Part shown: one piece after another, positions 1-64,000 of the stretch
Layout of the letters: each line of letters begins with the position of its first letter
How positions within the stretch are numbered: position 1 is the stretch's first letter
Assembly (NCBI GenBank): GCA_046352935.1
Contig: JAXMGR010000021.1
Coordinates: forward strand, 6,089-70,088
Direction of reading: 5' to 3'
DNA from: Steroidobacteraceae bacterium
GTDB lineage: Bacteria; Pseudomonadota; Gammaproteobacteria; Steroidobacterales; Steroidobacteraceae
Length of the DNA: 64,000 nt
Position numbers and translations under genes: made by a program
The notes under the pieces: model-generated
Database searches by the model: none
What the model saw: the letters and a program-made list of their open reading frames with translations, nothing else
Told to the model about the DNA's origin: nothing

Positions 1-364
1 CCGAGCCGAAGAAGGACGACTCGCGCCGCACAGTGCGGTCGACGAACTGGTCCACGAGCACGAAGAGTCCCGGATGCAGTTCCTCGCGGAACGAGCCACA
101 GGCCGAGAACGAGACCAGGTCTGTCACGCCGACGCGCTTCAGCGCATCGATGTTGGCGCGGTAGTTGATCTCGCCCGGCGCGAGGCGGTGGCCGCGGCCA
201 TGGCGCGGCAGGAACACGACCTCCGTGCCGCCGATGTGGCCGATGCGCAGTGCGTCCGAGGGATCGCCCCACGGGGTCCGCACCCGGCGTTCGGTGACGC
301 CCTCGAGTCCGGGCAGGTCATAGATGCCGGAACCACCGATGATTCCGAGGACGGATCTGGCCAC
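1..364 (-). CDS. mtnP: S-methyl-5'-thioadenosine phosphorylase (MTAP), N-terminal part; C-terminus lies outside the window
   Basis: My own minus-strand translation from GTG at 364 (AGGAAG 6 nt upstream) gives VARSVLGIIGGSGIYDLPGLEGVTERRVRTPWGDPSDALRIGHIGGTEVVFLPRHGRGHRLAPGEINYRANIDALKRVGVTDLVSFSACGSFREEL. The motifs GIIGGSG, FLPRHGRGH and INYRANI are typical of MTAP. It is missing from the ORF track, which has no minus-strand entry in this frame. Confidence 0.85.
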   Translation of the reverse strand, partial: MARSVLGIIGGSGIYDLPGLEGVTERRVRTPWGDPSDALRIGHIGGTEVVFLPRHGRGHRLAPGEINYRANIDALKRVGVTDLVSFSACGSFREELHPGLFVLVDQFVDRTVRRESSFFGS

Positions 365-634
365 GTTTGCTTCCTGGTTCCTGGATGACGGCAACGGCGG
401 TCACGGCTCCAGCGAGCGGATCGCGCCAGGGCGCAGATGTTGCCGAGTCGCAGCCGGGCGGACAAGGCGCCGGCGAACCCGCTGGTGATCCCGTCGTGGC
501 GCGGATTCCGATCGCGCCCGCGAGCCGCGACCTGTTCCTCCGGGTGGGGCGCCGAGGGTCTTGCGGCCTGCGGCGACGACGGGCAGGGTGTGAGCCGTGT
601 CGAGCCACCTTCGTCGAGCTGTCCACAACGAGGC

Positions 635-1114
635 ATGGGCATGAGAACGCTCCTCCATCCGCTGGTGCTGGTCGTTGCGCTTTCCGGTGCGGGCATGCCG
701 GCCGTGACAGGGGCGCAGACGCCGCTGCCTGCGGTGCCGCCGAAGCAGAGCGTGCAGTGGCTCGACCGCCTGGTCGTGGATCCCCGGCTGGTCGCCCGGG
801 ACGGCATGCAGTCCGTCACCGCCGCCGTGCGGCTCAGGCAGCGGGCGGCGATGCCCATGAAGATCGATCTCGAACTCGTGGGCGGCACGCCGGTCCGCGG
901 CAATGCCGCCATGCAGCGCGTCGAATGTGTCTGGACCTACCGTTCGATCTACCTCTCGCAGCGCACGATTCTCGAGAGCGTCCCGATCTATACCGGCAGC
1001 CTCCGATCCGGCGCCGACGCGCCGTCCGCGACGGTGCCGAAGACCATCACGATCGTGGCTCGCTACGGAGCCGAGCGCCTGTCGGCCTCGTTCACGGTGA
1101 ATTGTCCGCAGTGA
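635..1114 (+). CDS. hypothetical exported protein
   Basis: Frame of track ORF 437..1114. The internal ATG at 635 gives a signal-peptide-like N-terminus, MGMRTLLHPLVLVVALSGAGMPAVTGAQT. I recognise no family. Confidence 0.5.
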   Translation: MGMRTLLHPLVLVVALSGAGMPAVTGAQTPLPAVPPKQSVQWLDRLVVDPRLVARDGMQSVTAAVRLRQRAAMPMKIDLELVGGTPVRGNAAMQRVECVWTYRSIYLSQRTILESVPIYTGSLRSGADAPSATVPKTITIVARYGAERLSASFTVNCPQ

Positions 1115-1176
1115 CGGGGGGGCCCCACTGCGCTGGCGCCCCCGTCCGCGGCGTCGGTGCGGTGTGGTCCGACACG

Positions 1177-2040
1177 ATGCGTCGGGCGATTCTGCTCGGT
1201 GCCGCGCTGCTGTGCGCGGTGCCGGGCGAGGTACGGGCCGCGAGCCTGAGCGGGATCGTGCCGGGTCACCCGGGCCTCGCCGTGACCGAGGCGGTCGGCG
1301 ACCTCATCGACTCGTGGCTCCCTGGTGTCACCAACCTGCGCCTGGGGCTGGGCCCGGTCGTCGCGCCCGCCTACGAGGGCAGTGACGACTACGACCTGCG
1401 CCTCGCTCCGCTCGTCTCGCTGCGTTACCGGAACCTGATCGAGATCGACAACAACGACGTGCGGCTCAACGTGCTGGGCAGGCGGGGTGCCCTGCTGCAA
1501 TCCACGCGCTTCAGTGCGGGTCCGACGCTGAAAGTCGATTTCGGCCGCAGCGCCGGCGCCTCGCCCGACCTGGCGGGTCTCGGCGACGTCGATACCAGCA
1601 TCGAGGTGGGCGCCTTCGCCAGTTACGCGGCGGAGCCATGGCGGTTCCGCTTGCGCCTGCGCCAGGACGTCGCGAACGGCCACGGCGGGCTGCTCGCCGA
1701 TGCCGATGTCGGCCGGATCGTGTACCGGCGACCCGGTTCGAGCGTCGCGGCGCGACTCTCGACGACCTGGGCCAGCGGCGGATACATGCGGTCGCTGTTC
1801 GGCGTCGACGATCGTCAGGCCGTGGCCTCCGGTCTGCCCGCATTTGCGGCGGGTGCCGGCATGAAGGACGTTTCCGTGAGCGCAGCAGGCGAGTTCACGC
1901 TCGTTCCGCGGCTCGCCATCGTGCTGCATGCCGGGGTGCAGCACCTGCTGGGTGATGCACGGCGCAGCCCGATCGTCCGGCTGCGTGGCAGCGCCGTGCA
2001 GTTCAACGCCGGCCTCTACGTGACGTACTCGTTCGATTGA
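1177..2040 (+). CDS. MipA/OmpV family outer-membrane protein
   Basis: In frame with track ORF 367..2040. Signal peptide MRRAILLGAALLCAVPGEVRA. It has an alternating beta-strand pattern, a GLGPVVAPAYEGSDDYDLRLAPLVSLRY block typical of MltA-interacting proteins, and an aromatic C-terminus (LYVTYSFD). Confidence 0.7.
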   Translation: MRRAILLGAALLCAVPGEVRAASLSGIVPGHPGLAVTEAVGDLIDSWLPGVTNLRLGLGPVVAPAYEGSDDYDLRLAPLVSLRYRNLIEIDNNDVRLNVLGRRGALLQSTRFSAGPTLKVDFGRSAGASPDLAGLGDVDTSIEVGAFASYAAEPWRFRLRLRQDVANGHGGLLADADVGRIVYRRPGSSVAARLSTTWASGGYMRSLFGVDDRQAVASGLPAFAAGAGMKDVSVSAAGEFTLVPRLAIVLHAGVQHLLGDARRSPIVRLRGSAVQFNAGLYVTYSFD

Positions 2041-2076
2041 GGCGGCGGGTGCGCCTGCCCCGGTCACTCGATGGCT

Positions 2077-2853
2077 TCAGAGGCCGAGTACCACTCGTTC
2101 TTCGTAGTCCATCGCACGCGGTCGGCCCAGGTGGAAGCCTGGAATGAAGCGCGAACGCAGCAGCTCCGCTTCCGCGCGCGCCGAATCGAAGTTGAGGCTG
2201 GCATCGTTGCTGATGCGTCCACGGGCGGGCACACCGGTGTCGGACACGTGCACCGTGAGCCGGAACATCGATCGTCCGCGGGGCCCGGAACGGTGCCGAT
2301 GGCCGTCCTGGACGAAATGCACGCGACGGCGCCAGCCGCCGTCATCGAGCACCTCCTGCGGCGCCACGTAGTTGAGGTCCATCTCGGGATCCAGCCGCCC
2401 CGCGTTCGGCATCAGGGACACCTGGCAGGACCGGCCGTCGTCGGCGAACAGCGCGGCGACATAGAGCCGCACCGGGACGGCGACGTCGTCGATGCGGGCG
2501 GGCTGGAAACGCGCGGACGGCAGCAGCGACTGCAGGTGCTCGCCGAATCGTCGTGACCGACCCCGCGGCACGAGGCACTGCACGGATCCGTCATCGACCG
2601 TGCCGGCTGCCGTGACGTTCAGGGAACAGGTGACGATCAACGACGTGCGCCGCCTGCGTCGTGGCGGGCAGGTCGCGAGTGCGGCCAGCGACCCCGGACC
2701 TCCGACAGAAAGCGCCGGCACGAAGCGATGTTGTGGCAGAGGCGGGAGTGGACTCCCGGACTCTCTCCCGGCAACCGCGGAGTCGTCGGCCCGGGCGGGC
2801 ATCGCCTGCAGCGTGATCATCAGCAGCAGGAGCCCAAGGGTCTTGGCTTCCAT
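2077..2853 (-). CDS. hypothetical secreted protein, possibly with two TonB-C-like repeats
   Basis: Track ORF 2077..2931. The internal start MEAKTLGLLLLMITLQAMPARA is a signal peptide. Two segments (VTCSLNVTAAGTVDDGSVQC...FQPARIDDVAVPVRL and FRLTVHVSDTGVPARGRI...FIPGFHLGRPRAM) resemble TonB C-terminal domains, but this is a weak similarity judged by eye. Confidence 0.45.
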   Translation of the reverse strand: MEAKTLGLLLLMITLQAMPARADDSAVAGRESGSPLPPLPQHRFVPALSVGGPGSLAALATCPPRRRRRTSLIVTCSLNVTAAGTVDDGSVQCLVPRGRSRRFGEHLQSLLPSARFQPARIDDVAVPVRLYVAALFADDGRSCQVSLMPNAGRLDPEMDLNYVAPQEVLDDGGWRRRVHFVQDGHRHRSGPRGRSMFRLTVHVSDTGVPARGRISNDASLNFDSARAEAELLRSRFIPGFHLGRPRAMDYEERVVLGL

Positions 2854-2985
2854 CCCGGTACGTCCCTGTCGCCGTCCAGCGAGCCGTGGATGACATCCTG
2901 CCACGGAGTGGCCGGGACACGGGTCTGCCATGCGGGCCGGCGGAGTCCCGTGCCGCTTCGCAGCCGTCGGTCACGGCACCGGCGG

Positions 2986-4608
2986 CTATTGCTGATAGTT
3001 GCTGCTCGCGCGCGCGGTCTCGGCGATGTGCACGTTGACGAGGGCGGCACGGCCCGTCGCGCGCGCGCGCTCCAGCGCCGGGCGCAGATCGGCGGCGCGC
3101 TCGACGAATTCGCCGTGCCCGCCCAGTCCCGCCACCACGCGATCGTAGCGCTGCACGCCCAGATCAGTGGCGACCAGCCGGTCCGGATAGGTTGCCCTGT
3201 GGAAGGTCTTGATGTTGTTCCACACGCCGTCGTTGCCGACCACGCCGAGGATCGGCAGGCGGTGGCGCAGGAAGGTGTCGAACTCCATGGCGTGGAAGCC
3301 GAAACCGCCGTCACCGTAGACGAGGCCGACGAGCCGGTCCGGGAACGCGAGCTGTGCGGCGAGCGCGAAGCCCGGTCCGGTGCCCAGCGTGCCGAAGGGG
3401 CCGGGGTCGAGCAGGTGGCCCTGGGTGGACGTCTGCAGCCAGCGCGCGGTGGTGGAGACGATGTCGCCGCCGTCGACCGCAACCAGCGCATCGGGACCGA
3501 AGAATTCGCCCACTTCGCGGCCGAAGCGCTGCGGCGCGACGGGGGCTCCGTCGGCCGCGGCCTCGACCTGCGCGCGTGCCAGTGCCTCGACTTCCAGGCC
3601 CGCCATCCGCGCGGCCCACTCGCCACGTGGCTGGATGCCGGCGCAGGCCTCGAGGAGCTGCGTGACCACGGTGGCCGGGTCGGCGACGAGCCCGCAGGCC
3701 ACCGGCCGGTTCCAGCCGATGCGGCCCGGCTCGCGATCGATCTGGATCACGCGCGCGTCGGCGGCGAATCGCCGGCCGTAGCCCGCGCGGAAGTCGAAGT
3801 CGACGCCGAGCGCGAGCACGACGTCCGCCGCCGCGAAAGCAGCGCTGCGCGCATTGACGCAGGCGAGCGGATGGCCGTGCGGCAGAGAGCCGCGCGCACG
3901 CGAGTTCAGCGCCAGCGGCGCACCCAGCATTTCCGCGAGCGCGCGCAGTTCCGGCGCGCCGCCTTCGTAGCCGCCGCCCGCGAACAGCAGCGGCCGCTCC
4001 GCGGCGGCGAGCAGCGAGCGGAGGGTGGCGAGATCGGCAGTGGTGGCGCCGGCGCGGAGGTTGGCCCGCGATTGCTCGGGCCAGAGCACCGCACTCTCGG
4101 CGATCGACGCGTAGAGCAGATCCATCGGGACGTCGAGGAACACCGGACCGCCGCGGCCGGCGAAGGCGTGGCGCGTGGCGACGCTCACGGTCTCGGCGAG
4201 CCTCGCCGTCTCCCAGCCGGTGCCGGCCCAGGCCGTGATCGAGGCGAACAGGCGCGGGTGATCCATCTCCTGCAGGCCGCCCATCTGTTCCTGGCGGATG
4301 GCGTGCCGGCCACCGATGAGGAGCATGGGCGTGCGGGAGTACCAGGCGTTGGCCACGCCGGTGACGGCATCGGTGACTCCGGGACCGGCGGTCACCGCCG
4401 CGACGCCCAGGCGCCCGGTCAGGCGGGTCCAGGCCTCGGCCGCGTGCGCGGCGGTCTGCTCGTGGCGGACGTCGACGACGCGGATGCCCTCCTGCACGCA
4501 ACCGTCGAGGATGGGGAGGATGTGCCCGCCGGTCAGCGTGAACAGGACCTCGACGCCCTCCCGGCGCAGCGCGCGGGCGACGACCCGACCCCCGTGCAGG
4601 GTTGCCAT
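2986..4608 (-). CDS. thiamine-diphosphate-dependent enzyme (acetolactate synthase / oxalyl-CoA decarboxylase / 2-hydroxyacyl-CoA lyase superfamily)
   Basis: Track ORF 2986..4626, start taken at MATLHGGRVVARALRREGVEVLFTLTGGHILPILDG. ThDP-binding motif GDGGFGFHAMEFDTFLRHRLPILGVVGNDGVWNN. Three-domain length of about 540 aa. Confidence 0.85.
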   Translation of the reverse strand: MATLHGGRVVARALRREGVEVLFTLTGGHILPILDGCVQEGIRVVDVRHEQTAAHAAEAWTRLTGRLGVAAVTAGPGVTDAVTGVANAWYSRTPMLLIGGRHAIRQEQMGGLQEMDHPRLFASITAWAGTGWETARLAETVSVATRHAFAGRGGPVFLDVPMDLLYASIAESAVLWPEQSRANLRAGATTADLATLRSLLAAAERPLLFAGGGYEGGAPELRALAEMLGAPLALNSRARGSLPHGHPLACVNARSAAFAAADVVLALGVDFDFRAGYGRRFAADARVIQIDREPGRIGWNRPVACGLVADPATVVTQLLEACAGIQPRGEWAARMAGLEVEALARAQVEAAADGAPVAPQRFGREVGEFFGPDALVAVDGGDIVSTTARWLQTSTQGHLLDPGPFGTLGTGPGFALAAQLAFPDRLVGLVYGDGGFGFHAMEFDTFLRHRLPILGVVGNDGVWNNIKTFHRATYPDRLVATDLGVQRYDRVVAGLGGHGEFVERAADLRPALERARATGRAALVNVHIAETARASSNYQQ

Positions 4609-4685
4609 GCATGCCGCTCCTTGCAAAGATCGGACTCGAATCTAGCACTGCTTCAGGATTGAACCAAAGACACCGGGGAGCGATC

Positions 4686-6785
4686 GTGCGCTTCAGGATC
4701 GGGGTGGACGTCGGTGGCACCTTCACCGACCTGCAGGTGAGCGACGACGCGGGCGCGGCACGCATCTTCAAGGCGCCGACCACGCCCGCCGACCCCAGTC
4801 ACGGGTTCTTCGACGCCATCGGCCGTGCGGCGGCCAGCTACGGGCTCGCGATGGAGGATTTCCTCGCCGCCGTCGACACCATCATCCACGGCACGACGAT
4901 CACCACCAACGCCACCCTGACCGGTGGCGGCGTGCGCACCGGAATGCTCACCACGCGTGGTTTCCGCGACATCCTCAACATGCGCCGCGGCCTCAAGACC
5001 GGCAGCCGCTACGACCTCGCGTTGTCGCCGCCGCCGCCCCTGGTGCCGCGCGCGCTCGTCGTGCCGGTCACCGAGCGGGTGGGCGCGAGCGGCGAGGTGC
5101 TGCTGCCTCTCGCCGAGGACGAGGTGCGCGCCGGCGCGGCGCTGCTGGCGAGCGCGGGCGTCGAGGCGGTGGCGGTCTCCTACCTGTGGTCGTTCCTCAA
5201 CCCCGCGCACGAACGGCGCACGGGTGAGCTGCTGGAAGCGCTGCTGCCGGGCGTGTACGTCTCGCTGTCCTGCGATGTGCTGCCGCAGATCCGTGCCTAC
5301 GAGCGCCACTCCACCACGGCGCTGAACGCCTATGTCGGCCCGCTGCTCGCGCGCTATCTCGACCGCCTGCGCGAACGGCTCGATGCGCTCGGCTTCCGCG
5401 GCCGGCTGCTGATCATGCAGTCGAACGGCGGCGTGATGTCGCCGGAGCTCACGCGCCGCTTCGCGGTGAACACGCTGCTGTCCGGGCCGGCCGGCGGGCC
5501 GGTCGCCGCCATACACCACGGCCGGCTGCAGGGGCTCTGCGATCTCATCAGCGTGGACATGGGTGGCACGAGCTTCGATGTCGCGGTGGTCCCGGACGGT
5601 ACGCCGGCGGTCTCGGCCGAGAACGACGTCGGCGGCTATCACGTCGGCACGCCGATGCTGGACATCCACACGGTGGGCGCGGGCGGGGGCTCGATCGCGC
5701 GCGTGGACGGCGGCGGTTTGCTGCAGGTCGGCCCGGGGAGCGCCGGCGCCGACCCGGGACCGGCCTGTTATGGCCGCGGCGGCCGCAACGCGACGGTGAC
5801 CGACGCGGACCTTGTCCTCGGCTACCTCGATCCGGATTATTTTCACGGCGGCGAGCTGCGCCTCGATCGTGCCGCCGCCGAGGCCGCCATCACCGAGCAC
5901 GTCGCCGGGCCGCTGGGCCTCGGATTGCCTGAGGCGGCCTGGGGCATCTACCGCGTCGCGAATTCGATCATGAGCGGCGCGGTGGCGGTGGTGACCATCC
6001 AGCGCGGTCACGATCCGCGCGACTTCGCGCTGGTCGTGGCCGGTGGCGCGGGGCCGATCCACGCGCTGCCGATCGCCGCGGATCTGGGCATCGGGACCCT
6101 GCTCGTGCCGCGCGTGTCCTCGGTGTTCTGTGCCTCCGGCATGCTGCTGTCCGATCTCAAGCAGAGCTGGGTCCGCACCTGCGCGACGGCCGATGGACGG
6201 CTCGACCTCGCGCGCGCCGCGGCCCGGTTCGCCGAGATGACGGCCGAGGCGCGCGCGGTGTTCGCCGCGCAGGGTGTGAGCGTCGAGGCGCTCGCGCTGC
6301 ACTATGCCGCGGATCTGCGCTACGCCGGTCAGTTCCACGAAGTCGAGGTGCCGGGGTTCGACGGCGGGCGCGCGGATGCCGACAGCTGGGCGGCGCTCAC
6401 CGCGGCCTTCCACTCACGCCACGATGCGCTGTATGGCTACAGCATTCCGGGCGGCGAGGTCGAGCTGATCAATGTGCGTCTGACTGTGATCGGTGCCACG
6501 CCACGTCCGGCTCCGGCGCCGGCGGCCGATGGCGGCGCCGACTCGGGTCACGCGCTCAAGGGACACCGCCCGGCCTGGTTCTCCGGCCGCTACCGCGACA
6601 CCCCGGTCTTCGATGGCGCCGCGCTGGTGCCGGGCAACCGACTCACCGGGCCGGCCATCGTCGAGCAGGCGACCACGACCATCGTGGTGACGCCCGGTGC
6701 GACGCTGGAATGCGATCCGTGGTCCAACTTCCTCGTCCGGCTCCCGCCAGCCAGCGGCGCGGCGTCGGCGGAGCGCCGCCCATGA
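4686..6785 (+). CDS. hydantoinase A / oxoprolinase / acetone-carboxylase-beta family, ATP-dependent subunit
   Basis: GTG at 4686 lies in frame with track ORF 4602..6785 and is preceded by GGGGAG. N-terminus is VRFRIGVDVGGTFTDL. Motifs DMGGTSFDV and GPGSAGADPGPACYGRGG are hallmarks of the HyuA family. Confidence 0.85.
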   Translation: MRFRIGVDVGGTFTDLQVSDDAGAARIFKAPTTPADPSHGFFDAIGRAAASYGLAMEDFLAAVDTIIHGTTITTNATLTGGGVRTGMLTTRGFRDILNMRRGLKTGSRYDLALSPPPPLVPRALVVPVTERVGASGEVLLPLAEDEVRAGAALLASAGVEAVAVSYLWSFLNPAHERRTGELLEALLPGVYVSLSCDVLPQIRAYERHSTTALNAYVGPLLARYLDRLRERLDALGFRGRLLIMQSNGGVMSPELTRRFAVNTLLSGPAGGPVAAIHHGRLQGLCDLISVDMGGTSFDVAVVPDGTPAVSAENDVGGYHVGTPMLDIHTVGAGGGSIARVDGGGLLQVGPGSAGADPGPACYGRGGRNATVTDADLVLGYLDPDYFHGGELRLDRAAAEAAITEHVAGPLGLGLPEAAWGIYRVANSIMSGAVAVVTIQRGHDPRDFALVVAGGAGPIHALPIAADLGIGTLLVPRVSSVFCASGMLLSDLKQSWVRTCATADGRLDLARAAARFAEMTAEARAVFAAQGVSVEALALHYAADLRYAGQFHEVEVPGFDGGRADADSWAALTAAFHSRHDALYGYSIPGGEVELINVRLTVIGATPRPAPAPAADGGADSGHALKGHRPAWFSGRYRDTPVFDGAALVPGNRLTGPAIVEQATTTIVVTPGATLECDPWSNFLVRLPPASGAASAERRP

Positions 6786-8545
6786 GCACCCCCGATCCGG
6801 TCGACGTCGCCGTCATCGCCGCACGTCTCGCGTCCATCTGCCGCGAGATGGGTGAGACCATGCTGCGCACCTCGCGCTCGCCTATCTTTTCCGAGGCGCG
6901 TGATTTCACGACCGCCGTCTTCGACGCCGGGCCGCGCCTCCTCGCCCAGACGATCTACATCCCCAATATCGCCGCTTCCACGCCCTTCGCGGCGCGCGCA
7001 GTGGCGAGCCGCTTCGGCGCGCGTGCTCGGCGCGGCGACCTGTACGTGCTCAACGACCCGTTCCGCGGCAACAACCACCCGCCGGACCTGAACGTCCTCG
7101 CGCCGGTGTTCGCCGGCGACGTGCTCGCCTTCTGGGTGCTCGCGAAGGGCCATCAGGCCGACATCGGCGGCGGCGGCGTGGTCGGCTACAACCCCGGCGC
7201 GCGCGATGCGTGGGAGGACGCGCTGCGCATCCCCTGCCTGCAGATCGCCGAGGCCGGCGTGCTGCGCGAGGACGTGGTGGATTTCATCCTGCTGAACGTG
7301 CGCGCGCGCGATCTCGTCGACGGCGACCTGCGCTGCCAGATCGGCGCGGTGAACCTCGGGGTTCGCCGCCTGGAGGCCCTGCTCGCGAGCCAGGGCATGG
7401 CGACGCTCGCGGCCGCGGTCGATGCCATCCTCGACGCCACCGAGCGGCGCGTGCGGGCGAGCATCACCGCGATCCCCGATGGCGAGTACCGCGCCCTGCG
7501 CGCCATCGACCACGACGGCGTCGATCGCAGCCGCAGTCCCGTGGTGCGCCTGGCGCTCCGCGTGACGGGCGACGCCGTGACCTTCGACTACACCGGCAGC
7601 GACGCGCAGGTCGCCGGCTACCTGAACAGCACGATGCCGAACACCACCGCGCTCAGCCAGCTCGCGCTGTTCGCGACCCACGCGATCGCCAAGGACATTC
7701 CCTTCAACGAGGGTGCGGTGCGGCCACTGACCGTGATCGCGCCGGAAGGCTCGCTGCTGAATGCGCGCGAGCCGGCCGCCACCTCGGCCTGCACGCTGTG
7801 CACGGGCGAGGCCATCGTCGAGGCCGTGTGGCTCGCGCTCGCACAGGTTCTGCCCGAGGCAGTGCCGGCCCTGTGGGCGCGCTGGTGCGCTCCGGCCACG
7901 GCCGGCATCAATCCGCGTACCGGACGATTCTTCGCCGACATCCACTTCATGAGCAAGGGTGGCGGCGGCGCGCTGCACGGCCACGACGGCTGGGATCACA
8001 TCGGCACACCGGTGACCCTGGGTGGCCTGCGTGCGCCGGATCCGGAGCTGCACGAGCTGGTCGCGCCCTACCGGCTGCTGGAGTACGAGTACCTGCAGGA
8101 CAGCGCCGGCGCTGGCGAGTGGCGCGGCGGGCTCGGCGTGCGCTACGCCTGGGAAGTGCTGGCCGACGGCATCGCCTGCGCGAATTTCGGCAGCGGTGTG
8201 CGCGAGGCGACTGCCCCGTGCGGACTCGCCGGTGGCGCGGGTGCGGCCCCTCACGAGCTCTGGCTCGATCACGCCGACGGGACGCGGGAGGCGGTCGACG
8301 GGAACAGCTTCTACCGGCTGGCGCGTGGTGACCGTTTTCACATCCATGCGAGCGGTGGCGGTGGTTATGGCGATCCTCACCACAGGCCCGCGGCACGCGT
8401 GCTCGCCGACGTGCGCGACGGCGTGGTCTCTCCCGAGGTGGCCCGCGCGCAGTACGGCGTTGCGGTGCGCACCGAAGGCGCGGCGATCGACTGGACCGTC
8501 GACGAGGCGCAGACCGCCGCACTGCGCGGAGCGCGGCGGCAATGA
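6782..8545 (+). CDS. hydantoinase B / oxoprolinase family subunit
   Basis: MSTPDPVDVAVIAARLASICREMGETMLRTSRSPIFSEARDFTTAVFD, with NDPFRGNNHPPDLNVLAPVF and GHQADIGG. The ATG overlaps the upstream stop (ATGA at 6782-6785). Confidence 0.85.
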   Translation: MSTPDPVDVAVIAARLASICREMGETMLRTSRSPIFSEARDFTTAVFDAGPRLLAQTIYIPNIAASTPFAARAVASRFGARARRGDLYVLNDPFRGNNHPPDLNVLAPVFAGDVLAFWVLAKGHQADIGGGGVVGYNPGARDAWEDALRIPCLQIAEAGVLREDVVDFILLNVRARDLVDGDLRCQIGAVNLGVRRLEALLASQGMATLAAAVDAILDATERRVRASITAIPDGEYRALRAIDHDGVDRSRSPVVRLALRVTGDAVTFDYTGSDAQVAGYLNSTMPNTTALSQLALFATHAIAKDIPFNEGAVRPLTVIAPEGSLLNAREPAATSACTLCTGEAIVEAVWLALAQVLPEAVPALWARWCAPATAGINPRTGRFFADIHFMSKGGGGALHGHDGWDHIGTPVTLGGLRAPDPELHELVAPYRLLEYEYLQDSAGAGEWRGGLGVRYAWEVLADGIACANFGSGVREATAPCGLAGGAGAAPHELWLDHADGTREAVDGNSFYRLARGDRFHIHASGGGGYGDPHHRPAARVLADVRDGVVSPEVARAQYGVAVRTEGAAIDWTVDEAQTAALRGARRQ

Positions 8546-10119
8546 GCCGTCCAGCGAGTGTCACCGGCGTACAGCCCATGCCGCGCGTGCACGCCACCGT
8601 CGTGCACATGCTTGCCGAGGCGGCGGCGCAGGCGCCGGCCGGTATCGCCGTGCGCTGCGACGGCGAGTCGCTGCGCTACGACGCGCTGCTGCGCGCGGCC
8701 GCCGGCTTCGCCCGCCATCTGGCGGCGCGTGGCATCGGTCGCGGCGACCGCGTCGCGGTGCTGCTCGGCAACGGCATCGAGATCGCCGTGACGCTGTACG
8801 GTGTGCACGCGCTCGGCGCGCAGGCCGTGCCGGTCAACCCCGCGTACACGGCGCGCGAGCTCGGTGAGATCCTCGCCGACGCCGCACCGCACTGCCTCGT
8901 CGCGGGCAGTGCCCAGGCAGAGTTCGCCGCGGCGCTCGCCGCACAGGCCGGTGCCGGCACGCCCGTGCTGTGGAACGAGGAACTGGTCGCCGCGCGCCGG
9001 CGCTGGGCGGGTGACGCCACGCTCACGCTGCCTGTGCCGCTGCCCGATCCGGGCTGGCCGGCGACGCTCATGTACACGGGCGGCACCACGGGCCGCGCGA
9101 AGGGCGTGGACATCGCGCACGGGCCGATGGCGCTGAACGTGAGCCAGCGCGAGGCGCTGCTGCCGACGCAGGCCGGCGACGAACGCATCCTGTGCGTGAT
9201 GCCCATGTTCCACAGCTTCGCGATGCTGATGTGCCTGTACTCGGCCTGCTACGCACGCGGCACGCTCGTCATCCTGCCGCGCTACCACCCGGAACTCGTC
9301 ACGACCGCCCTCGTGCGCGAACGCATCACTTTCTTCCCGGCGAGCCCGACCATGCTGACGGGGCTGCTGGGCTACGAACCCTTCCTCGCGACACGGCTCA
9401 CCGACCTGCGCCTGACACTGTCGGGCTCGGCGGCGCTGCCGGTCGAGATCCTCAACCGCTGGCAGGCGCAGACCGGCTGCCGCGTGCTGGAGGGCTACGG
9501 CCTCACCGAGGCCGGGCCGATGCTGAGCTACAACCCGCGCGATGGCGTCAGCAAGCCCGGCTCGGTCGGCCTGCCCGCGCCCGGCATCACGCTCGAGATC
9601 GTCGATCCCGACAGCGGCGCGCGGGTGCTCGGGCGTGGCGAGCAGGGCGAGGTGCGCGCGCGCGGCGCGCAGCTCATGACCGGGTACCGCAATCTGCCGG
9701 AGCAGACCGCCGAGACGCTGCGCGGCGGCTGGCTGTACACCGGTGACATCGGCGAGCTGGACGAGGACGGCTACCTCTTCATCCGCGACCGCAAGAAGGA
9801 CATGGCGATCGTCGGCGGCTACAACGTCTACCCGCGCGAGATCGACGAGGTGCTGTACTCGCATCCCGAGGTCGCCGAGGTGGGCGCGGTCGGCGTACCC
9901 GACGCCTACCGCGGCGAGATCGTGAAGGCCTACGTGGTGCCGCGTCCGGGCTGCAGTCCGGGCGAGGAGGCGCTGCTCGCGCACTGTCGCGCCAACCTCG
10001 CCGGCTACAAGGTCCCGGCAAGGATCGAATTCGTGAGCGCACTGCCGCGTACCCAGGTCGGCAAGCTCGATCGCAAGGCGCTGCGCGCCCTGGCGACGGC
10101 CGGCGTGGGCGCGGCGTGA
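8542..10119 (+). CDS. AMP-dependent acyl-CoA synthetase/ligase
   Basis: Motifs MYTGGTTGRAKG, EGYGLTEAGP and YTGDIGELDEDGYLFIRDRKKDM. The start overlaps the hyuB-like stop (ATGA). Confidence 0.85.
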   Translation: MSRPASVTGVQPMPRVHATVVHMLAEAAAQAPAGIAVRCDGESLRYDALLRAAAGFARHLAARGIGRGDRVAVLLGNGIEIAVTLYGVHALGAQAVPVNPAYTARELGEILADAAPHCLVAGSAQAEFAAALAAQAGAGTPVLWNEELVAARRRWAGDATLTLPVPLPDPGWPATLMYTGGTTGRAKGVDIAHGPMALNVSQREALLPTQAGDERILCVMPMFHSFAMLMCLYSACYARGTLVILPRYHPELVTTALVRERITFFPASPTMLTGLLGYEPFLATRLTDLRLTLSGSAALPVEILNRWQAQTGCRVLEGYGLTEAGPMLSYNPRDGVSKPGSVGLPAPGITLEIVDPDSGARVLGRGEQGEVRARGAQLMTGYRNLPEQTAETLRGGWLYTGDIGELDEDGYLFIRDRKKDMAIVGGYNVYPREIDEVLYSHPEVAEVGAVGVPDAYRGEIVKAYVVPRPGCSPGEEALLAHCRANLAGYKVPARIEFVSALPRTQVGKLDRKALRALATAGVGAA

Positions 10120-10173
10120 GTGCCCGCGCCGGCGCCGCGCAGTGGCGGCCCCCGAGCTGCCGTCCCTCCGCTG

Positions 10174-10602
10174 CTATTCCGGTACCGTCTGGCCCGACCC
10201 GCCCAGTTCGGCCGGGAAATCCCTGAGTTTCGGCAGCCCGTCCTTCATGCGCAGCACGGCCTCCGAATAATTGACGTGAACGCCGGGCCTGAACGGAACG
10301 GTGGGAATCATCGCTGCGAAGACGTCCGTCAGCCCCAGTGTCGGATGCACGGTGAGCAGATGTCCGCCGCACCGCGTGCAGAAGTGGCGATCGCTGCTGC
10401 CCGACTTGTTGAAGCGTCCGACGAGCTCGGCGCCCCGGGTGATCCTGACGTTCGCCGGTTTCCACAGCGTGAATGCGTTGACCGGGCCAGCCGACCAGGA
10501 ACGACAGGCGCTGCAGTGGCAGTAGCCCATCGCCTCGGGCGAGCCGGTGACTTCGATCGAAACTGCTCCGCAGAAGCAGGTGCCGGTGTGTTGGTCGGAC
10601 AT
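10174..10602 (-). CDS. GFA (glutathione-dependent formaldehyde-activating / CENP-V) family Zn protein
   Basis: MSDQHTGTCFCGAVSIEVTG...GYCHCSACRSWSAGP...HFCTRCGGHL shows the Cys pattern of the GFA fold. RBS CAGGAGA lies before the ATG at 10602. Confidence 0.8.
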   Translation of the reverse strand: MSDQHTGTCFCGAVSIEVTGSPEAMGYCHCSACRSWSAGPVNAFTLWKPANVRITRGAELVGRFNKSGSSDRHFCTRCGGHLLTVHPTLGLTDVFAAMIPTVPFRPGVHVNYSEAVLRMKDGLPKLRDFPAELGGSGQTVPE

Positions 10603-10792
10603 GTGAGTCTCCTGATGTAGGGGTGTTGCCGGGTCCCCCGCGTCACGCGACCTGCAGGCCGCTGACACAGGATGCGCCCGGCGCGACGCTCTCGCGGGTC
10701 ATCCCACCGTCCGGCACCGGAACCCGCGCTCCGGTGCCGGACCGTGGTCGACGGGGCGTCATGCAATGCAGCAGGCGCCACTCCCGGAGGCG

Positions 10793-11017
10793 TCACGCCG
10801 CCTTGCCGCTGGCGAGTGCGTGTACGTCGGCTGCAGCCAGCGCCTTGCCGCCGATCGCCCAGTCGCCGCCTTCGAACTCCTGGATGCGGACCCAGGTGAC
10901 CGGTCGCATGTTCTCGCCCTCGACCTCGAGCATGGCCCGCGTGACCTTGTCGATGAGTTCCTGTTTCTGCTTCGGCGTGAAGACATCCTTGATGACGTCG
11001 ATGGTGACCAGTGGCAT
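10793..11017 (-). CDS. 4-oxalocrotonate tautomerase family protein
   Basis: [34 protein letters not shown]. It has the catalytic N-terminal Pro after Met, a 74 aa length, and RBS GAGGAGA. Confidence 0.8.
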
Positions 11018-11160
11018 GTCGGTTCTCCTCGGGATCTGGTTGCCGGTGCCGGAACCATTCCGGCGCCCGTGGTGCAAGCGTCCCGCTCCCCGGCCACGAA
11101 TGCTTGAACACCGCATGGAGAATCCGTGGAGGTTCGTGGGAGTCCGGCCGGCCGCGCGCT

Positions 11161-12747
11161 ATGCTGACCTCCGTGATCTACCGCTTCGGCACCTTCGAGC
11201 TGGACACGTCCCGCGTCGAGCTGCGCGCGGACGGTGTGGTCCGGCCGCTGGAGCCGCAGGTGTTCGCGCTGCTCGCGCTGCTCGTCGAGAATCGCGAACG
11301 TCTGCTGTCGCGCGACGAAATCATCGAGAAGGTGTGGGATGGGCGCGTCGTGTCCGACGCGGCCGTGGCCAGCCGCATCAAGTCGGCGCGCCAGGCGCTG
11401 GGTGATGACGGCAAGGCGCAGCGATTCATCAAGACCGCCCACCGCCTGGGCTTCCGCTTCGTCGCCGAGGTGAGCGTCGCGCGCAGTCCCGCCGCGCCGC
11501 AGGTCGCCGACGAAGCTGCGGCAGCAGCCGATGCGGGTGCAGCACCCGCGGCAGAGACGGTGCAGCCGTCGATCGCCGTGCTTCCCTTCCGCCTCATCGG
11601 CAGCCCCGGCCCGTATACGGCCATCGGGGACGCGCTGGCGGATGAACTGATCATCGAGCTCGCGCGCCTGCGCTGGCTGTTCGTCACGGCCCGGGGCTCG
11701 TCTTTCCGTCTGCGCGAACCGGATGCCGACATGGGCGCGATCGGCCGCCTGCTCGGTGTGCGCTACTGTCTGTCGGGGACCGTCGAAGTCGCGGGAGCAG
11801 GACTCGCCGTCACGATCGAGCTCGTGGACACCCGCAACGACGGCATCGTATGGGCAGACCGGTTCTCCGGGGCGCTCGACGACGTGCACCGGTTCCGTGC
11901 CGACATCGGTGCGCGAATCCTCACCGCGCTGGAGGCCCGGATTCCGCTGCACGAAGCCGCTCTGGCACGTCTCGCGGTGCCGGAGAGCCTCGACGCCTGG
12001 TCGGCCTATCACCTCGGCCTGCAGCACATGTACCGCTTCAACCGCCGGGACAACGCCGCGGCGACGGCGCTGTTCCAGCAGGCGGTGACCCTGGATCCCC
12101 ACTTCGCGCGCGCCCACGCGGGCCTGTCTTTCGTGCACTTCCAGACGGCGTTCCTGCGGCACACGGACGATCTCGCGGGCGAGATCCGGCTCGCACGTCG
12201 CTTCGCCGAGCGTGGCTGCGAATTCGACCCGCTGGACCCCTTCGTGAATTTCACGATGGGGCGCAGTTTCTGGCTCGAGGGTGATCTCGCGAGCGCGCTG
12301 ATCTGGCTCGAACGGGCGACCTCGATCAGCCCCAACTACGCACAGGGCATCTATGCCCGCGCCTGGACCGAGACGCTGGCGGGACAAAGCCTCGAAGGCC
12401 GCCGGCACGTCGACCTGGCGATGCGCCTGAGTCCCCTCGATCCGCTCCACTACGCGATGCTGGGAACCCGGGCCTTCACGCACATGGTGCTGGGCGAGGA
12501 CGCCGAGGCCGCCCTCTGGGCCGAGCGCGCCGCACGCGCGCCCGGCGCGCATGTGCTGATCGCCATGATCGCTGCGGCGGCCCATGGCCTGTCGGGTGAC
12601 GACGTCCGTGCCGCGGCGTGGGCGGCCGATGTTCGGGCACGCAACCCGGTGCTCACGCGCGAGGATTTCTTCCGTGCATTCCCCATGCGGCCCGAAGCGA
12701 CGCGCGCACGCGTCGCGGATGCCCTTCTGCGCTGCGGATTGCGCTGA
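11161..12747 (+). CDS. winged-helix (OmpR/CadC-type) DNA-binding transcriptional regulator with C-terminal TPR-like region
   Basis: MLTSVIYRFGTFELDTSRVELRADGVVRPLEPQVFALLALLVENRERLLSRDEIIEKVWDGRVVSDAAVASRIKSARQAL...IKTAHRLGFRF matches a trans_reg_C domain. The C-terminal half is helical-repeat rich (W/Y...A...P periodicity). Confidence 0.75.
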   Translation: MLTSVIYRFGTFELDTSRVELRADGVVRPLEPQVFALLALLVENRERLLSRDEIIEKVWDGRVVSDAAVASRIKSARQALGDDGKAQRFIKTAHRLGFRFVAEVSVARSPAAPQVADEAAAAADAGAAPAAETVQPSIAVLPFRLIGSPGPYTAIGDALADELIIELARLRWLFVTARGSSFRLREPDADMGAIGRLLGVRYCLSGTVEVAGAGLAVTIELVDTRNDGIVWADRFSGALDDVHRFRADIGARILTALEARIPLHEAALARLAVPESLDAWSAYHLGLQHMYRFNRRDNAAATALFQQAVTLDPHFARAHAGLSFVHFQTAFLRHTDDLAGEIRLARRFAERGCEFDPLDPFVNFTMGRSFWLEGDLASALIWLERATSISPNYAQGIYARAWTETLAGQSLEGRRHVDLAMRLSPLDPLHYAMLGTRAFTHMVLGEDAEAALWAERAARAPGAHVLIAMIAAAAHGLSGDDVRAAAWAADVRARNPVLTREDFFRAFPMRPEATRARVADALLRCGLR

Positions 12748-12795
12748 GCGCCCGCGATCGGCGCGGACGGCGCGACCGCGATCGGCACGCACGAA

Positions 12796-12823
12796 GAAAA
12801 GGCCCCGTTCCCGGGGCCTTTCC
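12796..12823. terminator. bidirectional rho-independent terminator between the convergent regulator gene and hppA
   Basis: GAAAAGGCCCCGTTCCCGGGGCCTTTCC forms a 9-bp GC stem (AAAGGCCCC/GGGGCCTTT) flanked by an A-run and a T-run. It could therefore terminate transcripts from both strands. Confidence 0.7.
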
Positions 12824-12878
12824 TGATCAACCGACGGCACTGCGAAGCGCGGGCCTCGCAGCGTGGCCGTTCAGATCC

Positions 12879-14927
<2,049 letters not shown>

Positions 14928-14995
14928 CAGGGCTCCTCCCCGCAAGGGATTGTTATACGCAACCGGGCCCGTCGTCGGGCCCGGAGGGGGCGCGA

Positions 14996-16282
14996 CTATA
15001 TCACGAAGTCCGTTTTCAGCTTCCGGCGCACGGCGACGAGCTTCGGCCGGACGTAGTCGGGGAGGCCGTTGCGGTAGGGGGGGTAGGCCTCGCCCGCGAT
15101 GAGCGGTTCGAGATAGCGCCGGCAGGCGGCCGTGATGCCGAAACCGTCCTCGGTGATGTAATGGCGCGGGACCATTTTTTCCTTGTTGGCCACGGAGTTG
15201 AGCGGCACGTGGCCGATGGTCCAGCGGTAGGGCTTCGACGACCGGCGCAGGATCACCGGCATCACCGATTGATGCCCCGCCACCGCCAGCTCGACCGCGG
15301 CCCGGCCGACCGCGAAGGCCTGCTCCACGTCGGTCTTCGAGGCGATGTGGCGGGCGGCCCGCTGCAGGTAGTCCGCCAGCGCCCAGTGGTACTTGAGGCC
15401 GAGCCTGTCCTTGACGAGCGCGGCGACGGCCGGCGCGGCGCCGCCGAGCTGCGTGTGGCCGAAAGCGTCCTTCGTACCCATGTCGGCGAGGAACCGGCCG
15501 TCCGCATGGTGGACGCCCTCCGACACGACGATGACGCAGTAGCCCACGTCGGCGACGGTCTGCTTCACGCGGGCGAGGAAGCGCTCCTCGTCGAAGGCGA
15601 TCTCGGGGAACAGGATGATGTGCGGCGGATCGCCAGCCCTGCGGCCCGCGAGCCCGCCCGCGGCCGCGATCCAGCCCGCATGGCGCCCCATGACCTCGAG
15701 GATGAACACCCGCGTGGAGGTGCGCGACATGGAGGCGACGTCGAGCGCGGCCTCCCTCGTCGACACGGCGACGTACTTGGCGACCGAGCCGAAGCCCGGG
15801 CAGCAGTCGGTTTCGGGCAGGTCGTTGTCGACGGTCTTCGGCACGCCGATGCAGGTGACCGGGTAGCCGAGCCGGTCGCCGATCTCGGCCAGCTTCGCGG
15901 CGGTGTCCATGGAGTCGTTGCCGCCGTTGTAGAAGAAGTAGCCGATGTCGTGGGCGCGGAAGACCTCGATGAGGCGCTCGTATTTCGCGCGGTCCTTGTC
16001 GAGGTCGCGGAGCTTGTAGCGCGCCGAGCCGAACGCACCGGCCGGTGTCCAGGTCAGCGCCTTGACGGTCGCGGCGTCCATGCGGCCCGTGTCGATGAGG
16101 TTCTCGGTGAGCGCCCCGACGATGCCGTCGCGACCCGCATAGAGCCGCCCGATCTGGCGTGGATGGCGGCGGCAGGCCGTGATCACGCCCGCCGCCGAGG
16201 CGTTGATGACGGCCGTGACCCCGCCGGACTGGGCGTAGAAGGCGTTGCGCGGAGCGGGTCTGGCCGACTTCTTCGTGCTCAT
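14996..16282 (-). CDS. pfp: pyrophosphate-dependent 6-phosphofructokinase (diphosphate--fructose-6-phosphate 1-phosphotransferase)
   Basis: [35 protein letters not shown] has Asp at the position of E. coli PfkA Gly104, and [10 protein letters not shown] has Lys at the Gly124 position. Both substitutions are classic PPi-specificity markers. The gene lies 68 bp upstream of hppA on the same strand. Confidence 0.9.
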
Positions 16283-16431
16283 GGGCGGTCCTTGCGAAAG
16301 CCCCGGTCGGGGCGTCGATGCCGGTTGGCGCAAGGATAGCCCATCGCTCCCCCGTTTGACGTGTCCGGACGCGGCGGGCAGGATGGCCGCCGCACGCCCG
16401 GCGCCCGCCGGCGTCCGTGGAGAGTCGACGA

Positions 16432-17085
16432 ATGCGTTTGGTGTTGTTGGGTGCGCCGGGATCCGGTAAGGGCACCCAGTCGCAGAAGCTGGTGCAGAAG
16501 TACGGTGTCCCGCAGATCTCGACGGGCGATCTGCTGCGCGAAGCGGTCCGCACCGGCACGGAGTACGGGCGGAAGGCCAGGGCGGCGATGGATGCCGGCG
16601 GCCTTGTCGACGACTCGATCGTGCTCGGCATCATCCGCGAGCGGCTGGCCGAGCCCGATGCGGCCCGCGGCTTCATCCTCGACGGCTTTCCGCGCAACAC
16701 GGCGCAGGCCGACGCGCTCGGGCGGCTGCTCGAAGACATCGGCAAGCCGCTGCAGGCGGTCGTGCTGATGCAGGTCGACACGGGTGCGCTCTTCAAGCGC
16801 TTGACCGGTCGGCGTACCTGCAGGGTCTGCGGCGCGGTGTTCAACGTGCACACGAATCCGCCCGTGCCGGGTCCCGCCGGCACGCCCTGCGCCCAGGGGC
16901 ACGATCTCGCGCAGCGCGCCGACGACAACGAAGCGACCATCGGCAAGCGGCTCGAGGTCTACGAACAGCAGACGGCGCCGCTCATCGAGTACTACCGCGG
17001 TCGGGGCCTGCTCAGGGTCGTCGATGCCGACGGTGAGCTGGATACCGTGTTCGCGCGCCTCGAGAAGGCGCTGCCCGCGGCCTGA
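16432..17085 (+). CDS. adk: adenylate kinase
   Basis: [36 protein letters not shown], with [10 protein letters not shown]. The long lid has [15 protein letters not shown]...[14 protein letters not shown]. Confidence 0.95.
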
Positions 17086-17094
17086 GCGAAGCCA

Positions 17095-17170
17095 GGGACA
17101 TTCTCCCTGAGATGACCCTGAGATGCCCCTGAGATGACGGACGCAGGACGCGCGGGCTGCGGACGGAGGG
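17095..17170. repeat. truncated type-A intergenic repeat arm, including an 11-bp x3 tandem (CCTGAGATGMC, 17106-17138)
   Basis: CCTGAGATGACGGACGCAGGACGCGCGGGCTGCGGACGGAGGG (17128-17170) is the near-perfect reverse complement of 17417-17462. Confidence 0.8.
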
Positions 17171-17172
17171 GT

Positions 17173-17314
17173 CATTCCCGATTTCCGGCAGCGTCGCGTC
17201 CAGGCGCGGGCTGCAACGGAGAGATCGCCTCGGCTCGCGGGAAGAATTACGCGAGCCTCGCCGACTCTCCTGCGCGCCCGCGCCGGGCGATGCTGGCGAT
17301 GGAAATCGGGAATG
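17173..17314. repeat. type-B MITE/REP-like palindromic repeat (copy 1, inverted relative to the 42680 copy)
   Basis: Terminal inverted repeats are CATTCCCGATTTCC and GGAAATCGGGAATG. Its reverse complement aligns end to end, by eye at about 75-80% identity, with 42680-42819. Confidence 0.85.
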
Positions 17315-17319
17315 GGGGG

Positions 17320-17485
17320 GAGCGGGACATTCTTGCTGACTGCCGCGGCGTATCAGGCGCGCGGGCGCGCAGGAGGGCCCCGAGGCGAGCGTAAAGATCT
17401 GGCGCGAGACGAGGGGCCCTCCGTCCGCAGCCCGCGCGTCCTGCGACCGTCGTCATCTCAGGAAATGAAGCATGTCCCCATTCCT
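17320..17485. repeat. type-A MITE/REP-like repeat (full copy)
   Basis: The core GGCGCGCGGGCGCGCAGGAGGGCCCCGAGGCGAGCGTAAAGATCTGGCGCGAGACGAGGGGCCCTCCGTCCGCAGCCCGCGCGTCC recurs as a reverse complement at 30552-30632. The end motif GGAAATGAAGCATGTCCCCATTCC matches GGAAATGAAGCAATGTCCCCATTTCC at about 30655-30680. Confidence 0.85.
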
Positions 17486-17514
17486 GCATTCCTGAGGCCC
17501 GTTCCCGAGAGGCG

Positions 17515-18633
17515 TCAGCCGAGTGCCGCGACGAGCGGCAGACCGGCGACCTCGCGCCGCCAGCCGGCGAGCACGGGCAGCGTGCGCTCGCCGCGCAGCA
17601 GCGCGGTCAGTTCGCGGCGCGTCGCGAGCACTTCGGGCTGGATGCCGAGTTCCGCGCCGATACCTCGCAGGCGATCCTGCAGGCGCCTGAGCAGCGCGTT
17701 CTCCTCCGGCGTCAACCGTTCCTCCGCGGGAGCCGCGGGCGCTTCGCCTTCCTCGGGCCGCGCCGCGGCGATCACGTCCAGCAGCTCGCGCCCGCTGCGT
17801 TCAACGGTGCCCGCGGCGATACCCGGCAGCGCGGCAAGCGCCGCGAGTGTCGCGGGCCGCAGGCGCGCGGCGTCACGCAGGGTCTCATCCGTCAGGATCC
17901 AGCCGCGCGGCAGGTTGCGCCGCATGGCGCGCGCCTCGCGCCACGCCGCCAGCGCGCGCAGTGCGGCGCGTTCCTGCGGGACCAGCCGGTCCGCGCCCTT
18001 GAATCGCTGCCAGGCGCGTTCGGGCTCCGTCACGTAGAGCGCCGGGTCCTGCAGCGCGCGGCAGTCCTCCTGGAGCCAGGGCAGACGTCCGAGCGCGTCG
18101 AGGCGCGTGCCCAGCTCGTCGCGCAGCGTCTCCAGATGGCGCACGTCGTCGGCTGCGTAGTGCAGCTGTTCCGGGGACAGCGGACGGCGGGCCCAGTCCG
18201 TGCGCGCATGGCCCTTCGTGAGCACGATGCCGGTGATCTTCGCCACGAGTTCGCCGTAGCCCATCTGCGCGGGGTGGCCGAGCAGGGCCGCTGCGATCTG
18301 TGTGTCGAACACGGGCGCCGCGACTCCGCCCAGCAGGGGATACAGGACCTCGAGGTCCTGGCGGGCGGCGTGCAGGATCTTGACCTGCGCCGTGTCGCCG
18401 AGCAGGGCCGCGACCGGCGACAGATCGGTGATCGCGAGCGGGTCGACGAGCGCGATGCGTCCGCGGCCGGCGAGCTGCAGCAGGCAGAGCCGTGCGTAGT
18501 ACGTGCGTTCGCGCATGAACTCGGTGTCGAGCGCGATGGCGGGCAGTCCGGCGAAGCTGGCCGTGGCGTCGGTGAGCTGCGCCGGGTCGGTCACGAGCAG
18601 GGAGGCGGGCACTTCGGGAAATCGCTTGTACAA
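17515..18633 (-). CDS. rnd: ribonuclease D
   Basis: DEDD exonuclease motifs (AIALDTEFMRERTYYARLCLLQLA, KILHAARQDLEVL, QLHYAADDVRHL) followed by HRDC-like repeats. Confidence 0.9.
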   Translation of the reverse strand: MYKRFPEVPASLLVTDPAQLTDATASFAGLPAIALDTEFMRERTYYARLCLLQLAGRGRIALVDPLAITDLSPVAALLGDTAQVKILHAARQDLEVLYPLLGGVAAPVFDTQIAAALLGHPAQMGYGELVAKITGIVLTKGHARTDWARRPLSPEQLHYAADDVRHLETLRDELGTRLDALGRLPWLQEDCRALQDPALYVTEPERAWQRFKGADRLVPQERAALRALAAWREARAMRRNLPRGWILTDETLRDAARLRPATLAALAALPGIAAGTVERSGRELLDVIAAARPEEGEAPAAPAEERLTPEENALLRRLQDRLRGIGAELGIQPEVLATRRELTALLRGERTLPVLAGWRREVAGLPLVAALG

Positions 18634-18737
18634 TCGGGAAGGCGCGCCATTATGCCGGCGCGTCCGGGTGAACCCAAACGCGGAGGCTGAATCGACGGTG
18701 CGGCGCAGGCCGCCCGTGCGGGGGTGTGGTCACGGCA

Positions 18738-19253
18738 ATGTTCGCGTATCTGAAGCTCTTCCTCGACATCTGCCTGTGGCGCCGCGACCCGAGCCACGTG
18801 CCGGCCTCCGCGAGCCTGTTCGTGCTGCTCGCCGTGCTGTACTGGGTGTCGAGCCTGGCGCAGGCCTGGGTGGCCTATGGCGCGGGTCACCTGGTGCTGC
18901 AGGCGTCCCTGGACCTCGCGCTCACGCTCGGCTTCTTCTGGCTCGTGCTCGCGGTCGCGCGACGCGCGCACCGATACCGTCAGACGGGCGCGGCGCTCAT
19001 GGGCACGAGCGTGCTGGTGACCCCGCTCATGATGGCGCTGCTCTCGCTGCGCGAGACCGTGAGGAACCCTTACCCGCTCGCGGTCCTCGTCTGGGCGGCG
19101 ATGGTGTTCGCCATCGTCTGGTACCTCTTCGTCGTCGGGCACATCCTGCGCGCGGCGCTCGATACCGGCCTGCCGACGGCGATGGGCGTCTCGATCGCGT
19201 ATTTCCTGGCGGGCGCGGCCGTGGCGGGGGTGCTGTTCCCGCCCGCCACCTGA
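18738..19253 (+). CDS. hypothetical inner-membrane protein (about 5 TM segments)
   Basis: Track ORF 18726..19253, ATG taken at 18738 (MFAYLKLFLDICLWRRDP). It has multiple hydrophobic helices. No family recognised. Confidence 0.55.
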   Translation: MFAYLKLFLDICLWRRDPSHVPASASLFVLLAVLYWVSSLAQAWVAYGAGHLVLQASLDLALTLGFFWLVLAVARRAHRYRQTGAALMGTSVLVTPLMMALLSLRETVRNPYPLAVLVWAAMVFAIVWYLFVVGHILRAALDTGLPTAMGVSIAYFLAGAAVAGVLFPPAT

Positions 19254-19279
19254 CCCGTCGAGACACCAGGACCGACTGC

Positions 19280-20659
19280 ATGCACGTCCACATCCTCGGC
19301 ATCTGCGGCACGTTCATGGGCGGCATCGCGGCGCTCGCGAAGGCGGCCGGCCACCGCGTCACGGGTTCGGATGCCAATGTCTATCCGCCGATGAGCACGC
19401 AGCTCGAGGCGCTCGGCATCGGGCTCATCGAGGGCTACGATCCCGCGCAGCTCGACCTGGATCCCGACGTCGTCGTCGTCGGCAACGTGATGAGCCGCGG
19501 GCGGCCCATCGTCGAGCGCCTGCTCGACAGCGGACGGCCCTACACCTCCGGGCCGGAGTGGCTCGCGCGCGAGGTCCTGCAGGGCCGCCATGTGATCGCC
19601 GTCGCCGGCACCCACGGCAAGACGACGACGACGAGCCTCGTGGCATGGATCCTCGAACACGCCGGACTGGAGCCCGGGTTCCTCATCGGTGGCTCGCCGT
19701 CGAACTTCGACTTCTCGGCACGGCTCGGGGCGCCGGACGCGCCCTTCGTCGTCGAGGCCGACGAGTACGACACCGCGTTCTTCGACAAGCGCGCGAAGTT
19801 CGTGCACTACCGGCCGCGCACGGCGATCCTCAACAACCTCGAATTCGACCACGCCGACATCTACCCCGACCTCGCGGCCATCCAGCAGCAGTTCCATCTG
19901 CTGCTGCGTATGGTGCCGGGCGGCGGCCGGCTCGTCGTGAACGCTGCCGCGCCCGCGCTCGCGGAAGTCATCGCGCGTGGCTGCTGGACGCCGCAGGAGC
20001 GTTTCACGAGCCGTTCGGGGCTCGCTGCGGACTGGACCGCCGAACCCGTCGCGGCCGACTGCAGCGAGTTCGAGGTGCTCGCCGCCGGTGCGCGCGTCGG
20101 GCGCGTGCGCTGGGACATGATCGGCGACCACAACGTCGACAACGCGCTCGCCGCCATTGCCGCGGCGCGGCAGGCGGGTGTCGAACCCGCCCGTGCCGTC
20201 GCGGCGCTCGGTGCGTTCCGCGGCATCCGGCGCCGCATGGAAGTGCGCGGCAGCGCAGGCGGCATCACCGTCTACGACGACTTCGCGCATCACCCGACCG
20301 CGATCGCGACGACCCTCGCGGGCCTGCGCCGCCGTGTCGGCGCGGCGCGGATCGTCGCGGTGCTGGAACCGCGCTCGAACACCATGAAGCTCGGCGTGCA
20401 GCGCGACGAACTGCCCGCGTCGCTCGGTGCCGCGGACCGTGTCTGGTTCCATCGTCCCGCGGATCTGGGCTGGGACCTGCAGGCCGTCGCGGAGCGCCTG
20501 GACGGCCGCGGCGCCGTTGCGACCGACGTCGGGTCGCTCGTCACGAGCCTCGCCGCGGAGCTGCGTCCGGGTGATCACGTGCTCGTGATGTCGAACGGCG
20601 GCTTCGGAGGCCTGCACGAAAAGCTGCTCGAGGCCCTGCGGGCGCGACGCGGCGTGTGA
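19280..20659 (+). CDS. mpl: UDP-N-acetylmuramate:L-alanyl-gamma-D-glutamyl-meso-diaminopimelate ligase (murein peptide ligase)
   Basis: MHVHILGICGTFMGGIAALAKAAGHRVTGSDANVYPPMSTQLEALGI, with AVAGTHGKTTTTS and EADEYDTAFFDKRAKFVHYRP. In frame with track ORF 18503..20659. Confidence 0.9.
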   Translation: MHVHILGICGTFMGGIAALAKAAGHRVTGSDANVYPPMSTQLEALGIGLIEGYDPAQLDLDPDVVVVGNVMSRGRPIVERLLDSGRPYTSGPEWLAREVLQGRHVIAVAGTHGKTTTTSLVAWILEHAGLEPGFLIGGSPSNFDFSARLGAPDAPFVVEADEYDTAFFDKRAKFVHYRPRTAILNNLEFDHADIYPDLAAIQQQFHLLLRMVPGGGRLVVNAAAPALAEVIARGCWTPQERFTSRSGLAADWTAEPVAADCSEFEVLAAGARVGRVRWDMIGDHNVDNALAAIAAARQAGVEPARAVAALGAFRGIRRRMEVRGSAGGITVYDDFAHHPTAIATTLAGLRRRVGAARIVAVLEPRSNTMKLGVQRDELPASLGAADRVWFHRPADLGWDLQAVAERLDGRGAVATDVGSLVTSLAAELRPGDHVLVMSNGGFGGLHEKLLEALRARRGV

Positions 20660-20800
20660 CCGGTGCGATGCCGTTTCCGGCGGTTCGCGCCTGATTTGCG
20701 TGCGCCGTCGCGCGGGCCCGGCGTCATACTGTGATCGACCGGCGTGCGCCGTCGGCCCGCGACGGGCGGGCCGCGCGGTACCTCAGGCGATGGAGACCCG

Positions 20801-21388
20801 ATGGCCGAGACGCGTGAGCTGCCGCTGTTTCCGCTGAACACCGTGCTGTTCCCGGGCGGACCGCTGCCGCTGCGCATCTTCGAGACACGCTATGTCGACA
20901 TGGTCCGCCACTGCATGCGCCAGGACAGCGGCTTCGGTGTCGTGCTGATCCTGCGGGGGCGCGAGGTCGGCATCGGCGCGGAGACCGTGGCGATCGGGAC
21001 CGAGGCGCGCATCGTCGATTTCAACCGCGTCGACAACGGCCTGCTCGGTATCGCGTGCGTCGGCCAGCAGCGTATCCGGGTCGTCGACACGTGTCGCCAG
21101 CCCGACGGCCTGCTCATCGGCCGTGTCGAGGACGTGCCCGCGGATCCGCCGCTCCCGGTGCCACCCGAGTTCTCCGCGCTCGCGGATGCGGCACGCCGCG
21201 TGGTCACGGAGCTCGGGCAGGTCTATGCGCGTGTCGTGCGCCATTTCGGCGATTCGGCCTGGGTCGGATACCGGCTGTCGGAGGTGCTGCCGATCGCCAT
21301 GTCCGAGAAGCAGGCGCTGCTCGAACTCACCGATGCGCACCGGCGCCTGCAGCTGCTGGCGGGCCTGATCGAGATGAAGGAGTCCTGA
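20801..21388 (+). CDS. LON N-terminal (substrate-binding) domain protein
   Basis: MAETRELPLFPLNTVLFPGGPLPLRIFETRYVDMV is the signature of a stand-alone Lon N-terminal domain. Length 195 aa, with no ATPase or protease part. Confidence 0.8.
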   Translation: MAETRELPLFPLNTVLFPGGPLPLRIFETRYVDMVRHCMRQDSGFGVVLILRGREVGIGAETVAIGTEARIVDFNRVDNGLLGIACVGQQRIRVVDTCRQPDGLLIGRVEDVPADPPLPVPPEFSALADAARRVVTELGQVYARVVRHFGDSAWVGYRLSEVLPIAMSEKQALLELTDAHRRLQLLAGLIEMKES

Positions 21389-21427
21389 GCCGTCGCCGAG
21401 GGGCCGGACTGGCTCCTGGCCGTGGCT

Positions 21428-22327
21428 TCATACGTTCGCGGCGTGCGGATCGCGCAGACCGCGCAGGCGTTTGCGGTTGAACGTCAGCACCAGGATCAGG
21501 CACAGCGTCCAGCCGGCGACCAGCCAGCCCGTGAAGCCATCGAAGCGGCTCACGAGGGCGGCGTGCGGCGCTGCGCCGGGCGGCTGCGTGAGGCCGACCG
21601 TCACTTTCAGCACCCACACCCAGCCCGCATGCAGGCCCAGGCTCGTTGCGATCGCACCCGTCCAGTGGCGCGCGAGCGCGAGCAGCACGCCGATGAGCAG
21701 CAGTGCAGCGAAGGCGTCGGCGATGCCGGCCGGATCCGCGAACGCGCGCAGCGTGCCGGCGAGCATCGTGAAGCCGGCGTCCCAGCCCGGTTCCCCGGCC
21801 GGAATGCGTGTCTTCGCGAGGAAATGCGTCGCCGCGTAGATCAGCGCGGTCGACGCGACCGCGAGCCTGATCCCGGCTTCGCGGCGCACGGCGGTGAACA
21901 TCAGGCCGCGATAGAGCGTCTCCTCGAACAGCGCGACGGCGAGCCCCGCGGTGCATCCCGACAGCAGGAGGTGCAGCAGCCGCGCGGTGTCGACGCCGGG
22001 CCCGGGCGGGCGCAGGTCGAGGACGATCATCGCGGCGGCGACCGGCAGCATCGTCAAGACGCCGAGCGCGAGGGCCAGCGCGAACTGGCGCAGGAACTCG
22101 CGCTGCGGCAGGCCGTAGCCCCAGTCGGCGCGGCCCGCGAGCCCGAGCCGGCGTATCACCAGGCCGATCGCGACGAGCATCGCGAGCTGCCACGAACGGC
22201 TCATCACCTTGTTGAACACCCAGTCGGGGTCGATGGCGTGCGCGAGGGTGTACAGCGGCCGGGCGAGCACGGCGACCGCGAGCATGGTGCCCGCGATCGC
22301 AAGCCAGAAGGCGAGGACGGCGCGCAT
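21428..22327 (-). CDS. CPBP (CAAX/Abi) family intramembrane glutamic endopeptidase
   Basis: Polytopic membrane protein with the motifs FEETLYRGLMF, ...ATHF... and ...LGLHAGW... characteristic of CPBP proteases. Its start lies 24 bp downstream of the hemL stop. Confidence 0.75.
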   Translation of the reverse strand: MRAVLAFWLAIAGTMLAVAVLARPLYTLAHAIDPDWVFNKVMSRSWQLAMLVAIGLVIRRLGLAGRADWGYGLPQREFLRQFALALALGVLTMLPVAAAMIVLDLRPPGPGVDTARLLHLLLSGCTAGLAVALFEETLYRGLMFTAVRREAGIRLAVASTALIYAATHFLAKTRIPAGEPGWDAGFTMLAGTLRAFADPAGIADAFAALLLIGVLLALARHWTGAIATSLGLHAGWVWVLKVTVGLTQPPGAAPHAALVSRFDGFTGWLVAGWTLCLILVLTFNRKRLRGLRDPHAANV

Positions 22328-22351
22328 CGCGTCGGCCGCCTGCGCCGTGGC

Positions 22352-23656
22352 TCAGCCGCGCGCGCGGCGGAACGCGCGCGCCGCCGCCGCGACGGTCGCG
22401 TCGATCTCGGCGTCGCCGTGCGCGATCGACACGAAGCCCGCCTCGAAGGCCGAGGGCGCGAGGTACACGCCCTCGTCGAGCATCGCGTGGAAGAAGCGCT
22501 TGAAGGCCTCGACGTCGCAGGCGGTCGCCTGCGCGTAGCTCGACACCGGTCCGCGATCGGTGAAGAACAGTCCGAACATGCCGCAGACGTGGTTCGTCGA
22601 CAGCGGCACGCCGGCGTCGCGCGCGGCGCCCTCGAGGCCGCGCACCAGCCGCGTGGTCTTCTCGGCCAGCGCCTCGTAGAAGCCGGGCGCGGCGGTGGCC
22701 TCGAGTGTCGCGAGACCGGCAGCCATCGCGACCGGGTTCCCGGACAGCGTGCCGGCCTGGTACACGGGGCCGAGCGGCGCGAGCTTCGACATGATGTCGC
22801 GGCGTCCGCCGAAGGCGCCGACCGGCATGCCGCCACCCACGACCTTGCCGAGCGTCGTCAGGTCCGGGCGGATGCCGTAGAGCTGCTGCGCGCCGCCGGC
22901 GGCGACGCGGAAGCCGGTCATGACCTCGTCGAAGATCAGCACGGCGCCGTGGTCCGTGCACAGCGCGCGCATGCGCTCGAGGAAGCCGGGCGCGGGCGGG
23001 ATGCAGTTCATGTTGCCGGCCACGGGCTCGACGATGACGCCGGCGATGTGCGTGCCGTGCAGCGCGAAGCAGGCTTCCAGCGCCGCCGTGTCGTTGTAAC
23101 CGAGCGTCAGCGTGTGCTTCGCGAAGTCCGCGGGCACGCCGGGCGAGGTCGGCACGCCGAGCGTCAGCATCCCGGATCCCGCCTTGACCAGCAGTGAATC
23201 CGAGTGGCCGTGATAGCAGCCCTCGAACTTCACGATGAGGTCGCGCCCCGTGAAGCCGCGCGCGAGGCGGATCGCGCTCATGGTGGCCTCGGTGCCGGAG
23301 TTCACCATGCGCACGAGTTCGATGGACGGCACGCGCTCGATGATCCGCTTCGCGACCTCGGTCTCGATCGCTGTCGGCGCACCGAAGGACAGGCCGTCGG
23401 CGGCCTTCTCCTGCACGGCGCGGATCACGCGCGGATCGGCGTGGCCCAGGATCATCGGGCCCCAGGAGCCGACATAGTCGATGTAGCGGCGGCCGTCGGC
23501 CGACTCGACGTGCGCGCCCTTTGCGCGCGCGAAGAAGACCGGCTCGCCGCCGACCCCGCGGAAAGCGCGCACGGGAGAATTCACGCCGCCCGGAATGTAG
23601 CGGCAGGCGTCCTGGTAGAGCGTCACGCTGACCTCGTCGAATCGAAAGAAGATCAT
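22352..23656 (-). CDS. hemL: glutamate-1-semialdehyde 2,1-aminomutase
   Basis: [23 protein letters not shown], with [20 protein letters not shown] and [18 protein letters not shown] (PLP Lys). Confidence 0.95.
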
Positions 23657-23723
23657 CCGCAGTCTACCAGTCCGCATTCCGCGCGCAGGACCGGCGTTCA
23701 CTGGATTCGGACGGATCCCGGCG

Positions 23724-23753
23724 ATACGGACCGCGGCGGTGCCGCCGCGGTAT
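23724..23753. promoter_or_regulatory. near-perfect palindrome in the hemL / ACAD divergent intergenic region (candidate operator)
   Basis: ATACGGACCGCGGCGGTGCCGCCGCGGTAT has 10-bp arms, ACCGCGGCGG/CCGCCGCGGT. No gene ends here, so a terminator role is unlikely. Confidence 0.35.
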
Positions 23754-23780
23754 TCACGAGAAATCGGAAGTCATGTTCTG

Positions 23781-23815
23781 GAAATCCTATGAAATCCCAT
23801 GAAGTCCTATGAATC
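23781..23815. repeat. phased 10-bp direct repeats (3.5 units) in a local AT-rich patch upstream of the ACAD operon
   Basis: GAAATCCTAT GAAATCCCAT GAAGTCCTAT GAATC. The period is exactly 10 bp. The only clearly low-GC intergenic patch I saw in the window. Confidence 0.6.
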
Positions 23816-23965
23816 AGCCGGAATCGATCGGGTCTCGCACTCTTGACGCGACGGACACCGCGCCAATACCTTTCCATCGTTCGCCGCTGGCGGCACATGC
23901 GGGTCGGGCCTGTGTTTGACGGGCACCGGCCACGATCACCATCGTTCCAGGTGCGGGTGCATCAG

Positions 23966-26233
23966 ATGACTTCCGAACATGCGACTCGGCGTGCGCTGCC
24001 GGGCGATCTTCCCTCGGACGACGACCGGCGGATGCTGCGCGAGGGCGTCCGTAGCCTGCTCGCCGGAGAATGGCCGGTGGAGAAGGCCGGCGGTTCCACC
24101 AGCGATCCCGCCCGGATCGGCGTCGTGTGGGCCGGCCTTGCGGGCATGGGCCTCGCTGGGCTCGGCATCGATCCCGCCCAGGGTGGCCTGCGCGAAATTC
24201 TCGTGGTCATGGAGGAACTCGGGCGTGCGGGTTGTCCGGCACCGATGGCAGGCGCGGCCTTGACGAACCTGGCCCGCACCGCCTGCGCGGCGGGCGGCGG
24301 GTTCCGCAGCCTGCTGGAAGCGCTGGAGCGTGGCGAGGCAGTGGTGAGCATCGCCTTCGGCAGCAGCGACGGCGATCCGAATTCGGGCGGCGCGCAGTTC
24401 ACCGGGCAGGTACTGAACGGCCGGATCGCGTTCGTCGAGGGTCTGGAGGTCGCCACCGACATCCTGGTGCTCGCCGATCCGGGGCCGGTGCTGGCGCGGG
24501 TGCGTCGGGATGCGCCGGGGCTCGGCGTGGTCGCGACACCGGGATTCGCCGTGCCACCGCTCGCGGAGCTCACGTTCACGAACACGCCGGCCCAGGCGTT
24601 CGCGATGCCGCCCGGGCTCGCCGACGACCTCAACCGGCTGGCGCGCCTCCTGATGATCGCGCGCGCGTTCGGGGCGGCGACGCGGGCTTTCGAGCAGGTG
24701 GTCGCCTACGCGCGGGAACGCGAGCAGTTCGGGCAGCCGATCGGCCGTTTCCAGGCGATCCAGCACAAGCTCGCGACCTGCCTCATGAGCCTGGAGGCGG
24801 TGCGGCCGATGCTGGAGCAGGCGGCTGCGGCCTTCGATGAGGACCAGCCGGTCTGGCGGATGTTCGCCTCGGCCGCCTGGGCGTTCGCCGGGCCGGCGCT
24901 CAGGCAGGTTTCGCTGGAGACGCACCACACCTTCGGCGCCATCGGTTACTCGGAGGAGCACGAGGCGCCGCGGCATTTCCGCCGGGTCCACGCCGATCTC
25001 GTGCGCTTCGGCGGCGTGCGACGGGCCCGCGAGGAACTCGCACGCTACCTGATCGACGAGGGTCAGGACCTGCCGGACCACGACCTCGGTCCCGCCGGCA
25101 ACCGCTTCCGCGAGGAAGTGCGCGCGTGGCTCGGCGAGTACTGGTCGGGCGGGCGCAAGACGCGCTACGACCGCCAGCCGCTGCACGAGCGCTGGATCGA
25201 TCGCGATTTCACGGCCGCGCTCGGCGCGAAGGGCTGGACGACGCTGAGCTGGCCCGCCGCGTTCGGCGGCCAGGCGCGCAGCCCGATGGAACAGCTCGCG
25301 TTCAAGGAAGAGCTGTACCGCGTGCAGGCGCCCATGGTGGGCGAGAGCGAGATCCAGGCGCATGCCGTCATGATGTTCGGCACGCCGGCGCAGCAGGGCG
25401 AGTACCTGCCGAAGCTGCGTACGGGCGAGATCTCGTTCTGCCTCGGCTACAGCGAGCCGCACGCGGGCTCGGACCTCGCGGCGCTGTCGACGCGCGCCGT
25501 GCGCGACGGCGACGAGTGGGTCATCAACGGCCGCAAGGTCTGGACGACGGGCGCCGAGTTCGCGGACTACATGTGGCTCGCGGCGCGCACCGACCCGGAC
25601 GCAAAGCCGAAGCACGCCGGCATCAGCATGTTCATCGTGCCGATGAAGGCACCCGGCATGACCATCCGGCCGTCGATGGCGCTCTACGGTCACACGTTCT
25701 GCGAGGAGACGCTCGAGAACGTGCGAATCCCGGCCGCGAATCTCGTCGGTCCGCTGAACGGCGGCTGGAAGATCCTGACCTCGGCGCTCGCCACCGAGCG
25801 TATCGTGATGGGCAGTTTCGTGGCGCGGCTGCGCGCGGAGTTCGAGTGCCTGCTCGCCTTCCTGCGCGGTGCAGGCCGGTCGCAGGGCGCGGATCCGACG
25901 GTCAGGGACCGCATCGGCGCGCTGGCGGGCGAGATCGAGGCCGCGCGGCAGCTCGTGATCCAGAGCGTGCGGATGATGGAACAGGGCAAGGTGCCGGTGC
26001 ACGAGGCTGCGATGAGCAAGGCGTTCACGGCCGAGCTCATGAGCCGCATGGGCGAGACGGTGCTCGACATCGTCGGTACGGGCGGCACCCTGCACGAGGG
26101 CTCGGCCGGGGCGGTCACCGATGGCCGCCTGGAGCAGAGCCTGCGCCAGTCGATCATGATGGTGGTCGGCGGCGGGTCGGCGGAGATCCAGCGCAACCTC
26201 ATCGCGCAGCGGGGCCTCGAACTGCCGCGTTGA
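23966..26233 (+). CDS. single-chain double acyl-CoA dehydrogenase: N-terminal degenerate ACAD module fused to a C-terminal FAD-binding ACAD module
   Basis: 755 aa, two tandem ACAD-length halves. The N-half has a degenerate FAD loop (AFGSSDGD) and no Glu at either known base position (NRLARLL; VRFGGV). The C-half has GYSEPHAGSD and KVWTTGAEFADY, plus a Glu at the IVD/LCAD-type base position (LATERIVMG), but GGGSAEIQ instead of YEG. Confidence 0.8.
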   Translation: MTSEHATRRALPGDLPSDDDRRMLREGVRSLLAGEWPVEKAGGSTSDPARIGVVWAGLAGMGLAGLGIDPAQGGLREILVVMEELGRAGCPAPMAGAALTNLARTACAAGGGFRSLLEALERGEAVVSIAFGSSDGDPNSGGAQFTGQVLNGRIAFVEGLEVATDILVLADPGPVLARVRRDAPGLGVVATPGFAVPPLAELTFTNTPAQAFAMPPGLADDLNRLARLLMIARAFGAATRAFEQVVAYAREREQFGQPIGRFQAIQHKLATCLMSLEAVRPMLEQAAAAFDEDQPVWRMFASAAWAFAGPALRQVSLETHHTFGAIGYSEEHEAPRHFRRVHADLVRFGGVRRAREELARYLIDEGQDLPDHDLGPAGNRFREEVRAWLGEYWSGGRKTRYDRQPLHERWIDRDFTAALGAKGWTTLSWPAAFGGQARSPMEQLAFKEELYRVQAPMVGESEIQAHAVMMFGTPAQQGEYLPKLRTGEISFCLGYSEPHAGSDLAALSTRAVRDGDEWVINGRKVWTTGAEFADYMWLAARTDPDAKPKHAGISMFIVPMKAPGMTIRPSMALYGHTFCEETLENVRIPAANLVGPLNGGWKILTSALATERIVMGSFVARLRAEFECLLAFLRGAGRSQGADPTVRDRIGALAGEIEAARQLVIQSVRMMEQGKVPVHEAAMSKAFTAELMSRMGETVLDIVGTGGTLHEGSAGAVTDGRLEQSLRQSIMMVVGGGSAEIQRNLIAQRGLELPR

Positions 26234-26345
26234 GCGCGCGGCCCCGCCCGACGGAGCGGGGCAATACATGTGTCTGTGGCCGCGAACGCCGACCGGGGCA
26301 CGCCCATCAGTGACGGGAAACTTGGATGACAGGGGAGCCAGGGTC

Positions 26346-28706
26346 ATGACGGTAGCGGACAACACGCCGATCATCGTCGGTGCAGGGCAATTCACCGAGC
26401 GGCTCGACTCGCCGGGTTATCAGGGGCTGTCGCCTTCCGACATCGCGGCAAAGGCGGCCGAGAACGCCCTGGCCGATGCCGGTGCTGCGCAGGCCCTGCG
26501 CAGTGCGATCGATGTGATCGCGACGACGCGGACCTTCGAGGATTCCGGTCCGGCGCCGGCAGCCTTCGGCAAGACCGACAATTTCCCGCGCTCCATCGCG
26601 AAGCGACTCGGCATCGATCCCCGTTACGCCCTCTGGGAGAAGGCGGGGGGCAACACGCCGCAGCAGCTCGTGAGCCAGTTCTGCGAGGAGCTCGCCGCCG
26701 GCAATGCGCAGGCCGTGCTGCTCGCGGGTGCCGAGGCGATCTCGACCGTGCGCCACCTGTCGTCGAAGGGCGAGAAGCGTGACTGGGCCGAGCACGCGGA
26801 GGGGCAGGTCGAGGACCACGGCTGGGGACTCAAGGGCCTGGTCACGTACTACAACGCCAAGCACCGCATCACCGGCGCACCCGCCGGTTACGCGCTGCTC
26901 GAGAACGCGCGCCGCCGCCGGCTCGGCATGACGCGCGACGCCTACGCGCGCGAAATGGGCCGCCTGTTCGCTCCGTTCTCGCGTGTCGCCGCGGCGAATC
27001 CGTACAGCTGCTCGGCGGTGACCGGCTACACGGCCGAGGACATCATCACCGTCGGCGAGCGCAACCGGATGATCTCGGATCCGTATCCGCAGCGCGTCGT
27101 CGCCAGGGACCAGGTGAACCAGGGCGCGGCCGTCGTGCTGACGACGGTGGGGCGGGCCCGGCAGCTCGGCATCGCCGAGAGCCGGTGGGTCTATCTGCAC
27201 GGCTATGCTGCACTCAGCGAACGCGAGATCATGGAACGGCAGGACCTCGGTGCCTCACCGGCCGCGCGCCTCGCGGCCACGGCCGCGCTCGAGGCCGCGG
27301 GCGTCGGTGCCGATGACATCCGGCACTTCGATTTCTACAGCTGCTTCCCGATCCCCGTGTTCAACGTGGCCTGCGACGCGCTGGGGCTGTCGCCGGAAGA
27401 TCCACGCGGGCTGACCGTCACGGGCGGACTGCCGTACTTCGGCGGACCCGGCAACAACTACTCGATGCATGCGATCGCCTCGATCGTCGAGAAGCTGCGC
27501 GCGGACCCGGGCTGTTACGGTTTCGTCGGCGCGAACGGCGGCTGGATGTCCAAGTACGCGGTCGGCGTCTACTCCACGCGTCCCGCGGCGTGGAAGGCCT
27601 GCGACAGCGAACCGCTGCAGTCACGCATCGATGCCCTGCCGGCGCCGGTCGTGCTGCAGGAAGCTGATGGCGAGGCGATGATCGAGACTTACACGATCGC
27701 CTACCAGAAGGGACAACCGGCGTACGCGCTGGTGGTCGGGCGGCTCGTCCCGGGCAATGAGCGCTTCCTCGCGCTGAGCCAGGACGGCGACGCCGAGACG
27801 CTGGCCGCGATGCTGAAGGAGGATCCGCTGGGCCGGCGCATCCACGTACGTTCCCTGGGCGTCGGCAATCGCTTCGCCTTCTCGGCCCGGCGCCTGGACG
27901 AACTGTTCCCGCCGGGCCCGAAGAAGCTGCGCGATCGCTATGAGCACTGCCTCGTCGAGCGGCGCGGCCACCTGCTCGAGGTCACGATCAACCGCCCCGA
28001 GTCACGCAACAGCCTGCACCCGATGGCCGGCGAGGAACTCGCGGAGATCTTCGACGCCTGGGAGGCCGACGACGATCTCTGGGTCGCGATCCTGACCGGC
28101 GCGGGCACCGAGGCCTTCTGTTCGGGCAACGATCTCAAGTATTCGGCTTCGGGCAAGCCGGTCTGGATGCCGAAGTCGGGGTTCGCGGGCATCACGCGCC
28201 GGCGCCGCGTCAAGCCGCTCATCGCCGCAGTGAATGGCATTGCCATGGGCGGTGGCACCGAGATGGCGCTGGCCTGTGATCTCGTGGTGGCGGACGAGAA
28301 GGCGGTGTTCGCGCTGAGCGAGGTCCGTGTCGGCCTGTTCGCGGGTGCGGGTGGCATCGTGCGGCTGCCGCGCCAGGTTCCGAAGAAGATCGCCATGGAG
28401 ATGATCCTCACGGGCCGTCGCGCGGGTGCCGAGGAAATGCAGGGTTGGGGGCTCGTGAACCGCGTCGTGCCGGCGGGCACGGCGCTCGAAGCGGCCCGCA
28501 GGCTTGCCGAGGAAGTCCTCGAGGGCTCACCGACTTCGGTGCGGCTGTCCATGGAGGTCATGAACCATGCGGAGGGCATCCCTGTGGAGGTCGACGCCGT
28601 GCAGTTCCCGCCGCACGTCATCGACGACCTGATCACCAGCGAGGATGCCTTCGAGGGCCCGACGGCCTTCGCGCAGAAGCGCAAGCCGAACTGGAAGAAC
28701 CGCTGA
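26346..28706 (+). CDS. tri-domain fusion: thiolase-like domain without Cys nucleophile, beta-barrel (TLP1/DUF35-like OB) domain, and enoyl-CoA hydratase (crotonase)
   Basis: 786 aa. The N-terminal ~390 aa have a thiolase fold pattern, but EKAGGNTPQQL sits where thiolases carry the ACxSG nucleophile, and GGLPYFGGPGNNYSMHAI replaces the GHP/C-G-G motifs. Residues ~440-500 (GEAMIETYTIAYQKGQPAYALVVGRL) look like an OB/beta-barrel. The C-terminal ~260 aa are a crotonase (AILTGAGTEAFCSGNDL; AAVNGIAMGGGTEMALACDLVVA; ALSEVRVGLFAGAGG), with both catalytic Glu positions present. Confidence 0.75.
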   Translation: MTVADNTPIIVGAGQFTERLDSPGYQGLSPSDIAAKAAENALADAGAAQALRSAIDVIATTRTFEDSGPAPAAFGKTDNFPRSIAKRLGIDPRYALWEKAGGNTPQQLVSQFCEELAAGNAQAVLLAGAEAISTVRHLSSKGEKRDWAEHAEGQVEDHGWGLKGLVTYYNAKHRITGAPAGYALLENARRRRLGMTRDAYAREMGRLFAPFSRVAAANPYSCSAVTGYTAEDIITVGERNRMISDPYPQRVVARDQVNQGAAVVLTTVGRARQLGIAESRWVYLHGYAALSEREIMERQDLGASPAARLAATAALEAAGVGADDIRHFDFYSCFPIPVFNVACDALGLSPEDPRGLTVTGGLPYFGGPGNNYSMHAIASIVEKLRADPGCYGFVGANGGWMSKYAVGVYSTRPAAWKACDSEPLQSRIDALPAPVVLQEADGEAMIETYTIAYQKGQPAYALVVGRLVPGNERFLALSQDGDAETLAAMLKEDPLGRRIHVRSLGVGNRFAFSARRLDELFPPGPKKLRDRYEHCLVERRGHLLEVTINRPESRNSLHPMAGEELAEIFDAWEADDDLWVAILTGAGTEAFCSGNDLKYSASGKPVWMPKSGFAGITRRRRVKPLIAAVNGIAMGGGTEMALACDLVVADEKAVFALSEVRVGLFAGAGGIVRLPRQVPKKIAMEMILTGRRAGAEEMQGWGLVNRVVPAGTALEAARRLAEEVLEGSPTSVRLSMEVMNHAEGIPVEVDAVQFPPHVIDDLITSEDAFEGPTAFAQKRKPNWKNR

Positions 28707-28713
28707 GACTCCG

Positions 28714-28745
28714 CCGGCGCACGCGGCCTCGGGCGCGTGCGCCGG
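28714..28745. terminator. GC-rich hairpin between convergent genes (terminator-like, no clear U-tract)
   Basis: CCGGCGCACGCG-GCCTCGGG-CGCGTGCGCCGG is a perfect 12-bp stem with an 8-nt loop. It lies between the stop at 28706 (+) and the stop at 28762 (-). Confidence 0.4.
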
Positions 28746-28761
28746 TCGCGGTAACGCGGCT

Positions 28762-29679
28762 TCAGTGCCGCGTGGCCCGGACTCCGCGACGCAACAGCAA
28801 TGCGGGCACGCCGTCGGCGCCGACGAGATGCAGCGCGCCGACGACGATCAGGTAGTCGCGCCCGTCGTCGAGCAGGGGCAGGATCTGCTCGACCCATCTG
28901 CGATTGCGGTCCACGACCAGCGAGGTGCGCAGCTCCGGGAATTCCTCGAACTCCTGCGACATCAACCCGTCGAGTGCTCCGAGATCGCCGCGTTTCCATG
29001 CGTCCACGAGCTCGTCCAGCTTCGCGCCGTCCTCGTCCGATTCCTCGATGGTCTTGAGCAGCAGCTGCGCCTGCAGTCCGGACGGCAGGCGGTCGAAGAG
29101 CTGGAGCTGCCCATCGGCGGTCTCGAGTCCCGTGACGGGCTTGTGGTCCCGCGCCGCGGCGGCGGCCACGAGCTGCTCGACACCGTGCTCGGCGGCGAGA
29201 CCCTGTTTCATCGCGGACTGCACCGTGACGACGAGGCTCGCGAACCACGGTTCGAACGGGGCGAGCGGCGCGAGGTCGATGCCGCGCTTTTCGGCGGCCG
29301 CATGCACCGCTGCGGCCTCGTCTCCGAGCAGGTCGTCGAGACCGCGCCCGTCCGGGTCGATCGCGCGCGCCGCCGTCGCGGTCAGCATCTCGGGCGAGGC
29401 GGTTTCGCCGGGCGGCACTTCCATGATCAGCGCTTCTGCGTCCCGGTAGGCCGCGCCGAGGCGGGATTCCGGGCTGCCCGGGAATGCGAAGTCCGTGTCG
29501 CCCAGCATGTGTACCGAGCCGAAGAGGTACACGCGGTTGTGTCGTCCCTGGATCGTCCAGAGCGCGGGCTCCGCCAGGGCTGGCGCGGCGGCCACGGCAC
29601 CCGCGCACACCATCGCGGTCACGAAGCGTCGCAGGCGATTCGAAGCCCGGCTGACCGGCCCGCCCCGTTGCGCGGTCAT
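28762..29679 (-). CDS. TraB/GumN family protein (exported)
   Basis: Signal-like N-terminus (RFVTAMVCAGAVAAAPALA). The motifs LWTIQGRHNRVYLFGSVHML, ...ALIMEV... and ...YLIVVGALHLVG are the TraB/GumN signature. The ATG overlaps the cpdA stop (ATGA). Confidence 0.75.
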   Translation of the reverse strand: MTAQRGGPVSRASNRLRRFVTAMVCAGAVAAAPALAEPALWTIQGRHNRVYLFGSVHMLGDTDFAFPGSPESRLGAAYRDAEALIMEVPPGETASPEMLTATAARAIDPDGRGLDDLLGDEAAAVHAAAEKRGIDLAPLAPFEPWFASLVVTVQSAMKQGLAAEHGVEQLVAAAAARDHKPVTGLETADGQLQLFDRLPSGLQAQLLLKTIEESDEDGAKLDELVDAWKRGDLGALDGLMSQEFEEFPELRTSLVVDRNRRWVEQILPLLDDGRDYLIVVGALHLVGADGVPALLLRRGVRATRH

Positions 29680-30476
29680 CCCTCGCCCTCGACCCATTCG
29701 ACGCGCGTGTCGATGCGGCCGTCGGGGTAGAGGTGCAGCCAGCGGTAGCCCGGCGGCCGGTCGTCGAGCGCGAAGGTCGTGCTGCCGGGCTCGAACTGCA
29801 CGCAGGTGGAGGGGGTGCCCATGAGCATCACGCCTGCGCGCATGCCGTCGAACGCCTGGTGCACATGGCCCCACACCATGCCGCGTACGTTGTCGAAGCC
29901 GTCGGTCACGCGGAACAGTTCGGCGGCGTTGCTGATCCCCAGCCGATCGAGCCAGCGGCTGCCGACGGGCACCGGGTGATGGTGCATGACGACGAGCACG
30001 TGGGCGTCGGCATGCCGGTCGAGCGACTCACGCAGCAGGGCGAGCGCCTCCGGCGACAGTTCGCCGTGGGTCGCGCCCGGCACGACGGTGTCGACGAGGA
30101 CCAGCGCCCAGGCGCCGTGGCGCACGACGGGGGCCAGGGTGAACGGTCGTGAACGCAGCGCGGCTGCAAGCGGGCTGGCCAGGTCGTGATTGCCCGCGAG
30201 GGTGTGCACGGGCACCCTCAGGCCCGACAGCGCCGCGGCGAGCAGCGGATAGGCATCGTCGTCGTCGTGGACGAGATCGCCGGTGAGCAGCAGGGCATCG
30301 GCCGGAAAATGATTCCGCCGCGCATGCGCGAGGCAGCGCGCGAACGAATCGCGGGTGTCGCCCATGCGCGGCAGCGGTGCCGCTGCCGCGGACAGGTGGG
30401 GATCCGTCAGCTGGACGAGCCTGAGCGGCTTGGTACGGCGACGCGGCGCTGGCCGCGATCCTTGCGTGCGCTCCAT
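29676..30476 (-). CDS. cpdA: 3',5'-cyclic-nucleotide phosphodiesterase (class III metallophosphoesterase)
   Basis: LVQLTDPHL, with LLLTGDLVHDDD, LAGNHD, VVMHHHP and GHVHQ. This is the complete metallophosphoesterase motif set in CpdA order. Confidence 0.8.
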   Translation of the reverse strand: MERTQGSRPAPRRRTKPLRLVQLTDPHLSAAAAPLPRMGDTRDSFARCLAHARRNHFPADALLLTGDLVHDDDDAYPLLAAALSGLRVPVHTLAGNHDLASPLAAALRSRPFTLAPVVRHGAWALVLVDTVVPGATHGELSPEALALLRESLDRHADAHVLVVMHHHPVPVGSRWLDRLGISNAAELFRVTDGFDNVRGMVWGHVHQAFDGMRAGVMLMGTPSTCVQFEPGSTTFALDDRPPGYRWLHLYPDGRIDTRVEWVEGEG

Positions 30477-30519
30477 AGGCTGCGAATCCTACCAGAGCCA
30501 CTGCTGCCGTCGGGGAACG

Positions 30520-30680
30520 GGGGCATTTTTCCCCCGCGACGACGGCAGCTGGACGCGCGGGCTGCGGACGGAGGGCCCCTCGTCTCGCGCCAGATCTTTA
30601 CGCTCGCCTCGGGGCCCTCCTGCGCGCCCGCTCGTCCGATGCGCTGCGGCAGGGAAATGAAGCAATGTCCCCATTTCCCC
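30520..30680. repeat. type-A MITE/REP-like repeat (inverted relative to the 17320-17485 copy)
   Basis: GGACGCGCGGGCTGCGGACGGAGGGCCCCTCGTCTCGCGCCAGATCTTTACGCTCGCCTCGGGGCCCTCCTGCGCGCCCGC is the reverse complement of the 17.36-17.44 kb core. The ends GGGGAACGGGGGCAT and ATGTCCCCATTTCCCC form terminal inverted repeats. Track ORFs 30489..30674 and 17312..18037 share the artefactual peptide GPRGERKDLARDEGPSVRSPRV. Confidence 0.85.
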
Positions 30681-30692
30681 GGCCGGCGGCGC

Positions 30693-32108
30693 TCAATAGC
30701 GGTAGTGCTCGGGCTTGTACGGCCCTTCGGGCGCTAGCCCTAAATACTTCGACTGCTCGGCCGTGAGCGTCGTCAGTCTCGCGCCGATGCGCTCGAGGTG
30801 CAGCCGCGCGACCTTCTCGTCGAGGTGCTTCGGCAGCACGTAGACCTTGTGCTCGTACCTGCTGCCGAACTTGAAGAGCTCGATCTGCGCGAGCGTCTGG
30901 TTCGTGAACGAGTTCGACATCACGAACGACGGATGACCGGTGGCGCAACCGAGGTTCACCAGGCGGCCCTCGGCCAGCACGATGATGCGCCTGCCGTCGG
31001 GGAAGATGACGTGGTCGACCTGCGGCTTGATGTTCTCCCACGGGTACTGGCGCAGGCTGGCGATGTCGATCTCGCTGTCGAAGTGGCCGATGTTGCAGAC
31101 GATGGCCTGGTGCTTCATCGCGCGCATGTGCGCGTGGCTGATGACGTTCACGTTGCCGGTTGCCGTGACGAAGAGGTCCGCGAGTGGCGCCGCTTCTTCC
31201 ATGGTGACGACGCGATAGCCGTCCATCGCCGCCTGCAGTGCGCAGATCGGGTCGATCTCGGTGACCCACACCTGCGCGGAGAGCGCCTTCAGTGCCTCGG
31301 CCGAGCCCTTGCCGACGTCGCCGTAGCCGCAGACGACCGCGATCTTGCCCGCGATCATGACGTCCGTCGCACGCTTGATCGCGTCGACGAGCGATTCGCG
31401 GCAGCCGTACAGGTTGTCGAACTTCGACTTGGTCACCGAGTCGTTGACGTTGATGGCGGGGAATGGCAGCCGGCCGTCGGCGGCCATCTTGTAAAGGCGC
31501 TTCACGCCGGTCGTCGTCTCCTCGGTCACGCCCCGGATGTGCGCGAGCCGCTGCGAGTACCAGCCCGGGCTCTTCTCGAGGCGCTTCCTGATCGACGCGT
31601 ACAGGACGGTCTCTTCCTCGTTCGTGGGGTTGGCGATCACGGACGGGTCGTCCTCGGCGCGCGTGCCGAGGATGAGCAGCAGCGTGGCGTCGCCGCCGTC
31701 GTCGAGGATCATGTTGGCGTACTGGCCGTTCGGCCACTCGAAGATGCGGTGGGAGTACTCCCAGTATTCCTCGAGCGATTCGCCCTTGTAGGCGAACACC
31801 GGTGTACCGCCCGCCGCGATCGCGGCCGCCGCGTGGTCCTGCGTGGAGTAGATGTTGCACGACGCCCAGCGCACGTCGGCGCCGAGGGCCTTGAGCGTTT
31901 CGATGAGCATCGCCGTCTGGATGGTCATGTGCAGCGAGCCCGCGATGCGCGCGCCCTTGAGGGGCTGCGACACGCGGTATTCGTCGCGGATGGCCATGAG
32001 TCCCGGCATCTCGGTCTCGGCGATGGCCATTTCCTTGCGGCCGAACTCGGCGAGCGAGAGGTCCTTGACGGCGTAGTCGGTGAAGTTCGCGGATACGACG
32101 GCGTTCAC
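30693..32108 (-). CDS. ahcY: adenosylhomocysteinase
   Basis: [31 protein letters not shown], with DDGGDATLL and [10 protein letters not shown] (NAD). Start taken at GTG 32108, 7 nt after GAGGAG. The track's earlier start codon is TTG. Confidence 0.95.
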
Positions 32109-32135
32109 GTTCAGTCTCCTCAAAGCGGTTCAAGG

Positions 32136-32228
32136 GGGCTGAGCGCCGTTGCTTCCGGTCACGGAGCCCGAGCCTGGCAGGGGCGGCTCGAACGGCCGCG
32201 CCGCTGTTGCAACGCTCCTCGGGTCCGA
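32136..32228 (-). promoter_or_regulatory. SAH riboswitch (S-adenosylhomocysteine-responsive, RF01057-like) in the ahcY leader
   Basis: The minus-strand RNA is CCGAGGAGCGUUGCAACAGCGGCGCGGCCGUUCGAGCCGCCCCUGCCAGGCUCGGGCUCCGUGACCGGAAGCAACGGCGCUCAGCC. It contains the conserved blocks GAGGAGCGYUGC, CAGGCUCGG and CAACGGCGCUCA in the right order. P1 (CCGAG/CUCGG) and the GAGCG/CGCUC pairing are possible. It sits immediately upstream of the ahcY RBS. Confidence 0.75.
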
Positions 32229-32444
32229 GGGGCGCCCCGTGAGGGACGCTCCGATGTCGACGCGCGGTAGTTTAGGGCCTGCCGCCGCTTTGTGCATCGG
32301 CGGGCGTCGCCGTTTCTTGACGCTGTCCCGGACGACGCCAGCGGCCCCGGGCGGCCCGTGCGCGGCAGGTGCGCATCTCGGGAACGGCGGAGCCGCCGGC
32401 CCTCGGGCAGCAGCGTCGCGTATGTCTTCAGGGCCGCGGTGCCC

Positions 32445-32499
32445 GGGAAACGGCGAAGCCGCCGGATACCTCGGGCACGAGGCCCGGGCATCCGGCGGC
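32445..32499 (-). terminator. putative rho-independent terminator of metK
   Basis: The minus-strand sequence is GCCGCCGGAUgcccgggCCUCGugcCGAGGuAUCCGGCGGC followed by UUCGCCGUUU. The outer stem is 10 bp with an inner 5-bp stem. It begins about 20 nt after the metK stop. Confidence 0.5.
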
Positions 32500-32518
32500 T
32501 CCGGTGTCGCGTCGTCCG

Positions 32519-33751
32519 TTACAGTCCCGCGGCCTTGCGCAGCGCCTCGGCGCGGTCGGTCATCTCCCAGGAGAAGGCCAGCGCGTTACGCGACTTCCGG
32601 ACCTCCTTCCCGTTCACCGTGTCCGCGTAGTGATACACGAGCTCGAACGGCTCGCGGCCGAAGTGGCCGTAGGACGCCGTCGGGCGGTAGATCGGGTGCA
32701 ACAGGTCCAGCATCTTCACGATGCCGTACGGCCTGAGGTCGAAGTGCGCGCGGACCAGCTTCTCCAGCTTCTCGTCGCTGACGCGCCCCGTGCCGAAGGT
32801 CGAGACCATGACCGAGGTCGGCTCCGCCACGCCGATCGCGTAGGAGACCTGCACCTCGCAGCGCGTCGCGAGCCGCGCCGCGACGATGTTCTTCGCGACA
32901 TAGCGCGCCGCATAGGCCGCGGAGCGATCGACCTTCGAGGGGTCCTTGCCCGAGAACGCGCCACCGCCGTGGCGGGCCATGCCGCCGTAGGAGTCGACGA
33001 TGATCTTGCGGCCCGTCAGGCCGCAGTCGCCGACGGGTCCGCCGATCACGAACTTGCCCGTCGGGTTGATGTGAACCTTCGTTTTCTTCGTGATCCACTT
33101 CGCCGGCAGCACCGGCTTGCAGATCTCCTCCCACACGGCCTCGTGCAGGTGCTTCTGCTTCACGTCCGGGTCGTGCTGCGTCGACAGCACCACTGCCTCG
33201 ATCGCGACGGGCTTGTCGTCCTCGTAGCGGAAGGTGAGCTGGCTCTTCGCGTCGGGCCGCAGCCACGGCAGGCGCGGATTCTTCCCCTTACGCAGCTTCG
33301 TCTGCTGCTCCACCATCTTGTGCGCATAGTGGATCGGCGCGGGCATGAGCGCCGTGGTCTCGTTGCTGGCGTAGCCGAACATCAGGCCCTGGTCACCGGC
33401 GCCCTGTTCCTCGGGCTTCCTGCGGTCGACGCCCTGCGCGATGTCCGGCGACTGCTTGCCGAGGATGTTGATGACGCCGCAGGTGCTGCCGTCGAAGCCG
33501 ATCTCGTGCGAGGTGTAGCCGATGTCGCAGATCACCTGGCGGATCAGCGCCTCGAGGTCCAGCGAGGCGCCGGTCGTGACTTCGCCCGCGACGATCGCCA
33601 CGCCGGTCTTCACGAGCGTCTCGCAGGCCACCCGCGAGCGCGGATCGCGCGCCAGGAGCGCGTCCAGGACGGCGTCCGATATCTGGTCCGCCACCTTGTC
33701 CGGGTGCCCTTCGCCGACCGACTCCGACGTGAACAGATAGCTGCCGCTCAT
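32519..33751 (-). CDS. metK: S-adenosylmethionine synthase
   Basis: [31 protein letters not shown], with [21 protein letters not shown] and [10 protein letters not shown]. Confidence 0.97.
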
Positions 33752-34011
33752 GAGACCGCCGCTCCCTCGATGGGTGGTGCTGGAAAGGGGCGCAAACTAC
33801 CACGAGGCGGGGGGGCGTTTTCCACTTTCCGGCCGTGGATCGCGGGTGGCCCGGGGCGCGGCGCGCCGGAGGCGGAACTCCGTCAGACACCCCGCGGCCG
33901 GCCCGTACGGGTGGATCGCGGGGAGGGCCGGCACCCCTTCCGCCGACGGCTCTCCGATTGCCCGGATCGGGGGGTTCGTGGACAATGCGCCCCCCTCCGG
34001 AGAGTGCCCTC

Positions 34012-36015
34012 ATGCCCACCCGTCGTGAACTCGCCAACGCCCTGCGCGTCCTCAGCATGGATGCCGTGCAGAAGGCCAACTCCGGGCACCCGGGCATGCC
34101 CATGGGCATGGCGGACATCGCCGAAGTGCTGTGGCGGGATTTCCTGAAGCACAGCCCGGGCAATCCCGAGTGGTTCGACCGCGACCGCTTCGTGCTGTCG
34201 AACGGCCACGGGTCCATGCTGCTGTACTCGCTGCTGCACCTGTCGGGCTATCCGCTGTCGCTGGACGAGATCAGGAACTTCCGTCAGCTCGGTTCGAAGA
34301 CTGCCGGTCACCCCGAGCGGGAGCCCGACATCGGCATCGAGACCACGACGGGCCCGCTCGGGCAGGGCATTGCCAACGCGGTGGGCATGGCACTCGCCGA
34401 GAAGCTGCTGGCCGCGGAGTTCAACCGTCCGGGGCACACGGTGGTCGATCATCGCACCTGGGTGTTCCTCGGCGATGGCTGCCTCATGGAAGGCGTCTCG
34501 CACGAGGCCTGCTCGCTCGCCGGGACCCTGGGTCTCGGCAAGCTGATCGCTTTCTACGACGACAACGGCATCTCCATCGACGGCGAGGTGCACGGCTGGT
34601 TCACCGACGACACGCCGAAGCGCTTCGAGGCCTACGGCTGGCAGGTGATCCGCAACGTCGACGGCCACGACTCCGAAGCGATCAGGCGCGCGATCCGCAA
34701 GGCGCAGCGCGAGACCGCGAAGCCTTCACTGATCTGCTGCAAGACCATCATCGGCTATGGCTCCCCGAACAAGCAGGGCACGGAGGCGACGCATGGTGCG
34801 GCGCTCGGTACCGATGAGGTGGCCGCTGCACGTGCCAGCCTGAACTGGCCGCACGAGCCGTTCGTGATCCCGGACGAGATCCGCGCGGGCTGGGACGCGC
34901 GCGCGAAGGGCAGGCGCGTCGAGAACCGCTGGAAGCGCGGGTTCAAGGCCTACGCGGCGGCGCATCCGGAACTCGCTGCGGCGCTCGGGCGGCGCATGCA
35001 CGGCGAACTGCCTGCGGATTTCGCGGAGCAGGCGCTGGCCCTGACCGCGGCGGCACAGGCCGCCGGCGGCAACGTCGCCACCCGGCAGAGTTCACAGCAG
35101 GTGCTCAATGCCTTCGGGCCGCTGCTGCCCGAGCTGCTGGGCGGCTCCGCTGACCTGACCGGGTCGAACAACACGCAGATCAAGGGGACCTGGGCCGTGT
35201 CCCGGGGCGATGCGACCGGCCGCTACCTGCATTACGGCGTCCGCGAGTTCGGCATGGCCGCGGTCATGAACGGTGTCGCGCTCCACGGCGGCTTCATTCC
35301 CTACGGCGGCACTTTCCTCGTCTTTTCGGACTACGCGCGCAACGCGCTGCGCATGGCGGCGCTCATGAAGCAGCGCAGCATCTTCGTGCTCACCCACGAC
35401 TCGATCGGGCTCGGTGAGGATGGTCCGACGCACCAGCCCGTCGAGCACGTGGCGACGCTACGCATGATCCCGAATATGGAAGTGTGGCGGCCTTGTGACA
35501 CAGTCGAGACTTATGTCGCGTGGCGACAGGCCATCATGCGCGCCCTCGGTCCCACGAGTCTCGTGCTGACGCGCCAGGCGCTGCCGCACCAGCCGCGTAC
35601 TGCCGAGCAGGTCGCGTCGATCGCGCGCGGTGGCTATGTCCTCAGGGACTGCGCCGGCACTCCCGAGGCGATCCTCATCGCCACGGGGTCCGAGGTCGCC
35701 GTCGCGCTCGAGGCCCAGGCGATGCTGGCCGCGGCCGGTCGCCGGGCGCGGGTCGTGTCGATGCCCTGCACCGGCGTGTTCGAAGCGCAGGACGCGGCCT
35801 GGCGGGAGTCCGTGCTGCCGCGCGCCGTGCGTTGCCGCGTCGCGATCGAGGCGGGAGTGCCGGACGGCTGGTGGCGCCACGTCGGCGATGCCGGTCGGGT
35901 GATCGGCATGACGTCGTTCGGCGCGTCGGCGCCGGCGAAGGATCTGTACCGTCACTTCGGCATCACGGCCGATGCGGTGGTGCGGGCCGTGGCGGAATCG
36001 TTCGCGGCCGTCTGA
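34012..36015 (+). CDS. tkt: transketolase
   Basis: [37 protein letters not shown], with [23 protein letters not shown], and [13 protein letters not shown]. Confidence 0.97.
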
Positions 36016-37074
<1,059 letters not shown>

Positions 37075-37122
37075 ACCGGCCCGATCCGACGACCGCCACG
37101 CAACTCACACGGGGAGAGCCCC

Positions 37123-38307
37123 ATGGCCACCGTTCTCCGCATGGTCGATCTCGACCTGAAGGGTAAGCGCGTGCTGATCCGCGAGGATCTGAACGTGCCC
37201 GTGCACGACGGTGTCGTGACCAGCGACGCGCGCATCCGCGCCTCGCTGCCGACCATCAAGCTCGCGCTGGAGAAGGGTGCGCGCCTCCTGATCGCCTCGC
37301 ACCTCGGTCGCCCCGAGGAAGGCAAGGTCGATCCGGCCTTGTCGCTGGAGCCGGTGGCCGCGCGGCTGTCCGAGCTGCTGGGCCGCAAGGTGCCGCTGAA
37401 GCGCGACTGGTTCGACGGCGCCGAGGTGGTGCCCGGCGAGGCGGTGCTGCTCGAGAACGTGCGCTTCCTGAAGGGCGAGAAGAAGGACAACGAGGACCTC
37501 GCGAAGCGCATGGCGGCGCTCTGCGACGTCTACGTGATGGACGCCTTCGGCACGGCGCACCGCGCCGAAGCGAGCACCCACGGCGTGGCACGCTTCGCGC
37601 CCGTGGCCTCGGCGGGGCCGCTGCTCGTCAATGAACTCGTCGCGCTGGAGACCGCGCTGGAGAAGCCGGCGCGCCCGCTGCTCGCGATCGTCGCGGGCTC
37701 GAAGGTCTCGACCAAGCTCACCGTGCTGGAGACGCTGCTCGGCAAGGTCGATCAGCTCATCGTGGGCGGCGGCATCGCGAACACCTTCATCGCGGCCGTG
37801 GGGCTGCCGGTCGGCAGGTCGCTGTACGAGGCCGACATGGTCGACATCGCGAAGAGGCTGATCGAGCAGTCGAAGGCACGTGGCGTCGAGATCCCGATCC
37901 CGACCGACGTCGTGGTCGCCAAGGAGTTCTCGGCCACGGCCGAGGCCGACGTGAAGCCGGTCGCCGAAGTGGCTGCCGACGACATGATCCTGGACATCGG
38001 GCCGGACACCGCCGAGCGGTTCGCGAAGGTCGTGGCCGCCGCCGGCACGGTCGTCTGGAACGGCCCGGTCGGCGTGTTCGAGTTCGACCAGTTCGGCGAG
38101 GGCACGAAGACGCTGGCGAACGCCATCGCGCGCTCGAAGGCGTTCTCGCTCGCGGGCGGCGGCGACACGCTGGCCGCGATCGAGAAGTACGGCGTCGAGG
38201 AAGGGATTTCCTACATCTCGACGGGTGGCGGTGCCTTCCTCGAGTTCGTCGAGGGCAAGTTGCTGCCGGCCGTGGCCGCGCTGGAGGCGCGCGCCGGGAG
38301 CGCCTGA
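37123..38307 (+). CDS. pgk: phosphoglycerate kinase
   Basis: [12 protein letters not shown], with [23 protein letters not shown] and [10 protein letters not shown]. Confidence 0.97.
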
Positions 38308-38439
38308 CCGGACTCTGCGGCGCTCCGTCACCGTGACGTCCGGCTGCGACCGGTGACGGCAGGCGGCCGGCCGCGGCCGACGACACCGGGCCCTTCCCAG
38401 CAGGCATAATCCGGCGGTTACCGTTGCCGGAGCGAGCGC

Positions 38440-39870
38440 ATGCTGAGACGCACCAAGATAGTCGCGACCCTGGGTCCTGCAACGGACGATCCCGCCGTGC
38501 TGACCGACATGATCCGGGCCGGCGTCGACGTGGTGCGCGTCAATTTCTCCCACGGGCGGTTCGAGGATCACGCGCAGCGCATCGGACGCGTGCGCGAGGC
38601 CGCCGAACGCGCGGGCCGGTACGTGGGGATCCTCGGCGACCTGCGCGGTCCGAAGATCCGCATCGAGCGCTTCGCGACCGGCCGTGTCGAGCTGAAGGAG
38701 GGCGACCACTTCGCGCTCGACCCGGCGCTGGATCCGGAGGCCGGCACCGCGGCGGGTGTCGGCGTGGCCTATCCGGACCTGCCGCGCGACGTGAAGGCCG
38801 GCGACACGCTGCTCCTCAACGACGGACTCATCGCGCTGCGCGTCACGGGTGTCGCCGGCACGCGCATCGACACGGTCGTGACCGTCGGCGGCGAACTGTC
38901 GAACCAGAAGGGACTCAACAAGAAAGGCGGCGGCCTGTCGGCCGCTGCGCTGACCGACAAGGATCGCTCCGACATCCGCATGGCGGCCGAACTCGGCGTC
39001 GATTACCTCGCGGTCTCGTTCGTGCGGTCGGCGGCTGATGTCGAGGAGGCTCGCGGTCTGCTGAAGGCGGCCGGCGGGCACGCGCGCATCATGGCCAAGA
39101 TCGAGCGCGGCGAGGCCATCCAGAACCTCGAGGAGATCGTGCGCGCATCGGACGCGGTCATGGTGGCGCGTGGCGACCTCGGCGTCGAGGTCGGCTATGC
39201 GCAGCTCACCGGTCTGCAGAAGCGCATCATCCAGCTCGCGCGGCGGCACAACCGCATCGCGGTGACGGCGACGCAGATGATGGAGTCCATGATCACGAAC
39301 CCCGTGCCGACGCGGGCGGAGGTCTCCGACGTCGCCAATGCCGTGATGGACGACACCGATGCGGTCATGCTCTCGGCCGAGACCGCGGTCGGCAGGTATC
39401 CGGTCAAGGTCGTGCAGGAGATGGCGCAGGTCATCGAGGGCGCCGAGAAGTGGCACCATTCGCACGCGCGCGAGCGGCATCGCATCGACGGCTATTTCAA
39501 GGGCACCGACGAGGCCATCGCGATGGCGGTGATGTACACCGCGAACCACCTCAACGTGAAGGCCATCGTCGCGCTGACCGAGTCCGGCTCGACGACGCTG
39601 TGGATGTCGCGCATCCGCTCGGACATCCCCATCTACGCCTTCACGCGCCAGGAGGCGACGCGCCGGCGCGTGACGCTGTACCGCGGCGTCCAGCCGATCG
39701 CCTTCGACGTGGTGCAGACCGATCCGGAGATCCTGTACCCGACCATCTTCCATCTGGTCATCGAACTCGGGCTCGCCCGCGCCGGCGACCTGATCATCGT
39801 CACCAAGGGCGAGCTGACCGGTGTCGCCGGCGGCACGAATTCCATGAAGATCCTCGAGGTCCGCAACTGA
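38440..39870 (+). CDS. pyk: pyruvate kinase
   Basis: MLRRTKIVATLGPATDD, with VRVNFSHG, MVARGDLGVE and TQMMESM. Confidence 0.95.
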   Translation: MLRRTKIVATLGPATDDPAVLTDMIRAGVDVVRVNFSHGRFEDHAQRIGRVREAAERAGRYVGILGDLRGPKIRIERFATGRVELKEGDHFALDPALDPEAGTAAGVGVAYPDLPRDVKAGDTLLLNDGLIALRVTGVAGTRIDTVVTVGGELSNQKGLNKKGGGLSAAALTDKDRSDIRMAAELGVDYLAVSFVRSAADVEEARGLLKAAGGHARIMAKIERGEAIQNLEEIVRASDAVMVARGDLGVEVGYAQLTGLQKRIIQLARRHNRIAVTATQMMESMITNPVPTRAEVSDVANAVMDDTDAVMLSAETAVGRYPVKVVQEMAQVIEGAEKWHHSHARERHRIDGYFKGTDEAIAMAVMYTANHLNVKAIVALTESGSTTLWMSRIRSDIPIYAFTRQEATRRRVTLYRGVQPIAFDVVQTDPEILYPTIFHLVIELGLARAGDLIIVTKGELTGVAGGTNSMKILEVRN

Positions 39871-39871
39871 C

Positions 39872-40732
39872 ATGAGCGCTCTCCGTTTCCAGGGCACCGA
39901 CGACTACGTCGCCACGGACGAACTGAAACTCGCGGTCAACGCCGCCGTGACGCTGGGGCGTCCGCTGCTGATCAAGGGCGAGCCCGGCACGGGCAAGACC
40001 CAGCTCGCGCAGGAGATCGCGCGCGGCCTCGGGCTGCCGCTGTTCGAGTGGCACATCAAGTCCACGACCAAGGCGCAGCAGGGCCTCTACGAGTACGACG
40101 CGGTTTCGCGGCTGCGCGATTCCCAGCTCGGCGACCCGCGTGTCAAGGACATCGCCAACTACATCCTCAAGGGCATGCTGTGGCGCGCCTTCGAGAACGA
40201 CACGCGCGCGGTGCTGCTCATCGACGAGATCGACAAGGCCGACATCGAGTTCCCGAACGACCTGCTGCGGGAACTGGACCGCATGGAGTTCTACGTCTAC
40301 GAGACACGTGAACTCGTCAAGGCGCGGCAGCGGCCGGTCGTCGTCATCACCAGCAACAACGAGAAGGAACTGCCGGACGCGTTCCTGCGCCGCTGCTTCT
40401 TCCACTACATCCGCTTCCCGGATCCGGAGACCATGCAGCGCATCGTCGACGTGCACTACCCGGGCCTGAAACAGACGCTGCTGAAGGAGGCGCTCGAGTC
40501 CTTCTACCGCATCCGCGAGATCCCGGGCCTCAAGAAGAAGCCCTCGACGTCCGAGCTGCTCGACTGGATCAAGCTGCTGGTGGCCGAGGACATCCCGCCC
40601 GAGGCCCTGCGCTCCGACGACCAGAAGGTCGTGATTCCGCCATTGCACGGCGCGCTGCTCAAGAACGAGCAGGACGTGCACCTGTTCGAGCAGCTCGTGT
40701 TCATGCACCGTCGCGCGGGGCGCGGGAACTGA
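39872..40732 (+). CDS. MoxR-type AAA+ ATPase (AAA_5 / CoxD-like)
   Basis: Walker A is LLIKGEPGTGKTQLAQ and Walker B is VLLIDEIDKAD. Length 286 aa. It starts 1 nt after the pyk stop. Confidence 0.8.
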   Translation: MSALRFQGTDDYVATDELKLAVNAAVTLGRPLLIKGEPGTGKTQLAQEIARGLGLPLFEWHIKSTTKAQQGLYEYDAVSRLRDSQLGDPRVKDIANYILKGMLWRAFENDTRAVLLIDEIDKADIEFPNDLLRELDRMEFYVYETRELVKARQRPVVVITSNNEKELPDAFLRRCFFHYIRFPDPETMQRIVDVHYPGLKQTLLKEALESFYRIREIPGLKKKPSTSELLDWIKLLVAEDIPPEALRSDDQKVVIPPLHGALLKNEQDVHLFEQLVFMHRRAGRGN

Positions 40733-40775
40733 GGGTCATGGCCGGTTCGCGCAACGCTGGTGGGGCACGGCGGTC

Positions 40776-41951
40776 GTGTTGATACGGTTCTTCTTCCTGC
40801 TGCGCGCGGGTGGTGTGCCGGTGTCCATCACCGAGTTCCTGGCGCTGCTGGAGGCGCTCCGGGCCGGTGTCGCCGGCCTGTCGGCGCAGGATTTCTACTT
40901 TCTCGCGCGCACGGTGCTCGTGAAGGACGAGCGCTGGTACGACCGCTTCGACCGTGTCTTCGCTGCGCACTTCCGCGGGCTCGAGCTCACGTTCGAGGCG
41001 CTGGTCGCGAGCCTGCCCGAGGAATGGCTGCGCAAGCAGAAGGAGCTGTTCCTCAGCGAGGCCGAGAAGGCGCTCGTCGAGTCCCTCGGGGGCTGGGACA
41101 AGCTCATGGAGACGCTGCGCGAGCGGTTGAAGGAGCAGAAGGAACAGCACCACGGCGGCAGCAGATGGATCGGCACCGGCGGCACCTCGCCCTTCGGCGC
41201 CTACGGCTTCAATCCGGAAGGCGTCCGCATGGGCCAGGACGGCAATCGCAGCCGGCGCGCGGTCAAGGTCTGGGACCGTCGGGAATTCGCGAACTTCGAC
41301 GACCAGGTCGAGATCGGCACGCGCAACATCAAGCTCGCGCTCAGGCGGTTGCGCCGCTTCGCGCGCGAGGGCGCCGCCGACCAGCTCGATCTCGATGCGA
41401 CGATCGATCACACCGCGCGCAACGCGGGCCTGCTCGACATCTGCATGGTCCCGGAGCGGCACAACACCGTGAAGGTGCTGCTGTTCCTCGACGTCGGCGG
41501 CTCCATGGACAGCCACGTGCGCGCCTGCGAGGAACTGTTCTCGGCCGCGCGCGCCGAGTTCAAGCATCTCGAGCACTACTATTTCCACAACTTCGTCTAC
41601 GAGTCGGTGTGGAAGGACAACCGCCGCCGCCACGGCGAACGCCACAGCACCACGGAGGTGCTGCGCACCTACGGGCAGGACTACAAGCTGATCTTCGTGG
41701 GCGACGCCAGCATGAGCCCCTACGAGATCGCGCAGCCGGGCGGCAGCATCGAGCACTGGAACGAGGAGGCCGGCGCGGTCTGGTTCCAGCGGCTGCTCAC
41801 CGCCTGGCCGCATCACGTCTGGCTGAATCCCGAGCCCGAGCGCTACTGGGAAAACACGGCCTCGATCCGCATGACGCGCGAGCTGATCGGCGAGCGCATG
41901 TTCCCGCTCACGCTCGCGGGCCTCGACTCGGCGATCCAGGCGCTGCACTGA
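40776..41951 (+). CDS. VWA domain-containing CoxE-like protein
   Basis: C-terminal VWA/MIDAS (LLFLDVGGSMDSH) plus LIFVGDASMSPYE. The N-terminal helical region is typical of CoxE-like partners of MoxR ATPases. The start codon is TTG or GTG (uncertain). Confidence 0.7.
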   Translation: MLIRFFFLLRAGGVPVSITEFLALLEALRAGVAGLSAQDFYFLARTVLVKDERWYDRFDRVFAAHFRGLELTFEALVASLPEEWLRKQKELFLSEAEKALVESLGGWDKLMETLRERLKEQKEQHHGGSRWIGTGGTSPFGAYGFNPEGVRMGQDGNRSRRAVKVWDRREFANFDDQVEIGTRNIKLALRRLRRFAREGAADQLDLDATIDHTARNAGLLDICMVPERHNTVKVLLFLDVGGSMDSHVRACEELFSAARAEFKHLEHYYFHNFVYESVWKDNRRRHGERHSTTEVLRTYGQDYKLIFVGDASMSPYEIAQPGGSIEHWNEEAGAVWFQRLLTAWPHHVWLNPEPERYWENTASIRMTRELIGERMFPLTLAGLDSAIQALH

Positions 41952-41982
41952 CCGCTTGCTCATCAGCCGGCTCAGGGCGTGA

Positions 41983-42579
41983 TCAGCCAGGGTCGCGCAG
42001 CATCCGGTAGAGCCGCAGGAACTCCACCGGCGCGTGCTTCACGTTAGCGCGCCAGTCGCCGGCGGCCGCGTGGTCCGCGCCATCGGTGATGTACTTGGCG
42101 CAGGCGAAGCGTGCGTTCTCGTGGCGGCAGGCCTTCGCGAGCGCGTAGGCCTCCATGTCGATGACGTCGCAGGGCAGATGCGGCGCACCCATCGCGAACG
42201 AGTCGCCCGTGCCGCAGACGCCCTCGGGCAGTCCCGCGAAAACGGCCGGGAACTCGAGCTCGTGCGGTCCGTCCTCGACGGGCGTCACGCCGACGGGGAA
42301 GCCGAGGCCCGAGACGTCGATGTCGCGCTGCACGAAGCGGCGGCAGGCGACCACGCTCCCCGCGGTGAACAGCCGGCTGCCGGCGGAACCGAAATTGACG
42401 ACGAGCGGCATCGGCCGGCCCGAGCAGCGGTATTCCGCGAGGCGTCGCGCGAGGGCCGCGGCCGCGTTGACCTTGCCGACGCCGGTGTACAGGACCGACA
42501 CGCCGGCCCCCTCGAAGACGCCGCGGCTCTCGATGTCGAGCGCCATCACGACGAGGCGCTCGGGAAACTGCATGGTCAT
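41983..42579 (-). CDS. MTA/SAH nucleosidase-like protein (PNP_UDP_1 family, short form)
   Basis: YTGVGKVNAAAALA, with VIDMEAYALAKAC and KYITDGAD. These parallel the MtnN motifs (GIGKVNAA, DMES/AAA, SD). It is only 198 aa. Confidence 0.7.
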   Translation of the reverse strand: MTMQFPERLVVMALDIESRGVFEGAGVSVLYTGVGKVNAAAALARRLAEYRCSGRPMPLVVNFGSAGSRLFTAGSVVACRRFVQRDIDVSGLGFPVGVTPVEDGPHELEFPAVFAGLPEGVCGTGDSFAMGAPHLPCDVIDMEAYALAKACRHENARFACAKYITDGADHAAAGDWRANVKHAPVEFLRLYRMLRDPG

Positions 42580-42679
42580 GCGGCGATCTTGTAACCGCGC
42601 GGTGCGTCAGCGGGCAAGACCTCCGGGCGGCGGGGCGAAAACGGTGGGCGAACGCTGGACCGGGGCACGACAACACGGG

Positions 42680-42819
42680 CATTCACGATTTCCGCCACGA
42701 CCTCACCCGGCGCGGGCGCGCAGCAGGGTCGGCGAGTCGAGCGTCAATCTTCCCGCGAGACGAGCCGAGCCCTGCGTTGCAGCCCGCGCTGCGGCCTGCA
42801 TCACCGGAAATCGTGAATG
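42680..42819. repeat. type-B MITE/REP-like palindromic repeat (copy 2)
   Basis: TIRs are CATTCACGATTTCC and GGAAATCGTGAATG. The internal core is homologous to both the 17173-17314 copy and the type-A cores. Confidence 0.85.
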
Positions 42820-42879
42820 TTCGCCGTCTCCCTGCATTGCAGCCCGCGCTGCTGCCCACATCACGGGAAATCGTGAATG
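42820..42879. repeat. partial tandem duplicate of the right arm of the 42680 repeat
   Basis: CCCTGCATTGCAGCCCGCGCTGCTGCCCACATCACGGGAAATCGTGAATG closely matches the preceding CCCTGCGTTGCAGCCCGCGCTGCGGCCTGCATCACCGGAAATCGTGAATG. Confidence 0.8.
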
Positions 42880-42897
42880 CCGCGTTTCCCCGCCCGG

Positions 42898-43494
42898 CTA
42901 CTTCCTCGCCTGCGGCGCCGCAGCGGGCGTCGCGGGTGCGGCCGGCGCAACCTTCCTCGCACCCAGCGCCTTCAGGTCCGCGAGTACCGCCTTCGCGTGG
43001 CCCGCCGGATCGACTTTCACATAGTGCTTCGCGACGCGTCCCTGCGGATCGATGATGAAGGTATCGCGTCGCGCCAGCTCGACCACGCCGAGGTACTTGG
43101 TCAGCACCCCGTACTGGATCGTGACCTTCTTGTCCGGGTCGGCCAGCAGCGGGAAGGGCAGGCCGTGCTCCTTCGCGAAGTCCGCGTGCGACGCGGCGTC
43201 CTGGACGCTCAGGCCCAGCACCACGGCATTCAGGTCGTGGAAGGCGAAGATGTCGTCACGGAACTCGCAGGCCTGGGTCGTGCAGCCCGGCGTGTTGTCC
43301 TTCGGGTAGAAATAGAGCACCACCCACCGGCCGCGATACTCGCCGAGCGTGTGCCAGCGGCCGTCCTGGTCCTGCAGCCGGAAGTCGGGCGCGGCGGCTC
43401 CGACGGCGGGCGGGTCCTCGGCACGGGCATCCTGCTGGATCGCCAGACCCAGGCACAGCGACAGGATTCCGAGGCGACGGAGCATGGCGACCAT
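42898..43494 (-). CDS. bcp: exported peroxiredoxin (Bcp/AhpC-TSA family thiol peroxidase)
   Basis: Signal peptide MVAMLRRLGILSLCLGLAIQQDARA. Peroxidatic site is FYPKDNTPGCTTQACEF. The gene symbol is a family-level call. Confidence 0.8.
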   Translation of the reverse strand: MVAMLRRLGILSLCLGLAIQQDARAEDPPAVGAAAPDFRLQDQDGRWHTLGEYRGRWVVLYFYPKDNTPGCTTQACEFRDDIFAFHDLNAVVLGLSVQDAASHADFAKEHGLPFPLLADPDKKVTIQYGVLTKYLGVVELARRDTFIIDPQGRVAKHYVKVDPAGHAKAVLADLKALGARKVAPAAPATPAAAPQARK

Positions 43495-43606
43495 GAACAG
43501 ACCTCTCTCGATGTGACGAAGATCGGCGTCCCGCCCCGGGCGGGCGCTGCGATACTAATATCCGGTCATCCCGAAAGACAGCCGGCCTGCACGAGGGTTC
43601 CGTCGC

Positions 43607-44803
43607 TTGGCTGATGCAGCCACCGCCGCTCGACGTTCGCGCCTGGCACTGGTGTTGCCGGGCGGCGGCGCCCGTTCCGCCTATCAGGTCGGGGTCATCA
43701 AGGCGCTCGCCGAGATCGCGCCGCGCCAGAGCCCGGTTCCGTTCCCGATCCTCTGCGGCACGTCGGCGGGCGCGATCAACGCGGCCGCCCTCGCGGCCGG
43801 CGCATCCCATTTCCGCGAGGCTGCGGTGGCGCTCGAACGTGTCTGGCGCAACTTCCGCGCCGACCAGGTGTTCCGTGTCGACTCGGTGAGCATGTTGCGT
43901 GCCGGCCTGCACTGGCTGCTCGCGCTGGTCTCGGGCGGCTGGCTCGCGAAGCCCCCCCGGTCGCTGCTGGACAATGCGCCCCTGCGCGAACTCCTCGGCT
44001 GCAGCATCGACCTGGCACGCATGCGCCAGGCGCTGGATGCCGGTGTCATCGATGCGCTCGCCATCACCGCGACCGGCTACTGGTCGGCGCGCAGCGTCTC
44101 GTTCTTCGAGCGCCGCGGGCCCGCCGAGCACTGGACCCGGGTCTGGCGCGAGGGTCAGCCGGCCGAGATCTCGGTCGATCACCTGATGGCGAGCGCCGCG
44201 ATCCCGTTCCTGTTCCCGCCCGTCCACATGCAGGGCGAATACTTCGGCGACGGTGCGATGCGCCAGGTCACGCCGCTCTCGCCCGCGGTTCGCCTCGGTG
44301 CCGAGCGGCTGCTGGTCGTCGGCGTGCGGACGAGCACGCGCTCCGGGCCCGTGCTGCCGGTTCCCGCCGCACCCACCTTCGGCCAGATCTTCGGCTTCAT
44401 GCTCGACACGCTGTTCATGGACGGCCTGTATGCCGACCTCGAACGGCTCGAGAGCATCAACGACCTGCTGTCGCGGCTGCCCGCCTGCGGCGAAGGGCAG
44501 GGGCCGCGCGGGCTGCGCCGCATCGAGGCCATGGTGATCGTGCCGCGCGACGATTTCGGCGACATCGCGGCGCGGCATGCGGCCGAGGTGCCGCGTGCGC
44601 TGCGCGTGCTGCTGCGCACCATGGGGGCCCACAATCCGGGCGGACGCAAGCTGCTGTCCTATCTGCTGTTCGAGTCGGGATACACGCGCGAACTCATCAG
44701 GCTCGGTTATCGCGACGCGATGGAGCGCCGGGACGCGATCGAGGCCTTCATCAGCGACAGGGACGTGCGCTCAGGCGAGGAACATCGCGCCGAGGCCGAG
44801 TAA
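43607..44803 (+). CDS. patatin-like phospholipase
   Basis: LVLPGGGARSAYQVGV (oxyanion GGG), then CGTSAGAINAA (GxSxG) and YFGDGAM (catalytic Asp, DG). TTG start. Confidence 0.85.
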   Translation: MADAATAARRSRLALVLPGGGARSAYQVGVIKALAEIAPRQSPVPFPILCGTSAGAINAAALAAGASHFREAAVALERVWRNFRADQVFRVDSVSMLRAGLHWLLALVSGGWLAKPPRSLLDNAPLRELLGCSIDLARMRQALDAGVIDALAITATGYWSARSVSFFERRGPAEHWTRVWREGQPAEISVDHLMASAAIPFLFPPVHMQGEYFGDGAMRQVTPLSPAVRLGAERLLVVGVRTSTRSGPVLPVPAAPTFGQIFGFMLDTLFMDGLYADLERLESINDLLSRLPACGEGQGPRGLRRIEAMVIVPRDDFGDIAARHAAEVPRALRVLLRTMGAHNPGGRKLLSYLLFESGYTRELIRLGYRDAMERRDAIEAFISDRDVRSGEEHRAEAE

Positions 44804-46135
44804 CGCAGCGAAGCCCACGCAGTCGGTGACCGTCGTCAGGATCACGCCGCCCGCGAGCGCGGGGTCGATGCGCAGGCGCTTCAGCGTGAGCGGTATCACC
44901 ACGCCGGCCACCGACGCGGCGGCGAGGTTGATGACCATGGCCGCGAAGATGATCGCCGCGATCCTCCAGGTCCCGAACCACGCCCAGGTCGCGAGTGCAA
45001 CGACCGTGGCCCAGGCGAGGCCGTTCAGCGTGCCGACGGCCAGTTCCTTGAAGAACAGCCAGCGCGCGTTGGTCGCCTGCACCTGGCCGAGCGCGATGCC
45101 GCGGATGATCAGCGTGACGGTCTGTGTGCCGGCGATGCCGCCCATGCTCGCGACGATCGGCATCAGCACGGCGAGGGCCACGACGCGGTCGATGGTCGAC
45201 TCGAAGAGGCCGACGACCCAGGCCGCGAGGAAGGCGGTCAGCAGGTTCACGCCGAGCCAGAGCGCACGGCGGCGCGCGCTGCGGCGCACGCCCGCGAAAA
45301 CGTCTTCTTCGTCGTAGAGGCCCGCCGCCGCGAGCAGCGGGTGCTCGGCCTGCTCGCGCACCACGTCGACTATGTCGTCGATGGTGATGCGGCCGAGCAG
45401 CCGCCCGTCGCCCCCGACCACGGCCGCGGACAGCAGGTCGCGGCCCTCGAACAGCTGCGTGACCTCGCTCGCGGGAGTCTCCGGGGCGATGCCCGCGACC
45501 TCGGCGTCGAGAGTCTCGGCGACGGTCCGCTCCGGGTCGTCCGTCAGCAGCCGCGTGATCGGCAGTACGCCCTGGTACTGGTCGTTGCGGTCCACGACGA
45601 ACAGGCAGTCCGTCTTGTCGGGCAGTTCGCCGCGCATGCGCAGGTAGCGCAGCACGACCTCGAGCGTCACGTCCGGCCGCACGCTGACCGTGTCCGTGTT
45701 CATGAGTCCGCCGGCGCTGTCCTCCGGGAACGCCAGCACGGTGGTCAGGCGGTCGCGGTCGCGCTGGTCCATGGAGCGCAGCACCTGCTGCGTGACCGTC
45801 TCGGGCAGCTCGTCCAGCAGGTCGGCCAGGTCGTCGACCTCGAGGCCCTCGGTCGCGGCCACCAGTTCCGACGCCTCCATGCCGCCGATGAGGTTCTCGC
45901 GGACCTCCTCGGACAGCTCGATGAGGACTTCGCCACCCAGATCCGGCTCGATCAGCTCCCACACCAAATCGCGCTTCGCCGGCGGCAGCGATTCGATGAG
46001 CAGCGCCACCTCGGCGGGGTGCATGGCATTTACCATGCGCTGCGCGGCGCGCAGCGTGCCGCGGTCGAGCGCGGCACGGAGTGTCGCGACTCGCGAGTCC
46101 CGGTCTCCCCGGGTGCCGATGGCCTTCGATTCCAT
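44771..46135 (-). CDS. mgtE: magnesium transporter MgtE
   Basis: N-domain (HPAEVALLIESLPP), two CBS domains, and a TM domain with GIAGTQT and DPALAGGVILTTVTD. Confidence 0.93.
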   Translation of the reverse strand: MESKAIGTRGDRDSRVATLRAALDRGTLRAAQRMVNAMHPAEVALLIESLPPAKRDLVWELIEPDLGGEVLIELSEEVRENLIGGMEASELVAATEGLEVDDLADLLDELPETVTQQVLRSMDQRDRDRLTTVLAFPEDSAGGLMNTDTVSVRPDVTLEVVLRYLRMRGELPDKTDCLFVVDRNDQYQGVLPITRLLTDDPERTVAETLDAEVAGIAPETPASEVTQLFEGRDLLSAAVVGGDGRLLGRITIDDIVDVVREQAEHPLLAAAGLYDEEDVFAGVRRSARRRALWLGVNLLTAFLAAWVVGLFESTIDRVVALAVLMPIVASMGGIAGTQTVTLIIRGIALGQVQATNARWLFFKELAVGTLNGLAWATVVALATWAWFGTWRIAAIIFAAMVINLAAASVAGVVIPLTLKRLRIDPALAGGVILTTVTDCVGFAALLGLGAMFLA

Positions 46136-46161
46136 GCGGGATTCCGGAGCCGGGCGCCGGC

Positions 46162-47028
46162 TCAGTGCTCGCGCCCGAGGCCCGTGTGCCGCGCGAGCAC
46201 CTGCGGATACTTCGCGGCGAAGTGCGCTGCGAGGCGCTCGACCAGGTAGACCGAACGGTGCTGGCCACCGGTGCAGCCGATCGCGACCGTGAGATAGCCG
46301 CGGTTGTTGCGCTGGTATTCGGGGATCCAGTCCTCGAGGAAACGCACGATGTCCGCGAGCAGGCGCGCGACGCCCGCATGCGATTCCAGGAACGAGACGA
46401 CCTGCGCGTCGCGGCCCGTCAGGTCCCGGAGCGCCGGCTCCCAGTACGGGTTGGGGAGTGTGCGCGCGTCGAAGACGAAGTCCGCGTCACCGGGAACACC
46501 ATGCTTGAACCCGAAGGACTCGAACAGGATCGACAGCCGGCCTTCGCGGCGCTCCTCGACGCGGCCGCGCACCGTCTCGCGCAGCGCGTGCACGCTCATG
46601 GCCGAGGTGTCGATGATCAGGTCGGCGCTGTCCGCGAGTGGATGCAGCAGCTGGCGCTCCTGCAGGATCGCCTCGGCGAGGCTGACGTTCTCGCGCACCA
46701 GGGGATGCCGCCGGCGGGTCTCCGCATAGCGCTTCAGGATCACGCCATCGCTGGCGTGCAGGTAGATCGTCTCGCAGCGCAGGCCGGACTTGCGCAGGTC
46801 CTTGAGCATCGCCGGCAGCAGTTCCAGGTCCGCCGGACGGTTGCGGGCGTCGAGACCGATGGCCATGCGGCGATACATCGGCTCGGCGGCACGCACGGAA
46901 TGCACGACCAGCCCCTGGACGAGCCCGGAGGGCAGGTTGTCGATGCAATACCAGCCGAGATCCTCGAGCATGTTGAGCGCGACGCTCTTGCCCGAGCCCG
47001 ACAGTCCGCTCACGACCACGAGGCGCAT
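46162..47028 (-). CDS. rapZ: RNase adapter protein RapZ
   Basis: MRLVVVSGLSGSGKSVALNMLEDLGWYCIDNLP, with FDARTLPNPYW and AIGCTGGQHRSV. Confidence 0.93.
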   Translation of the reverse strand: MRLVVVSGLSGSGKSVALNMLEDLGWYCIDNLPSGLVQGLVVHSVRAAEPMYRRMAIGLDARNRPADLELLPAMLKDLRKSGLRCETIYLHASDGVILKRYAETRRRHPLVRENVSLAEAILQERQLLHPLADSADLIIDTSAMSVHALRETVRGRVEERREGRLSILFESFGFKHGVPGDADFVFDARTLPNPYWEPALRDLTGRDAQVVSFLESHAGVARLLADIVRFLEDWIPEYQRNNRGYLTVAIGCTGGQHRSVYLVERLAAHFAAKYPQVLARHTGLGREH

Positions 47029-47116
47029 GCGAGTCAGCTTCCGTCCTGCAGGCGGTGGATGATACCCCCGGAACTGCCGGGGCCCGCGCCCGATCCGCTG
47101 GCTCCGCGGGCTGCGC

Positions 47117-47587
47117 TCAGGCGGCGGCGTCGCCGCGCCAGTGGTCGGCCAGCAGGTCGTAGAGCGCCCGTGCTCCGGACGCCTGGCGCAGCGTCGCGCA
47201 GAACTTCGCGTCCGCGAGGCTCTGGACCAGCCCGGACAGGACGGCGATGTCGCTGGTGCCGCACTGCTCGGGCACCAGCACCGCGACGACCAGGTCGACA
47301 CCGAGCCCGTCCGGGGCGTCCATGTCCACGGGTTCCGCCAGCTGCAGCACGGCCGCGCAGGGGCTGCGGACGAGGGCCAGCCGTCCATGCGGCACGGCGA
47401 CCCCGCCGCCGATGGCGGTGCTGCCCAGCCGCTCGCGCGCCAGGAGGGCGTCGAAGGCGGTCTCGGCCGACAGGTGCGGCGCGTCGCCGGTCAGCAGGCC
47501 GGCGGCGAGATCGAGCAGGTGCTTGATGCTGCGCGCGTGCACGTCGACCGCGACGCGCGCCGGGGAGAACAGAGGGGTTTCGTTCAT
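47117..47587 (-). CDS. ptsN: PTS EIIA-Ntr nitrogen regulatory protein
   Basis: RERLGSTAIGGGVAVPHGR contains the phosphorylatable His motif. Position is between hpf and rapZ. Confidence 0.88.
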   Translation of the reverse strand: MNETPLFSPARVAVDVHARSIKHLLDLAAGLLTGDAPHLSAETAFDALLARERLGSTAIGGGVAVPHGRLALVRSPCAAVLQLAEPVDMDAPDGLGVDLVVAVLVPEQCGTSDIAVLSGLVQSLADAKFCATLRQASGARALYDLLADHWRGDAAA

Positions 47588-47632
47588 GATCGGCAGGAGG
47601 ACTGCGGTGGCCTCCTGCCGATCCGGGGGGAC

Positions 47633-47953
47633 CTAGGCGAGGCGGCTCTTCTGGACTTCCGCAGCGTGGTGATCCGTGACCTTTTCCTTGTGCTTCTTGA
47701 CGCGCCGGTCCAGCTTGTCCGCCAGCGCGTCAATCGCGGCATACATGTCGCCTTCGACGGCGTCCGCATGGATCTTAGCACCGCTGACCGCCAGCGTCGC
47801 CTCGGCCTTGTGCCGGAGCTTCTCGACGGTGAGGACGCAGTGCACGTCGATGACGTGGTCGAAATGCCGCACGATGCGGTCGAGCTTCTTCTCGACATAA
47901 CTCTTCAGTGCGGGCGTGACCTCGACATGATGGCCGGTGAGCGTCAACTGCAT
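47633..47953 (-). CDS. hpf: ribosome hibernation promoting factor (short HPF / sigma-54 modulation protein)
   Basis: MQLTLTGHHVEVTPALKSYVEKKLDRIVRHFD. Length 106 aa, directly downstream of rpoN. Confidence 0.92.
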   Translation of the reverse strand: MQLTLTGHHVEVTPALKSYVEKKLDRIVRHFDHVIDVHCVLTVEKLRHKAEATLAVSGAKIHADAVEGDMYAAIDALADKLDRRVKKHKEKVTDHHAAEVQKSRLA

Positions 47954-47992
47954 GGCTCTCTCCTTCGCTGAAAAACCCTTGAACCTGCGCCT

Positions 47993-49441
47993 CTACCGCG
48001 CCGCCGCACGGCGGCGGTCCCCCGACGAGGCGATTCCCATGGCTTCACGGTACTTCGCGACCGTGCGCCTGGCGACCTGCACGCCGTCGGCGGAGAGGAT
48101 CTCCGCGATCCGGCTGTCACTGAGCGGCGTTTCCGCCGGCTCGGCGGCGATCAGCTTGCGTATCCTCGCCCGGATCGCCGTCGATGACACGCCGCTGCCG
48201 TCGTCCGCGGCGACGTGGCTCGAAAAGAAAAACCGGAACTCGAACACGCCGCGCGGGGTGTGCATGTATTTCCCCGTCGTGACGCGCGAGACCGTCGACT
48301 CGTGCATCTCGATGGCGCCGGCGACGTCCTTCAGCACCATCGGCTGCATCGCCTCCTCGCCGTGCTCCAGGAAGGCCGCCTGGCGCTGCACGATGCAGCG
48401 CGCGACCTTCATGAGCGTCTCGTTGCGGATCTCGAGGCTGCGCAGCAGCCAGCGTGCCTCCTGCAGCTGCGTGCGCAGCGTCGCGTGCTCGGCGGCCCTC
48501 GTCAGGAGCCCCGCGTAGCCGGTGTTGATCCGTATGCGCGGCACCGTGGCGGGATTCAGCTCGACCACCCAGCCCTGCCCGGAGCGCCGCACGAAGACGT
48601 CCGGCACGACGTATTCGGTCGCGCCCGACTGCAGTGACGCGCCCGGTCGCGGATGACAGGAGCGCAGCAGCGCCAGCGCCTGGTCCAGCTCTTCCTGCGA
48701 ACAGCGCACCTCGCGCCGCAGCAGGGTGTACTGCTGCGCGGCGACCAGCTCCAGGTGCTGGCGTGCGATGGCGATCGCCACGGCGAGGCCCGGAGTGCCG
48801 GGATCGAGCTGCTGGAGCTGCAGCTCGATGCATTCGCCGATCGAGCGTGCACCCACGCCGACGGGGTCGAACTGCTGCACGACCTGCAGCACCTTCTCGA
48901 CGTCGGCGGGCGTTGCCTCGACCCCGGGTGCGACGCTCTGTGCGAGCGTCTCCAGCGATTCGGTGAGATAGCCGTCGTCGCTGACGGCGTCGACGATGGC
49001 ACGGCCGATGGCGAGACCGGCGGGCGACAGCCGCGCGAGCTCGAGCTGCCAGGTCAGGTGCTCGTGCAGCGTCTCGCCGGCTCCGCCGAGATCGCCCTCC
49101 CGCTCGTCGTCGTCACCGCCGCCCGACCACGGCGCGTCCGACACGGCCGCGGTGGGCTCGGACCAGTCGTCGCCGATCTCGACCACGGGCTCGTCGTCGC
49201 CGGCTTCGCGCGACTCGGTCCCGGTTCCGGACTCGGGTCCGGCCGTCGCGCCGAATTCGTCGAGCGGAGCGGGAGCGTCCGGCTCCTCCTCGGCCTCGAG
49301 CATGACGTTGGTCTCGAGGGCCTCGCGGATCTGCGCCTGCAGGTCCAGCGTGGACAGCTGCAGCAGGCGTATGGCCTGCTGCAGCTGGGGCGTCATGGTC
49401 AGCTGCTGACCGATCCGGAGTTGCAGCGAGGGCTTCAACAT
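47993..49441 (-). CDS. rpoN: RNA polymerase sigma-54 factor
   Basis: MLKPSLQLRIGQQLTMTPQLQQAIRLLQLSTLDL (region I), and the RpoN box ARRTVAKYRE. Confidence 0.97.
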   Translation of the reverse strand: MLKPSLQLRIGQQLTMTPQLQQAIRLLQLSTLDLQAQIREALETNVMLEAEEEPDAPAPLDEFGATAGPESGTGTESREAGDDEPVVEIGDDWSEPTAAVSDAPWSGGGDDDEREGDLGGAGETLHEHLTWQLELARLSPAGLAIGRAIVDAVSDDGYLTESLETLAQSVAPGVEATPADVEKVLQVVQQFDPVGVGARSIGECIELQLQQLDPGTPGLAVAIAIARQHLELVAAQQYTLLRREVRCSQEELDQALALLRSCHPRPGASLQSGATEYVVPDVFVRRSGQGWVVELNPATVPRIRINTGYAGLLTRAAEHATLRTQLQEARWLLRSLEIRNETLMKVARCIVQRQAAFLEHGEEAMQPMVLKDVAGAIEMHESTVSRVTTGKYMHTPRGVFEFRFFFSSHVAADDGSGVSSTAIRARIRKLIAAEPAETPLSDSRIAEILSADGVQVARRTVAKYREAMGIASSGDRRRAAAR

Positions 49442-49579
49442 CTGCGGGTGGGCTGCCTGTGTCCTCTGGGCCGTGGCGCGACGCACGCAGGGCGCGCCGC
49501 GCCGGGCGGTCGGGCGAAGATGCTCCCGGAGTCGCGGCCCGCCACCCGCGTCGCTGCGATGCGGGGCTGCCGGCTGCTC

Positions 49580-50308
49580 CTAGAGCTTGAAATTCTCGCC
49601 CAAGTAAACCTCGCGCACCTTGGCGTTTGCAAGGATATCTTCCGCCGATCCGGAGGCGATGACATGCCCCTGGTTCACGATATAGGCGCGGCCGCAGATT
49701 CCCAGTGTTTCCCGCACGTTGTGATCGGTGATCAGCACGCCGATGCCGCGATCCGCGAGGTGGCGGACGATGCGCTGGATGTCGCTGACCGAGAGCGGGT
49801 CGACGCCCGCGAACGGCTCGTCGAGCAGGATGAAGCGCGGCTCCGCCGCGAGCGCCCTCGCGATCTCGAGCCGGCGCCGCTCGCCGCCCGAGAGGCTGAC
49901 GCCGAGGCTCTCGCGCAGGTGGCCGATGTGCAGTTCCTCGAGCAGGGCTTCCATGCGCTGTTCGCGCGCGGCGCGATCCACGCCCGGGAGCGTCTCCAGG
50001 ATCGCCATGACATTGTCCGCGACCGAGAGCTTCCGGAACACGGACGCCTCCTGCGGCAGGTAGCCGATGCCGCGTCTCGCGCGGATGTGCATCGGCAGGT
50101 GGGTCACGTCCTCGCCGTCGATGCGCACGGCGCCGTCGTCGCAGGGGACGAGACCCACGATCATGTAGAAGGCCGTCGTCTTGCCGGCGCCGTTCGGGCC
50201 CAGCAGTCCGACGACTTCACCGCTGTGGATCTCCAGCGACAGGCCGTCGACGACGGCGCGCTGGCGATAATGCTTGCTGAGGCCTGTGGCCGACAAAGTA
50301 CTGGTCAT
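49580..50308 (-). CDS. lptB: LPS export ABC transporter ATP-binding protein
   Basis: [40 protein letters not shown]. The start overlaps the lptA stop. Confidence 0.95.
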
Positions 50309-50913
50309 GAGCCCGGTCTTCCGGTCGTGGACTGTGGATTGATGGTGATGCGCACGCGGCCGCTGCCCTGTTCGTCGGCGGCGGCCACCACGCGTTCCTC
50401 GCGCACGGAGTAGACCAGGGTCTCTCCGGTGATGTCGTTGCGCCCGTCCGACAGCCAGGCATCACCCGAGAGCCGCACGGTTCCCGCCTCGACATCGTAA
50501 ACGATCCGGCCCGCGTGTCCTCGCGCCGCCAGCCTGCCGGCGGTCTGCGCGAACTCCGCCGGCGTGCCGGTGATCTCGGCGCGGATCACGCGGTTGTCCC
50601 TGAAGCTCACGATGGCCGACTCGGACTGCAGACGGCCGCCGGAGCCGTTGATCTGCACCTGTCCCTCGAGTTCCCAGCGGCTCGCCCTGAAGTCGAGGCC
50701 GGTGGCGATCGCCCGCGTCGCCTCGACGACGATGTCGCCCTGGGTGATGCGCACACGGTTGAAGACGACGCGGCTGCTGCGGTAATCGACATCCGAGGAT
50801 TCCGCCTCGACCGACACCGGCTGCGTGGAGCGCGGTTCGGCGGCCCGTACGGGCAGTGCTGCCGCGGCCAGGACGGCCAGCGCCTTCGCGCAATTACGGA
50901 TCGAACTGGCCAT
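50305..50913 (-). CDS. lptA: LPS transport periplasmic protein LptA
   Basis: Signal peptide followed by an OstA-like beta-jellyroll repeat pattern. Synteny lptC-lptA-lptB. Confidence 0.85.
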
Positions 50914-51487
50914 GAACCCTCGATTCTAGCCGGAGCGTCTCGCGCTTCATATTCGCGACCATGCCGGTTGCCTCCAGGGTGTGCCGGCCGATCTCGAGGC
51001 GCACCGGCCCGTCCGAGCGCGCGACCTGCGCCGCGGCGTCGAACGTGAGGGCTTCGGTGCGCACCGTCGCCTTGCGGGGCTCCCGGTCGCGCAGCCCCGA
51101 CAGCACGACGTCCCCGCGCAGCTGCACCACCGACAGGTCCTTCGGGGCCGCGCCGTGCCCTGCGTGGAGCTGCCAGGTCTGCCCCGGCCGCGCGAGGTAA
51201 TCGAGCGTCAGCGCGTCGAGCTTCACGGACTCGTCCGCCGGATCGAGGCGGATGCGCGCGGCCCGGACCCGCAGGCGCAGGCGGCCGGTGGCGTCGAAAT
51301 CCTCGAGCTCGGCCGCGCGCAGGAAGGGCCCGGCGTCCGGAGCGGCGGCACCGGGCGCGGGGTGGCGGGCGTCGCCGGCCTCCAGCGACCACTGCGCCAC
51401 GATCACGACGGCGCCGATGACGATCGCGAGGAGCGCGAGGCGCCCGATCAAGCGGGATTCCCGCGTGCGGCCACCAGCAGGTCGCAC
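50894..51487 (-). CDS. lptC: LPS export system protein LptC
   Basis: Single N-terminal TM (LIGRLALLAIVIGAVVIV) followed by a beta-rich periplasmic domain, with matching synteny. The GTG start at 51487 overlaps kdsC by 40 nt. An alternative TTG at 51451 would give a TTGA overlap. Confidence 0.75.
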   Translation of the reverse strand: MRPAGGRTRESRLIGRLALLAIVIGAVVIVAQWSLEAGDARHPAPGAAAPDAGPFLRAAELEDFDATGRLRLRVRAARIRLDPADESVKLDALTLDYLARPGQTWQLHAGHGAAPKDLSVVQLRGDVVLSGLRDREPRKATVRTEALTFDAAAQVARSDGPVRLEIGRHTLEATGMVANMKRETLRLESRVHGQFDP

Positions 51488-51948
51488 AGCTCCCGGACCG
51501 CGCCCCGGCCTCCGGGCAGCCGCGTGACGTAGCGCGCGCGGGCGCGGACGTCGGGATGCGCATCGGCGACCGCGGCTCCGAAACCGACGGCGCAGAGCAG
51601 GGGCAGGTCGCTCGTGTCGTCGACGATGCAGGCGGCGGCGCCGGCCGGGAGCCGGCGTGCGCGCAGCATTTCGCCGAGCGCCGCGACCTTGTCGTCGACG
51701 CCCTGCCGCACCTCGCGCACACCGAGTTCCAGCATGCGGTGCGAAACCGCCTCGTGCCGGCGCCCAGACAGCACCGCGACCTCGATCCCGGCGCGCTGCG
51801 CGAGCTTGATGCCGAGCCCGTCGCGGACGTGGAACGCCTTCATCGCCTCGCCGTGCCGGTCGAACCAGAGGCGTCCGTCCGTGAGCACGCCGTCGACGTC
51901 GAGGACCAGCAGGTCGATGCGCGGGGTCCCCGGGCTGCCCTCGGCCAT
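51448..51948 (-). CDS. kdsC: 3-deoxy-D-manno-octulosonate 8-phosphate phosphatase
   Basis: LLVLDVDGVLTDG (HAD motif I) and FHVRDGLGIK. 166 aa counted within track ORF 51448..52998. Confidence 0.9.
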   Translation of the reverse strand: MAEGSPGTPRIDLLVLDVDGVLTDGRLWFDRHGEAMKAFHVRDGLGIKLAQRAGIEVAVLSGRRHEAVSHRMLELGVREVRQGVDDKVAALGEMLRARRLPAGAAACIVDDTSDLPLLCAVGFGAAVADAHPDVRARARYVTRLPGGRGAVRELCDLLVAARGNPA

Positions 51949-52925
51949 CACATCACTCCGTTCCGCAGCAGATCGTGCACGTTCAGCGCACCGACGAGGC
52001 GGCGGTCGGAGTCGACGACGAGCAGCGCCGTGATGCGATGGTGCTCCATGAGACGCACCGCCTCGGCCGCGAGTTCCTGGGCGCCGATCGTGCGCGCACC
52101 GCGCGTCATGACCTCGCCGATCGCGGTGGTGCGCACGTCGACGCCGCGGTCGAACAGGCGGCGCAGGTCGCCGTCGGTGAAGATGCCCGCGACCTGCCCA
52201 TCCGTTTCGACCACGGCCGTCATGCCGAGTCCCTTCCGCGACATCTCGACGAGACTCGCCGTGAGCGGCGTGTCCGGCGCGACACGCGGGATCGCCTCGC
52301 CGGAACGCATGACGTCCACGACGCGCAGCCACAGTCGCCGGCCCAGCGTGCCACCCGGGTGCGACCGTGCGAACTTCTCCTCGGTGAAGCCGCGCACGCG
52401 CAGCAGCGCGACGGCCAGCGCATCGCCCATTGCGAGCGCCGCGGTCGTGCTGGCGGTAGGGGTCAGGTTCAGCGGACAGGCCTCGGCCGGCACGTGGATG
52501 TCGAGGACGGCCGCGGCCTCGCGCGCCAGCGTCGAGTCCGGCGCCCCCGTCATGGCGACGAGCGGCACGCCCATGCGTCTGATGAGCGGCAACAGTGTGA
52601 GGATCTCGCCCGTCTCGCCCGAGTTGGATATCGCGAGCACCGCGTCGGCCGGGGTGATCATGCCGAGGTCGCCATGGCTGGCCTCGGCCGGGTGCAGGAA
52701 GAAAGCCGGCGTGCCGGTGCTCGCGAGTGTCGCGGCGATCTTGCGGGCGACGTGCCCGGACTTGCCGATCCCGGTGACGACGATCCGGCCGCGGCATTCG
52801 CAGCAGATCCGGCAGGCCTCGACGAACGAACCGTCCAGGCGCTCGACGAGCGCGGCGACGGCGTCGGCCTCGATGCGGAGCGCGCGCCGGGCCGTGTCGA
52901 TGATGCGCTGTGGGTCGAAGTCCAT
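51948..52925 (-). CDS. kdsD: arabinose-5-phosphate isomerase
   Basis: SIS domain (VVTGIGKSGHVARKIAATLASTG) followed by tandem CBS domains. 325 aa counted within track ORF 51948..53234. Confidence 0.92.
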   Translation of the reverse strand: MDFDPQRIIDTARRALRIEADAVAALVERLDGSFVEACRICCECRGRIVVTGIGKSGHVARKIAATLASTGTPAFFLHPAEASHGDLGMITPADAVLAISNSGETGEILTLLPLIRRMGVPLVAMTGAPDSTLAREAAAVLDIHVPAEACPLNLTPTASTTAALAMGDALAVALLRVRGFTEEKFARSHPGGTLGRRLWLRVVDVMRSGEAIPRVAPDTPLTASLVEMSRKGLGMTAVVETDGQVAGIFTDGDLRRLFDRGVDVRTTAIGEVMTRGARTIGAQELAAEAVRLMEHHRITALLVVDSDRRLVGALNVHDLLRNGVM

Positions 52926-53106
52926 TCGGGCCGGATGCGGGCAGGGCCGCCGGTTCGGTGATCGCCGCGGAGGTGACGCGATGATACACGGCACGCACCC
53001 GCCGGGCCCCGGTGGATCACTGCGTGGGTGAACGGACCACGGTGCCGTGGCCCCGCCGCGGCCGCTTGCCGTAAGATCCGCAGCGTCCCCGCTTCGTGAG
53101 ACCGAC

Positions 53107-54622
<1,516 letters not shown>

Positions 54623-54667
54623 ATGGCCGGTGTCGGTCGCACCCCGGGCCGGGATGCGTCCGCCCGC

Positions 54668-55927
54668 TCAGCCGCCGGGGTTGCCGCTGCGCTGCGGCCG
54701 CTCGATGACGGGCACCTTGACGGTCATCGCCTGGGGGGAGTCGTAGGACGGCAGTCCCCGCAGCCAGGTGATGCGCGCCTTCTGGCCGGGCTTCAGCAAC
54801 GCGATGCGGGCCATCAGGTCCTGCGCGTCACGCACCTTCTCCCCGTTGACCTCGGTGACGACGTCGAGGGGCTGCATGCCGGCAGCCACGGCCGGGCTGC
54901 CGACGGCGAAATCGGTGACGATCGCGCCGCCGGGCGGGTAGCCGAACTGCACGGCCTGGTCCGCCGGCATGTCCTGCGGCAGCACGCCGATCCAGCCCCG
55001 CACGACGTGGCCGCTCCTCAGGATCTCGTCGACCACGCCGCGCACGAGGTCGATCGGGATCGCGAAGCCGATGCCTTCGATACCGGCGCTGCGCGACAGC
55101 ACCAGCGTGTTGATCCCCACGAGCTCGCCACGTGCATTCACCAGCGCGCCACCCGAATTGCCGGAGTTGATGGCCGCGTCCGTCTGGATGTAGCTCTCGA
55201 AGGTGGTGACGCCGAGCCGACTGCGCCCCTTGGCGCTCACGATGCCCGAGGTGACGGTCTGTCCGAGGCCGAGCGGATTGCCGATGGCGAGCACCGGCTC
55301 GCCCACGCGCAGCCGGTCCGAGCGCCCCAGGCTGATGACCGGCGGCTTCTCGAGCGCGACGTCCAGCACGGCGAGGTCGGTGTCCGGGTCGGTGCCGACG
55401 ATGCGCGCTGGCGCGATGCGCCCGTCCTGGAGCTGGACCTGGATCTGTGTTGCGCCGGCGACCACGTGGTTGTTGGTGACCACGTGACCCGCGGCGTCGT
55501 AGATCACCCCCGAACCCAGGCTTCGGTCCACGCGGTTCCGGTACGCCGGCCAGGTGTCGCCGAACAGCGATTCCCAGCCGGGCGGCAGCTGGCGTACACG
55601 CACGACCCGTTCGGTGAAGATGTTCACGACCGCCGGCGCGCTGGCCGCGACGGCATCCGCGTAGGAAGGCAGGGGCGCCGCGGAGGCGGGCGGCGTTCCT
55701 GTTGCCGCCGGCGCTGCAGCGGGGCCGCGGAGATCATCCGCCGCCGTTGCCGCGTCTGCGGCGTGTTGCGGAAGGGCCGGTACGGACGTCGCGGCCGGAG
55801 TCGCTGGCGCGGTCGCCGGGCCCCCTGTCCCGAGCCACGGGCGGGCGGCCGTGTAGGCGATGCCGGCGGCGAGTCCCACCGCGACCCACGGGCCCAGCCA
55901 CTTCAATGTCGAGACCACACGCTGCAT
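54668..55927 (-). CDS. membrane-anchored S1C (DegS/AlgW-type) serine endoprotease with one PDZ domain
   Basis: N-terminal TM, an Ala/Pro-rich linker, the catalytic triad context (TNNHVV; DLAVL; GNSGGAL), and a single PDZ. Confidence 0.85.
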
Positions 55928-55990
55928 GAGCGACTCCGGGGGCTCGCCGTTCGCCGGTGCGCTCCGGCGCGCGCGGGCAAAGGCATCCCA

Positions 55991-55998
55991 TGTATAAT
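55991..55998 (+). promoter_or_regulatory. candidate extended -10 promoter element for petABC
   Basis: TGTATAAT (TGn + TATAAT) lies about 100 nt upstream of the petA start, in an otherwise GC-rich spacer. Confidence 0.4.
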
Positions 55999-56095
55999 GC
56001 CGCCTCCATAAGAGCGACGAAACAAGCCGGCGTTCCGTCCCCCGGGGCGGATGCGTCAGGGGATGTTGTGGGCTGATGTGTCCAGGGGTGACCGG

Positions 56096-56701
56096 ATGAG
56101 CGAACAGGTGGATCAGGGCAGGCGTTCGCTGCTGACTGCGGCGACGGCTGTGACCGGCGCGATCGGTGTGGCGTTTGCCGCGGCACCGTTCCTGGCCTCG
56201 TGGAAGCCGAGCGCGCGGGCCCGCGCACTCGGTGCGCCCGTGTCGGTCGATGTGAGCAAGCTCGAAGTGGGTGCGATGCTCAAGGTCGAATGGCGCGGCC
56301 AGCCGATCTACGTCGTGCGCCGCACGGCGGCGATGGTCGCGGGGCTCGAGAAGGCCAATGACCTGCTCGCCGATCCGGAATCGGAGATCTCCGAGCAGCC
56401 GGAGTATGCGCGCAACGCCGTGCGGGCCAGCAAGCCCGAGTTCCTGGTGGTGAAGGCGGTGTGCACGCATCTCGGTTGTGCCCCGCAGGCCGCGTTCGAG
56501 GTGGGTACTGCGGACCTGTCGGCACGCGTCGGGCGGGAGTGGCCGGGCGGCTTCTTCTGCGCCTGTCACGGCTCGATGTTCGATCTGGCGGGGCGCGTGC
56601 TGAAGAACGTGCCCGCGCCGAAGAATCTCATCGTGCCGCCCTATTCCTGGACGGATGACAGTCACATCCTCGTGGGCGAGGATCCGGCGGGAGTCGCGTG
56701 A
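56096..56701 (+). CDS. petA: ubiquinol-cytochrome c reductase, Rieske iron-sulfur subunit
   Basis: Tat-like RRSLL, then the Rieske boxes CTHLGC and CACHGS. Confidence 0.93.
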   Translation: MSEQVDQGRRSLLTAATAVTGAIGVAFAAAPFLASWKPSARARALGAPVSVDVSKLEVGAMLKVEWRGQPIYVVRRTAAMVAGLEKANDLLADPESEISEQPEYARNAVRASKPEFLVVKAVCTHLGCAPQAAFEVGTADLSARVGREWPGGFFCACHGSMFDLAGRVLKNVPAPKNLIVPPYSWTDDSHILVGEDPAGVA

Positions 56702-57978
56702 TGGCCAACGAAACGCCCAAAGCCAGTGCCGCCGGCGGCGGTTGCCTGCAGTCGTTCGGTCAGTGGATCGACGACCGTTTCCCGATGTCGAAGATGTGGC
56801 GTGAGCACCTGAGCGAGTACTACGCGCCCAAAAACTTCAACACCTGGTACTACTTCGGCTCGCTGGCGCTGCTCGTGCTGGTGCTGCAGATCGTCACGGG
56901 CATCTTCCTGACGATGAACTACAAGCCGAGCGCCGCCGAGGCCTTCGGCTCCGTCGAATACATCATGCGCGACGTCGAGTGGGGTTGGCTGATCCGCTAC
57001 CTGCACTCGACCGGCGCCTCGGCGTTCTTCGTCGCCGTCTATCTGCACATGTTCCGCGCGCTGCTGTACGGCTCGTACCGCAAGCCGCGCGAACTGCTGT
57101 GGATCTTCGGCATGTTCATCTACCTGGCCCTGATGGCCGAAGGTTTCTTCGGCTACCTGCTGCCCTGGGGCAACATGTCCTACTGGGGCGCGCAGGTGAT
57201 CGTGTCGCTGTTCGGTACGTTCCCGGTGATCGGTGGCGCGCTGGTGGAGTGGATACGCGGCGACTACTTCATCTCCGACATCACGCTGAACCGCTTCTTC
57301 GCGCTGCACGTCATCGCGCTGCCGCTGGTGCTCGTGTTCCTCGTCGTCGCGCACATCCTCGCGCTGCACGAGGTCGGCTCGAACAACCCCGACGGCATCG
57401 AGATCAAGAAGAACAAGGGTCCGGACGGCAAGCCGCTGGACGGCATCCCCTTCCACCCGTACTACACGGTGAAGGACATCATGGGGGTGGCGTTCTTCCT
57501 GATCGTGTTCTGCGCCATCGTGTTCTTCGCGCCGGCCTTCGGCGGTCTGTTCCTGGAGGCGCCGAATTTCGAGCCGGCGAATCCGATGCAGACGCCGCTG
57601 CACATCGCGCCGGTGTGGTACTACACGCCGTTCTACGCGATGCTGCGTGCGGTTCCGGCCTTCGCCGGCACGCAGGTCTGGGGCGTGATCGTCATGTTCG
57701 CGGCGATCGCCGTGCTGTTCTTCCTGCCGTGGCTGGACCGCTCGCCGGTCAAGTCGATCCGCTATCGCGGGCCGCTCTACAAGATCGCGCTGACGCTGTT
57801 CGCGGTCTCGTTCGTCGTGCTGGCCTACTGCGGCCTGCAGCCGGTCTCGGCGTTGCTGTCGTGGGTCTCGCGGGCGGGTACCCTCGTGTACTTCCTGTTC
57901 TTCGCGCTGATGCCGTGGTACTCGCGCGTCGACAAGACCAGGCCGGAGCCGCAGAGGGTCACCTACCATGCGCACTAA
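56698..57978 (+). CDS. petB: cytochrome b
   Basis: WRYLHSTGASAFF-type motif (IRYLHSTGASAFFVAVYLHMFR) and the PEWY equivalent (APVWYYTPFYAMLR). ATGA overlap with petA. Confidence 0.96.
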   Translation: MMANETPKASAAGGGCLQSFGQWIDDRFPMSKMWREHLSEYYAPKNFNTWYYFGSLALLVLVLQIVTGIFLTMNYKPSAAEAFGSVEYIMRDVEWGWLIRYLHSTGASAFFVAVYLHMFRALLYGSYRKPRELLWIFGMFIYLALMAEGFFGYLLPWGNMSYWGAQVIVSLFGTFPVIGGALVEWIRGDYFISDITLNRFFALHVIALPLVLVFLVVAHILALHEVGSNNPDGIEIKKNKGPDGKPLDGIPFHPYYTVKDIMGVAFFLIVFCAIVFFAPAFGGLFLEAPNFEPANPMQTPLHIAPVWYYTPFYAMLRAVPAFAGTQVWGVIVMFAAIAVLFFLPWLDRSPVKSIRYRGPLYKIALTLFAVSFVVLAYCGLQPVSALLSWVSRAGTLVYFLFFALMPWYSRVDKTRPEPQRVTYHAH

Positions 57979-58702
57979 GTCGTTTCTCGCGGCATTGCTG
58001 CTGCTCCCGGTCGCGGCTCTCGCGTCCTCGGAAGGCGCGTACGAGCACGCCGGCACCGACATCCACAACCAGGCGTCGCTGCAGCGTGGCGCGCGGAATT
58101 TCGTGAACTACTGCCTCGGCTGCCATTCTGCACAGTACGTGCGCTGGAACCGTGTCGGCGCCGATCTCGGGCTCAACGAGAAGGACCTGGTCGCGAACCT
58201 CGTTCCGGAGGGTGCGTCGCCGCTGTCCATGGTGATCTCGCCGATGCCGAAGGCGCAGGCGGCCGAGTGGTTCGGCAACGCGCCGCCCGACCTGTCGCTG
58301 ATCGCGCGCAGCCGTGGCACGGATCGCGTGTACACGTTCCTCAAGAGCTTCTACGCGGATCCGGCGCGGCCGCACGGCGTGAACAACACCGTGCTGCCGG
58401 GCACCGTCATGCCGCACGTGCTCGCAGGCCTGCAGGGCGTGCAGCAGCCGAAGTACGAGGACGTCACGAAGGACGGTCACACCGCGAAGCACCTGGTCGG
58501 TTTCGAGCCCGGCACGCCCGGGGAACTCACGGCCGAGCAGTACGACGAGTTCGTGCGCGACACCGTGAACTTCCTCGACTACATCGGCGAGCCCTCGAAG
58601 GCCACGCGCGAGAACCTCGGCGTGTGGGTCCTCCTGTTCCTGCTGCTGTTCTTCGGGCTGTCCTACCTGCTCAAGAAGGAATACTGGAAGGACGTCCACT
58701 GA
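57968..58702 (+). CDS. petC: cytochrome c1
   Basis: Signal peptide, haem motif CLGCHS, and a C-terminal TM anchor (VWVLLFLLLFFGLSYLL). Confidence 0.92.
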   Translation: MRTKSFLAALLLLPVAALASSEGAYEHAGTDIHNQASLQRGARNFVNYCLGCHSAQYVRWNRVGADLGLNEKDLVANLVPEGASPLSMVISPMPKAQAAEWFGNAPPDLSLIARSRGTDRVYTFLKSFYADPARPHGVNNTVLPGTVMPHVLAGLQGVQQPKYEDVTKDGHTAKHLVGFEPGTPGELTAEQYDEFVRDTVNFLDYIGEPSKATRENLGVWVLLFLLLFFGLSYLLKKEYWKDVH

Positions 58703-58778
58703 GTCCTTCGCGGTCATTCGTCATGGCGGGAGCGGCAGGAATGTGCTGCGGGTTCCGGGGCGGGGAGCGCGTCGCGTC

Positions 58779-59195
58779 GTGACCGGGGATTCCCGTCCCA
58801 CTTCGCGGCGTCCCTATCTCGTGCGCGCCATGCACGAGTGGATGACGGACAACGGCCAGACGCCGCACATCGTCGTCGATGCGACGCTCGCAGGCGTCGA
58901 GGTCCCGGCCGGCTCCGTCAAGGACGGCCGTATCGTGCTGAACGTGAGCTGGCAGGCCACGCAGGGCCTCCGGCTCGGCAATGACCTGATCGAGTTCTCC
59001 GCGCGCTTCGGCGGTGTGCCGCACGCGGTGCGCCTGCCCGTCGCCGCGGTGCTCGGCATCTACGCGCGCGAGACCGGGCAGGGGCTCGTGTTCCAGGACG
59101 AATCGGATACCGAGCCGAGCCCGCCCGCGGGCCCGACGCCGACGTCGACCGCGACCGACGAAGGGCGCAGGCCGAAGCTGAGAGTGGTCAAGTAG
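58779..59195 (+). CDS. sspB: ClpXP adaptor / stringent starvation protein B
   Basis: RRPYLVRAMHEWMTDNGQTPHIVVDA...VLNVS...F...RF, then an acidic/Pro-rich linker and a C-terminal ClpX-binding tail (RPKLRVVK). The start is uncertain: GTG 58779, or upstream at 58743. Confidence 0.8.
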   Translation: MTGDSRPTSRRPYLVRAMHEWMTDNGQTPHIVVDATLAGVEVPAGSVKDGRIVLNVSWQATQGLRLGNDLIEFSARFGGVPHAVRLPVAAVLGIYARETGQGLVFQDESDTEPSPPAGPTPTSTATDEGRRPKLRVVK

Positions 59196-59241
59196 CGCAT
59201 CCGGGGCCGCATCCGCAGACCCGGTCGAAATGGAGGGGGAC

Positions 59242-59622
59242 ATGTCGATTTTCACGCACGTCGTCGTCGGGACCAACGATCTGGATCGCGCGCGCCGGTT
59301 CTACGACGCAGCGCTGGGTGCACTCGGACTGAAGCGCGAGGGCGACTACGACAAGGCCTCGGTGTGGGGCACGCCCACGTCGCATTTCATCGTCACGCGG
59401 CCGTTCAACGGCCTGCCGGCCTCGTGGGCCAACGGCGGCACCATCGGTCTGGTGGCGCCGAACCGCGCGGCCGTCGACGAGTTCCACAGGCAGGCGCTCG
59501 CCAACGGCGGTTATGACGAAGGCGCGCCCGGCCCGCGCACCTACATCCCGAATCTCTACGCGGCCTACGTGCGCGACCCGGACGGCAACAAGATCGTCGC
59601 GTCCTGCATCAAGCCGGAGTGA
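59242..59622 (+). CDS. VOC (glyoxalase/bleomycin-resistance/dioxygenase) family protein
   Basis: MSIFTHVVVGTNDLDRARRFYDAALGALGL...AYVRDPDGNKI is the typical VOC beta-alpha-beta-beta-beta module. Confidence 0.8.
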   Translation: MSIFTHVVVGTNDLDRARRFYDAALGALGLKREGDYDKASVWGTPTSHFIVTRPFNGLPASWANGGTIGLVAPNRAAVDEFHRQALANGGYDEGAPGPRTYIPNLYAAYVRDPDGNKIVASCIKPE

Positions 59623-59628
59623 CGGGCG

Positions 59629-62244
59629 TCAGCCGACACGGCTCACGCGCAGCTTCGGGCTGTTCTCCATCGCACCGTCCATGACGTCGAGATTCTTCAT
59701 CTCGTAGTCGAGCAGCGCGCCGAAGTGCACGCCCGTGTCGCCGCCACGGCGCGGCGGCAGGCTCTTCGCCCAGTTGCCGCCGGCGTGGTCCATGCCCACG
59801 CATTCCGGGTGGATGCATTCGCTCAGCGCCGCGATGCCCTCGACGGAGCCACCGCCCGTGCTCTCGACGCGTATGCGATCGCCGTCGCCGATGCCCTTCG
59901 AGCGCGCGTAGCCCCGGTTCAGGATGATCCGGCCGGCCGTCGGGTGATTGCGGCTGAGCTCGCCGAGCCACGCGTTGAAGTTCGAGAACGTGCCGGTCTT
60001 GAACGGCTGCTTGAAGCTGACGCCGTAGAGATCGAAGCCCGCGGTGCGGTCGCTGTGATTGGGACCGGGATACCAGGCCGGCAGCGGGTGGTAGCGTGAG
60101 AGGTCCCAGCTGATGCCCATCGAGCGCACCACTTCCGCGAGCTGGCGCCCCGCCTCGATGAAGTACTCGTAGTAGATCGGAATGCGCGCGGTGTAGAACA
60201 TGCGCGGATAGCGTTCCTGCACTGATTTCTTCCAGTGCAGGCGTCCTTCCTTCGCGACGTCCTCGAGGGACTTCGTGCCGGCCGTCATCGAACGGATCCA
60301 GCGGTCGGTCAGCTCGCGGTGTGTGTACTTCCGGTCCGGCTCGAGCCGGCACCGGTCGTCGAGCTGCATGCGGTTCGACATCTCGCGGTTGAGATCGGGC
60401 AGGAAGCCCGCCTCGCGGGCGAGGTCGATCCAGATGTCGACGTGGTGGCGATTGCCGAGATCGACGACGGGCTGGCGCAGGTTGATGCAGTACTCGGCCG
60501 TGACCGTCGAGCCCATGGTGTCGAAGATGTTGTTGGCGCCCATGTCCAGCCGCTCGAGCTGGGTCTGCGTCGGGAACACGATGTCGGCGAATTCCGCCGT
60601 CTCGTCCACGCAGGGCACGATCGAGATCTGGAAGCCGAACTTCCTCAGGTACTCGGCCTGGGTCTTCGGGTTGCCCTCGTTCAGCAGGTCGTTGCCGGAG
60701 AGCACCTGCACGAACACCATGGGGTTGTGCGGGATCCGGTTGTTGAAGCGGTCCGGCTTGATGACATTGAGCTTGGCGACGACGGGGCTCATGTACATGC
60801 CGACGGGTGCCAGCGAATCGGCCGAGTGGCTGATGGGTGGCGTGACCGGCTTGAGCGGGTAGTTCGACTGGAAGGCGCCGCCGTAGGTGGCGAACTCGCC
60901 CGGTACGAGGATGCCCTCGAAGTCGCGGAGCCCCGAGTTGCGCCCCATCCAGGTGCTGGTCCCCGAGAACTCCGGGTGATGCGCGTAGACGGTGTCGGAC
61001 AGCAGTCCGCCGGGCACGTCGATCGCGCCGACGATCGTGTTCAGCATCGCGATCGCAAGGCCCTGCTCGAAGCCCTGCGCGTGCTGGCTGATGCCCTTGT
61101 ACCAGTGCGCGCAGGCGGGCCTGAGCGGCAGCGTGTGGCCGTCGATGTCGATGGTCGCGCCGATCGAGGCGGCCGTGCCGAACTCGCGAGCGAGCCGGCG
61201 GATGGTCCCGGCCGGGATGGTCGTGATCTCCTGGGCGCGCTCGGGCGAGTAGTCGGCGAGATGCTGCTTCAGTTTCGCGAACGCGGGCTGACAGGGCTCG
61301 CCGTTCACCTCGAAGCGGCCGTCCATGGCGGCCGTGCGCAGCGCGGCATCGTCATAGGTCTTCGCGCAGTGGTCGTCTGCGTCCCACAGCAGCGGCTTGT
61401 TCGTGGCGGGATCGCGCACGTAGCGGCCGTCACTGTCGCGCACGAGATAGGGGCCGTTGCTGAGCTTCCTCAGGAACTCCAGGTCGTAGAGCCCGAGCTC
61501 GTTGATCATCACGTTCATCATCGCGAGCACGAGTGCGCCGTCGGTGCCGGGCCGGATCGGCACCCACTCGTCGGCGATGGCTGCGGCGTTCGAACAGCGC
61601 GGATCGACCACCACGAGCTTCTGGCCGCGCTTGCGGGCGGCCGACATCTCGACCGTCGAGGTCAGTGCGGCCCAGTTGCCCATCGCGCCCTTGGTCGAGC
61701 CGAACAGCATCACGTAGTTGGTGTAGTGGAAGTCCGGCGCGGCGTGGAACGCACCCTGCACCTGCTGCAGCACCGGATGCACGTTGTTGCCGCAGAAGGC
61801 GAGGCCGCCCGTGCAGAAGTTCGGCGTGCCGAAGGACGCGAGCGCGGAGCCCAGGAACCAGGGGAAGGTCGTGAAATCGGCGCAGGAATAGGCAAGCCCG
61901 GTCGGATCGGTCTCGCGGCATTCCCTGAGTTTCGCACCGGCGATGCGGATGGCCTCTTCGTACTCGATCTCGACCCACTTCGGATCGACGCCGATGCCCT
62001 TCTCGGGATTCGTGCGCTTCAAGGGCTTCGCGAAGCGCTTCGGGCTGTACGCCATCATGATCTGCGCATGCGCCTTGGCGCAGAGCCGGCCCTGGCTGAA
62101 CGGGCACTCGGGATCGCCGCGCAGTTCGACGACCACGCCATCGACGCGGCGCGCGTACATGGCGCAGGTGCCGGCGGGGCAGCCGTAGCAGACCGTCTTC
62201 AGCAGCACGTCCTCGTGGCGCTGGTTCGCGGCGGGTGTCTTCAT
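59629..62244 (-). CDS. cytoplasmic molybdopterin (Mo/W-bisPGD, DMSO-reductase family) oxidoreductase, paralogue B
   Basis: 871 aa from MKTPAANQRHEDVLLKTVCYGCPAGTCAMY...GRLCAKA. This is an N-terminal 4-Cys [4Fe-4S] motif, with no twin-arginine signal. Pterin-binding blocks are VMLFGSTKG and VVVDPRCSNAAAIADEWVPIRPGTDGAL. The C-terminal barrel has GIGDGDRIRVES. The ATG overlaps the stop of paralogue A (ATGA at 62241-62244). Confidence 0.85.
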   Translation of the reverse strand: MKTPAANQRHEDVLLKTVCYGCPAGTCAMYARRVDGVVVELRGDPECPFSQGRLCAKAHAQIMMAYSPKRFAKPLKRTNPEKGIGVDPKWVEIEYEEAIRIAGAKLRECRETDPTGLAYSCADFTTFPWFLGSALASFGTPNFCTGGLAFCGNNVHPVLQQVQGAFHAAPDFHYTNYVMLFGSTKGAMGNWAALTSTVEMSAARKRGQKLVVVDPRCSNAAAIADEWVPIRPGTDGALVLAMMNVMINELGLYDLEFLRKLSNGPYLVRDSDGRYVRDPATNKPLLWDADDHCAKTYDDAALRTAAMDGRFEVNGEPCQPAFAKLKQHLADYSPERAQEITTIPAGTIRRLAREFGTAASIGATIDIDGHTLPLRPACAHWYKGISQHAQGFEQGLAIAMLNTIVGAIDVPGGLLSDTVYAHHPEFSGTSTWMGRNSGLRDFEGILVPGEFATYGGAFQSNYPLKPVTPPISHSADSLAPVGMYMSPVVAKLNVIKPDRFNNRIPHNPMVFVQVLSGNDLLNEGNPKTQAEYLRKFGFQISIVPCVDETAEFADIVFPTQTQLERLDMGANNIFDTMGSTVTAEYCINLRQPVVDLGNRHHVDIWIDLAREAGFLPDLNREMSNRMQLDDRCRLEPDRKYTHRELTDRWIRSMTAGTKSLEDVAKEGRLHWKKSVQERYPRMFYTARIPIYYEYFIEAGRQLAEVVRSMGISWDLSRYHPLPAWYPGPNHSDRTAGFDLYGVSFKQPFKTGTFSNFNAWLGELSRNHPTAGRIILNRGYARSKGIGDGDRIRVESTGGGSVEGIAALSECIHPECVGMDHAGGNWAKSLPPRRGGDTGVHFGALLDYEMKNLDVMDGAMENSPKLRVSRVG

Positions 62245-64000
62245 AGGCGGGTCACCTTCAGGCGGGGACTGGCTTCCATCGCCCCGCTCATGACGTCGAG
62301 GTTCTTCATGTCGTAGTCGAACAATGCGCTGAAGTGTACGCCGGTCCGCCGCGCGCGCGGCGGCAGGCTCTTCGCCCAGTTGCCGCCCGCATGGTCCATG
62401 CCCACGCATTCGGGGTGGATGCACTCGCTCAGGACGGCGATGCCCTCGATCTCGCCGCCGCCGGTGCTCTCCACCCGGACCCGGTCGCCGTCCGCGATGC
62501 CCCTGGAACGGGCATAACGACGATTGAGAACGACCTTGCCCGACATCGGGTGGTGCTGGCCCAGCTCGCCCAGCCAGGCATTGAAGTTCGAGAACGTGCC
62601 CGTGCGGAAGGTCTGCTTGAAGCTGACCCCGTACAGGTCGAAGCCGGCGGGTTGCGCGCCATGCGCGGGGCCCGGGTACCAGCCCGGCAGCGGGCGATAG
62701 CGCGAAGTGTCCCAGGCGATGCCCATGGACCGCGTCAGCGCAGCGATCTTCTCGCCGACGTCGAGAACGTATTCGTAATAGACGGGTATCCGCGCCGTGT
62801 AGAACATGCGCGGATAGCGTTCCTGAACCGACTTCTTCCAGCTCAGGCGCCCGTCCTTCGCCACGTCCTCGAGCGTGCGCTGGCCCGCCGTCATGGAACG
62901 GATCCAGTGATCGGTCAGTTCCGCATGGCCGTAATGGCGTTCCGGCTGCAGCTGGAACGGCTCCTCCAGCTCCATGAAGTGGTTCACCATGCGGTTGAAC
63001 TCGGGAAGGATGCCCATGGCCTGCGCGATGTCGATCCAGATGTCGACGTGGTGGCGGTTGCCGAGGTCGACGACGGGCTGGCGCAGCGCGATGCAGTACT
63101 CATCCGTCGCCGTGGAGCCCATGGTGTCGGGGATGTTGTTGGCCCCCATGTCCAGCCGCTCGAGCTGCGTCTGGGTCGGGATCACGATGTCGGCGAACTC
63201 CGCGGTCTCGTCGAGGTTGGGCACGATCGAGAGCTGGAACCCGTACTTCTTCAGGTATTCGGCCTGCACCTTCGGGTTGGCCTGGTTCAGCATCGGATTG
63301 CCCACGACGTGCACGAAGGCGAGCGGGTTGTGCGGGATGCGGTTGTTGAAGCGTTCCGGATCGAGCACGTTCATCGTTGCGAGCGCAACGCTCATGAATC
63401 CGACACCGGCTCCGACCAGCTCGTTGCCGGCCATCGAGGCCGGCCCGCGGACCTCGCGAGGCGGATAGGGGGCGGGGAAATTGTCGGCGTAGGTCCCGAC
63501 CTTCCCGGGGACGAGGATGCCGTCCACCTCGCGCAGCCCGGAACCGCGACCCATCCAGGTGCTGTGCTCCGCGAACTCGGGATGGTGCGCATAGACCGTA
63601 TCGGCCAGCAGTCCGCCGGGTACGTCGATGGCGCCCACGAGCGTGTTCAGCATCGCGACGGCGAGACCCTGCTCGAAGGCCTGCGCGTGCAGGCTGATGC
63701 CGCGGTACCAGTGTGCGCAGGCGGGCCGCAGGGGCAGGGTGTGGCCGTCGATGTCGACGGTTGCACCGATCGACGCCGCGGTGCCGAACTCCCGTGCGAG
63801 CCGGCGGATGGTTTCGGCCGGAATGGTCGTGATCTCCGCCGTGCGCTCCGGCGTGTAGTCAGCGAGGTGCTGCTTCAGTTTCGCGAACGCGGGCTGGCAG
63901 GGCTCGCCGTTCACCTCGAAGCGACCCTCCATGACGGCCGTGCGCAGCGTGGCGTCGTCATGAGCCTTCACGCAGTGGTCGTCGGCGTCCCACAGCAGCG
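62241..64000 (-). CDS. cytoplasmic molybdopterin oxidoreductase, paralogue A (C-terminal ~585 aa; N-terminus outside the window)
   Basis: The frame stays open to the window edge: my translation of 63972-64000 gives ...LLWDADDHCVK, preceding the track's MKAHDD. It is colinear with paralogue B and, by eye, about 75% identical at the protein level. Confidence 0.85.
   Translation of the reverse strand, partial: LLWDADDHCVKAHDDATLRTAVMEGRFEVNGEPCQPAFAKLKQHLADYTPERTAEITTIPAETIRRLAREFGTAASIGATVDIDGHTLPLRPACAHWYRGISLHAQAFEQGLAVAMLNTLVGAIDVPGGLLADTVYAHHPEFAEHSTWMGRGSGLREVDGILVPGKVGTYADNFPAPYPPREVRGPASMAGNELVGAGVGFMSVALATMNVLDPERFNNRIPHNPLAFVHVVGNPMLNQANPKVQAEYLKKYGFQLSIVPNLDETAEFADIVIPTQTQLERLDMGANNIPDTMGSTATDEYCIALRQPVVDLGNRHHVDIWIDIAQAMGILPEFNRMVNHFMELEEPFQLQPERHYGHAELTDHWIRSMTAGQRTLEDVAKDGRLSWKKSVQERYPRMFYTARIPVYYEYVLDVGEKIAALTRSMGIAWDTSRYRPLPGWYPGPAHGAQPAGFDLYGVSFKQTFRTGTFSNFNAWLGELGQHHPMSGKVVLNRRYARSRGIADGDRVRVESTGGGEIEGIAVLSECIHPECVGMDHAGGNWAKSLPPRARRTGVHFSALFDYDMKNLDVMSGAMEASPRLKVTRL

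What the first reader, a model, noticed from the sequence alone, without database searches (positions are those of the whole stretch)
23966..28706. Compact two-gene operon built from unusual fusions: a single-chain 'dead-plus-live' double ACAD followed by a Cys-less thiolase-like / beta-barrel / crotonase tri-domain protein
Seen in sequence, gene 1 (755 aa). It is two ACAD-length modules in one chain. The N-module has a degenerate FAD loop (AFGSSDGD instead of TEPxxGSD) and no Glu at either known catalytic-base position (NRLARLL; VRFGGV). The C-module keeps GYSEPHAGSD and KVWTTGAEF and has a Glu at the IVD/LCAD-type base position (LATERIVMG), while the MCAD-type YEG is GGG.

Seen in sequence, gene 2 (786 aa). 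It fuses three parts. The first is a thiolase-fold domain in which the nucleophile-Cys segment reads EKAGGNTPQQL and the C-terminal catalytic motifs read GGLPYFGGPGNNYSMH. The second is an OB/beta-barrel-like segment (GEAMIETYTIAYQKGQPAYALVVGRL). The third is a crotonase with both catalytic Glu contexts intact (GGGTEMAL; LSEVRVG).

Established knowledge. Alpha2beta2 ACADs in which only one subunit type carries FAD and the catalytic base are known from actinobacterial steroid side-chain degradation (FadE28-FadE29/ChsE1-ChsE2, FadE26-FadE27/ChsE4-ChsE5). A Cys-less thiolase-fold protein (Ltp2) acts there as a retro-aldolase and needs a DUF35 OB domain supplied by the hydratase ChsH2. The M. smegmatis thiolase-like protein type 1 (TLP1) is a thiolase fold lacking catalytic residues, with an extra C-terminal beta-barrel and no assigned function.

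Inference. This operon may encode a self-contained dehydrogenase, hydratase and retro-aldol (non-thiolytic) C-C cleavage module for a bulky or branched acyl-CoA, with all partner modules covalently fused and a crotonase replacing the MaoC hydratase. That would also suggest a function for TLP1-type proteins. No acyl-CoA ligase, regulator or transporter lies directly adjacent, so the substrate is open.
Basis: partly seen in the sequence, partly recalled or inferred. Interest (0 to 1): 0.7.

Follow-up and report, generated by a model that had tools for sequence, protein, structure and literature searches.

The report
Fused dehydrogenase plus hydratase–thiolase-like operon
Two neighbouring genes encode a single-chain "two-in-one" acyl-CoA dehydrogenase of an already known type and a widespread but never characterised fusion of a thiolase-like protein to an enoyl-CoA hydratase, whose conserved residues suggest it cuts carbon chains by a retro-aldol reaction instead of the usual thiolase chemistry.

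Summary
Gene 1 (23966-26233) is a beta-like module fused to an alpha-like acyl-CoA dehydrogenase (ACAD) module. This architecture is already characterised in CasC of Rhodococcus jostii. Gene 2 (26346-28706) joins three parts: a TLP1 thiolase-like domain (the best PDB match is M. smegmatis TLP1, 4EGV, at E 1e-157), a folded OB-like barrel, and a crotonase with both catalytic Glu.

Neither fusion is rare. The 120 best database hits to each gene are almost all of matching fusion length, from Proteobacteria and Actinobacteria. The pairing recurs: TLP1 is fused to, or next to, the same crotonase subfamily (PRK08252), and it often sits beside alpha/beta-type or fused ACADs.

I found no published function for TLP1.
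- All 156 TLP1 sequences checked carry Y-S-C-[FY].
- This motif aligns in register with the catalytic Tyr302/Cys304 (YDCY) of the steroid aldolase Sal, and with YDCF of TbSLP.
- The thiolase nucleophile position is Gly.

Against it:
- Many TLP1 genes sit beside true thiolases.
- One operon has a full hydratase/SDR/thiolase set plus TLP1.
- No DUF35 likeness was detected for the barrel.

Verdict: a real, recurrent and uncharacterised module. The mechanism is plausible but unproven, and the substrate is unknown.

The parts
23966..26233 (+). Gene 1: single-chain beta-alpha acyl-CoA dehydrogenase (755 aa), CasC-like architecture
   Evidence: ORF and translation. Pfam finds the ACAD N and C domains twice and the middle domain once. 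PDB and NCBIfam matches. About 750-aa homologues are widespread.
23966..25090 (+). Gene 1 N-module (residues 1-375): beta-subunit-like, with no catalytic Glu and a degenerate FAD loop (AFGSSDGD at residue 130)
   Evidence: Best PDB hit is 6wy8_A, the Tcur3481 beta subunit (E 2e-25). NCBIfam IpdE2 matches residues 70-353. No Pfam middle-domain hit. Motifs located.
25091..26230 (+). Gene 1 C-module (residues 376-755): alpha-subunit-like, with an FAD loop (GYSEPHAGSD at residue 494), predicted base E611 (25796-25798) and GGG at 733-735
   Evidence: Aligns with Tcur3483 (E 3.6e-70) and ChsE4 (E 4.6e-64). E611 lies on LNHER[IV], and G735 on the glycine changed in entry 6wy9.
26234..26345 (.). 112-nt spacer between the genes; a GGGGAG Shine-Dalgarno-like site lies about 10 nt before the ATG of gene 2
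   Evidence: Sequence read. No promoter-like or terminator-like site in the scan. The hairpin is no more stable than shuffles (z 0.85). The spacer sequence is not conserved in the 90%-identical relative L010, but its length is similar at 118 nt.
26346..28706 (+). Gene 2: TLP1 thiolase-like domain + OB-like barrel + crotonase (786 aa)
   Evidence: All 120 best homologues have the same architecture.
26346..27578 (+). TLP1 thiolase-fold domain (residues 1-411): G102 at the nucleophile position (26649-26651), Y331 (27336-27338) and C333 (27342-27344) in YSCF, GGL at 360-362, NGG at 397-399
   Evidence: Matches 4egv at E 1e-157. Invariant columns. YSC[FY] in 156 of 156 TLP1 ORFs. Motif alignments to TbSLP YDCF, 9myr_A YDCY, HDCF of SCP2 thiolases and NEAF of a classical thiolase. 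Fold neighbours.
27612..27854 (+). TLP1 additional C-terminal domain (residues 423-503): folded OB-like beta-barrel
   Evidence: Pfam PF18313, E 4.5e-20. AlphaFold model of residues 412-520 has pLDDT 94.8. Foldseek returns 4egv, then SSB, RPA and ribosomal OB folds at E of 0.03 or weaker, with no DUF35 entry in the top 50.
27948..28703 (+). Crotonase domain (residues 535-786), PRK08252/EchA19-like, with catalytic E639 (28260-28262) and E659 (28320-28322)
   Evidence: Pfam ECH_1, E 2e-58. NCBIfam NF006100 scores 265 bits (cutoff 282) and EchA19 scores 261 bits (cutoff 400). PDB EchA1/CaiD-like and EchA19 structures match. Conservation of both Glu.

Best explanation
The two genes form a recurrent acyl-CoA catabolic module.

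Gene 1 is a CasC-type single-chain alpha/beta ACAD. The C-terminal module carries the FAD site and the catalytic base E611. The N-terminal beta-like module completes the FAD and substrate pocket. A homodimer would mimic the alpha2beta2 enzymes used for bulky acyl-CoAs. It makes a 2-enoyl-CoA.

Gene 2 takes that product. Its crotonase domain (E639/E659) hydrates it to a 3-hydroxyacyl-CoA. The fused TLP1 domain then most likely cleaves the C-alpha/C-beta bond by a non-covalent retro-aldol reaction of the Sal type. In this scheme Y331 deprotonates the beta-hydroxyl, C333 protonates the acyl-CoA enolate, and G102 sits where thiolases have the nucleophilic Cys. The products would be acetyl- or propionyl-CoA plus an aldehyde or ketone. 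The fusion would pull an unfavourable hydration equilibrium, as the Ltp2 complex does.

Shown here: the architectures, the motif homology, and the genomic association. Inferred: the activity, the stereochemistry, the oligomeric state and the substrate. From neighbourhoods elsewhere, the substrate is probably a bulky, branched or alicyclic carboxylate.
For: Gene 1:
- The C-module aligns with Tcur3483 and ChsE4, including the base and the GGG glycine.
- The N-module best matches beta subunits.
- CasC is the precedent, with the same order of modules.

Gene 2 motifs:
- The four TLP1 loops that replace the thiolase catalytic fingerprints are invariant or nearly so (G102, D329-Y-S-C-F334, G360-G-L, N397-G) in 23 diverse TLP1 sequences and 41 fused ones.
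- YSC[FY] is present in 156 of 156 TLP1 ORFs.
- The MsTLP1 paper places these loops at the active site.
- The TLP1 profile aligns YSCF in register with TbSLP YDCF. It hits 9myr_A at coordinates that put Y and C on the YDCY seen.
- Tyr302 and Cys304 of CtSal, and Tyr294 of TcLtp2, are experimentally catalytic.
- The full TLP1 profile hits 6ok1 (Ltp2) at E 7e-6 and 9myr at E 5.5e-5. Ltp2 is also a fold neighbour (TM 0.67-0.73).

Link between TLP1 and the crotonase:
- About 54 metagenome loci have a PRK08252-type ECH within 3 kb of a stand-alone TLP1.
- In a Methylobacterium plasmid the TLP1 and ECH genes share a start/stop overlap.

Link to ACADs:
- Fused ACADs lie next to TLP1 or TLP1-ECH in the window and in L010, L046, L158, L171 and L172.
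- Alpha/beta pairs lie next to it in L017, L023, L032, L045, L074 and L078, and one lies nearby in L001.
- ACAD is the commonest Pfam family among 149 neighbour ORFs of 26 fused loci (11 proteins). Thiolase_N and 3HCDH_N each occur at most once per batch.

Rationale for coupling: Ltp2 cleavage is needed to overcome the unfavourable hydration equilibrium.
Against: - No activity data exist for any TLP1. MsTLP1 was shown only to lack thiolase activity.
- TbSLP, the closest motif match, has no assigned function beyond very weak malonyl-CoA decarboxylation.
- In about 55 loci TLP1 lies directly downstream of a genuine thiolase.
- In L174 it sits in an operon that also has an SDR and an SCPx-type thiolase with an OB-fold protein. 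That is a complete oxidative and thiolytic set.
- An aldehyde dehydrogenase is adjacent in only a few loci (3 of 149 neighbour ORFs).
- Mycobacterial TLP1 genes show no ECH or ACAD neighbours (33 of 80 genome loci have only a luciferase-like neighbour).
- Ser replaces the Asp of YDC[FY].
- The loop holding GGL and the GGPGNN stretch is modelled at low confidence (residues 360-369).
- My neighbourhood annotation used BLAST against a small reference set and a GC3 filter, so some genes were missed.
Confidence: 0.45

Rival explanations
1. TLP1 catalyses a different enolate-forming C-C cleavage. The likeliest is decarboxylation of a carboxylated acyl-CoA (an alkylmalonyl- or glutaconyl-type intermediate), acting before or after the hydratase. 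A conventional dehydrogenase and thiolase then finish the cycle.
For: TbSLP, the best motif match (YDCF), decarboxylates malonyl-CoA weakly. True thiolases flank TLP1 in about 55 loci, and an SDR plus a thiolase flank it in L174. The same Tyr/Cys pair and oxyanion hole could serve protonation after loss of CO2 (inference).
Against: The SLP activity is extremely low (kcat 0.005 per s). No carboxylase or dicarboxylate-specific gene was seen to recur beside TLP1. Covalent fusion to a hydratase is explained more simply by use of the hydration product.
Confidence: 0.2
2. The TLP1 domain is a non-catalytic partner. It would be a CoA-ester-binding or pocket-extending pseudo-enzyme, like the beta ACAD module or the inert MaoC domain of ChsH2. 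It would help the crotonase accept bulky substrates or dock other enzymes. C-C cleavage would be done by ordinary enzymes encoded elsewhere.
For: MsTLP1 has no thiolase activity and lacks all thiolase catalytic residues. Steroid-type pathways use inactive paralogous partners repeatedly. A thiolase is adjacent in many loci.
Against: Polar residues at all four former catalytic loops are invariant across sequences that are only 33-56% identical overall. That is the pattern expected of an active site. The Tyr and Cys match residues proven catalytic in Sal.
Confidence: 0.2
3. The crotonase domain itself performs both hydration and cleavage (HCHL-like hydratase/lyase) or another crotonase-superfamily reaction, and TLP1 has an unrelated role.
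For: Crotonase-fold enzymes can catalyse retro-aldol and retro-Claisen reactions (established knowledge: HCHL, BadI).
Against: The domain's best matches are simple hydratases: the PRK08252 subfamily, EchA19 and EchA1/CaiD-like structures. Both hydratase Glu are present. No test against HCHL was run.
Confidence: 0.05
4. The two genes are neighbours by chance and act in different pathways.
For: The region around them is housekeeping. Each family also occurs without the other. The spacer is 112 nt.
Against: The same pair in the same order occurs in L010 and L171. It occurs divergently in L172, in reverse order in L046 and nearby in L158, across Proteobacteria and Actinobacteria.
Confidence: 0.05

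Closest known systems
CasC, the fused acyl-CoA dehydrogenase of Rhodococcus jostii RHA1 (cholate C5 side chain)
   Same: One chain holds two ACAD modules. Only the C-terminal module has the catalytic Glu. The N-terminal module is a beta-like partner needed for FAD binding. It is encoded next to a fused hydratase gene (casD).
   Different: CasD is a double MaoC hydratase, not TLP1-crotonase. The substrate here is unknown, and no steroid genes are in the window.
Alpha2beta2 steroid ACADs: Tcur3481-Tcur3483 (6WY8) and ChsE4-ChsE5 (4X28)
   Same: The C-module aligns over its full length with the alpha subunits, including the LxxER base and the GGG glycine. The N-module best matches the beta subunit.
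   Different: The subunits are covalently fused here in beta-alpha order. All equivalog models score far below their cutoffs.
MsTLP1, thiolase-like protein type 1 of M. smegmatis (PDB 4EGV)
   Same: Residues 4-504 align at E 1e-157. They share the replaced fingerprints (Gly for the nucleophilic Cys, YSCF, GGL, NGG) and the same extra six-stranded barrel.
   Different: MsTLP1 stands alone, is monomeric and has no ECH or ACAD neighbours. Here a crotonase is fused to the C-terminus. No function is known for either.
Steroid side-chain retro-aldolases Sal (CtSal-ShyDUF35, 9MYR) and Ltp2 (TcLtp2-ChsH2DUF35, 6OK1)
   Same: They are thiolase-fold proteins of the SCP2 branch without the nucleophilic Cys. 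A Tyr sits at the first position of the fingerprint-3 motif, and in Sal a Cys sits at the third. They are physically coupled to the preceding hydratase and work after an alpha/beta ACAD.
   Different: They are dimers that need a DUF35 domain supplied in trans by a MaoC-type (R-specific) hydratase. Here the barrel is in cis and not detectably DUF35-like, and the hydratase is a crotonase. The motif is YSC[FY], not YDC[Y] or YDH[F]. Fold-alignment identity is about 19%.
TbSLP, the SCP2-thiolase-like protein of Trypanosoma brucei (5AB4-5AB7)
   Same: It is the best non-TLP1 match to the motif region, with YDCFP against YSCFP, and a close fold neighbour.
   Different: It has no barrel domain and no hydratase fusion. 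Its only reported activity is very weak malonyl-CoA decarboxylation.
EchA19 of M. tuberculosis and the NCBIfam PRK08252 crotonase subfamily
   Same: They are the best family-level matches of the C-terminal domain. The stand-alone ECH beside TLP1 in L120 passes the PRK08252 cutoff (391 bits).
   Different: The window's domain scores below both cutoffs: 265 against 282, and 261 against 400. It is fused to TLP1.

Membership tests
CasC-type fused alpha/beta ACAD | Two ACAD-length modules in one polypeptide | tested here: met
   Pfam finds the N and C domains twice in 755 aa. The two halves match different PDB subunits.
CasC-type fused alpha/beta ACAD | Catalytic Glu only in the C-terminal module | tested here: met
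   E611 aligns with the LNHER[IV] Glu of Tcur3483 and ChsE4. By my manual alignment, the N-module has Leu at that position and Gly at the MCAD-type position.
CasC-type fused alpha/beta ACAD | One FAD per chain, bound with help from the N-module; homodimer | not testable with these tools
   Needs purified protein. The CasC precedent comes from the literature only.
CasC-type fused alpha/beta ACAD | Sequence orthology to CasC and activity on steroid C5 acyl-CoAs | not tested
   The CasC sequence was not at hand. There are no steroid genes in the window.
TLP1 (PRK08257 / Pfam TLP1_add_C) | Passes the curated family model over the full length | tested here: met
   NF006105 scores 707.3 bits against a cutoff of 683 over residues 1-512. 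PF18313 scores 71.8 bits against a cutoff of 26.1.
TLP1 (PRK08257 / Pfam TLP1_add_C) | Thiolase fingerprints replaced by Gly, YSCF, GGL and NGG | tested here: met
   G102, Y331-S-C-F, G360-G-L and N397-G-G are present. They match the description of MsTLP1.
TLP1 (PRK08257 / Pfam TLP1_add_C) | Extra C-terminal six-stranded barrel | tested here: met
   The model has pLDDT 94.8 with six strands. The top Foldseek hits are the 4egv chains.
Thiolase (true, thiolytic) | Nucleophilic Cys, His of GHP, and a second Cys (CxG or HDCF context) | tested here: not met
   The nucleophile position is Gly102, GHP is replaced by GGL, and CxG by NGG.
Sal/Ltp2 steroid retro-aldolases | Tyr at the first position of the fingerprint-3 motif (catalytic base) | tested here: met
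   Y331 aligns with the Tyr of TbSLP YDCF. By alignment coordinates it also falls on the Tyr of YDCY in 9myr_A. It is invariant.
Sal/Ltp2 steroid retro-aldolases | Catalytic acid: Cys at motif position 3 (Sal) or a second Tyr (Ltp2 Tyr344) | tested here: met
   C333 aligns with the Cys of YDC[FY] and is invariant. I did not map the equivalent of Ltp2 Tyr344.
Sal/Ltp2 steroid retro-aldolases | Obligate complex with a DUF35 (zinc ribbon plus OB) domain of a MaoC hydratase | tested here: not met
   No DUF35 or MaoC gene lies at the locus. The cis barrel gives no DUF35 hit in the Foldseek top 50. The hydratase is a crotonase.
Sal/Ltp2 steroid retro-aldolases | Retro-aldol activity on a 3-hydroxyacyl-CoA | not testable with these tools
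   Requires an enzyme assay.
Crotonase-type enoyl-CoA hydratase | ECH_1 fold with both catalytic Glu | tested here: met
   ECH_1 scores E 2e-58. E639 and E659 lie in GGGTE and SEVRVG and are conserved in 41 of 41 and 39 of 41 fused homologues. The match to rat ECH E144/E164 rests on my recall of that motif.
EchA19 / PRK08252 equivalogs | Score above the curated cutoff | tested here: not met
   265.2 against 282 for PRK08252, and 260.6 against 400 for EchA19.

The most novel reading that the evidence does not exclude
TLP1-type proteins are a third, large and phylogenetically broad family of thiolase-fold beta-hydroxyacyl-CoA retro-aldolases, after Ltp2 and Sal. They would use a Sal-like Tyr/Cys dyad, carry their own OB barrel in cis, and partner with a crotonase (S-specific) rather than a MaoC hydratase. 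Together with alpha/beta ACADs they would form a dehydrogenase-hydratase-lyase 'aldolytic beta-oxidation' module. That module would bypass the 3-hydroxyacyl-CoA dehydrogenase and thiolase steps for branched or bulky non-steroid carboxylates in many Proteobacteria and Actinobacteria.
Probability: 0.35. Interest if true: 0.75.

Novelty: new variant of a known kind. Interest (0 to 1): 0.55.

Why it matters
TLP1 has had a crystal structure since 2012, yet I found no assigned function in the literature available here. The family is large: 917 representatives of 50%-identity clusters at E below 1e-30. Its members are annotated as 'acetyl-CoA acetyltransferase', which they cannot be. The fusion and neighbourhood links to a crotonase and to alpha/beta ACADs, together with a Tyr/Cys pair matching the proven catalytic dyad of Sal, turn this open question into one enzyme assay with defined point mutants. 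If the hypothesis holds, aldolytic side-chain cleavage would extend beyond steroid catabolism. Genome annotation of hundreds of clusters would improve, and a new aldolase scaffold for C-C bond chemistry on CoA esters would become available. If it fails, the recurrent module still marks an uncharacterised catabolic step.

Tried and rejected
1. The divergent class-III aminotransferase as a pathway partner. Rejected: in the 90%-identical relative L010 two unrelated genes separate it from the pair.
2. The idea that casC-casD is the same operon. Rejected: CasD is a double MaoC hydratase.
3. The barrel as a DUF35 relative. Foldseek on a confident model gave only 4egv and generic OB folds. This means 'not detected', not 'disproved'.
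4. Fold search with the TLP1 domain to separate aldolases from thiolases. It was uninformative: archaeal DUF35-partnered thiolases, TbSLP, SCP2 thiolases and Ltp2 all score a TM of about 0.65-0.73.
5. Promoter and terminator scan, and folding of the spacer hairpin. Nothing significant. The spacer and upstream sequences are not conserved in L010.
6. The SCPx-like proteins of L007 as stand-ins for Ltp2. They lack the Tyr motif, so I did not use them.
7. Literature searches for Rv1867, TLP1, thiolase-like plus retro-aldol or fitness, and Steroidobacter clusters. No functional data on TLP1 turned up.
8. My first greedy longest-ORF neighbour selection picked antisense ORFs in high-GC DNA. I replaced it with a GC3-filtered set.
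9. The plasmid collection gave only 4 full-length relatives. None lies in a pathway with a known substrate.

Full report
**Observation**

Gene 1 is 23966-26233 (755 aa) and gene 2 is 26346-28706 (786 aa). All quoted motifs are present.

In gene 1, Pfam sees the ACAD N- and C-terminal domains twice but the middle domain only once, at residues 492-585. In gene 2, Pfam sees TLP1_add_C (423-503) and ECH_1 (541-785). NCBIfam places residues 1-512 above the curated cutoff of PRK08257.1-4, a model named 'acetyl-CoA acetyltransferase'. Residues 4-504 align with the M. smegmatis TLP1 crystal structure 4EGV at E 1e-157.

**Gene 1**

The C-module (residues 376-755) aligns over its full length with the FAD-bearing alpha subunits Tcur3483 (E 3.6e-70) and ChsE4. 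E611 lies on their LNHER[IV] motif. The GGG at 733-735 lies on the TFGGG stretch whose central Gly is Ala in the variant entry 6wy9. The N-module best matches beta subunits: Tcur3481 at E 2e-25, and NCBIfam IpdE2.

The two modules share no significant BLASTP similarity. This is therefore a fusion of anciently diverged alpha and beta genes, not a recent duplication.

The architecture is already characterised. [quoted passage not shown] Proteins of about 750 aa with this layout are common in Cupriavidus, Variovorax, Pseudomonas, Paraburkholderia and others.

Gene 1 is thus a new member of a known kind. The label 'dead' is too strong for its N-module.

**Gene 2 architecture**

All 120 best homologues (57-100% identity, 756-815 aa) have the same TLP1 + barrel + ECH layout. 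They come from Steroidobacter denitrificans (87% identical), Burkholderia, Paraburkholderia, Ralstonia, Noviherbaspirillum, Sphingobium, Amycolatopsis, Streptomyces and many metagenomes.

The TLP1 family as a whole has 917 representatives of 50%-identity clusters at E below 1e-30. About 12 of the best 150 have the fusion length; the rest are stand-alone proteins of about 510-525 aa.

The barrel segment, modelled alone, folds with pLDDT 94.8. It matches 4EGV and then generic OB folds (SSB, RPA, ribosomal proteins) at E of 0.03 or weaker. No DUF35 entry appears in the top 50. It is therefore a folded OB-like domain and not a linker, as also described for MsTLP1. Kinship to DUF35 was not detected.

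The crotonase domain keeps both hydratase Glu, E639 and E659, which are conserved in 41 of 41 and 39 of 41 fused homologues. It is closest to the PRK08252 subfamily and to EchA19, but scores below both cutoffs.

**Active-site reasoning**

The MsTLP1 paper maps the thiolase fingerprints onto TLP1 as follows: the nucleophilic Cys becomes Gly, NEAF becomes YSCF, GHP becomes GGL, and CxG becomes NGG. In 23 diverse TLP1 domains (33-56% identical) these replaced loops are invariant or nearly so, along with other polar residues: D56, E130, Y247, R298, D329, H375 and K403. YSC[FY] is present in 156 of 156 TLP1 ORFs recovered from genomes and metagenomes. This pattern argues for a working active site rather than a decayed one.

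The 2025 Sal paper shows that the retro-aldolases carry a Tyr in this same motif:
- TcLtp2 has Y294DHF.
- CtSal has Y302DC304Y, with Tyr as the base and Cys as the acid. Y302F and C304A/S are inactive.
- TbSLP has Y297DCF.

A backbone Gly contacts the substrate hydroxyl (PMC12329534).

A profile of the TLP1 motif region aligns 'DlYsCFPiav' with TbSLP 'GLYDCFPICL'. It also hits 9myr_A at coordinates that place Y and C on the 'IYDCYTI' seen; that YDCY motif identifies 9myr_A as CtSal. The same position aligns with HDCF of SCP2 thiolases and NEAF of a classical thiolase. The full TLP1 profile also reaches TcLtp2 (6ok1, E 7e-6) and 9myr (E 5.5e-5).

Fold search places TLP1 among SCP2-type and DUF35-partnered thiolase-fold proteins, including TbSLP and Ltp2, but it does not discriminate between them.

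**Genomic association**

*The window itself.* The pair lies among housekeeping genes: Mur ligase, a LON-domain protein, a CAAX protease and a class-III aminotransferase upstream; TraB/GumN, a phosphoesterase, AdoHcy hydrolase, SAM synthetase and tkt-gap-pgk-pyk downstream. A 90%-identical relative (L010) keeps the pair in the same synteny, but two unrelated genes lie between the aminotransferase and the pair. The aminotransferase is therefore not a partner.

*The same pair elsewhere.* It appears with more informative neighbours:
- L171 has ECH, double ACAD, TLP1-ECH and an ADP-forming acyl-CoA synthetase, all on one strand.
- L172 has a DctPQM TRAP transporter, a double family-III CoA-transferase and a double ACAD, divergent from TLP1-ECH.
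- L046 (Streptosporangiaceae) has TLP1-ECH followed by a double ACAD.
- L158 has a double ACAD nearby.
- Unfused alpha/beta-type ACAD pairs flank TLP1 in L017, L023, L032, L045, L074 and L078, and one lies nearby in the S. denitrificans cluster L001.

*Neighbour families of fused loci.* I scanned 149 GC3-filtered neighbour ORFs from 26 fused loci with Pfam:

| Pfam family | Proteins |
|---|---|
| ACAD | 11 |
| TetR | 10 |
| CoA-transferase III | 7 |
| ADP-forming acyl-CoA synthetase | 6 |
| SDR | 6 |
| AMP-ligase | 4 |
| Aldehyde dehydrogenase | 3 |

Thiolase_N and 3HCDH_N each occur at most once per batch.

*Hints about substrate.* Other contexts include a P450 with ferredoxin, alcohol and aldehyde dehydrogenases (L004), and a linalool dehydratase-isomerase-family gene (Pfam Ldi) with DUF1302/DUF1329/MMPL uptake genes (L009). 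These hint at hydrophobic, branched or alicyclic acids. That is a hint only.

*Link between TLP1 and the crotonase.* In the metagenome set, 54 of 80 loci have a stand-alone TLP1 within 3 kb of an ECH. Nearly all show the arrangement ACAD(-) ECH(-) <> thiolase(+) TLP1(+). In L120 that ECH passes the PRK08252 cutoff (391 bits), which is the same subfamily as the window's fused domain. On a Methylobacterium plasmid the TLP1 and ECH genes overlap start to stop, in the same order as in the fusion.

**Evidence against the lyase reading**

The conserved cluster above puts TLP1 directly after a genuine PRK06025 thiolase. The Methylobacterium operon also has an SDR and an SCPx-type thiolase with an OB-fold protein, and no ACAD. 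Mycobacterial TLP1 genes, including the type of the archetype, show only a convergent luciferase-like neighbour (33 of 80 genome loci). TbSLP's only reported activity is feeble malonyl-CoA decarboxylation. No TLP1 has a measured activity.

I therefore give the specific retro-aldol mechanism about 0.4-0.45. The rest is split mainly between another enolate-forming cleavage, such as decarboxylation, and a non-catalytic partner role.

**Comparison and novelty**

The closest known system in logic is alpha/beta ACAD, then hydratase, then thiolase-fold aldolase, as in steroid side-chain degradation: ChsE1-ChsE2/ChsH1-ChsH2/Ltp2, or Scd/Shy/Sal. In those systems the aldolase is physically coupled to the hydratase, and cleavage pulls an unfavourable hydration equilibrium.

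This locus differs in four ways. The hydratase is a crotonase. The coupling is covalent. The OB domain is in cis. The thiolase-fold protein belongs to the separate TLP1 family.

It fails the DUF35/MaoC criterion for Sal/Ltp2 membership, so it should not be filed there. It may still work like them.

The transketolase of the window is 75-80% identical to proteins of Gammaproteobacteria and Steroidobacteraceae MAGs. The host is therefore an uncultured relative of that group.

**Verdict**

Gene 1 is ordinary for its known class. Gene 2 and its recurrent pairing are common in sequence databases but functionally uncharacterised. A concrete, testable mechanism is now available.

Noticed in passing
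L099-L159 (about 55 metagenome loci), L080, L088; example L120:4505-9524: A conserved four-gene arrangement: ACAD(-) and PRK08252-type ECH(-), divergent from a PRK06025 thiolase(+) and a stand-alone TLP1(+). No 3-hydroxyacyl-CoA dehydrogenase was seen. In L120 it is followed by 4-hydroxyphenylpyruvate dioxygenase and a glyoxalase-family gene.
   Followed up: partly
L174 (Methylobacterium aquaticum plasmid pMaq22A_2p) 5671-13793: An operon of ABC substrate-binding protein, ADP-forming acyl-CoA synthetase, TLP1, ECH (start/stop overlap with TLP1), SDR, SCPx-type thiolase and OB-fold protein. It is an unfused version of gene 2 embedded in a complete oxidative and thiolytic set.
   Followed up: no
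window 23781-23813: A tandem repeat, GAAATCCTAT x3.3 (TRF score 52), lies in the divergent intergenic region between the class-III aminotransferase and gene 1. It could be an operator. It is not conserved in the 90%-identical relative L010.
   Followed up: partly
window 26241-26262: A GC-rich hairpin (GCCCCGCC...GCGGGGC) lies in the 112-nt spacer between gene 1 and gene 2. It is no more stable than shuffled sequence (z 0.85) and is not conserved in L010.
   Followed up: yes
window 39848-41951: An AAA_5 ATPase (MoxR/CbbQ-like) followed by a VWA CoxE-like protein lies directly after the tkt-gap-pgk-pyk cluster.
   Followed up: no
L001 (Steroidobacter denitrificans CP011971) 886-16754: The 87%-identical TLP1-ECH sits in a different and much larger cluster: an AMP-ligase, four luciferase-like oxidoreductases, an unfused alpha/beta ACAD pair (only 36% and 27% identical to the gene 1 modules), an SDR, an ADP-forming acyl-CoA synthetase, an NMO-family protein and a second SDR. 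Gene 2 is more similar to this copy than the window's transketolase is to named Steroidobacteraceae proteins (75-77%). This suggests gene mobility or strong constraint.
   Followed up: partly
L015, L019-L070 (mycobacterial loci): In mycobacteria, stand-alone TLP1 is almost always followed by a convergent luciferase-like oxidoreductase gene and lacks ECH or ACAD neighbours (33 of 80 genome loci).
   Followed up: no
L009:1240-3000: A linalool dehydratase/isomerase-family gene (Pfam Ldi) and an AMP-ligase lie next to DUF1302, DUF1329, BNR, TLP1-ECH and MMPL genes in a soil metagenome contig. This is a possible link between TLP1-ECH and monoterpene acid catabolism.
   Followed up: no
L002:1056-8120, L172:2042-4495, L061, L077: Double-length (about 800-aa) family-III CoA-transferase proteins recur beside TLP1 or TLP1-ECH.
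   Followed up: no
fused homologues of gene 2 (P0003-P0120 subset): In 7 of 41 fused TLP1-ECH proteins the motif is YSCY instead of YSCF. This matches the last residue of Sal's YDCY.
   Followed up: no

Follow-up and report, generated by a model that had tools for sequence, protein, structure and literature searches.

The window analysed here, a stretch of 64,000 nucleotides from a Steroidobacteraceae bacterium, ends in two colinear genes on the minus strand, which we refer to as paralogues A and B (Table 1). Paralogue B opens MKTPAANQRHEDVLLKTVCYGCPAGTCAMY and carries no signal peptide. Paralogue A is cut by the window edge; extension of the contig past position 64000, as the earlier note had recommended, revealed its N-terminus and the entire gene on parent contig C21 (C21:68329-70932, 867 aa, opening MSPCPEPAIQEDVELKTTCYGCPAGCCG), whose far end, C21:70932, would be window position 64844. 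The ATGA junction between the two genes had been located exactly, and a Shine-Dalgarno-like motif precedes the start codon of B. The operon has the order citE-like lyase, A, B and is bounded on both sides. Its lyase is of the CitE/HpcH acyl-CoA lyase type, and a SnoaL-like gene is also found in the neighbourhood. At the 3' boundary, the convergent VOC-family gene described earlier was identified as a Glyoxalase/VOC gene, which ends 6 bp from the B stop. A scan of the coding strand of the citE-A spacer found neither a sigma-70 promoter nor a terminator. MITE-like repeats occur on both sides of the citE-like gene.

Table 1. Features of the A/B locus in window coordinates
Feature	Position	Strand	Basis
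Glyoxalase/VOC gene, convergent, 3' operon boundary, outside the enzyme	59230..59622	+	Pfam PF00903
Paralogue B, Mo/W-bisPGD catalytic (alpha) subunit, PadB-type, complete	59629..62244	-	ORF and translation, 871 aa
A/B divergence maximum, variable loop, B residues ~448-497	60754..60900	-	DNA identity only 52-67%
Cys151 codon of B (LAFCGNNVHP), candidate Mo/W ligand	61792..61794	-	Aligns with the Cys of PsrA SLCTAP
FS0 [4Fe-4S] motif of B, C19-x2-C22-x4-C27 ... C55	62080..62190	-	Family-wide Cys and Pfam Molybdop_Fe4S4
ATGA overlap, A stop / B start (translational coupling)	62241..62244	-	Direct sequence reading
Paralogue A, C-terminal 585 codons inside the window	62241..64000	-	Rest on parent contig C21
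AAGGTGA Shine-Dalgarno-like motif, within the end of A	62252..62258	-	Direct reading, 7 nt 5' of the B ATG

The two genes are true, diverged paralogues and sisters in the tree. Their proteins are identical at 635 of 866 positions (73%, close to the previous estimate of about 75%). DNA identity is 77% overall and lowest at third-codon positions (66%), with a longest common exact run of 34 nt. The long stretches of about 85% DNA identity seen by eye do exist, reaching 85-91% near residues 226-400; the C-terminal pair chosen to illustrate them (59650-59830 against 62260-62440) is nearer 79-82%. The dN/dS ratio is 0.30 for A and B, and 0.30-0.48 among the paralogues. The tandem duplication is old. 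In the loop where A and B diverge most, the clade-wide entropy is 1.2-1.7 bits, compared with a mean of 0.95. This loop is probably related to specificity, and A and B probably differ in specificity. The segment was also considered as an unrelated cassette, a possibility that was rejected because it fits the clade-wide pattern in the alignment.

With regard to the cofactors, the FS0 motif indeed has a second spacing one residue above the usual, and a one-residue gap is required in the alignment with PsrA. The C-x2-C-x3-C form is found in other subfamilies of the family alignment. Cys151 of B aligns with the cysteine of PsrA that we take to be its Mo ligand, and it is present in all 26 rows of the family alignment, PadB included, and at least 90% conserved in a 118-row alignment, in agreement with its earlier designation as the candidate ligand. 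All FS0 cysteines and the candidate ligand cysteine are retained in both A and B. Pfam assigned Molybdopterin, Molybdop_Fe4S4 and Molydop_binding domains to B, and a PDB profile search returned PsrA (1e-78) and ArrA (1e-71). The AF2 model of B (pLDDT 92.6) has ArrA, PsrA and PcrA as its closest folds, followed by ethylbenzene dehydrogenase (EBDH) and acetylene hydratase (AH), with TM values of 0.6-0.8 to these five. By their domains, four-domain fold and ligand position, A and B belong to the Mo/W-bisPGD (DMSO reductase/MopB) superfamily, and the conserved cysteine agrees with the earlier view of Cys-ligated enzymes carrying an FS0 cluster.

Neither N-terminus contains a twin-arginine motif, and just 18 residues precede the first cysteine. 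The predicted cytoplasmic location is consistent with this, and the Tat signal on A that could have indicated export is absent from its complete N-terminus. No NCBIfam model reached its cut-off: the PhsA model scored 177 bits (cut-off 694) and the ArrA model 112 (cut-off 1600), so an equivalog name is not justified. Given these scores and the lack of a Tat motif, A and B do not belong to the Psr/Phs/Arr periplasmic reductases.

Sequence comparison places A and B in a large unnamed clade that is distantly related to PadB. Matches to this group in a word-filtered search exceeded 2,300 and came from Betaproteobacteria, Gammaproteobacteria, Chloroflexi, Deltaproteobacteria, Binatia and Firmicutes. 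Outside this genome, a 4Fe-4S beta gene directly follows the alpha gene in all 13 clade contexts examined, including that of P0005, the nearest outside relative of A and B. With one exception, an NrfD/DmsC-type anchor gamma gene comes next wherever there is enough sequence. A tandem alpha-alpha pair was found in none of the 13. The beta subunits are more conserved across the clade (75-96% identity) than the alpha subunits (65-73%). In a sister genome, the B orthologue is 89% identical and syntenic, and the gene order at the B/VOC end of contig L012 matches; this contig ends within the B orthologue. Alpha genes lacking an adjacent beta-gamma pair also occur in distant subfamilies, namely L025 of Aromatoleum and, beside UbiD-like genes, C33a and C16a of the genome studied here, which implies that alpha-only operation exists somewhere in the wider family. 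Our literature search retrieved nothing specific on a characterised clade member or PadB-like paralogues, nor on molybdoenzymes of this type in Steroidobacteraceae or Azoarcus Aa7.

The earlier note saw no electron-transfer partner, and expected the operon start and any partner genes beyond the window edge. The citE-like gene does precede A there, and the fully bounded operon does lack genes for a beta subunit, a membrane anchor and a chaperone. The partner genes were not found beyond the edge but at another locus: a single cognate beta-gamma pair lies on contig C3 (C3:221920-223549), adjoining a third paralogue. Its beta subunit opens MARWGMLIDLKVCVGC and has no Tat or Sec signal. The genome encodes about 10 alphas of the family, five of which are members of the close clade and mutually 62-74% identical; only the C3 copy has a beta-gamma pair, and the other four have none. 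The remaining beta genes (on C33, C17 and the start of C16) belong to distant subfamilies and share 45-55% identity with the C3 beta. The C3 alpha lies in a different subclade of the tree from A and B, so a beta taken over from that locus would be heterologous to them. At 96% completeness, the assembly could lack a further beta-gamma pair.

The closest characterised relative of A and B, as judged from alignments, is PadBCD, described as the phenylacetyl-CoA:acceptor oxidoreductase of Thauera aromatica and Aromatoleum (Rhee & Fuchs 1999, as cited in PMC9765128). With PadB of the A. diolicum pad cluster as the reference, B is 30% identical over ~890 columns (residues 15-826, E 2e-83), a relation that is one of homology and does not imply orthology. 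PadB resembles A and B in the absence of a signal peptide, the near full-length alignment, the x4 spacing of FS0 and the ligand cysteine, and PadBCD shares the alpha-beta-gamma gene order of their relatives. The C3 beta is 45% identical to PadC (E 2e-64), and PadD and the C3 gamma are both in the DmsC/NrfD clan, although PadD has no BLASTP similarity to the clade gamma. The third FS0 ligand, a cysteine in A and B, is an aspartate in PadB (C-x2-C-x4-D). In addition, A and B form a separate clade and lack the beta and gamma genes straight after alpha that are present at the C3 paralogue. True pad clusters in Aromatoleum genomes comprise FdhD-like, PadB, PadC, PadD, PadE-I, PaaK-type ligase and PaaX genes, whereas no padEFGHI, padJ or FdhD-like genes were found near A and B; the only FdhD homologue of the genome is at C12:60134-60880.

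The excess of alpha genes, five clade members for one cognate pair, resembles that of the steroid C25 dehydrogenases (S25DH) of Sterolibacterium denitrificans, in which eight S25DH alpha genes outnumber those for beta-gamma (PMC6016249). The paralogous alphas of S25DH1-4 are mutually 72-82% identical, the purified enzyme is alpha1-beta3-gamma3, and the beta-gamma subunits are common to the isoenzymes while the alphas determine substrate specificity (PMC6016249). The parallel is an analogy of organisation, not homology: unlike A and B, S25DH is exported by Tat to the periplasm, its gamma subunit contains haem b, and an NrfD-type anchor is absent. Within the superfamily it also falls into another branch, the EBDH-like type II (a remote match, EBDH alpha E 1.6e-12), in which the metal ligand is presumably an aspartate.

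PsrABC (2vpw) and ArrAB (6cz7) are the closest solved structures by profile and fold. They share with the A/B clade the cysteine ligand, FS0 and a beta with four clusters, and Psr also resembles it in its NrfD-type anchor, but they are Tat-exported, face the periplasm, act on inorganic substrates, are only 20-22% identical to A and B, and have FS0 of the C-x2-C-x3-C form rather than x4. SoeABC is, like the PadBCD type, a Mo enzyme of three subunits, is anchored by an NrfD-like protein and has a proposed orientation towards the cytoplasm (PMC8076601); it differs in that its substrate is inorganic, and it shows no specific sequence affinity to A and B, with no Soe model among the NCBIfam matches. 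The same review of NrfD-type complexes omits the PadBCD group (PMC8076601).

Given that the operon has neither a beta nor a gamma gene, we propose that A and B dock on the C3 beta-gamma pair. By analogy with S25DH, they would be isoenzyme alphas of a PadBCD-type membrane enzyme that use this pair in trans, a reading that we consider somewhat probable. A and B would then be diverged catalytic subunits of a Mo/W-bisPGD enzyme that is associated with the membrane and faces the cytoplasm, each holding the metal cofactor via the conserved cysteine (Cys151 in B) and containing an FS0 [4Fe-4S] cluster. Homology to PadB suggests that an activated C-H bond would be oxidised or hydroxylated with water as the oxygen source, and that the substrate would most likely be a CoA thioester or else some related intermediate of catabolism. 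As in their relatives, electrons may pass from FS0 to the four-cluster ferredoxin beta, then to the NrfD/DmsC-type gamma and finally to quinone. The C3 pair would serve all five clade alphas of the genome, the divergence, concentrated in a few loops, would give A and B different substrate ranges, and translational coupling would ensure their co-expression.

Several observations favour this proposal. The beta is more conserved than the alpha across the clade, and CoA-related genes are found both in the operon and around the relatives. Positions that are invariant in the clade are broken in 6.2% of cases in A and 4.6% in B, against 2.1-11.5% in members linked to beta-gamma; together with the dN/dS of 0.30 and the kept cysteines, this indicates that constraint on A and B is not relaxed, which may lend indirect support to an association with the C3 beta-gamma. 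Other observations count against it. No regulator site common to the A/B operon and the C3 and C18 promoter regions rose above the shuffled background, most clade alphas of the genome (four of five) are without beta-gamma, alpha-only arrangements occur in distant subfamilies, the C3 alpha belongs to another subclade, and the incomplete assembly may lack a further pair.

Some of these observations suit a different reading, in which A and B are soluble stand-alone enzymes that operate without beta-gamma, delivering FS0 electrons to a soluble carrier or performing a non-redox hydration. In assimilatory nitrate reductase and FdhH, FS0 electrons go to a soluble carrier of the ferredoxin or flavodoxin kind, and acetylene hydratase catalyses a non-redox hydration. 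The partner-less bounded operon, the predominance of orphans among the clade alphas, the C33a, C16a and L025 subfamilies and the missing promoter motif are all compatible with such enzymes, as is the presence of acetylene hydratase (2e7z) among the fold and sequence neighbours of B; that enzyme is likewise cytoplasmic, with FS0 and a cysteine ligand. However, it is a monomeric, non-redox protein of 727 aa, 18% identical, and it ranks under the beta-bound PsrA and ArrA by both profile and fold. Since, moreover, all 13 outside contexts, including that of P0005, have beta directly 3', the comparison with acetylene hydratase implied in the earlier note is not supported. The absence of excess change in A and B at positions invariant in beta-gamma-linked members, and the existence of a cognate pair in the genome, also argue against stand-alone enzymes, which we regard as rather unlikely. 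It is similarly doubtful that a soluble PadB-type lineage of the cytoplasm-facing CISM family has shed its ferredoxin and anchor, and that the pair carries out two successive steps before or after the co-transcribed CitE-like lyase, with an acyl-CoA or an alicyclic compound as the intermediate and with either soluble-carrier redox or non-redox, hydratase-type chemistry.

An obligate A + B heteromer, with or without beta-gamma, could catalyse two successive oxidations, with the ATGA coupling providing 1:1 synthesis. The internal Shine-Dalgarno-like motif and purifying selection on both genes are in keeping with this, as are the dimer-of-trimers architecture of PsrABC and the four-electron oxidation catalysed by PadBCD. 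Nevertheless, the lack of any alpha-alpha pair in the 13 outside contexts implies that this enzyme type needs no second alpha, translational coupling is common among operon genes whose products do not interact, and a full catalytic site in each copy is at odds with a purely structural partner. We therefore consider the heteromer improbable.

One or both copies might instead be redundant, functionless duplicates heading for loss, in line with the missing partner genes, paralogue dN/dS values (0.30-0.48) above those typical of core enzymes, and the MITE-like repeats beside the citE-like gene. This is highly improbable, as both ORFs are intact and full-length with all cofactor ligands, third-codon positions are the most diverged, conservation equals that of beta-gamma-linked members, and the syntenic orthologue in the sister species shows that B predates the separation of the two species and has been retained ever since. 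Least credible of all is an artefact in which the assembly collapsed paralogues or joined them as a chimera: five close paralogues in the genome and the sister contig break within the B orthologue might suggest one, but the 77% DNA identity, the short longest exact run, the dN/dS of 0.30, the clean in-frame ATGA junction with its ribosome-binding motif, and the recurrence of the 3' part of B with its downstream synteny in an independently assembled genome make it very unlikely.

Among the inward-facing Mo enzymes, a very large group, only PadBCD has been studied to our knowledge, and we know of no solved structure for it. Insertion of water-derived oxygen into C-H bonds without O2 is relevant to the anaerobic breakdown of recalcitrant organics and to biocatalysis. 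With five similar alphas, four of them partner-less, and one partner pair, this genome represents a compact natural experiment. If the partner pair is shared, a single beta-gamma expression chassis could allow substrates to be sought for many alphas, as with the S25DH enzymes; if not, a soluble form of a PadB-type enzyme would be new. In either case, the result is a lead to function rather than a new principle.

Around the relatives of A and B lie genes for acyl-CoA dehydrogenases, CoA ligases, CoA transferases, thiolases and enoyl-CoA hydratases, and some relatives adjoin KstD-like, ChsH2-like and SnoaL-type genes. These latter neighbours and the Steroidobacteraceae host led us to consider a steroid-specific role. 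The steroid enzyme AtcABC presumably belongs to a different molybdoenzyme family. A steroid-specific role was not adopted, as the same orthologue is found in both toluene-degrading and cyclohexanediol-degrading Aromatoleum species.

The A/B pair is a derived, partner-less gene arrangement in an uncharacterised clade related to the alpha subunit (PadB) of phenylacetyl-CoA:acceptor oxidoreductase (PadBCD). The tandem feature at the right end of the window is real and was correctly described by the earlier note: two paralogous Mo/W-bisPGD catalytic (alpha) subunit genes are joined by an ATGA overlap, with an AAGGTGA motif 7 nt upstream of the ATG of B. They share 73% identity in protein and 77% in DNA; the claimed DNA identity of about 85% holds for the middle of the gene but not for the C-terminal stretch quoted, which reaches about 80%. 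The N-termini of both proteins lack a twin-arginine motif, in agreement with the absence of a Tat signal noted for B. On its 3' side, B faces a convergent Glyoxalase/VOC gene. On its 5' side, A is preceded by a 170-bp spacer, a gene for an HpcH/CitE-type acyl-CoA lyase of 290 aa, about 540 bp of non-coding DNA and, where the contig ends, a SnoaL/NTF2-like gene in divergent orientation. The gene order on both flanks thus gives an operon of citE-like, A and B. No FeS, anchor or chaperone gene is found within it, which extends to the whole operon what had been seen downstream of B, and the partner genes expected past the window edge did not appear when the contig was extended. No sigma-70-like promoter was found in the spacer, which contains a GC-rich, partly palindromic element of about 80 bp with copies (83-94% identity) on contigs C20, C11, C17 and C36.

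Location and content of the features discussed (C, contigs of the source genome, the window being C21:6089-70088; L, contigs of other genomes)
Feature	Location	Strand	Content
Gene B	window 59629-62244	-	871 aa
Gene A	C21:68329-70932; start past window edge	-	867 aa, complete on contig; N-terminus MSPCPEPAIQEDVELKTTCYGCPAGCCG
A/B overlap	window 62241-62244		ATGA
A/B divergence hot-spot	window 60754-60900 vs 63357-63503		clade-wide variable loop
citE-A spacer	C21:70933-71103 (outside window)		palindromic element
bc1 genes	window 56051-59195		petA, petB, petC, sspB-like
MITE-like repeats	window ~17146-17440, 30555-30631, 42709-42819; C21:72085-72380; L012:900-1144		
Genes preceding C3 operon	C3:217040-218981		APH-family phosphotransferase, SDR
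Genes preceding Aromatoleum orthologue	L006:4781-7881		two acyl-CoA dehydrogenases
Metagenomic relative	L028:12646-15716		alpha, KstD-like FAD protein, beta-gamma fusion
C16 start	C16:1-1535		PadC-like beta, PadD-like anchor, TPP-dependent enzyme
Split C16 alpha	C16:36702-39132		three tblastn pieces
UbiD-adjoining distant alphas	C16:34712-42021 and 57140-61572; C33:319-3000; L025:6506-11700		
Classic pad cluster			FdhD-like gene, PadB (917-925 aa), PadC, PadD, PadE-I, PaaK-type ligase, PaaX regulator

Three Mo-bisPGD domains were detected with Pfam, while no NCBIfam model came near its cut-off, the best being PhsA (177 bits vs 694). The nearest solved structures by sequence and profile are PsrA and ArrA, followed by PcrA and acetylene hydratase. 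An AF2 model built from 118 homologues was very confident (pLDDT 92.6, pTM 0.93) and matches ArrA, PsrA, PcrA, EBDH and acetylene hydratase with TM scores of 0.6-0.8 at 16-22% identity. The cysteines of the N-terminal [4Fe-4S] cluster FS0 (C19, C22, C27 and C55) are kept across the family, as is Cys151, which lines up with the cysteine in the SLCTAP segment of PsrA. The unusual FS0 spacing reported earlier is genuine: four residues separate the second and third cysteines in the clade, its Chloroflexi-type relatives (P0048, P0053) and PadB, vs three in other subfamilies. Both proteins are cytoplasmic and translationally coupled, possess an intact cofactor-binding site and FS0, and are under purifying selection.

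When Aromatoleum genomes were searched for more members of the family, A. diolicum and A. toluolicum proved to carry the classic pad cluster. Against the PadB of this cluster, B shows 30% identity over residues 15-826 (E 2e-83); the four-cluster ferredoxin (beta) encoded on contig C3 of the source genome matches PadC with 45% identity (E 2e-64). PadD and the C3 membrane anchor (gamma) both match DmsC/NrfD models, although they show no BLASTP similarity to each other. The C-x2-C-x4-C motif of the clade reads C-x2-C-x4-D in PadB. These comparisons identify A and B as alphas of the PadB type that belong to a separate, unnamed clade. They are not orthologues of PadB, and genes of the pad pathway are absent from the surroundings of A/B.

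The source genome (3.8 Mb, 51 contigs, 96% complete) contains about ten full-length family alphas, five with 62-100% identity to A (A, B, C3, C18a, C18b) and five with 31-38% (two on C33, one on C17, two on C16). One C16 copy is split across frames and may be a pseudogene. The C3 alpha is directly followed by a 204-aa four-cluster ferredoxin (Fer4_11) and a 312-aa NrfD/DmsC-type membrane protein, the only cognate beta-gamma pair for the close clade in this genome; the distant copies C33b and C17 also have their own. At the start of C16, the beta is 45% identical to that of C3; its own alpha presumably lies past the end of the contig, and a true PadBCD-like enzyme may thus be present in the genome as well. 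A distant alpha subfamily (38-39% identity to B) adjoins UbiD-like (de)carboxylase genes without adjacent beta-gamma; in Aromatoleum toluclasticum, a small ORF, MoaD/ThiS-like by eye, precedes the alpha.

Outside this genome, orthologues with 66-67% identity in four Aromatoleum species, Azoarcus sp. Aa7 and Steroidobacteraceae MAGs all lie in alpha-beta-gamma operons. In the metagenomic relatives P0005, P0006, P0007, P0009, P0030 and P0033 (65-73% identity), beta directly follows alpha or is close, and at L028 a 520-aa protein fuses ferredoxin beta and NrfD/DmsC anchor. Beta was present in all 13 distinct clade contexts, and gamma follows wherever there is enough sequence, except at locus L034. 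The only orphan clade alphas seen, four in number, are all in the source genome. Among 60 other Steroidobacteraceae genomes from 40 genera, the close clade occurs only in a same-genus genome, and two others have a PadB-level match only. In the trees, A groups with B as its sister (SH-aLRT 96 in a quick tree; UFBoot 79 / SH-aLRT 92 in a careful one) within an eight-member subclade (support 100/99) that also comprises P0005, P0008, P0009, P0026, P0033 and C18b. Those members of the subclade whose gene context is known (P0005, P0009, P0033) show the alpha-beta-gamma arrangement. Since the C3 alpha and C18a were placed in other subclades, the five copies do not stem from one recent burst. The linkage to beta-gamma is the ancestral state and was lost in A/B and C18b.

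This genome-wide view largely resolves the puzzle of the missing partners. A and B most likely dock onto the single cognate beta-gamma pair, and electrons would pass from Mo through FS0, the beta clusters and gamma to quinone. This proposal is supported by the conservation of beta (75-96%), which across the clade exceeds that of alpha, and by the constraint on A and B, which break 6.2% and 4.6% of the positions invariant among linked members (linked range 2.1-11.5%). It also has a precedent in Sterolibacterium, which has eight S25DH alphas, 72-82% identical, with fewer beta-gamma genes, and whose purified enzyme is alpha1-beta3-gamma3 (PMC6016249). The main rival is that A and B are stand-alone soluble enzymes. 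In its favour, most close-clade copies in this genome lack partner genes, there are more distant subfamilies with alpha alone, and no regulatory motif common to the A/B operon and the C3 locus was found. An obligate A/B heteromer is possible, but no tandem alpha pair was found in the outside contexts. Decay of the two copies is unlikely, given a dN/dS of 0.30 between them and third-codon positions as the most diverged (66% identity). An assembly artefact is likewise unlikely, as the longest exact run common to A and B is only 34 nt and a contig of the same-genus MAG G042 carries the 3' part of an orthologue of B (89% identity) and then the same succession of VOC, sspB and petC genes. Since B is closer to this orthologue than to A, the duplication is older than that speciation.

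Homology to PadB and neighbouring genes that centre on CoA (here the CitE-like lyase; around relatives, acyl-CoA dehydrogenases, CoA ligases, CoA transferases, thiolases and hydratases) point to a water-dependent oxidation that attacks an activated C-H, with a CoA thioester as the probable substrate. A and B diverge mainly at residues ~100-125, 426-500 and 600-650, and the most variable residues clade-wide are ~466-495, 616-645 and 721-735. This distribution of differences agrees with different specificities of A and B. In the hot-spot loop, B retains the form found in P0005, its nearest relative, and A is the more derived copy; an unrelated cassette was ruled out there, as the segment still aligns to the clade pattern.

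The C3 operon and its Aromatoleum orthologue are preceded by a kinase-type gene and acyl-CoA dehydrogenases, respectively, a pairing that resembles LvaA/LvaC or ACAD10/11-type hydroxyacyl-CoA handling and that could hint at the fate of the product. In Gammaproteobacteria, sspA usually sits between petC and sspB; here the sspB-like gene comes straight after the cytochrome bc1 genes petA, petB and petC, and no sspA lies in between. Finally, a dispersed MITE-like repeat family was observed. One form is about 300 bp long with 24-nt terminal inverted repeats, and shorter relatives of about 80-110 bp are scattered over many contigs. The element upstream of the citE-like gene has a 93% copy in the window (the first listed), and in the sister genome (L012) an inserted copy separates the B orthologue from the VOC gene.
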